20,462 nt of DNA from Candidatus Anstonellales archaeon. Its GTDB lineage: Archaea; Micrarchaeota; Micrarchaeia; Anstonellales; J096. Positions within the stretch are counted from its first letter, which is position 1; each line of letters starts with the position of its first letter. The stretch covers positions 1 to 20,462 of the forward strand of contig JAVYLQ010000007.1 in NCBI GenBank assembly GCA_038740615.1, in the 5' to 3' direction. A model generated the notes under the pieces. That model was not told the origin of the DNA and made no database searches. It was given only the letters and a program-made list of their open reading frames with translations. A program made the position numbers and the translations under genes. Of the stretch, positions 1 through 20,462 are shown piece after piece.

Positions 1-80
1 CTGCTATAAACAAGGATAAACATATAAGACAATTAATGAGTATGATGGCGGAATATTTAGGTTTGAGTAAGATCGAATAA
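1..80 (+). CDS. Probable 3' end of a gene entering from the left edge (..AINKDKHIRQLMSMMAEYLGLSKIE*)
   Basis: Frame starting at base 3 is open to TAA at 78-80, followed by a second TAA and an AT-rich spacer convergent with lemA. Too short to identify. Confidence 0.4.
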   Translation, partial: AINKDKHIRQLMSMMAEYLGLSKIE

Positions 81-174
81 TAATTAAAAATTAATGCTGG
101 TAAAAGTTTAAACAAAAGGCGAAACGATCAGAGATAATTATAACATAAAAATAAACGCTATAATTATATAGAAT

Positions 175-723
175 TTAGAACTCTACTTTAGGAACTTTTC
201 TCTCTTCCTCAGTTAAACTGAGATTTAGATAACTCTCCTCTCTAAATCCAAATATAATAGCAAACAGGTTGTTTGGAAATATCTTGATAGCGGTATTATA
301 TTTCTGAACAACATCGTTGTAAGACATTCTTGTGGCTGCTAGTTCCTGTTCTAATTTGGATAACTCCTGTTTAAGCACGAGGAAATTTTGATTAGCTTTC
401 AGGTCTGGATAGGCTTCAGCAATTGCAAATACACTCTTCAGAGCCTGTGTTATCATATTTGAAGTATCTATCCTATCCTGAAGACTCTGACTATTTAGAA
501 ATTTGGTTCTAAGTTCTATTATTTGATTTAGAGTTTCTCTCTCATGCTTTACGTATCCTTTTACAGTATTCACTAGGTTAGTAACCAGATCGACCCTCTT
601 TCTCAGTATAACATCTATTTGAGCTAAAGAATTTCTAACCCTCTCTCTAAGCTCAACTAACATATTATATGAGTAAATGGCATATATAATAACTATTAAG
701 GCAACAACTAACAATATGTCCAT
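175..723 (-). CDS. lemA: LemA family membrane protein
   Basis: N-terminal TM helix, then YN.LV..R..V.N..AQIDV.L.KR.DLV.NLVNTVKGY..HE.ETL, AEAYPDLKANQNF..L..EL, YND.V..YNT.I..FP.N..A..FGF: the LemA signature. Confidence 0.96.
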   Translation of the reverse strand: MDILLVVALIVIIYAIYSYNMLVELRERVRNSLAQIDVILRKRVDLVTNLVNTVKGYVKHERETLNQIIELRTKFLNSQSLQDRIDTSNMITQALKSVFAIAEAYPDLKANQNFLVLKQELSKLEQELAATRMSYNDVVQKYNTAIKIFPNNLFAIIFGFREESYLNLSLTEEERKVPKVEF

Positions 724-744
724 GATTTTCTATGAAAAAATAAA

Positions 745-750
745 TTTAAA
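745..750 (-). promoter_or_regulatory. TATA box (TTTAAA) for lemA
   Basis: 21 nt between hexamer and ATG at 723; same motif and similar spacing at other transcription-unit starts in the window. Confidence 0.55.
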
Positions 751-760
751 TTATTGAAGG

Positions 761-1375
761 TTAGAAAGGAATAAATTCTCCCTTTTCTATAACAAACACT
801 ATATTTATAGGTATCTCATGAATTTCCAGATCTACTTCTAGAATATCTAATAATCTTTGGATTACATGATCTTTAGTAGCAGCTAGGGTATATTTATTAT
901 TCTTAGCCATAAACATCGATCTCTTGTGATTTCTTGTGTAGATAAGATCTTTTGTATGAGTATCCAAGATAAACATGCTCCAAGCCCCTTCTCTATTTGT
1001 GAGGTATTCAACTAAATCTGTACCCTGATCTAGCAATCTAGTGAATTCCCAGCTATCACTCCTCCCATTCTGACCTATACCCCTAAACCCTCCATTATGC
1101 ATAACCCAAAATCTCTTACCTATTATGGGTTGCGTGTTTTCCAAATCTATCTCTCCCCTTGTTCTCTTTCTAGTATGGAATATAGCTTCTCTGAAACTCG
1201 TATTATAATTCCACTCTATAAAATTGTTAATATCTATATTTTTACTATAGGATTCTCTATCAAATACCCCACCAATTCCATCAGAGTTTCTAGAATACAT
1301 ATCTTTGAGAATTTCTTCTATTTCATACACATACGTATTTGAGATATTAGAATATATATACAGGAGCTCACACAC
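761..1375 (-). CDS. Stand-alone class II (Ntn) glutamine amidotransferase-like protein
   Basis: GTG start gives Met-Cys2 (Ntn nucleophile). Motifs RNSDGIG, FHTRKRTRG (H.R.AT.G), ENTQP, MHNG, SDS(W)E, GAWS are in class II GATase order; no fused synthase domain. Confidence 0.85.
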   Translation of the reverse strand: MCELLYIYSNISNTYVYEIEEILKDMYSRNSDGIGGVFDRESYSKNIDINNFIEWNYNTSFREAIFHTRKRTRGEIDLENTQPIIGKRFWVMHNGGFRGIGQNGRSDSWEFTRLLDQGTDLVEYLTNREGAWSMFILDTHTKDLIYTRNHKRSMFMAKNNKYTLAATKDHVIQRLLDILEVDLEIHEIPINIVFVIEKGEFIPF

Positions 1376-1399
1376 GTAGTTTATTGATATTTCTAGATA

Positions 1400-1405
1400 T
1401 TTAAA
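1400..1405 (-). promoter_or_regulatory. TATA box (TTTAAA) for the amidotransferase gene
   Basis: 24 nt upstream of GTG at 1375; back-to-back with the tRNA-Gln promoter. Confidence 0.55.
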
Positions 1406-1429
1406 GAATTATATTTGAAACAGATATCG

Positions 1430-1437
1430 TTTAAAAA
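1430..1437 (+). promoter_or_regulatory. TATA box (TTTAAAAA) for tRNA-Gln
   Basis: TTTAAA at 1430-1435, 34 nt before the mature tRNA 5' end. Confidence 0.5.
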
Positions 1438-1469
1438 CATTATCAATATTATTAAGATGCATATAACCA

Positions 1470-1542
1470 AGCCCCGTCGTCTAGTGGTCCAGGATGCGAG
1501 GCTCTGGCCCTCGAGACCCAGGTTCGAATCCTGGCGGGGCTA
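1470..1542 (+). tRNA. tRNA-Gln(CTG), intronless, CCA not encoded
   Basis: Acceptor AGCCCCG/CGGGGCT plus discriminator A; anticodon arm CGAGG-CTCTGGC-CCTCG; T arm CCAGG-TTCGAAT-CCTGG. The A1-U72 pair is typical of archaeal tRNA-Gln. Confidence 0.97.
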
Positions 1543-1575
1543 TTTGTTAAAAAAAGAGAACAAATTGAGGAAAAT

Positions 1576-2634
1576 TTATACGTGTGTGAATACTAGTGTA
1601 GATCTGTCTATCGATAATAGAGGATTCTTAAATTTTCTTGAAAGTGCATATAGCCTGAGTTCTATAGATGTAGATATCTCATACCATGCTAAATATTCTT
1701 CCTCTTTTCCAATAGCTCTAGCAGCTACATACTGTGCACCAGTTCTACCTAGGTTATAGTAGTGATTATTAAGAGCTGTGTTATAGTATAGGAATCTTTT
1801 TAACTCTCTTATTGCAAATGAGTATGGTTGTAATCTCAGTATATAGAAATCATTAAATTTGAAGTTGCTTGGCCTAAGGCCGTTAATATCTGCATATGTT
1901 GACATTCCATCTAGAACATATATAGGAATTCGATATACATCGGTTCGTTTCTTTATCATGAATCTCCTAGGCATAGTAAGGTCTAGAAAGTTTAAAGGTG
2001 TTTGATTAGATGTATCTTCATTTATTATTGCTGTGAAAAACACGTGGTTTTTAGGACTATTAGCAGGTCCTAGGTAGAAATCCACTGGAATCGTTTTCTC
2101 ATCAGTTTTCAAATGCTTTGTATAGATTCTACTTAATACGTTCCTAGCTATTAAATATTCTTTCAATGTAGAATCCGATGAAACTAGCTTGTTATACTCT
2201 TCTATAGTTAAATCATCCATTGCTTTACTTACCTTTTCTACGGTTTTGACCATATCATCAGAGTCAATATCATTGTTTTTCACTCTATTCATAACTACAG
2301 CGCCTATCCCTCCTGGCATGAGCATGAACACAACTATATAATCTAGAATATTATATGTGTTGCCTTCTGGACCAGCTTCTAGCTTGTAGTGGATTACATT
2401 CAATGGCTTCTCGATATTCATTGCTACATAGGTCTCGAACATATTTGGATTCATGTCAGGAGTCACTCTGGAAGTGTTGGTTGCTGGAACACAACTAGGT
2501 AGGGATAATAGTGCTGCTGATCCTAGAGCTAATTTTAGGAAAGCTCTTCTATCGATAGATCTATCTAGAGAAGTTTCTAGAGATACTTTACTGTTCTGAA
2601 TCTGCTCAGATTTAAGGTTCTGTTGGTGTTTCAT
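1576..2634 (-). CDS. Hypothetical exported lipoprotein with twin-arginine signal
   Basis: IDRRAFLK matches S/TRRxFLK, followed by hydrophobic LALGSAALLSL and lipobox-like LPSC, then a Pro/Thr linker. Mature part not recognised. Confidence 0.75.
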   Translation of the reverse strand: MKHQQNLKSEQIQNSKVSLETSLDRSIDRRAFLKLALGSAALLSLPSCVPATNTSRVTPDMNPNMFETYVAMNIEKPLNVIHYKLEAGPEGNTYNILDYIVVFMLMPGGIGAVVMNRVKNNDIDSDDMVKTVEKVSKAMDDLTIEEYNKLVSSDSTLKEYLIARNVLSRIYTKHLKTDEKTIPVDFYLGPANSPKNHVFFTAIINEDTSNQTPLNFLDLTMPRRFMIKKRTDVYRIPIYVLDGMSTYADINGLRPSNFKFNDFYILRLQPYSFAIRELKRFLYYNTALNNHYYNLGRTGAQYVAARAIGKEEEYLAWYEISTSIELRLYALSRKFKNPLLSIDRSTLVFTHV

Positions 2635-2657
2635 GTTAAATAGATGGGAAAATATCT

Positions 2658-2663
2658 TTTAAA
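2658..2663 (-). promoter_or_regulatory. TATA box (TTTAAA) for the Tat-lipoprotein gene
   Basis: 23 nt upstream of ATG at 2634. Confidence 0.55.
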
Positions 2664-2748
2664 AATTAATCCTGTGGTCAAATACAAGACGAAAAAATCA
2701 TTTATCTAGCCAAATATTCTTCTGCATTAATAGATCTTCTCTTATGGG

Positions 2749-2769
2749 AAAAGTAAAAAAAAATAAAAA
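2749..2769 (-). terminator. Archaeal oligo(T) terminator after the cellulase gene
   Basis: Minus strand reads TTTTTATTTTTTTTTACTTTT starting about 15 nt after the TAG at 2784. Confidence 0.6.
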
Positions 2770-2783
2770 GTGAAATACTATTG

Positions 2784-5564
2784 CTAGCGGCTTGCGCAGA
2801 ATCCAAAGCTTGTAGATGCTCCAGGTGCTAATACATTGTTCCAGGATGCACCTCTAAACACTAGGTTTGATCCTGAAGATACAAGCTCAGAATTCCAGTT
2901 ACTGTTTATAGTAGCTATACCATAGTTCGATCTAGGTATAGTTACCTGCCATGTTACTCGCTGAGAGTGCTGATTGTGTACGTCCACCTTAGCACAGAAC
3001 CCACTACCCCAATCTGATGTAATAGTTAATGTATAACTTACTTCAGTGGCGCTTACACTATCAGTATTCCAAGAACCGCAGAATCCAAAACTAGTGGATT
3101 GACCAGGATTGAGGAGATTGTTCCAGTGAGCTCCTGTGAATTCATATCCAGAACCACTAGGTGTAGGATTAGCATTCCATGCATTATTGATGGTAAATGG
3201 CATAGCTAGTTCTACATAAGTAGACCAGTAAACTGGTGTATTGAGATTATTTGTAACAGTAACTTCTGCGCAGAATCCACTACCCCAATCTGAAGTTATT
3301 CTAGCTGTATTAGGTAAGCTCTGATATATAGGTGGTGTCACATTTCCATTTGATTCTCCTGAGGAACTGTTGTTATTTGAAGAGTTATTACTAGAGTTAT
3401 TTGATCCACTAGAATTGTTGTTACTAGGTGGAGTTGTATTTGAATCATCTGAAGAATTGTTCAGTGAAGGTAGTGTAGATCCTAATTCCACGGAGAATTT
3501 GCTAAAGTTGTAGAATAGTTTCTGGGCAGTGGTTGAAGGAGATCCATATTCTGTACCAACCTCTATATTTTGCACATACATAGCATCTAATTGAGTTCTT
3601 GATTTGGTAGAGTATTGATATGTTAAATCTAAGAAAGTTTTCAAGTTGAACGATACTGTAGCTGCTAACATAGGAGTTTTAGATCTGAATGCAATATATT
3701 CCCAACCTATGTACCCTCTCCATACTTCAAACTCCATGTTAGTTAATACTCCATTCATGTACACAGGAACAACTACATCTCCTATCTTAGAACCCGCTGG
3801 ATTCAATCCATTATAATAAAACCATATCATTACTTCCACGTCTCCTGAGGCTACTCCTGAAGTAGGTCTGTATGTATTTGTTATCCATGTTTCAAATGCT
3901 AGATTTATTGGTCCGTCTGTGTATATACTGTAGGTTAGATTAACAGTCATATCTGGGAACTCGCTCATTCTCTTAGGAAATACATTTAGCTCATCGGCTA
4001 GCATTCCATTCCAAGGCTTGTTACCCACAAATATCTCTGGATATCCGTGTACCCAAGATCCAGGACTTATTAGAACGATATCATTTAGATCCTGCTCATA
4101 TCGTATTACTCCATTTTCATAGCACATCCTTGCATATCCTCTAGAGGACTGAATATTCCAAGGATTCACTTCCATAACGAAATCATATCTACCATTACCA
4201 TCACTATCTATATATGCTGATGGCCATCTCTCCTGTGGATAACTTATCAAGATGCCAGAACAGTCGGATCCACTAGGCTGGCTTGGAGCTGTGGTGTTAT
4301 TAGTTGTATTACTAGATTGACTGGAGGTAGTATTAGAAGGTGTTGTATTGCTAATAACTCCTGCTAGTGCATCTTGTTTAGAGACTAGACCTGAACAGTA
4401 ATCCATTAATCTCTTAAGATTGTTGTACTTTGCAATCTTCACACTATTCCAATCATCAGCTAGTATCCCTCCTGTATCTCCACTGTTAGGATTCCAGGAC
4501 CAGTAGAAGAAAGAACAGTAATCATTTAGAATCATCCAATCTACTATAGCTTTCTGCCATATTATATCGTTAGGATCATGTTCTCCGTACTTTCCTCCAA
4601 ACTCACCTATTATCACAGGTTTTCCTAATTCATCCTTTACATATCCAAAGTGCCTGTACCATATCTGTGGAAGATTATTAGGGAAATTCGGATCTGAGAA
4701 GTAAGGCTGCTGATATACATCTGGTCCATATACATGAGGGGAGTAGACTAGCTTATTAGCTGGAAGATTTACTGGATAATCTCTAACAGCCATCAGGTTT
4801 CCTCCCCACCAAGCATTTAATCCATACTGATAGGAACTATCTGTAGTTGGATTGGTTGCATAGGTTCCTTCGACAAAGATCAACCAGTGTGGGGCTTCCT
4901 GCAATATAGCATTACCTATTCTTTCTGCTGCCAGATTCCAATCAGTTGTCGGATTATAACCCCATGTTGAACCTGTTGTATATGGAGCATTCCCATTACT
5001 GTGTGGCTCATTCTTCAGATCGGCTCCTATAACATTGCTGAAGTTTTTGAATTCTCTAGCTACAATTCTCCAAGTCTGTATAAAATCAGATTCTGGATAA
5101 TCTTGAGTGTACCATAAAGGCTCTATGTAGTTACATCCGATCCTGTGATAATCCAGTAATACATATATACCTCTTGCTTCAGCCTCTGCAACGATCTTTT
5201 TCATAATCTGTAGAGGACTCAGACCTACTAGATCTAGATTTTTTGAATAATCTATTGTAGTTGGCAATCCACCCTGCCTTATTGATGCTCTACAGAAAGG
5301 AAGTCTTATAGCATTAAACCCTAGAGATTTTATCTGGTCTAGCATATCTCTGTAATTTCTACTCCATAGTCCATGCACTACCCTATCTGGTGTTTCAAAA
5401 CCAAACCAATTCACTCCATAGAGCTTGAGATGTTGAATGGTACCATTTGGATACTGAACATATACCTCAGTGCCGTTTACGAAATAATTGGGAACTGTTG
5501 CATTACTATAGATTACTAGCAATCCTATCATTCCAAAGAATAGAACTGTAAAATTACTATTCAT
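2784..5564 (-). CDS. Secreted multidomain endoglucanase/cellulase: signal peptide-GH5-linker-GH12-linker-CBM2-CBM2
   Basis: GH5 (about aa 25-390): GVNWFGFET, HGLW, GFNAIRLPF, LLDYH, DLKNEPH (E186), YSPHVYGPDV, IGEFGG (E321), YWSWNPNSGDTGG. GH12 (about aa 437-695): EVNPWN, WVHGYPEI..G.KPW, NLAFETW, GDVEVMIW (E577), EVGTE (E672). Two CBM2 repeats SDWGSGFCA...WN...WN..L.PG.STSFGFC. Confidence 0.93.
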   Translation of the reverse strand: MNSNFTVLFFGMIGLLVIYSNATVPNYFVNGTEVYVQYPNGTIQHLKLYGVNWFGFETPDRVVHGLWSRNYRDMLDQIKSLGFNAIRLPFCRASIRQGGLPTTIDYSKNLDLVGLSPLQIMKKIVAEAEARGIYVLLDYHRIGCNYIEPLWYTQDYPESDFIQTWRIVAREFKNFSNVIGADLKNEPHSNGNAPYTTGSTWGYNPTTDWNLAAERIGNAILQEAPHWLIFVEGTYATNPTTDSSYQYGLNAWWGGNLMAVRDYPVNLPANKLVYSPHVYGPDVYQQPYFSDPNFPNNLPQIWYRHFGYVKDELGKPVIIGEFGGKYGEHDPNDIIWQKAIVDWMILNDYCSFFYWSWNPNSGDTGGILADDWNSVKIAKYNNLKRLMDYCSGLVSKQDALAGVISNTTPSNTTSSQSSNTTNNTTAPSQPSGSDCSGILISYPQERWPSAYIDSDGNGRYDFVMEVNPWNIQSSRGYARMCYENGVIRYEQDLNDIVLISPGSWVHGYPEIFVGNKPWNGMLADELNVFPKRMSEFPDMTVNLTYSIYTDGPINLAFETWITNTYRPTSGVASGDVEVMIWFYYNGLNPAGSKIGDVVVPVYMNGVLTNMEFEVWRGYIGWEYIAFRSKTPMLAATVSFNLKTFLDLTYQYSTKSRTQLDAMYVQNIEVGTEYGSPSTTAQKLFYNFSKFSVELGSTLPSLNNSSDDSNTTPPSNNNSSGSNNSSNNSSNNNSSSGESNGNVTPPIYQSLPNTARITSDWGSGFCAEVTVTNNLNTPVYWSTYVELAMPFTINNAWNANPTPSGSGYEFTGAHWNNLLNPGQSTSFGFCGSWNTDSVSATEVSYTLTITSDWGSGFCAKVDVHNQHSQRVTWQVTIPRSNYGIATINSNWNSELVSSGSNLVFRGASWNNVLAPGASTSFGFCASR
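2790..3305 (-). repeat. Tandem duplication of a CBM2 module inside the cellulase gene
   Basis: CAGAA(T/C)CCACTACCCCAATCTGA at 3271-3293 and 2995-3017; CGCAGAATCCAAA at 3077-3089 and 2795-2807; matching protein repeats. Confidence 0.85.
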
Positions 5565-5591
5565 GAAATATTAATATTATACTCTAACTAT

Positions 5592-5597
5592 TTTAAA
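5592..5597 (-). promoter_or_regulatory. TATA box (TTTAAA) for the cellulase gene
   Basis: 27 nt upstream of ATG at 5564. Confidence 0.5.
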
Positions 5598-5646
5598 GCT
5601 ATCATATGATGCATTCAATAGTCAGAAAAATAAACAGGAAGTAAAT

Positions 5647-6588
5647 CTAGATTAACAATTTAAGAATCGACTCTTTTGCATATCTATATGTGTTTAGGTT
5701 TATACACTCTAATGAGCTGTGTAAGTATCTAACCCCATAGACTATTGATATAGCTCTCTCCCCCATCCTATATAGTGTAGTAGCATCAGTTACCTCATAT
5801 TTAGATCTGGTTTCAATTTTAGTATCCGCAATCCTTCTAGCCAATTCCTGAAGATTCTCTGGAGCTATATTCCCCCTTCCCCCTCCTTCAATAGGTATAT
5901 ACCCTAATCTATTCTCATCTATTCCAATAGAATCTGCATGTTGATCAGATGTTGAGTATATAACATCTAAGACTATGAAATTTGGGTTATTTATTCTAGA
6001 TTTTACATATCGAATAGCTTCTTCTAATCTTGTAGTCCCCTGTTCCTCCCCATGAGTTAGTATAAAGTTTATATCATACTCTCTTGCCAACTCTAATAAT
6101 AATATCACATTAGCTCTATTATCCAGAGCTCTTGAGAAAAGCTTATCTCCAGATAAAATAACTCTATTCTCAAAAGTAAATGGCCATAATGGGGGTAGAT
6201 CAACATCCTCTAGTATTTCAAGAAACAATCTTCTTTCAGAGGAATCTGTATGAGGCATAGGACTAGATCCTATAGCTATGATCTTCCTATCATTATACAG
6301 AGTTTGGAATACTTTACCATAACCGTTTTCTGGTGATATCAGTCCCATAGGTATTGTTCGGTATATATCTCTTGCATATCGATTATCAACAACAAAACCT
6401 ATTTCATCATAATGGGCTAAAAATACTATATTGCTCTTAGTAGAACTCAGATGTACTAGATTTAGTCCAGATTTCTCCACAGATATTCCAAAATCTCTAT
6501 TTATCATAGATGCAAATCTATCTATAAATAGTCCTTCAAAACCAGTTACCAGAGGCAAATCGTTTATCCTTTTCAAATACTCTATCAT
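5647..6588 (-). CDS. M42-family (M20/M28 clan) dinuclear metallopeptidase/amidohydrolase, divergent
   Basis: Metal and catalytic motifs in M42 order: LAHYDEIGF, RALDNR, GEEQG, LDV, RYLHSS.E. ATGA overlap with the upstream gene and GGTGA SD at 6596-6600. Confidence 0.85.
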   Translation of the reverse strand: MIEYLKRINDLPLVTGFEGLFIDRFASMINRDFGISVEKSGLNLVHLSSTKSNIVFLAHYDEIGFVVDNRYARDIYRTIPMGLISPENGYGKVFQTLYNDRKIIAIGSSPMPHTDSSERRLFLEILEDVDLPPLWPFTFENRVILSGDKLFSRALDNRANVILLLELAREYDINFILTHGEEQGTTRLEEAIRYVKSRINNPNFIVLDVIYSTSDQHADSIGIDENRLGYIPIEGGGRGNIAPENLQELARRIADTKIETRSKYEVTDATTLYRMGERAISIVYGVRYLHSSLECINLNTYRYAKESILKLLI

Positions 6589-7949
6589 ATATCTTTCACC
6601 ATACTTATTTTACCTCTGTTCATTTCCATCTGATGATTGATATTGTAATACATTGTATACCCATCTGAACTGGATTCAATCTGTTCTAGCACATCTATCA
6701 GATGCTTGAATGAGATACTTTCCAATTTTGGTTCTAGTTCCTCTCTCTCCATGGATATGATTCTAACATACCTAGCCTTTAGAGATTTTGCTAGTTCGTA
6801 AAATACTCTGTCTACTAATCCTCCCGTCATTACGTTCACTCCTCCCCAGTCACCTTCGATGAAATACAGATTTTCAATTGCATCAATATTCATTTTACCA
6901 ACTAATTCGCTTAGATAGAGACGCATGTTTAATTCATCTTTGATAGTTCTTGTGAATGCATCTATGAACTCAGCTCTAACATCACTTATATATCTCCTCA
7001 CTGTCAGTGCATTCAATATAGAATATATGTAATTCAGTATAATAACTGGATATTTGAATGATACTAATTCTTTCTCTTCTATTATCTGTTTGAGAGATTT
7101 CACATGATATTCATATTTTTTCCCAACATTACCAAGCTCTCTGGAGTAAGGGGTTATTATCAATCTGTTACTCCTGATCTCGATCCTTGTTGGGCTGTTG
7201 TAGTAACCATCAACATCAAACATTATAGGTAGAGAATATGTAGGGAATAGTTTGGCCTCCTCATCACTTAATACACTTCTGAACATGTTCTCAAGGAATC
7301 TCTCCAGCGTTTTCATAATATTGGAATGTATAATTAGACGATCAACGAAAGCTAGTACTGTCTCTTTACTAAAATTACTATCTGGAACTGATATTGGTAC
7401 TATATTCAGATTCTGCTTCATATTATCTTTAATCCCCAGATACTCAAGTGTATAATTGATTAGAAAAAGTGTAGCTTCAGTATCGAATAGCTTCATACTG
7501 ATTCCTTCTTTCTCTCCAATCCTCTCCATGAACTTTTTATAATCCTGTTCTGCATTGTTCTTCTGTATACTTCTAAAGCCCTTAAAAATTTCCTCTTGGT
7601 GAGATAGGAGCAACCTACCTAGATTATGGTGCTCTACTATGCTTAAAGCATTCTTAGAGGGTGTTAGCTCAAGAGGAAACACCTCCTCAACCCATACATT
7701 GAATTTTTTATCTGTATCTTTGGATTGGAATGTTCTTGGATAGTTGTATTCTCTGGTCGAAACTAATGAATCAATCACTGGAAACATTATAACATATCTA
7801 TTCTTCCTCAGTAGTTCAAGGGCCAACTTGCTTGCCTGTACTATATTCTGCACAGGAGAATCGATATAGATCCTATCTTTGTATTTTGTAATATTCCAGG
7901 CTCCTCTCCCCTCAAAAATTATAACGTCTCTACTTTTAGTAGTATTCAT
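6585..7949 (-). CDS. Hypothetical cytoplasmic protein, 454 aa
   Basis: Long ORF, TTTAAA box at 7971-7976 (21 nt upstream), translationally coupled to the M42 gene. No signal peptide or confidently recognised family. Confidence 0.8.
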   Translation of the reverse strand: MNTTKSRDVIIFEGRGAWNITKYKDRIYIDSPVQNIVQASKLALELLRKNRYVIMFPVIDSLVSTREYNYPRTFQSKDTDKKFNVWVEEVFPLELTPSKNALSIVEHHNLGRLLLSHQEEIFKGFRSIQKNNAEQDYKKFMERIGEKEGISMKLFDTEATLFLINYTLEYLGIKDNMKQNLNIVPISVPDSNFSKETVLAFVDRLIIHSNIMKTLERFLENMFRSVLSDEEAKLFPTYSLPIMFDVDGYYNSPTRIEIRSNRLIITPYSRELGNVGKKYEYHVKSLKQIIEEKELVSFKYPVIILNYIYSILNALTVRRYISDVRAEFIDAFTRTIKDELNMRLYLSELVGKMNIDAIENLYFIEGDWGGVNVMTGGLVDRVFYELAKSLKARYVRIISMEREELEPKLESISFKHLIDVLEQIESSSDGYTMYYNINHQMEMNRGKISMVKDI

Positions 7950-7971
7950 AAGTTTAAATGGAATAATAGTT

Positions 7972-9114
7972 TTAAATTTTAATCCTATCTACAACCCAGT
8001 CTATATTATAATTTTCATCATATACTTCTATAGGGATACCTAGAGAACCTATTTCCTGTTGAATCTTCTTTAGAGCCACATCTGCATTAGGTCCTCCTCT
8101 TCTAACAATTATCCTGACCTGATGATCGAGAAACTGTTCTTTATATTCTAATATTGCCTTTATTATCCCGTCAAAAGTTTTAGATACATCTGTAAAGTTA
8201 GCAATACCTCCTCCCAAGACTAGCACTTTTGGTTTGGAAGGGCTTCTGAACATTGCTCTGAAGAATATTTTAGCATATTCGTACGTCTCTGTTATAGTAG
8301 GGTTTCCACTATATTCAGCATAATTAGCTATCTCTTTTCCATAGCCGGCTAAATAGATACTATCAAGGAATACCACACTTGCTCCTCCTCCAGCAGTCAT
8401 CAACCAGATAGATCCATTTGGATTCAAGATTGTGAATTTGAAAGAGGCACCAGTATTCTTATCTAATTCTTCAACCATCTTCTCCTCTTCGTAACTACCT
8501 TTTTCAAAGGGTTCAGGAAATTCTATATCCCATTTAGCCCTGAAGTGTGCATAATCATCAAATTCCGCCAACATTCCCAGAGGGACTATCTTCCCATCTA
8601 TCTCTGTATATGGATTAATCTCCAAATAAGAGATGTCCATATCGATGCAGAATTTGTGTATCTCTGGAAACTGTTCGGAGAGTTTACCCTGTGGAACGAA
8701 TTCCTCTTGAACAGTATCCCATTTCTCCTCTATATCCACACCCCCACTATCGGAATACAATATTCTATCCCCCTCTCTCTCAGAGATTATTGCCAAATAC
8801 TTTTCCTCACTGTGAGGGATAAATTCCTCGACCAAAAAATGCCTCACCTCTCCATTGTAGATACGATATCCATAATTTTTCCTTATGAATTCTTTAACCT
8901 GTTCTATATCTAGATTCAATCCCACTAATCCTGTCTTCTGCCTCTTATTAAACATTTCATCAGCTTTTACTACATATCTCTTGGATCTATCTAATAATTT
9001 ATCTAAAATATCTAATTGTTTAAGATCTGATATCAGTACTCCTTGATAATCAGAACCAAAATACTTATAGAATATTCTCTTCAAATCATATTCTCTAACT
9101 CTTTTCCGAGCCAT
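7972..9114 (-). CDS. aclB: ATP-citrate lyase beta subunit (citryl-CoA synthetase ATP-grasp + citrate-binding domains)
   Basis: MARKRVREYD, VVK.D...KR.K.GLVGLN, GGVDIE, YLEINP, FPEPF, LD..TGAS.K.TILNP.G.IW.M.AGGGASVV..D, ANY.EYSG.P, GGGIANFTDV..TF.GII.A, VRRGGPN. These match ACLY N-terminal half / AclB rather than SucC. Confidence 0.9.
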   Translation of the reverse strand: MARKRVREYDLKRIFYKYFGSDYQGVLISDLKQLDILDKLLDRSKRYVVKADEMFNKRQKTGLVGLNLDIEQVKEFIRKNYGYRIYNGEVRHFLVEEFIPHSEEKYLAIISEREGDRILYSDSGGVDIEEKWDTVQEEFVPQGKLSEQFPEIHKFCIDMDISYLEINPYTEIDGKIVPLGMLAEFDDYAHFRAKWDIEFPEPFEKGSYEEEKMVEELDKNTGASFKFTILNPNGSIWLMTAGGGASVVFLDSIYLAGYGKEIANYAEYSGNPTITETYEYAKIFFRAMFRSPSKPKVLVLGGGIANFTDVSKTFDGIIKAILEYKEQFLDHQVRIIVRRGGPNADVALKKIQQEIGSLGIPIEVYDENYNIDWVVDRIKI

Positions 9115-9138
9115 GATCTAAGCTTTGATGGTACATTA

Positions 9139-9144
9139 TTTAAA
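9139..9144 (-). promoter_or_regulatory. TATA box (TTTAAA) for aclB; divergent AT-rich box at about 9164-9176 probably serves the + strand gene
   Basis: 24 nt upstream of ATG at 9114 in a 78-nt divergent spacer. Confidence 0.55.
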
Positions 9145-9192
9145 CCTAATTGAAACAATTACATTTTTTAATTAAAGCCCATATTATAACAC

Positions 9193-9930
9193 ATGTATTG
9201 GCTACTAATTTTTATACTTATCACATATTCCTCTCAGAACATAATACCAATCAATAAAGATATGAATATTATTGAAGCCACAACGTATCCCACTATCCCA
9301 GTGATATTAGAATTCGATCCAAAAGTAGGAGATAGGGAGTATGATATATATGAGATGGAATTACCAGAGGGATGGGTATCCAACAGTCCTGCTAGATTTC
9401 AAAACCCAATAAGGATCATAATAACCCCACCGGATACTTCTGCTGGTTTGTACATCATTCCAATCAGATTCATAGATGAATATGAAATCAACCCTCTACC
9501 TACCAAAACTGTGCTAGTATATGTAAATGTATCCAGAGATCTATTCAGAGTTAGAACAGAAGGAGAAATAACTGGAAACTACAAACAACCAGTTCGATTC
9601 AGAGTGGAGATTGAATCCAAGGCCCCAGCTACTTATATAATAGAAGCTCGTAGCTATAATAATAGATTCCTTAAAGAGGTTTATGTTAAAGATAGATACG
9701 GACAGCTGATTGAGTTTATATATCCGTTTGAAGGAGATTTTAAAATCGATTTAGAGGTCAGACCCAAATATTCAAGTACTATGAAATATAGGACTGAAAT
9801 AATAGCTAAGATAAGAGAAGATCTATTCATGGATTTCCAGGCTTACAAATATGGAGCTCTACTGTATTTCCAGCAGAATTCATTGATTGCTAGTATTCTG
9901 AATATTCTCTACCAACTTCTTAATAGATAG
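9193..9930 (+). CDS. Hypothetical exported/surface protein with beta-sandwich (NEW3/Ig-like) domains
   Basis: Short signal peptide MYWLLIFILITYSS; ELPEGW...ITPPDTSAGLYII resembles the NEW3 pattern; beta-strand alternation; amphipathic C-terminal helix. 3' end overlaps taw3 by 51 nt. Confidence 0.7.
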   Translation: MYWLLIFILITYSSQNIIPINKDMNIIEATTYPTIPVILEFDPKVGDREYDIYEMELPEGWVSNSPARFQNPIRIIITPPDTSAGLYIIPIRFIDEYEINPLPTKTVLVYVNVSRDLFRVRTEGEITGNYKQPVRFRVEIESKAPATYIIEARSYNNRFLKEVYVKDRYGQLIEFIYPFEGDFKIDLEVRPKYSSTMKYRTEIIAKIREDLFMDFQAYKYGALLYFQQNSLIASILNILYQLLNR

Positions 9931-10443
9931 ATAGAATCTATTTAGCATATTAAAATTTCTTCTTAGCATATTATTTATTAATTCTATTAGCTCCTCATCT
10001 ATTATCAATTTACTCACTGGTGCGGATAGATATACATTCCCCATTAGCTCTATGAAATATCCTACCTTGATTCTCTGTATCCCCCCTCTTTTAATACCAG
10101 CTGCTCTCGCTGCTCTCATTATGCTATCGGCAGTATCCAAATCTTCAGTTATGATGTGTATTATGAAAGGCTCTACTCTTAGCCAAGTATTAGAATCTTT
10201 AGGGATATCTTTCAAATCCTCTATGCTTATATATCTATGAAATGTTAAATACTTCTCACTATCAATTTTTCTACCTCTATCAATCAGAACCATAACCCTA
10301 CCAGAACAGCTAGATGTGGTGAATGCTCTATCCATTGAATTTATGATATTGATCAGAGGTATTATAGGTTCATCTACTTCCTGCTGCTCCAGATAATACT
10401 GTAATTTTTTCATAGTAGCACTCTTTCTAGCCTGAAAGCTCAT
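9880..10443 (-). CDS. taw3: tRNA(Phe) wyosine-derivative N4-methyltransferase Taw3/TYW3
   Basis: VDEPIIPL...IN....FTTSSCSGR signature, FH, EPFIIHI, AR.AG.K..GI. Confidence 0.92.
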   Translation of the reverse strand: MSFQARKSATMKKLQYYLEQQEVDEPIIPLINIINSMDRAFTTSSCSGRVMVLIDRGRKIDSEKYLTFHRYISIEDLKDIPKDSNTWLRVEPFIIHIITEDLDTADSIMRAARAAGIKRGGIQRIKVGYFIELMGNVYLSAPVSKLIIDEELIELINNMLRRNFNMLNRFYLSIKKLVENIQNTSNQ

Positions 10444-11077
10444 CTTTGATTATCTTAATCAGCTGATCAGAAGTGAGATAGCCATATTTCTTAGATCTAT
10501 AGATTATAGTGGGATAGTCTGTTATGTTGTTCTTTCTAGCAAGATATTCCCCCAACCCTTCCATCAATCCATCAAAAGAGTATACCCTTAACATAATCCC
10601 TTCATTTCTCAATCTGTTTCTAACCTCTGAAATCTCAAAACCCTGCTCATAGCATCTATCACAAGGTCTTGTATCATTATTGTAGTAGAAGTAGATTATA
10701 TATTCAGTACTATAATTACATCTTTCTATCCCGGTCTGTAATAGAAGATAATCTCGGTATAGATATTCGAAATACAGATTTTTCAAATCTCTATCTACTC
10801 TACCCTGGGACTCTAGATACTCAATTCTCTCCCCTAATTTCCAACTGGTCTGTTCTAATCTGGGAAATAGATAATTGAAAAGAGAGCAGAATTCCTCACT
10901 ATCCCTTTCAGATATAGCCTGTAACAGACCTATTTTGGAGCTAAGTTCATTTATCTCACTGACAGTCTTCTCATTGAGGGATTTGGTATATCCCCATCCT
11001 AGAACAAAACCTGCCATGAATATAACTAGCACAATTACAAATCCCGTGAAGAATACCAAATAATCTATTGATCTCAT
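10427..11077 (-). CDS. Membrane-anchored extracellular protein with helical stalk and C-terminal thioredoxin-like CxxC domain
   Basis: N-terminal TM, helical region with two Cys, then IIYFY...PCDRCYEQG...VYSFD...NITDYPTII. Start placed at ATG 11077 (ATGA overlap with GT2 stop, AGGTG at 11087-11091) rather than the GTG at 11089. Confidence 0.75.
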   Translation of the reverse strand: MRSIDYLVFFTGFVIVLVIFMAGFVLGWGYTKSLNEKTVSEINELSSKIGLLQAISERDSEEFCSLFNYLFPRLEQTSWKLGERIEYLESQGRVDRDLKNLYFEYLYRDYLLLQTGIERCNYSTEYIIYFYYNNDTRPCDRCYEQGFEISEVRNRLRNEGIMLRVYSFDGLMEGLGEYLARKNNITDYPTIIYRSKKYGYLTSDQLIKIIKDELSG

Positions 11078-12375
11078 CTTGTCTCCCACCTATTCTGAGC
11101 CTGTGTTATTTCTTTGTATATAACGAATGGCCAGACGAAGAACCATGCCCAACCGAACATGATCATAAACCCAATAAAATCAATTATCTCCTTTGATGAT
11201 ACCTTCTTATCTCCAGCTTTATCGCGCAATATGTTGATCATATGTATCTGCCAAGGTAACAGAATTATCCAAAATACGAATGTAGCTATCATAAAGTGAT
11301 CTACCATAAGTTCAAGTATATCAAAACCCAATCTAAATATCCATAGCTGATGGTCTATTAAGAATAGTATTAGACTCAGGAAGAATGTTGAGAATGGAAC
11401 AAAGAATAGAACATCTAAGAGATATCCAAAAACGAACAGATTCCCCCATTTAATATCTAATAGATCTTGGTGTTTTATTCTGTTCCAAATCCCTCCTCTG
11501 ATCCATCGAACTCTCTGCTTTATCAATGCACTCAAGCTCTTTGGAACTTCTGTATAAGCGAATGCATCTAAGGAAGATAATACTTTATACCCATGTTTCT
11601 GTAAATTCATAGCTATCTCCTGATCCTCAGTTAGACTATTTGTATCGAATAATCCTACTTTCATAACGGCCTCTTTTCTAAAAGCACTCAAACCACCTGG
11701 AGTTACATACACACTGTCAAATGCCTCAAGAATGCGTCGATATACCAAGATTATATCGTATTCGATACTTTGCCACTTAGTTAGATTGGTGTTACTATTC
11801 AATACCCTTACACTACCTGATACTGCCCCCACCATAGGTTCATCGAAATAAGAAGCGAGTTTAGCTGGAGCCTCCCTATCTATAATACTATCTGAATCGA
11901 TTGTTATTATAATATCCCCTGAAGAATTTAATATACCCACATTTTTTGCTGAGGCGGCTCCACCATTCTCCTTTCTAATCACCCTAATATTATCATATCT
12001 TTTTGCATAATCATCAAGTATTATACCAGTGTTATCAGTGGATCCATCATCTACAACTATCACCTCAAACCTGTCCTTAGGATAATCTATGTTCATCAGT
12101 GAGTCCAAGCATTTCCTTATATTCTCCCCCTCATTATATACAGGTACTACAAAACTTATCCTATAATTATAATTCTTACCAGATGATCTAACTATGTAAT
12201 CGTATTTATCAATTAATTTTGTAATAAATACAAAGCTTATTGTAAAAACTATAAAAAAAGAAACTATTGCTAAAAAATATCTAACAGGTTTTGCAAGATT
12301 CAATAATATTATAGCTATTAATAACACAATAAGTGCAATTAGAAATAGTCTAACATGTTTCTGATCAAATCTCAT
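11074..12375 (-). CDS. Processive-type GT2 membrane glycosyltransferase (PgaC/IcaA/cellulose-synthase-like)
   Basis: Two N-terminal TMs; VPVYNE, VDDGSTD, IDSD, LTED, QRVRW (D,D,D,QxxRW); several C-terminal TMs. Start overlaps atpD by 11 nt. Confidence 0.92.
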   Translation of the reverse strand: MRFDQKHVRLFLIALIVLLIAIILLNLAKPVRYFLAIVSFFIVFTISFVFITKLIDKYDYIVRSSGKNYNYRISFVVPVYNEGENIRKCLDSLMNIDYPKDRFEVIVVDDGSTDNTGIILDDYAKRYDNIRVIRKENGGAASAKNVGILNSSGDIIITIDSDSIIDREAPAKLASYFDEPMVGAVSGSVRVLNSNTNLTKWQSIEYDIILVYRRILEAFDSVYVTPGGLSAFRKEAVMKVGLFDTNSLTEDQEIAMNLQKHGYKVLSSLDAFAYTEVPKSLSALIKQRVRWIRGGIWNRIKHQDLLDIKWGNLFVFGYLLDVLFFVPFSTFFLSLILFLIDHQLWIFRLGFDILELMVDHFMIATFVFWIILLPWQIHMINILRDKAGDKKVSSKEIIDFIGFMIMFGWAWFFVWPFVIYKEITQAQNRWETR

Positions 12376-12976
12376 CTTTCTTCAACGATTTGAGTTTAAC
12401 AAAATTCTCTCTTTCCATCTCTTCCAATTTCTGTTTAATAAGCTCTATATCCCGTTCTATCTTTGGAATAATAACATATTGTAAAGAATTAACTCTACGT
12501 TTCGTTTTCTTAATCTCCTTAAGTATATATTTAAGACTTGCAGTTATCTCTGTTAGATCTATGAGTATATTTATCAACTCTCTATTCTGCATTACCAAGG
12601 CACCTAATGATACGGATTTGAGAAATGGATAATATGGGGTTCTATCGGTTCTATTCAGAGTTATTTTAGGAATTCTTACACCCATAACATTCCTGTAGGT
12701 TATATCCATCGAGTAATCTATTGCGTTATATTTTGCTATTGCCTCTAGTTCGGCATATGTGTACTCTTCAGACACTACTCTTGCTATGTTCTTACTGTTC
12801 TTGATCAATCTATCAACCTCTCCCTGTTTCTCCTTAAATTTCTTGATCAATTCGAATAGATGTGAAATCAGAACATCTAGTTTTCTCTTGAGAAGCGAAT
12901 GGCCCTTTCTAGCTAGAGCTAATCTATTCTTTAATTTCAGTAGTTCCATTCGAGTGTATTGTATATCACTTGACAT
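12365..12976 (-). CDS. atpD: A/V-type ATP synthase subunit D
   Basis: [55 protein letters not shown]. Confidence 0.97.
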
Positions 12977-14330
12977 ATTTCCTCAGATACTTTTCAATCT
13001 CCTCTTTCTTAACTTTCTTAAGCTCACTCTCTGGCAAAATACTTAACAGCTCCCAACCTAATTCAAGACTCTTTTCTATATCCCTCCTCTCATTTCTCTT
13101 CTGAGCTATAAATCTTCTTTCAAACTCATCTGCAAATTTAAGATATTTCCTGTCTGTTTCTCCTAGAGAATCCTCTCCTACTACTGCAGCTAATGCTCTG
13201 AGATCCCTACCATTTGCATATGCTGCATATAACTGATTACTAACATTCTTATGATCCTCTCTAGTTTTATCCTTACCTATTCCATTATTCATCAATCTAC
13301 TTAAACTAGGCAATGGATCTATTGCAGGATACAAACCCTTCCTGTGCAATTCTCTACTCAGTACTATCTGCCCTTCAGTAATGTAACCAGTTAGATCTGG
13401 AATAGGATGAGTTCTATCATCACTAGGCATTGTTAGTATTGGTATCTGTGTTACACTACCTTTTCTCCCCACAACAATTCCAGCTCTTTCGTATATTGTT
13501 GCAAAATCAGTATACATATAACCTGGATATCCTCTTCTCCCAGGTACCTCTTTCCTAGCCCCAGAGATCTCTCTGAGTGCCTCGGCATAGTTAGTTATAT
13601 CTGTTATTATTACCAATACATGCATATCTCTCTGGAAAGCTAGATACTCTGCTACTGTTAGGGCCAATCTAGGTGTTAGCAATCTCTCTATGGCAGGGTC
13701 ATTAGCTAGATTCAAGAACAGTACAGATCTATCGATAGCCCCTGTTCTCTCAAAATCTTTCCTAAAAAACAGTGCTTCGTCATAGGTAATACCTATTGCT
13801 GCAAACACTACTGCAAAATTCTCTCCTTTAACATTAGCCTGTCGAGCGATCTGTGCAGCCAATTCATTGTGAGGTAAACCTGATCCAGAGAATATAGGTA
13901 GTTTCTGACCTCTCACAAGAGTATTCATAACATCTATAGTAGATATACCTGTCTCTATGAAATCATTTGGAGGTCTTCTTGCAAATGGATTGATAGGTTC
14001 ACCATTTACATTCAATCTTAACTCAGATTTGATGATACTCCCATCTAGTGGTCTGCCAAAACCATCAAACACCTTACCTAATACATCGTCACTAACTCCA
14101 AATAGCATAGGTTCTGCTGTAAACGATACTGTAGCGTTCCTATTCAAATCTATTGTATTACCAAATACCTGTATAACTGCTATACCCTCTCTAGCTTCTA
14201 GTACCTGTCCCTTTAATCTCTCCCCATTCTCTTTTCTTATATCAACTATCTCCCCGTACATGACTGGATGATCTACTCTTACAAACATCAGAGGACCTGC
14301 AATGTCCTGTACAGTTTTATATTCTATCAT
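12966..14330 (-). CDS. atpB: A/V-type ATP synthase subunit B
   Basis: [75 protein letters not shown] at 14339-14344. Confidence 0.99.
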
Positions 14331-14332
14331 TT

Positions 14333-16039
14333 TTAGAACACCTCAATCATCTTAAGTATCTCTCTAATTTCATCATTATTAGCCATTTTCATTCTCGCTA
14401 TTCTCTCCACTATTGGATTGGATCTGAGCTCCTGAATAGTTTTAGTGCCCGCATCAAGATGTTTCAAACCTTTATTATAATATGATATTATAGCATTTAC
14501 CATCAATGCTTGCTTCTCGAGAGTAGTGTAGGCATCAATCTCATCAAAAGCATTCTGCTGTAAGAAATCCTCTCTTATCATCCTACCAATCACCAATACG
14601 AACTGCTCTCTCTCTGGTAATGCATCGGGTCCAACCAACTGTACTATCTCCTGTAGCTCTGCCTCTCTTTGTAATAATTTAGATATCATTTGTAGATTAT
14701 CAGGGAAGTTGGGATCTACATTTTTTCTGTAGTATTCATAAACTATATCTCTATACAAAGAATAACTTCTCAACCAATTTATGGATGGGAAATGTCTCCT
14801 CTGAGCAAGAGAAGCATCAAGAGCTAAGAATCCTTTAACTACTCTTAAAGTGTTTTGAGATACTGGTTCTGATAGATCACCTCCAGGAGGAGATACTGCT
14901 CCTATAACAGTAATACTAGCTATATCTCCATTTAGAGTCTTAACTCTACCAGCTCGTTCATAGAATTCTGCAATCTTCTTAGATAGATATGATGGATATC
15001 CTTCCTCTCCGGGCATTTCCTCCAGTCTTCCAGAAATCTCTCTGAGCGCTTCTGCCCATCTACTAGTAGAATCTGCCATTAGAGCTACATCATAACCCAT
15101 ATCTCTAAAATACTCTGCTATGGTTATACCTACATATATACTTGCTTCTCTTGCTGCTACAGGCATATTTGAAGTATTAGCTATCAGAACAGTTCTATTC
15201 ATCAACGCACTACCTGTCTTTGGATCTTTAAGATGTGGGAATTCTACCAATACTTCTGTCATTTCATTTCCTCTCTCCCCACATCCGATATATACTACTA
15301 TATCAGCATCAGAGTACTTTGCCAAACTCTGCTGTGTTACTGTCTTTCCTGATCCAAATGGTCCAGGTATAGCCACAACTCCCCCTTTTGCTATAGGAAA
15401 TAGGCTATCTATTACTCTTATACCAGTAACAAGAGGTATTTCAGTTCCAAATTTCTCCTGGACAGGTCTTGGTATTCTAACTGGCCAGGATTGATATAGC
15501 TTTAGCTCCTTTTTACCAGATGAGGTCTCTACATATCCTATAGGATCTTCTAGTTTATACTCACCATCCTTTAGATCCTGTATCTGACCTGAATAAGGAG
15601 ATATGATCTTGTGCTTTATAGTAGAGGTCTCCTGTACATAACCTATTATCTCCCCCGTTCTAACCTTATTCTCTTTTAGAGTTCGGACGAAATGCCATTT
15701 CTTATCTCTATTTAGAGATCGTATATCTATACCTCTCTTAATAAACACACTATTATTCAAATTATATATCTGATCTAGAGGTCTCTCCAGTCCATCAAAG
15801 ATTGATCCTAGCAATCCAGGACCTAATTCTACAGATAGAGGTCTGAAAGTTCTCTCTACTGGTTCTCCTATCCTCAATCCTACTGTATCCTCATATACTT
15901 GAATAATAGCTTTATTACCTCTTATTTCTATAACTTCTCCTATCAATTTTTCCTCTCCTACTCTCACTATTTCATACATTGAAGCATCTAGTTCTGCAAC
16001 CACTACAGGTCCAGATATTTTAATTATTCTACCTCTCAT
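14333..16039 (-). CDS. atpA: A/V-type ATP synthase subunit A (catalytic), no intein
   Basis: P-loop [60 protein letters not shown] at 16048-16053. Confidence 0.99.
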
Positions 16040-16326
16040 TATTTCAACACCTCAATTCCCAGAGCATCTTTCAGCTCCTTTTTAATCTGATCAATTTCAT
16101 TTAAATAGACTATTATTGCTTTCGATCTATTTAAATAGAATTTGTGAACGGCTCTATCTATTGTCAATCTTTCGTCTAGGAATATCACTCCCATATTATC
16201 ATCAGATAACATTTCCTTCAACTTCTGATTGAATTCTTCATTAGTATCTACTATATAAACATCTGGGATCCCAGCTACATAAAAGCCTATACAGAAATCC
16301 TTTTTACCCAACACTCCAATCCTCAC
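16039..16326 (-). CDS. atpF: A/V-type ATP synthase subunit F
   Basis: MRIGVLG..DF..GF..AGI, MGVIFLDE, ALGIE; position between C and A; TAATG coupling to atpA. Confidence 0.9.
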   Translation of the reverse strand: MRIGVLGKKDFCIGFYVAGIPDVYIVDTNEEFNQKLKEMLSDDNMGVIFLDERLTIDRAVHKFYLNRSKAIIVYLNEIDQIKKELKDALGIEVLK

Positions 16327-17125
16327 GATTGATCACCGCATTAATATATTTCCTTTCTCTATCCAATAGCTTCATAAGAACGTAAGCCTTATCTATACTA
16401 AACCAGGTCTTAGGATACAAATTTTTATAATAACTGAATATGAATTCATTCAAATACTGCTCAGCCTTAAATAGATCGTGTTCTAGGCGGATCTGTGGTA
16501 GGATATTTGAATCCCTGTAATTAATTATTTTTCTTCCATAATATTTATTTATCAGATATGCTCTGTTATCGATCTCTAACATCAATACTCTACTCAGAAT
16601 TTCACTCCTCTTGGCAATTTCCCTTTTAGCGCGTATTACAAACTCATCAATAGAATACGATATAGTATCAAATCCCTCCATGCTAGTTATCTTTATAAAT
16701 TTTCCTAATGTAGTAGCTTTGAGAAATCCTATTACATTTTGCTTTCTCTTATATTCTGTTATTAAATACTCTTTCTTATCTAAGAAAGACATCACTTTAG
16801 GGTGTTCAACATTTCTGTACTTCTCATCCAACATTATAAGTAGATTCTTAGATTCGTATTCGGCTATCATATAGATAAAGGTTTCATGATCAGTTATATG
16901 TTTTCGAATTCTATTTACAACATCGTTGAATCTCTTAAACAATCCTTTCTCTATCGTACTCTTTATAGAATCTCTGTAATCAAAGTATTTTCCATAATCA
17001 GTTTTCTTCAACATCTCATACACTGAAGAAATGGAATTTAACTTACTTAGATCTGCTAAGAAGTTATCTGTTAAAAGTGTAGATCTTATAGCGCTTAGAT
17101 ATGCGTTTAGAAACTCTAGACTCAT
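16304..17125 (-). CDS. atpC: A/V-type ATP synthase subunit C (shortened, divergent)
   Basis: FLNA..SA..S.LL, L.KTDYG, EYE..NL..ML, L..T..G, EID..; operon position between E and F. Confidence 0.8.
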   Translation of the reverse strand: MSLEFLNAYLSAIRSTLLTDNFLADLSKLNSISSVYEMLKKTDYGKYFDYRDSIKSTIEKGLFKRFNDVVNRIRKHITDHETFIYMIAEYESKNLLIMLDEKYRNVEHPKVMSFLDKKEYLITEYKRKQNVIGFLKATTLGKFIKITSMEGFDTISYSIDEFVIRAKREIAKRSEILSRVLMLEIDNRAYLINKYYGRKIINYRDSNILPQIRLEHDLFKAEQYLNEFIFSYYKNLYPKTWFSIDKAYVLMKLLDRERKYINAVINREDWSVG

Positions 17126-17604
17126 AGTTGATCTATTATATTAGTTATATATTTTTCTATTATCCTCCTCATATCCATATTGATATAATAGTTCTTACCT
17201 CTAGGTTTATAGATAAACCCAAAGATCAACTCTTTAGACTTTTTAGCCCCAGGTACATCTATATTTTCAGGAACTATTATTTCCTCATAATCTAATTTTG
17301 TGATCATATCTATAAGCTCCTGTTTATACTTGTTATTCATATGAATTAATAATTTCTGGATTAATGTGTCTATAAATTCTCTCTTTCTCTGATTCAGATC
17401 TCTCTCCAATTCATTCTTCAGAGCTCTGATAGATGACTCATTCTGCTCTATCAATTCTTTCTCGTAATTCTTCAAAATCTCCTTTCTCTCCTGCTCCAAT
17501 TCGCTTGAAAGCCTCTCTCGTTCTAATTCTAGCTTGAACACAAACTCCTCCAGCTCCTTCCTAAGTTTAGACTCATGTTCTTGGACAATGCTCTCTTCTA
17601 TCAT
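17122..17604 (-). CDS. atpE: A/V-type ATP synthase subunit E (divergent)
   Basis: Glu/Lys-rich N-terminal coiled coil, small C-terminal domain with IFGFI...YINM; position between K and C; ATGA overlap with atpC. Confidence 0.8.
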   Translation of the reverse strand: MIEESIVQEHESKLRKELEEFVFKLELERERLSSELEQERKEILKNYEKELIEQNESSIRALKNELERDLNQRKREFIDTLIQKLLIHMNNKYKQELIDMITKLDYEEIIVPENIDVPGAKKSKELIFGFIYKPRGKNYYINMDMRRIIEKYITNIIDQL

Positions 17605-17614
17605 ATTAATGATT

Positions 17615-17869
17615 TTATATCTTGAAGATTAGCAGGAGAGATATTACCATTCCGATCAGAACAATGGTTTCTGGTAATAGTACGTAAAGTAACATATTCC
17701 CTCGGAGCTCTGGTTTCTCTGCTAGAACAGCAGCAAATGACGATCCGATCTTTGCTTGAGAATATGCAGCAGCAATAGCACTCAAACCAAATGCTATCCC
17801 TGCAGCTATTGCTATTAGTCCTGAGCTATCTGCTGTCATCAGAGTCTCTGCGATTTTTTGTTCAGCCAT
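17615..17869 (-). CDS. atpK: A/V-type ATP synthase proteolipid subunit K (c), single hairpin
   Basis: Two TMs, YSQAKIG, AEKPE loop, LPET with the ion-binding Glu. Start moved to ATG 17869 because AGGTGA at 17878-17883 is an SD with an 8-nt spacer and the track's GTG lies inside it. Confidence 0.95.
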   Translation of the reverse strand: MAEQKIAETLMTADSSGLIAIAAGIAFGLSAIAAAYSQAKIGSSFAAVLAEKPELRGNMLLYVLLPETIVLIGMVISLLLIFKI

Positions 17870-19583
17870 TTTGCGATTCACCTTTCAGTTTATTAATAGA
17901 GAAAAAGTTTAAAAATCTGCCCCCACCTTTGAAGAATTTGGTTCTAAATTCAACAATATTCAATCTCCCTGCCTGGATAGAAGCTTCTAATATTACCAAT
18001 CCTATATGTAAAATGTGAAATATGATTACAAATATTAGAGATACCCACCCTATGTTGAGTAGTAAATTTATTAATTTAGCTAATATAACCCCAACAATAC
18101 CTAATATGGCCAATCTTAAGTATGATACTAAATTAGTTATCAATGAAGGGATTTCCATTATGCCTATTAATCCTTCTTCCTTTGCTATTATCAGAACTCC
18201 TAAGACAGCTATTATCAACATCCATTCCTGAAAGAACCCAGCAATATAAGAGAATACTATCGCAAGAATAGACATCCAAGATAGGCTAGTAATTATATGT
18301 CCCCAATCGGGTTCAGGGGTGAGGTGTTTAACAATATTCAGCGTATAGGCTAACATCAGATGGATAAAACCTAAGACTATTGCAAATCCCATATACTCTA
18401 ATATATGATCACCTCTATGGAATATTGTTGGTATTACATCTAATTCAAATCCTGCAAATTCATTGAATATTAGACCAAAAAGAATACTCCATATCCCTCC
18501 AACAAACCACAGAGATGACATCTGCCTTAATATTCCTTCTTTCATCCTTAGCTGAATCAATTTAGCAATTATCATAATACCTATTCCATACACAACATCC
18601 CCAACAATAAAACCAAACATGATCGGGAAGAATATATAATAGAAAATTCCAGGATCAATATCTTTGTAATTAGGAATTTCACCAAATTGATATTCCACTT
18701 GCTCAAAATCCTTAACAACTTTGGGATTGTCTATAAATACTACTGGAGAGTTCTCCAGTTTTTCATATATTATTTCTATCTTATTCCCAAAAGTATTCTC
18801 CAGAGAGCTTTTCAGATTGTTTAGATATCTATGTGGAACATAGCATTCTAACAGACCATACCCCCTACCTTTTCCAATCATTTTCTTCACATCCTCCCTA
18901 TTCAAATACACCATTATAGAGAACTTTACATTCCTTAGATACGGATCTGTTTCGATATTGTTAATCTCACTTGTTAACAATTGAATCTCTCTATTTATTT
19001 CTCTGATCTCATCTCGCATCTTATCTATCTCATCATGACTCTTAGGAACATACATCAAATCCGCTCTCTCCGGAATTATTACTTGCTTGTTCTGATCAGC
19101 TAGTATTAGTATTAGGAATTGATTATTCGGTAATTCATATACTTCTGCAGCATCATCCAATTTTTTCAGATCAATTTCCTTCTTATTTATTCTATAAGCT
19201 ATTAATTTGTATCCAGTAGGCAATCTATCATAATTTACATAGCTCATGATGATCTCTGCATCCTCCAATCTATCAAGCAACATCTTGTATTTATCAACCA
19301 ACTCTTTTCGCTGTTTGTATAGCTCTTTAAGTCTCTTTGCCATCTGTTCTACTTTTAAATAATCTATCTCATTTACATCTAACAATTTATCCCCGGGACG
19401 AATAGTTTGCAAATCATAATCTAAACTACTAAGCAGAGAGTGTAATTCTGACACTTCATCTCTATTCTCTATTTCACTCTCCTTTATTTCAACAATACCA
19501 AGTTCATGAAGTTTCGCTATAAGCTTATCTCTTATATCATTTACAAAGAAAATTCCAACTCTATATATAGGTTCGGATCTCAT
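17862..19583 (-). CDS. atpI: A/V-type ATP synthase subunit I (a)
   Basis: LHELG.VEI, coiled-coil N-domain, P.YK.IDP...FFP.MFGFIVGD..YG, essential Arg in SYLRL, IQ..RL..VEF..KFF.GGG. ATG 19583 preferred to TTG 19586. Confidence 0.96.
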   Translation of the reverse strand: MRSEPIYRVGIFFVNDIRDKLIAKLHELGIVEIKESEIENRDEVSELHSLLSSLDYDLQTIRPGDKLLDVNEIDYLKVEQMAKRLKELYKQRKELVDKYKMLLDRLEDAEIIMSYVNYDRLPTGYKLIAYRINKKEIDLKKLDDAAEVYELPNNQFLILILADQNKQVIIPERADLMYVPKSHDEIDKMRDEIREINREIQLLTSEINNIETDPYLRNVKFSIMVYLNREDVKKMIGKGRGYGLLECYVPHRYLNNLKSSLENTFGNKIEIIYEKLENSPVVFIDNPKVVKDFEQVEYQFGEIPNYKDIDPGIFYYIFFPIMFGFIVGDVVYGIGIMIIAKLIQLRMKEGILRQMSSLWFVGGIWSILFGLIFNEFAGFELDVIPTIFHRGDHILEYMGFAIVLGFIHLMLAYTLNIVKHLTPEPDWGHIITSLSWMSILAIVFSYIAGFFQEWMLIIAVLGVLIIAKEEGLIGIMEIPSLITNLVSYLRLAILGIVGVILAKLINLLLNIGWVSLIFVIIFHILHIGLVILEASIQAGRLNIVEFRTKFFKGGGRFLNFFSINKLKGESQNG

Positions 19584-19890
19584 CAAATTCCCTCTTAAAG
19601 ATTCCTATGAAAAGCTCTCCTAGCTGATCTAGATCTGGTTCCTTAAAATTTATAGATTCATAGTATATCTTCATATTCTGAGCTTTGGAGTTGTACTGTA
19701 CACTTATTCTTTCTTTGAGCTCCTCCTTCTGAGCATTAAGATACCTTTCAGATTCCTGTTTGATAGCATTCAGTTTCTCTAAATGCTCTTTGAGTAATTC
19801 TTGCTTCTTTTGCTCAAACTCTCTATCTAAGTTGTTTAACCTGTTTTCGATTTCATTCAATTTTCTGATCTTTTCACTTATGCTGTTCAC
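19561..19890 (-). CDS. atpH: A/V-type ATP synthase subunit H (G), peripheral stalk
   Basis: 109-aa charged coiled coil, first gene of the operon, overlapping atpI. Assigned from position and composition. Confidence 0.75.
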   Translation of the reverse strand: MNSISEKIRKLNEIENRLNNLDREFEQKKQELLKEHLEKLNAIKQESERYLNAQKEELKERISVQYNSKAQNMKIYYESINFKEPDLDQLGELFIGIFKREFDEIRTYI

Positions 19891-19911
19891 AGTTTTATAT
19901 TAGCAAATATT

Positions 19912-19917
19912 TTTAAA
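19912..19917 (-). promoter_or_regulatory. TATA box (TTTAAA) for the ATP synthase operon
   Basis: 21 nt upstream of GTG at 19890. Confidence 0.55.
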
Positions 19918-19945
19918 ATTCATACAAATTTTATGAAATTGTGAA

Positions 19946-20029
19946 CGCTGGGGGTGGGATTTGAACCCACGAACCCTTACGGGAAGTGGCTTAGCAGGCC
20001 ACCGCCATACCGGACTAGGCGACCCCAGC
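19946..20029 (-). tRNA. tRNA-Ser(GCT), long variable arm, CCA not encoded
   Basis: Reverse complement: acceptor GCTGGGG/CCCCAGC plus discriminator G; anticodon arm GTGGC-CTGCTAA-GCCAC; variable arm CCC-GTAA-GGG; T arm GTGGG-TTCAAAT-CCCAC. Confidence 0.97.
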
Positions 20030-20053
20030 TGAATCTTTATTTATTGTGATTAT

Positions 20054-20059
20054 TTTAAA
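20054..20059 (-). promoter_or_regulatory. TATA box (TTTAAA) for tRNA-Ser
   Basis: 24 nt upstream of the mature tRNA 5' G at 20029. Confidence 0.6.
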
Positions 20060-20215
20060 AAAGTTGATCATACGTTATATTACAAGTTAATATAATAATA
20101 TCAGATTTCTTGTTGCAAAATATGGTGGGTTAAGAGACTGATGTATTAATCACCAACAACCATAATTTAATTAGATAAACATACTAGGTGAGGAAGACTT
20201 ATTCAACAGTAATTA

Positions 20216-20413
20216 ATGAATAGGATCAGAAAAGGGGAGGATGTGAAGTTGAAGGTTGTTAAAAAAGGAGATTCTTATGAACTAGTAGAAATTACACCAG
20301 AAAATAACTATATACCTATATTAACGTTAAACTATTCTGGAAATGATGAGAATAAAAAGAAAAATCATCCAATAATTCTAGTTCTATTGATCGCTATACT
20401 CAAGAAAAGATGA
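20216..20413 (+). CDS. Small hypothetical ORF or gene remnant
   Basis: 65 aa, purine-rich with a protein-like N-half (VKLKVVKKGDSYELVEI) and a short hydrophobic tail; no family recognised. Confidence 0.35.
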   Translation: MNRIRKGEDVKLKVVKKGDSYELVEITPENNYIPILTLNYSGNDENKKKNHPIILVLLIAILKKR

Positions 20414-20462
20414 ATAATCACATTCCATCGAGTTTTGAGTTTAGATTGTATAGTTCCTTTCA

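Follow-up and report, generated by a model that had tools for sequence, protein, structure and literature searches.

Single-domain hyperthermophile endoglucanases related to the two catalytic domains considered here include EGPh of P. horikoshii (PDB 3axx and 2zum), a protein of 458 aa that has neither GH12 nor CBM2 and ends in a membrane anchor, and EGPf (EglA) of P. furiosus (PDB 3vgi). A multidomain relative, MDG of the free-living saccharolytic Thermococcus sp. 2319x1, has the architecture GH5-GH12-GH12-CBM2-CBM2, with an N-terminal export segment, S/T/N linkers and both CBM2 modules at the C terminus. MDG is described as an endoglucanase acting on CMC, Avicel, beta-glucan and lichenan (PMC4853606), and structures of its GH12 domains have been reported (PDB 7s8k; PMC12265866). 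The solved enzymes of this group are characterised in these reports as endoglucanases active at 80-100 C (PMC4853606, PMC12265866).

Among DPANN archaea, Ca. Nanohalobium constans, which lives with Halomicrobium, is described as a symbiont whose own polysaccharide hydrolases benefit the host: it hydrolyses alpha-glucans and thereby raises host growth (10.1101/794461). Since GH5 enzymes or 'endoglucanases' are already counted in published surveys of DPANN genomes (PMC5864196, PMC12153355), a cellulase in such a genome is not new in itself. Here, we describe a cellulase gene of a Candidatus Anstonellales archaeon and compare it with these systems.

Results

The cellulase gene and its modules

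In the window, which is the whole stretch of 20,462 nucleotides that was analysed, the cellulase gene occupies positions 2784 to 5564 on the minus strand as one ORF of 926 codons followed by a TAG stop codon at 2786-2784. The earlier note had read this ORF as GH5-GH12-CBM2-CBM2, and profile searches together with matches to solved structures bore out the architecture. Because the match to solved enzymes is so long and strong, a chance resemblance is implausible, and the ORF is, judged by its sequence, a true GH5-GH12-CBM2-CBM2 cellulase gene. The orthologue in a sister species has no internal stops. The gene also has its own candidate transcription signals, as had been noted. Read from the sequence, an archaeal TATA-box-like TTTAAAA lies at 5591 to 5597 on the minus strand with its centre about 30 nt 5' of the ATG, a distance so short that the mRNA may be leaderless or nearly leaderless, and an archaeal terminator-like oligo-T tract (T5-A-T9) lies at 2755 to 2769 on the same strand, 15-30 nt 3' of the stop codon.

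The GH5 catalytic domain (residues 27-390; 4395 to 5486, minus strand) was placed by its Pfam profile and by structure matches. PF00150 scored 176.6 bits over residues 50-361 against a curated cut-off of 23.5, residues 19-416 matched EGPh (3axx) with an E value of 2.8e-174, in keeping with the EGPh-type GH5 that had been proposed, and Acidothermus E1 was another strong match. We take both EGPh and Acidothermus E1 to belong to CAZy subfamily GH5_1. By alignment column counts, E186 (the acid/base, in an NEP motif) and E321 (the nucleophile) correspond to E201 and E342 of EGPh, and the catalytic pair is thus intact, as the note had it. The domain also keeps R87, H140, N185, H277, Y279 and W355 of the EGPh active site, and its cysteine pairs 91/144 and 350/390 correspond to both EGPh disulfides. 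PMC4853606 gives eight active-site residues and four cysteines for EGPh, and all of them are kept here; the same paper names the reference catalytic residues of EGPh and EGPf.

The GH12 catalytic domain (residues 438-700; 3465 to 4253, minus strand) was located by structure matches and by a profile search on a fragment. Among solved structures, its best match was 7s8k, a GH12 structure of MDG (1.4e-71), followed by 3vgi, which is EglA of P. furiosus (6.7e-68), in agreement with the earlier assignment to the EglA type. PF01670 was not listed when the full-length protein was scanned; on the isolated fragment 421-727, it scored 89.5 bits (cut-off, 27). Column counts equate E577 (nucleophile) and E672 (acid/base) with E197 and E290 of EGPf, so that this catalytic pair is also intact as claimed, and the E197A mutant chain 3wxp points to the same nucleophile column as E577. 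The DxDxDG calcium site of EGPf is partly kept: the motif reads DSDGNG, and D68, D70, D72, N74, E76 and D142 of EGPf become D453, D455, N457, R459, D461 and E525, two of the six ligand positions being identical. The eight GH5 active-site residues, the four GH5 cysteines and both GH12 glutamates are conserved in all six single-GH12 relatives that were aligned.

PF00553 (CBM_2) matched two stretches of the protein (E value, 9e-34), as expected from the two CBM2 modules that had been recognised. The first (residues 750-840; 3045 to 3317, minus strand) has cysteines at 765 and 829, and its W760, W796 and W814 align Trp-to-Trp with the three tryptophans of the Cex CBM2 (1exg), presumably those numbered W17, W54 and W72 that bind cellulose. 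The second (residues 841-926; 2787 to 3044, minus strand) has tryptophans at 852, 872, 890 and 908 and cysteines at 857 and 923; Trp 852, 890 and 908 were assigned to its binding face from Trp positions alone.

A Kyte-Doolittle scan of the 926 aa gave a single hydrophobic segment, residues 5-25 (5490 to 5552, minus strand), which may be a signal peptide or a signal anchor. The scan showed no C-terminal membrane segment, consistent with the claim that the protein has no C-terminal anchor. No Lys or Arg stands ahead of residues 5-25, and since a basic n-region is thus missing, the cellulase is possibly kept anchored to the symbiont rather than released. Linker 1 (residues 391-437; 4254 to 4394, minus strand) is S/T/N-rich with N-X-S/T sequons, and linker 2 (residues 701-749; 3318 to 3464, minus strand) is N/S-rich with many sequons. 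The whole protein has 24 sequons and 10 cysteines in plausible pairs, and DsbA-like proteins are among the products of the genome. We predict that the cellulase is exported.

The locus and its neighbours

In a second species, represented by an NCBI MAG and a JGI contig, the cellulase was found between the corresponding flanks at 94% nucleotide identity. Locus L002 was collinear with window positions 176-15565 (93.8% identity) and locus L074 with positions 1-13565, and both gene borders were bridged by contigs from four public runs belonging to four studies. Among the 18 runs listed, there was none of RNA, which speaks neither for nor against expression. The flanks shared by L002, L074 and the contigs of the four runs include the ATP synthase operon. 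This recurrence shows that the contig is not chimeric at the gene borders, a possibility that the earlier note had raised. The GC3 of the cellulase gene was 0.294 (genome mean, 0.287 +/- 0.028) and its codon usage was genome-typical; its overall GC of 0.387 was 1.8 sd over the genome mean. The dN/dS ratio was 0.126 for the cellulase gene, 0.068 for GH5, 0.157 for GH12 and 0.02 to 0.16 for the neighbours, and the dS of the cellulase gene was similar to that of the neighbouring genes. The cellulase gene is native to this genome and under purifying selection. An artefact, in which the gene of another organism was brought in by chimeric assembly or mis-binning, would fit the raised overall GC and the fact that the best characterised relatives are from the Thermococcales, but in view of the recurring flanks with the ATP synthase operon, the genome-typical GC3 and codon usage, and a dS equal to that of the neighbours, we consider its probability negligible.

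Adjoining the cellulase gene is orf352, an orphan gene of 352 aa (1576 to 2634, minus strand) that carries RRAFLK as a Tat-like signal and LPSC as a lipobox-like motif. It encodes a fast-evolving putative lipoprotein (dN/dS, 0.63), and its distribution matches the narrow one of the cellulase; a search against the protein atlas returned no usable match. A tRNA-Gln(CTG) gene (1470 to 1542, plus strand) forms the low-side limit of the two-gene variable segment. In two congeners, the slot by the M42 gene is instead taken up by surface proteins that are rich in N/Q/T and have a C-terminal anchor, and the locus thus behaves like a variable surface-protein site. A link of the cellulase to the adjoining M42 'CelM-like' peptidase was considered and rejected: the genome has three M42 paralogues, and the neighbouring M42 gene is also kept in congeners that have no cellulase.

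Distribution and phylogeny of the cellulase

Relatives of the cellulase were found in 3 of the 401 phylum genomes searched, all within one genus; the architecture is therefore rare in the phylum, so that the refuting condition of the earlier note, an architecture common in the lineage, does not apply. Since three of the six genus genomes (77-88% complete) gave no match, the gene is dispensable for the lineage. The closest full-length relative was P0272 (MEO2154797.1), from a MAG labelled Nanoarchaeota, with 51.7% identity over residues 23-925. P0002 and P0272 are uncharacterised metagenomic proteins with the same GH5-GH12-CBM2-CBM2 order, P0272 being collinear with the cellulase, whereas P0003 and P0273, likewise uncharacterised, have an extra GH114 (GH5-GH12-GH114-CBM2-CBM2). 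All four share every catalytic residue with the cellulase and have likewise unusual N termini without basic residues, but they are only about 50% identical to it, and their organism is known at most by a MAG label. The nearest GH12 was that of P0003 (53-54% identity). Grouping of four rows drawn with this set was not rejected for GH5 or GH12; the four-row GH12 clade had a support of 5, and tree supports around the query were weak. A search for short GH12 proteins gave seven matches, and a profile-free search was taken instead.

MDG has the same families in the same order as the cellulase and had been named as the closest architecture. It is not: its identity is 45% overall (67% in GH5) vs 52% for P0272, and the GH5-GH12-GH114-CBM2-CBM2 cluster is also nearer. 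In profile searches, the cellulase had a single GH12 domain, whereas the proteins of Thermococcus, Desulfurococcales and Acidilobaceae had two, so it does not have the three catalytic domains of the Thermococcus-type MDG. In the tree, its GH5 groups in a starred clade with proteins of Thermococcales and of Desulfurococcales/Acidilobaceae. Its GH12 shares 45% identity with GH12-2 of MDG and 30% with GH12-1, and the phrase 'one-GH12 relative' of the Thermococcus enzyme holds as a description. It does not hold as a demonstrated deletion, because this GH12 is in a different subclade from MDG GH12-2 and outside the clade formed by the GH12-2 domains of three-domain enzymes.

Two independent acquisitions in the genus were also considered, since the GH5 of genome G260 lies outside the 17-row clade and the immediate flanks differ. 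We did not retain this idea. A single clade is compatible with the AU test (p = 0.49), both genomes have homologues of LemA and orf454 no more than 6 kb away from the cellulase, and the GH5 identity of 66% is no lower than the 50-62% of housekeeping genes between these genomes.

The host genome and sugar metabolism

The genome is 0.54 Mb in size and 83% complete, and near-identical public records are labelled Micrarchaeota or Anstonellales, which supports the reduced DPANN context that the earlier note had proposed. The genome ORF calls were crude, ORFs under 60 aa were left out of the scan, and three of the four batches of Pfam scans were run at E <= 1e-9; as a rough impression rather than a count, some 40% of the ORFs stayed without a Pfam match at these thresholds. 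Among the 582 genome ORFs and 20 window ORFs, no GH or CBM domain was found besides those of the cellulase. Pyruvate kinase was the sole glycolytic enzyme matched among the 602 ORFs, and the glucokinase, PGI, PFK, aldolase, TIM, GAPDH and PGK families gave no match in this set.

The absence of a nearby sugar transporter or beta-glucosidase, noted earlier, was confirmed for the 20 window ORFs and then across the 83%-complete genome, where six-frame searches found no GH1, GH3, BPD_transp_1 or enolase. For enolase, GH1 and BPD_transp_1 (the ABC sugar permease), the absence extended to all six genus genomes, with the controls found in 14, 7 and 14 of 14 genomes, respectively. The genome does hold one MFS_1 transporter and a phosphoglucomutase-type enzyme, which make some sugar use by the archaeon possible, as well as sugar nucleotidyltransferases and many glycosyltransferases. 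The small-genome Anstonellales lineage is described as having a very limited metabolism (PMC12892359).

Discussion

The gene is native and very probably encodes a functional, exported, heat-stable endo-beta-1,4-glucanase, whose cellulase activity and thermostability we predict from its sequence. With solved relatives that are active at 80-100 C, the protein can reasonably be put forward as a candidate thermostable cellulase. GH5 and GH12 would each act independently as a retaining endo-beta-1,4-glucanase, and glycosylatable linkers would join both to the two CBM2 modules, with which the protein would grip crystalline cellulose. The CBM2 pair would keep the enzyme on insoluble beta-glucan, and both catalytic domains would cleave internal beta-1,4 bonds to give cello-oligosaccharides. 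Horizontal transfer out of the hot-spring archaeal gene pool probably brought the gene into this Micrarchaeota lineage, which is hyperthermophile-like and very reduced; the confinement of relatives to one genus of the phylum and the placement of the GH5 in the tree favour this origin. It was probably already fused as GH5-GH12-CBM2-CBM2 at that time, which suggests a transfer en bloc.

The released sugars would be consumed by the host or neighbours, with the symbiont gaining indirectly. Since no beta-glucosidase, sugar ABC permease or upper/middle glycolysis was detectable, the host or neighbours are the most likely users. The suggestion that the enzyme serves to feed may thus stand for the host or neighbours, while feeding of the archaeon itself is unlikely. 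Such cross-feeding is speculative, and we propose it tentatively. Taken as a whole, a native, thermostable, exported glucanase that was acquired by transfer and whose products feed the host is the best explanation, and we hold it with moderate confidence. Ca. Nanohalobium constans serves as the model for the proposed role, yet its described substrate is alpha-glucan, its setting is halophilic, and its enzymes are unrelated to the cellulase here. It is also described as fermenting sugars itself, whereas the present genome shows no means to do so. The organism that carries the cellulase is a 0.54-Mb symbiont-type archaeon, unlike the Thermococcus that carries MDG.

Three other roles have to be weighed against host feeding. 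The enzyme could be a tool for attachment or invasion that cuts beta-glucan of the biofilm matrix or host surface glycans to reach or hold the host. The surface proteins that fill the slot by the M42 gene in two congeners, the adjoining fast-evolving putative lipoprotein orf352, and an uncleaved N-terminal anchor that would put the enzyme on the symbiont's own surface all favour this role. The two CBM2 modules with a planar three-Trp face, combined with GH5 and GH12, are however the classic kit for insoluble cellulose, and beta-1,4-glucan is, to our knowledge, not an established component of archaeal envelopes; we regard an attachment tool as unlikely. It is still less likely that the archaeon feeds itself by taking up glucose or cellodextrins via genes that are unassembled or too divergent. 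The genome is just 83% complete, roughly 40% of its ORFs have no Pfam match, and the MFS_1 transporter, phosphoglucomutase-type enzyme, sugar nucleotidyltransferases, glycosyltransferases and pyruvate kinase leave room for this. Against it stand the lack of enolase, GH1 and ABC sugar permease in all six genus genomes when the controls were found, the lack of any upper or middle glycolytic family from glucokinase to PGK among the 602 ORFs, and the limited metabolism described for the lineage.

The cellulase might also trim a self-made beta-glycan together with a membrane GT2, in the way that BcsZ-type endoglucanases act when bacteria make cellulose. A membrane GT2 synthase-like gene (11074-12375) lies 5.5 kb from the cellulase gene, with Glyco_trans_2_3 and chitin-synthase-like matches and a QRVRW motif, and residues 73-363 of its product match cellulose synthase BcsA at about 5e-10. 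However, the GT2 gene is present in all five congeners, including those that have no cellulase, so the two genes do not co-occur; six unrelated genes separate them, the GT2 has its best solved match in a family-2 transferase of non-cellulose type, and a double CBM2 is typical of degradative rather than trimming enzymes. We therefore consider trimming very improbable.

DPANN archaea are usually viewed as takers. If host feeding is true, this gene, which takes up 0.5% of the genome, would clearly show a reduced symbiont supplying a host function at high temperature, through an enzyme whose products the symbiont apparently cannot use. It is conceivable, though less likely than not, that a sugar-unable, host-dependent archaeon keeps a large secreted cellulase in order to serve its host and that the four-module enzyme perhaps moved between Micrarchaeota and a Nanoarchaeota-labelled lineage. 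If so, the symbiont would open cellulose for a partner unable to attack it and would receive everything else in exchange, and the four-module enzyme could be a shared tool of symbionts in two DPANN phyla. Cellulose enrichments at spring temperature offer a testable handle for finding the host. In addition, the cellulase unites, in a compact natural protein, two endoglucanase domains of hyperthermophile type with two cellulose-binding modules.

Domain composition and conserved residues of the cellulase

The cellulase gene (window 2784-5564, minus strand) is an uninterrupted reading frame of 926 codons. An earlier note, made from the sequence alone, had read it as a GH5-GH12-CBM2-CBM2 enzyme with intact catalytic glutamates, no C-terminal membrane anchor, and a promoter box and terminator of its own, and every point of that observation that could be checked was confirmed. 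Pfam placed the GH5 domain at residues 50-361 (PF00150, 176.6 bits) and found two CBM_2 stretches. In a search of solved structures, residues 19-416 matched the Pyrococcus horikoshii endoglucanase EGPh (E = 2.8e-174), and residues 438-700 matched 7s8k, a GH12 chain from Thermococcus sp. 2319x1 (1.4e-71), and P. furiosus EglA (6.7e-68). PF01670 (GH12) was absent from the Pfam listing of the full-length protein and scored 89.5 bits on the isolated fragment (cut-off 27).

By alignment columns, E186/E321 of the GH5 domain correspond to E201/E342 of EGPh, and E577/E672 of the GH12 domain to E197/E290 of the P. furiosus enzyme EGPf, the residues named as catalytic in PMC4853606. For EGPh, that paper also gives six more residues of the active site and a pair of disulfides, all of which the cellulase keeps (R87, H140, N185, H277, Y279, W355, C91/C144 and C350/C390). 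The GH12 domain keeps the EGPf calcium motif only in part (DSDGNG). W760, W796 and W814 of the first CBM2 are each aligned with a Trp of the Cex module. The only hydrophobic segment spans residues 5-25, and none was found at the C terminus. The protein has 10 cysteines, with plausible pairings, and 24 N-X-S/T sequons, mostly within two linkers. TTTAAAA lies about 30 nt upstream of the ATG, and there is a T5-A-T9 run downstream of the stop codon.

By homology with characterized enzymes, each catalytic domain would be a retaining endo-beta-1,4-glucanase, and the two CBM2 would hold the protein on insoluble cellulose. N-glycosylation of the linkers is probable, and the protein is presumably exported. 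Since the N terminus of the cellulase lacks basic residues, as do those of two relatives (P0272 and P0003) but not Thermococcus-type signal peptides, it could be an uncleaved anchor.

The cellulase gene in its genome

The assembly comprises 541,905 bp in 31 contigs (83% complete, 0.4% contaminated), and the window is one entire contig of 20,462 bp. The earlier note had allowed for a chimeric contig at the gene borders. L002, a public MAG contig of a sister species titled Candidatus Micrarchaeota archaeon, was collinear with window 176-15565 in a single 15.4-kb alignment at 93.8% identity, which takes in the cellulase gene, its flanks on either side and a portion of the ATP synthase operon. L074, a JGI metagenome contig 99.8% identical to L002, was collinear with window 1-13565. 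Contigs from four public hot-spring runs of four studies bridged both borders, and one covered 1500-7000 as a single piece; one of the runs may be the source of the window. An assembly artifact is now very unlikely. L074 alone carries about 1.1 kb of extra sequence (L074:13383-14491 versus L002:15383-15388), just past the point matching the first bases of the window.

The GC3 of the gene was 0.294, against 0.287 +/- 0.028 for 352 genes of at least 200 amino acids, and it ranked 250th of the 352 in codon-usage distance, counted from the most deviant; its raised total GC is an effect of amino acid content. Against the L002 orthologue, dN/dS was 0.126 (GH5, 0.068; GH12, 0.157), with dS comparable to that of neighboring genes. 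Of 12 other genes in the block, 10 had dN/dS of 0.02-0.12, a GATase-like gene 0.156 and the orphan orf352 0.625. The cellulase gene thus dates back to the ancestor that the two species share, and selection has kept both catalytic parts.

Sugar metabolism and the proposed role

Crude ORF calling gave 632 ORFs of at least 50 amino acids. We scanned with Pfam the 582 of at least 60 amino acids outside the window (batch 1, E <= 1e-5; batches 2-4, E <= 1e-9) and 20 window ORFs (E <= 1e-3). Among these, the cellulase was the sole protein with a glycoside hydrolase or CBM domain, pyruvate kinase was the sole glycolytic enzyme seen, and no sugar-binding ABC system was found; the scan also showed a single MFS_1 transporter and an enzyme of the phosphoglucomutase type. 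Six-frame family searches of this 83% complete genome gave no GH1, GH3, BPD_transp_1 or enolase. The 20 window ORFs included no sugar transporter or beta-glucosidase. Enolase, BPD_transp_1 and GH1 were likewise absent from all six genomes of the genus (77-88% complete), with control genomes positive.

No route for using the products is apparent in the genome, and purifying selection acts on the gene. Our favored, tentative reading is that a host or neighbors feed on the products, as with Nanohalobium, the model for this role (10.1101/794461). This ecological reading is a proposal, and an interesting one. Cutting of a biofilm or host-surface glycan seems unlikely, and hidden self-feeding by the archaeon more doubtful still. 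Trimming of a polymer made by the archaeon itself would involve the nearby membrane GT2 (window 11074-12375, minus strand), which weakly matches cellulose and hyaluronan synthases and contains a QRVRW motif; however, this GT2, directly after atpD, is kept in all five congeners whether or not the cellulase is there, and we consider such trimming highly improbable.

Distribution within the genus and the variable locus

Relatives were found in 3 of 401 sampled genomes of the phylum, this one included, all within one genus (3/6 genomes). The L002 species (G290) encodes a full-length cellulase and G260 a 546-amino-acid GH5-CBM2-CBM2 protein. In a quick GH5 tree, G260 fell outside the 17-row clade (support 96) holding the query; in the AU test, uniting the three Micrarchaeota rows was not rejected (p = 0.49). 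In this genome as in G260, homologues of LemA and orf454 are no more than 6 kb away from the gene. The cellulase may have been gained either once or twice within the genus.

In congeners G176 and G313, the M42-orf454-ACL synteny is preserved, and the proteins encoded beside M42 (L069:2-1018 and L068:2436-3044, respectively) are N/Q/T-rich and anchored to the membrane at the C terminus; both contigs end inside these genes. This suggests that the slot adjoining M42 is a variable, hard-to-assemble surface-protein locus. In the window, the variable segment bounded by tRNA-Gln and M42 consists of the cellulase gene and orf352 (1576-2634, minus strand), a 352-amino-acid orphan with no Pfam family and a Tat-like RRAFLK signal followed by a lipobox-like LSLPSC. 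As narrowly spread as the cellulase, orf352 was found in one of five congeners (the sister species) and in two Anstonellales-labeled MAG proteins, and its dN/dS (0.63) is well over that of every neighbor. A 114-amino-acid ORF (1415-1759, plus strand) runs over tRNA-Gln (1470-1542) and into the end of orf352; almost certainly, it is no gene.

The M42 peptidase (5647-6588, minus strand) had a weak score (54.8 bits), and its family has historically been misannotated as endoglucanase; its adjacency to the cellulase looks coincidental. The genome has three M42 paralogues, the other two at L050:8018-8887 and L052:6355-7350.

Relatives outside the genus

The GH5 domain shares 65-72% identity with a tight group of archaeal proteins, among them those of Thermococcus, Desulfurococcales, Acidilobaceae and Ignisphaera. 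The GH12 domain is more isolated: among 1.84 billion representatives, 37 proteins matched at E <= 1e-30, the best outside its own cluster at 54% identity. To the three-domain enzymes, it is 45-47% identical at their second GH12 and about 30% at the first. In a GH12 tree of 68 of 177 domain hits, chosen by score and coverage with two near-duplicates removed, the query grouped with P0003, P0002 and P0123, separate from the clade with the second GH12 domains. P0272, labeled Nanoarchaeota archaeon and from the 90% cluster of P0002, shares the GH5-GH12-CBM2-CBM2 plan and 51.7% identity over residues 23-925; P0273 has an additional GH114 domain.

We then considered the query, its L002 orthologue, P0002 and P0003 as a group, defined only after the trees were seen. 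For GH12, this group was already in the best tree, with a support of just 5. For GH5 (53 of 127 rows: 30 chosen plus every fourth of the remainder, less three duplicates and one long row), constraining the four together gave a likelihood 10.5 units above the quick free search (p-AU = 0.72). One fused ancestor of the single-GH12 group would fit these results, which are not proof of it.

Full-text searches found no paper describing this cellulase or a GH5-GH12-CBM2-CBM2 enzyme in DPANN archaea. PMC5864196 and PMC12153355 already report, in general terms, GH5 counts and "endoglucanase" for DPANN genomes. The cellulase sequences are deposited under automatic cellulase names. The cellulase is a known kind of enzyme in an unusual host.

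Lineage and other features of the genome

Composition, with an F(IVYWREL) of 0.458, gives a rough estimate of about 90°C. Near-identical proteins and contigs are labeled Candidatus Micrarchaeota or Candidatus Anstonellales. As a lead, genome size, GC (34.5%) and coding density (about 93%) are consistent with the high-temperature Anstonellales lineage of small genomes reported in PMC12892359, the main text of which contains none of the terms GH5, endoglucanase, cellulose and glycoside hydrolase.

In a genome almost without central metabolism, ATP-citrate-lyase-like beta (Citrate_bind and ATP-grasp; window 7972-9114, minus strand) and alpha (Citrate_synt and Ligase_CoA; L037:1-1773) subunits are encoded, as are malic enzyme, pyruvate kinase and 2-oxoacid:ferredoxin oxidoreductase. 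The A-type ATP synthase operon (window 12365-19890, minus strand) appears complete (subunits I, K, C, F, A, B and D by Pfam, with two small unassigned ORFs at the H and E positions), which is notable given the tiny genome. Giant ORFs of 2401, 1369, 1065 and 860 amino acids (loci L041:10444-17646, L040:9922-14028 and L038:13913-19690), which matched no Pfam family at E <= 1e-9, may encode proteins of the surface or of host interaction.
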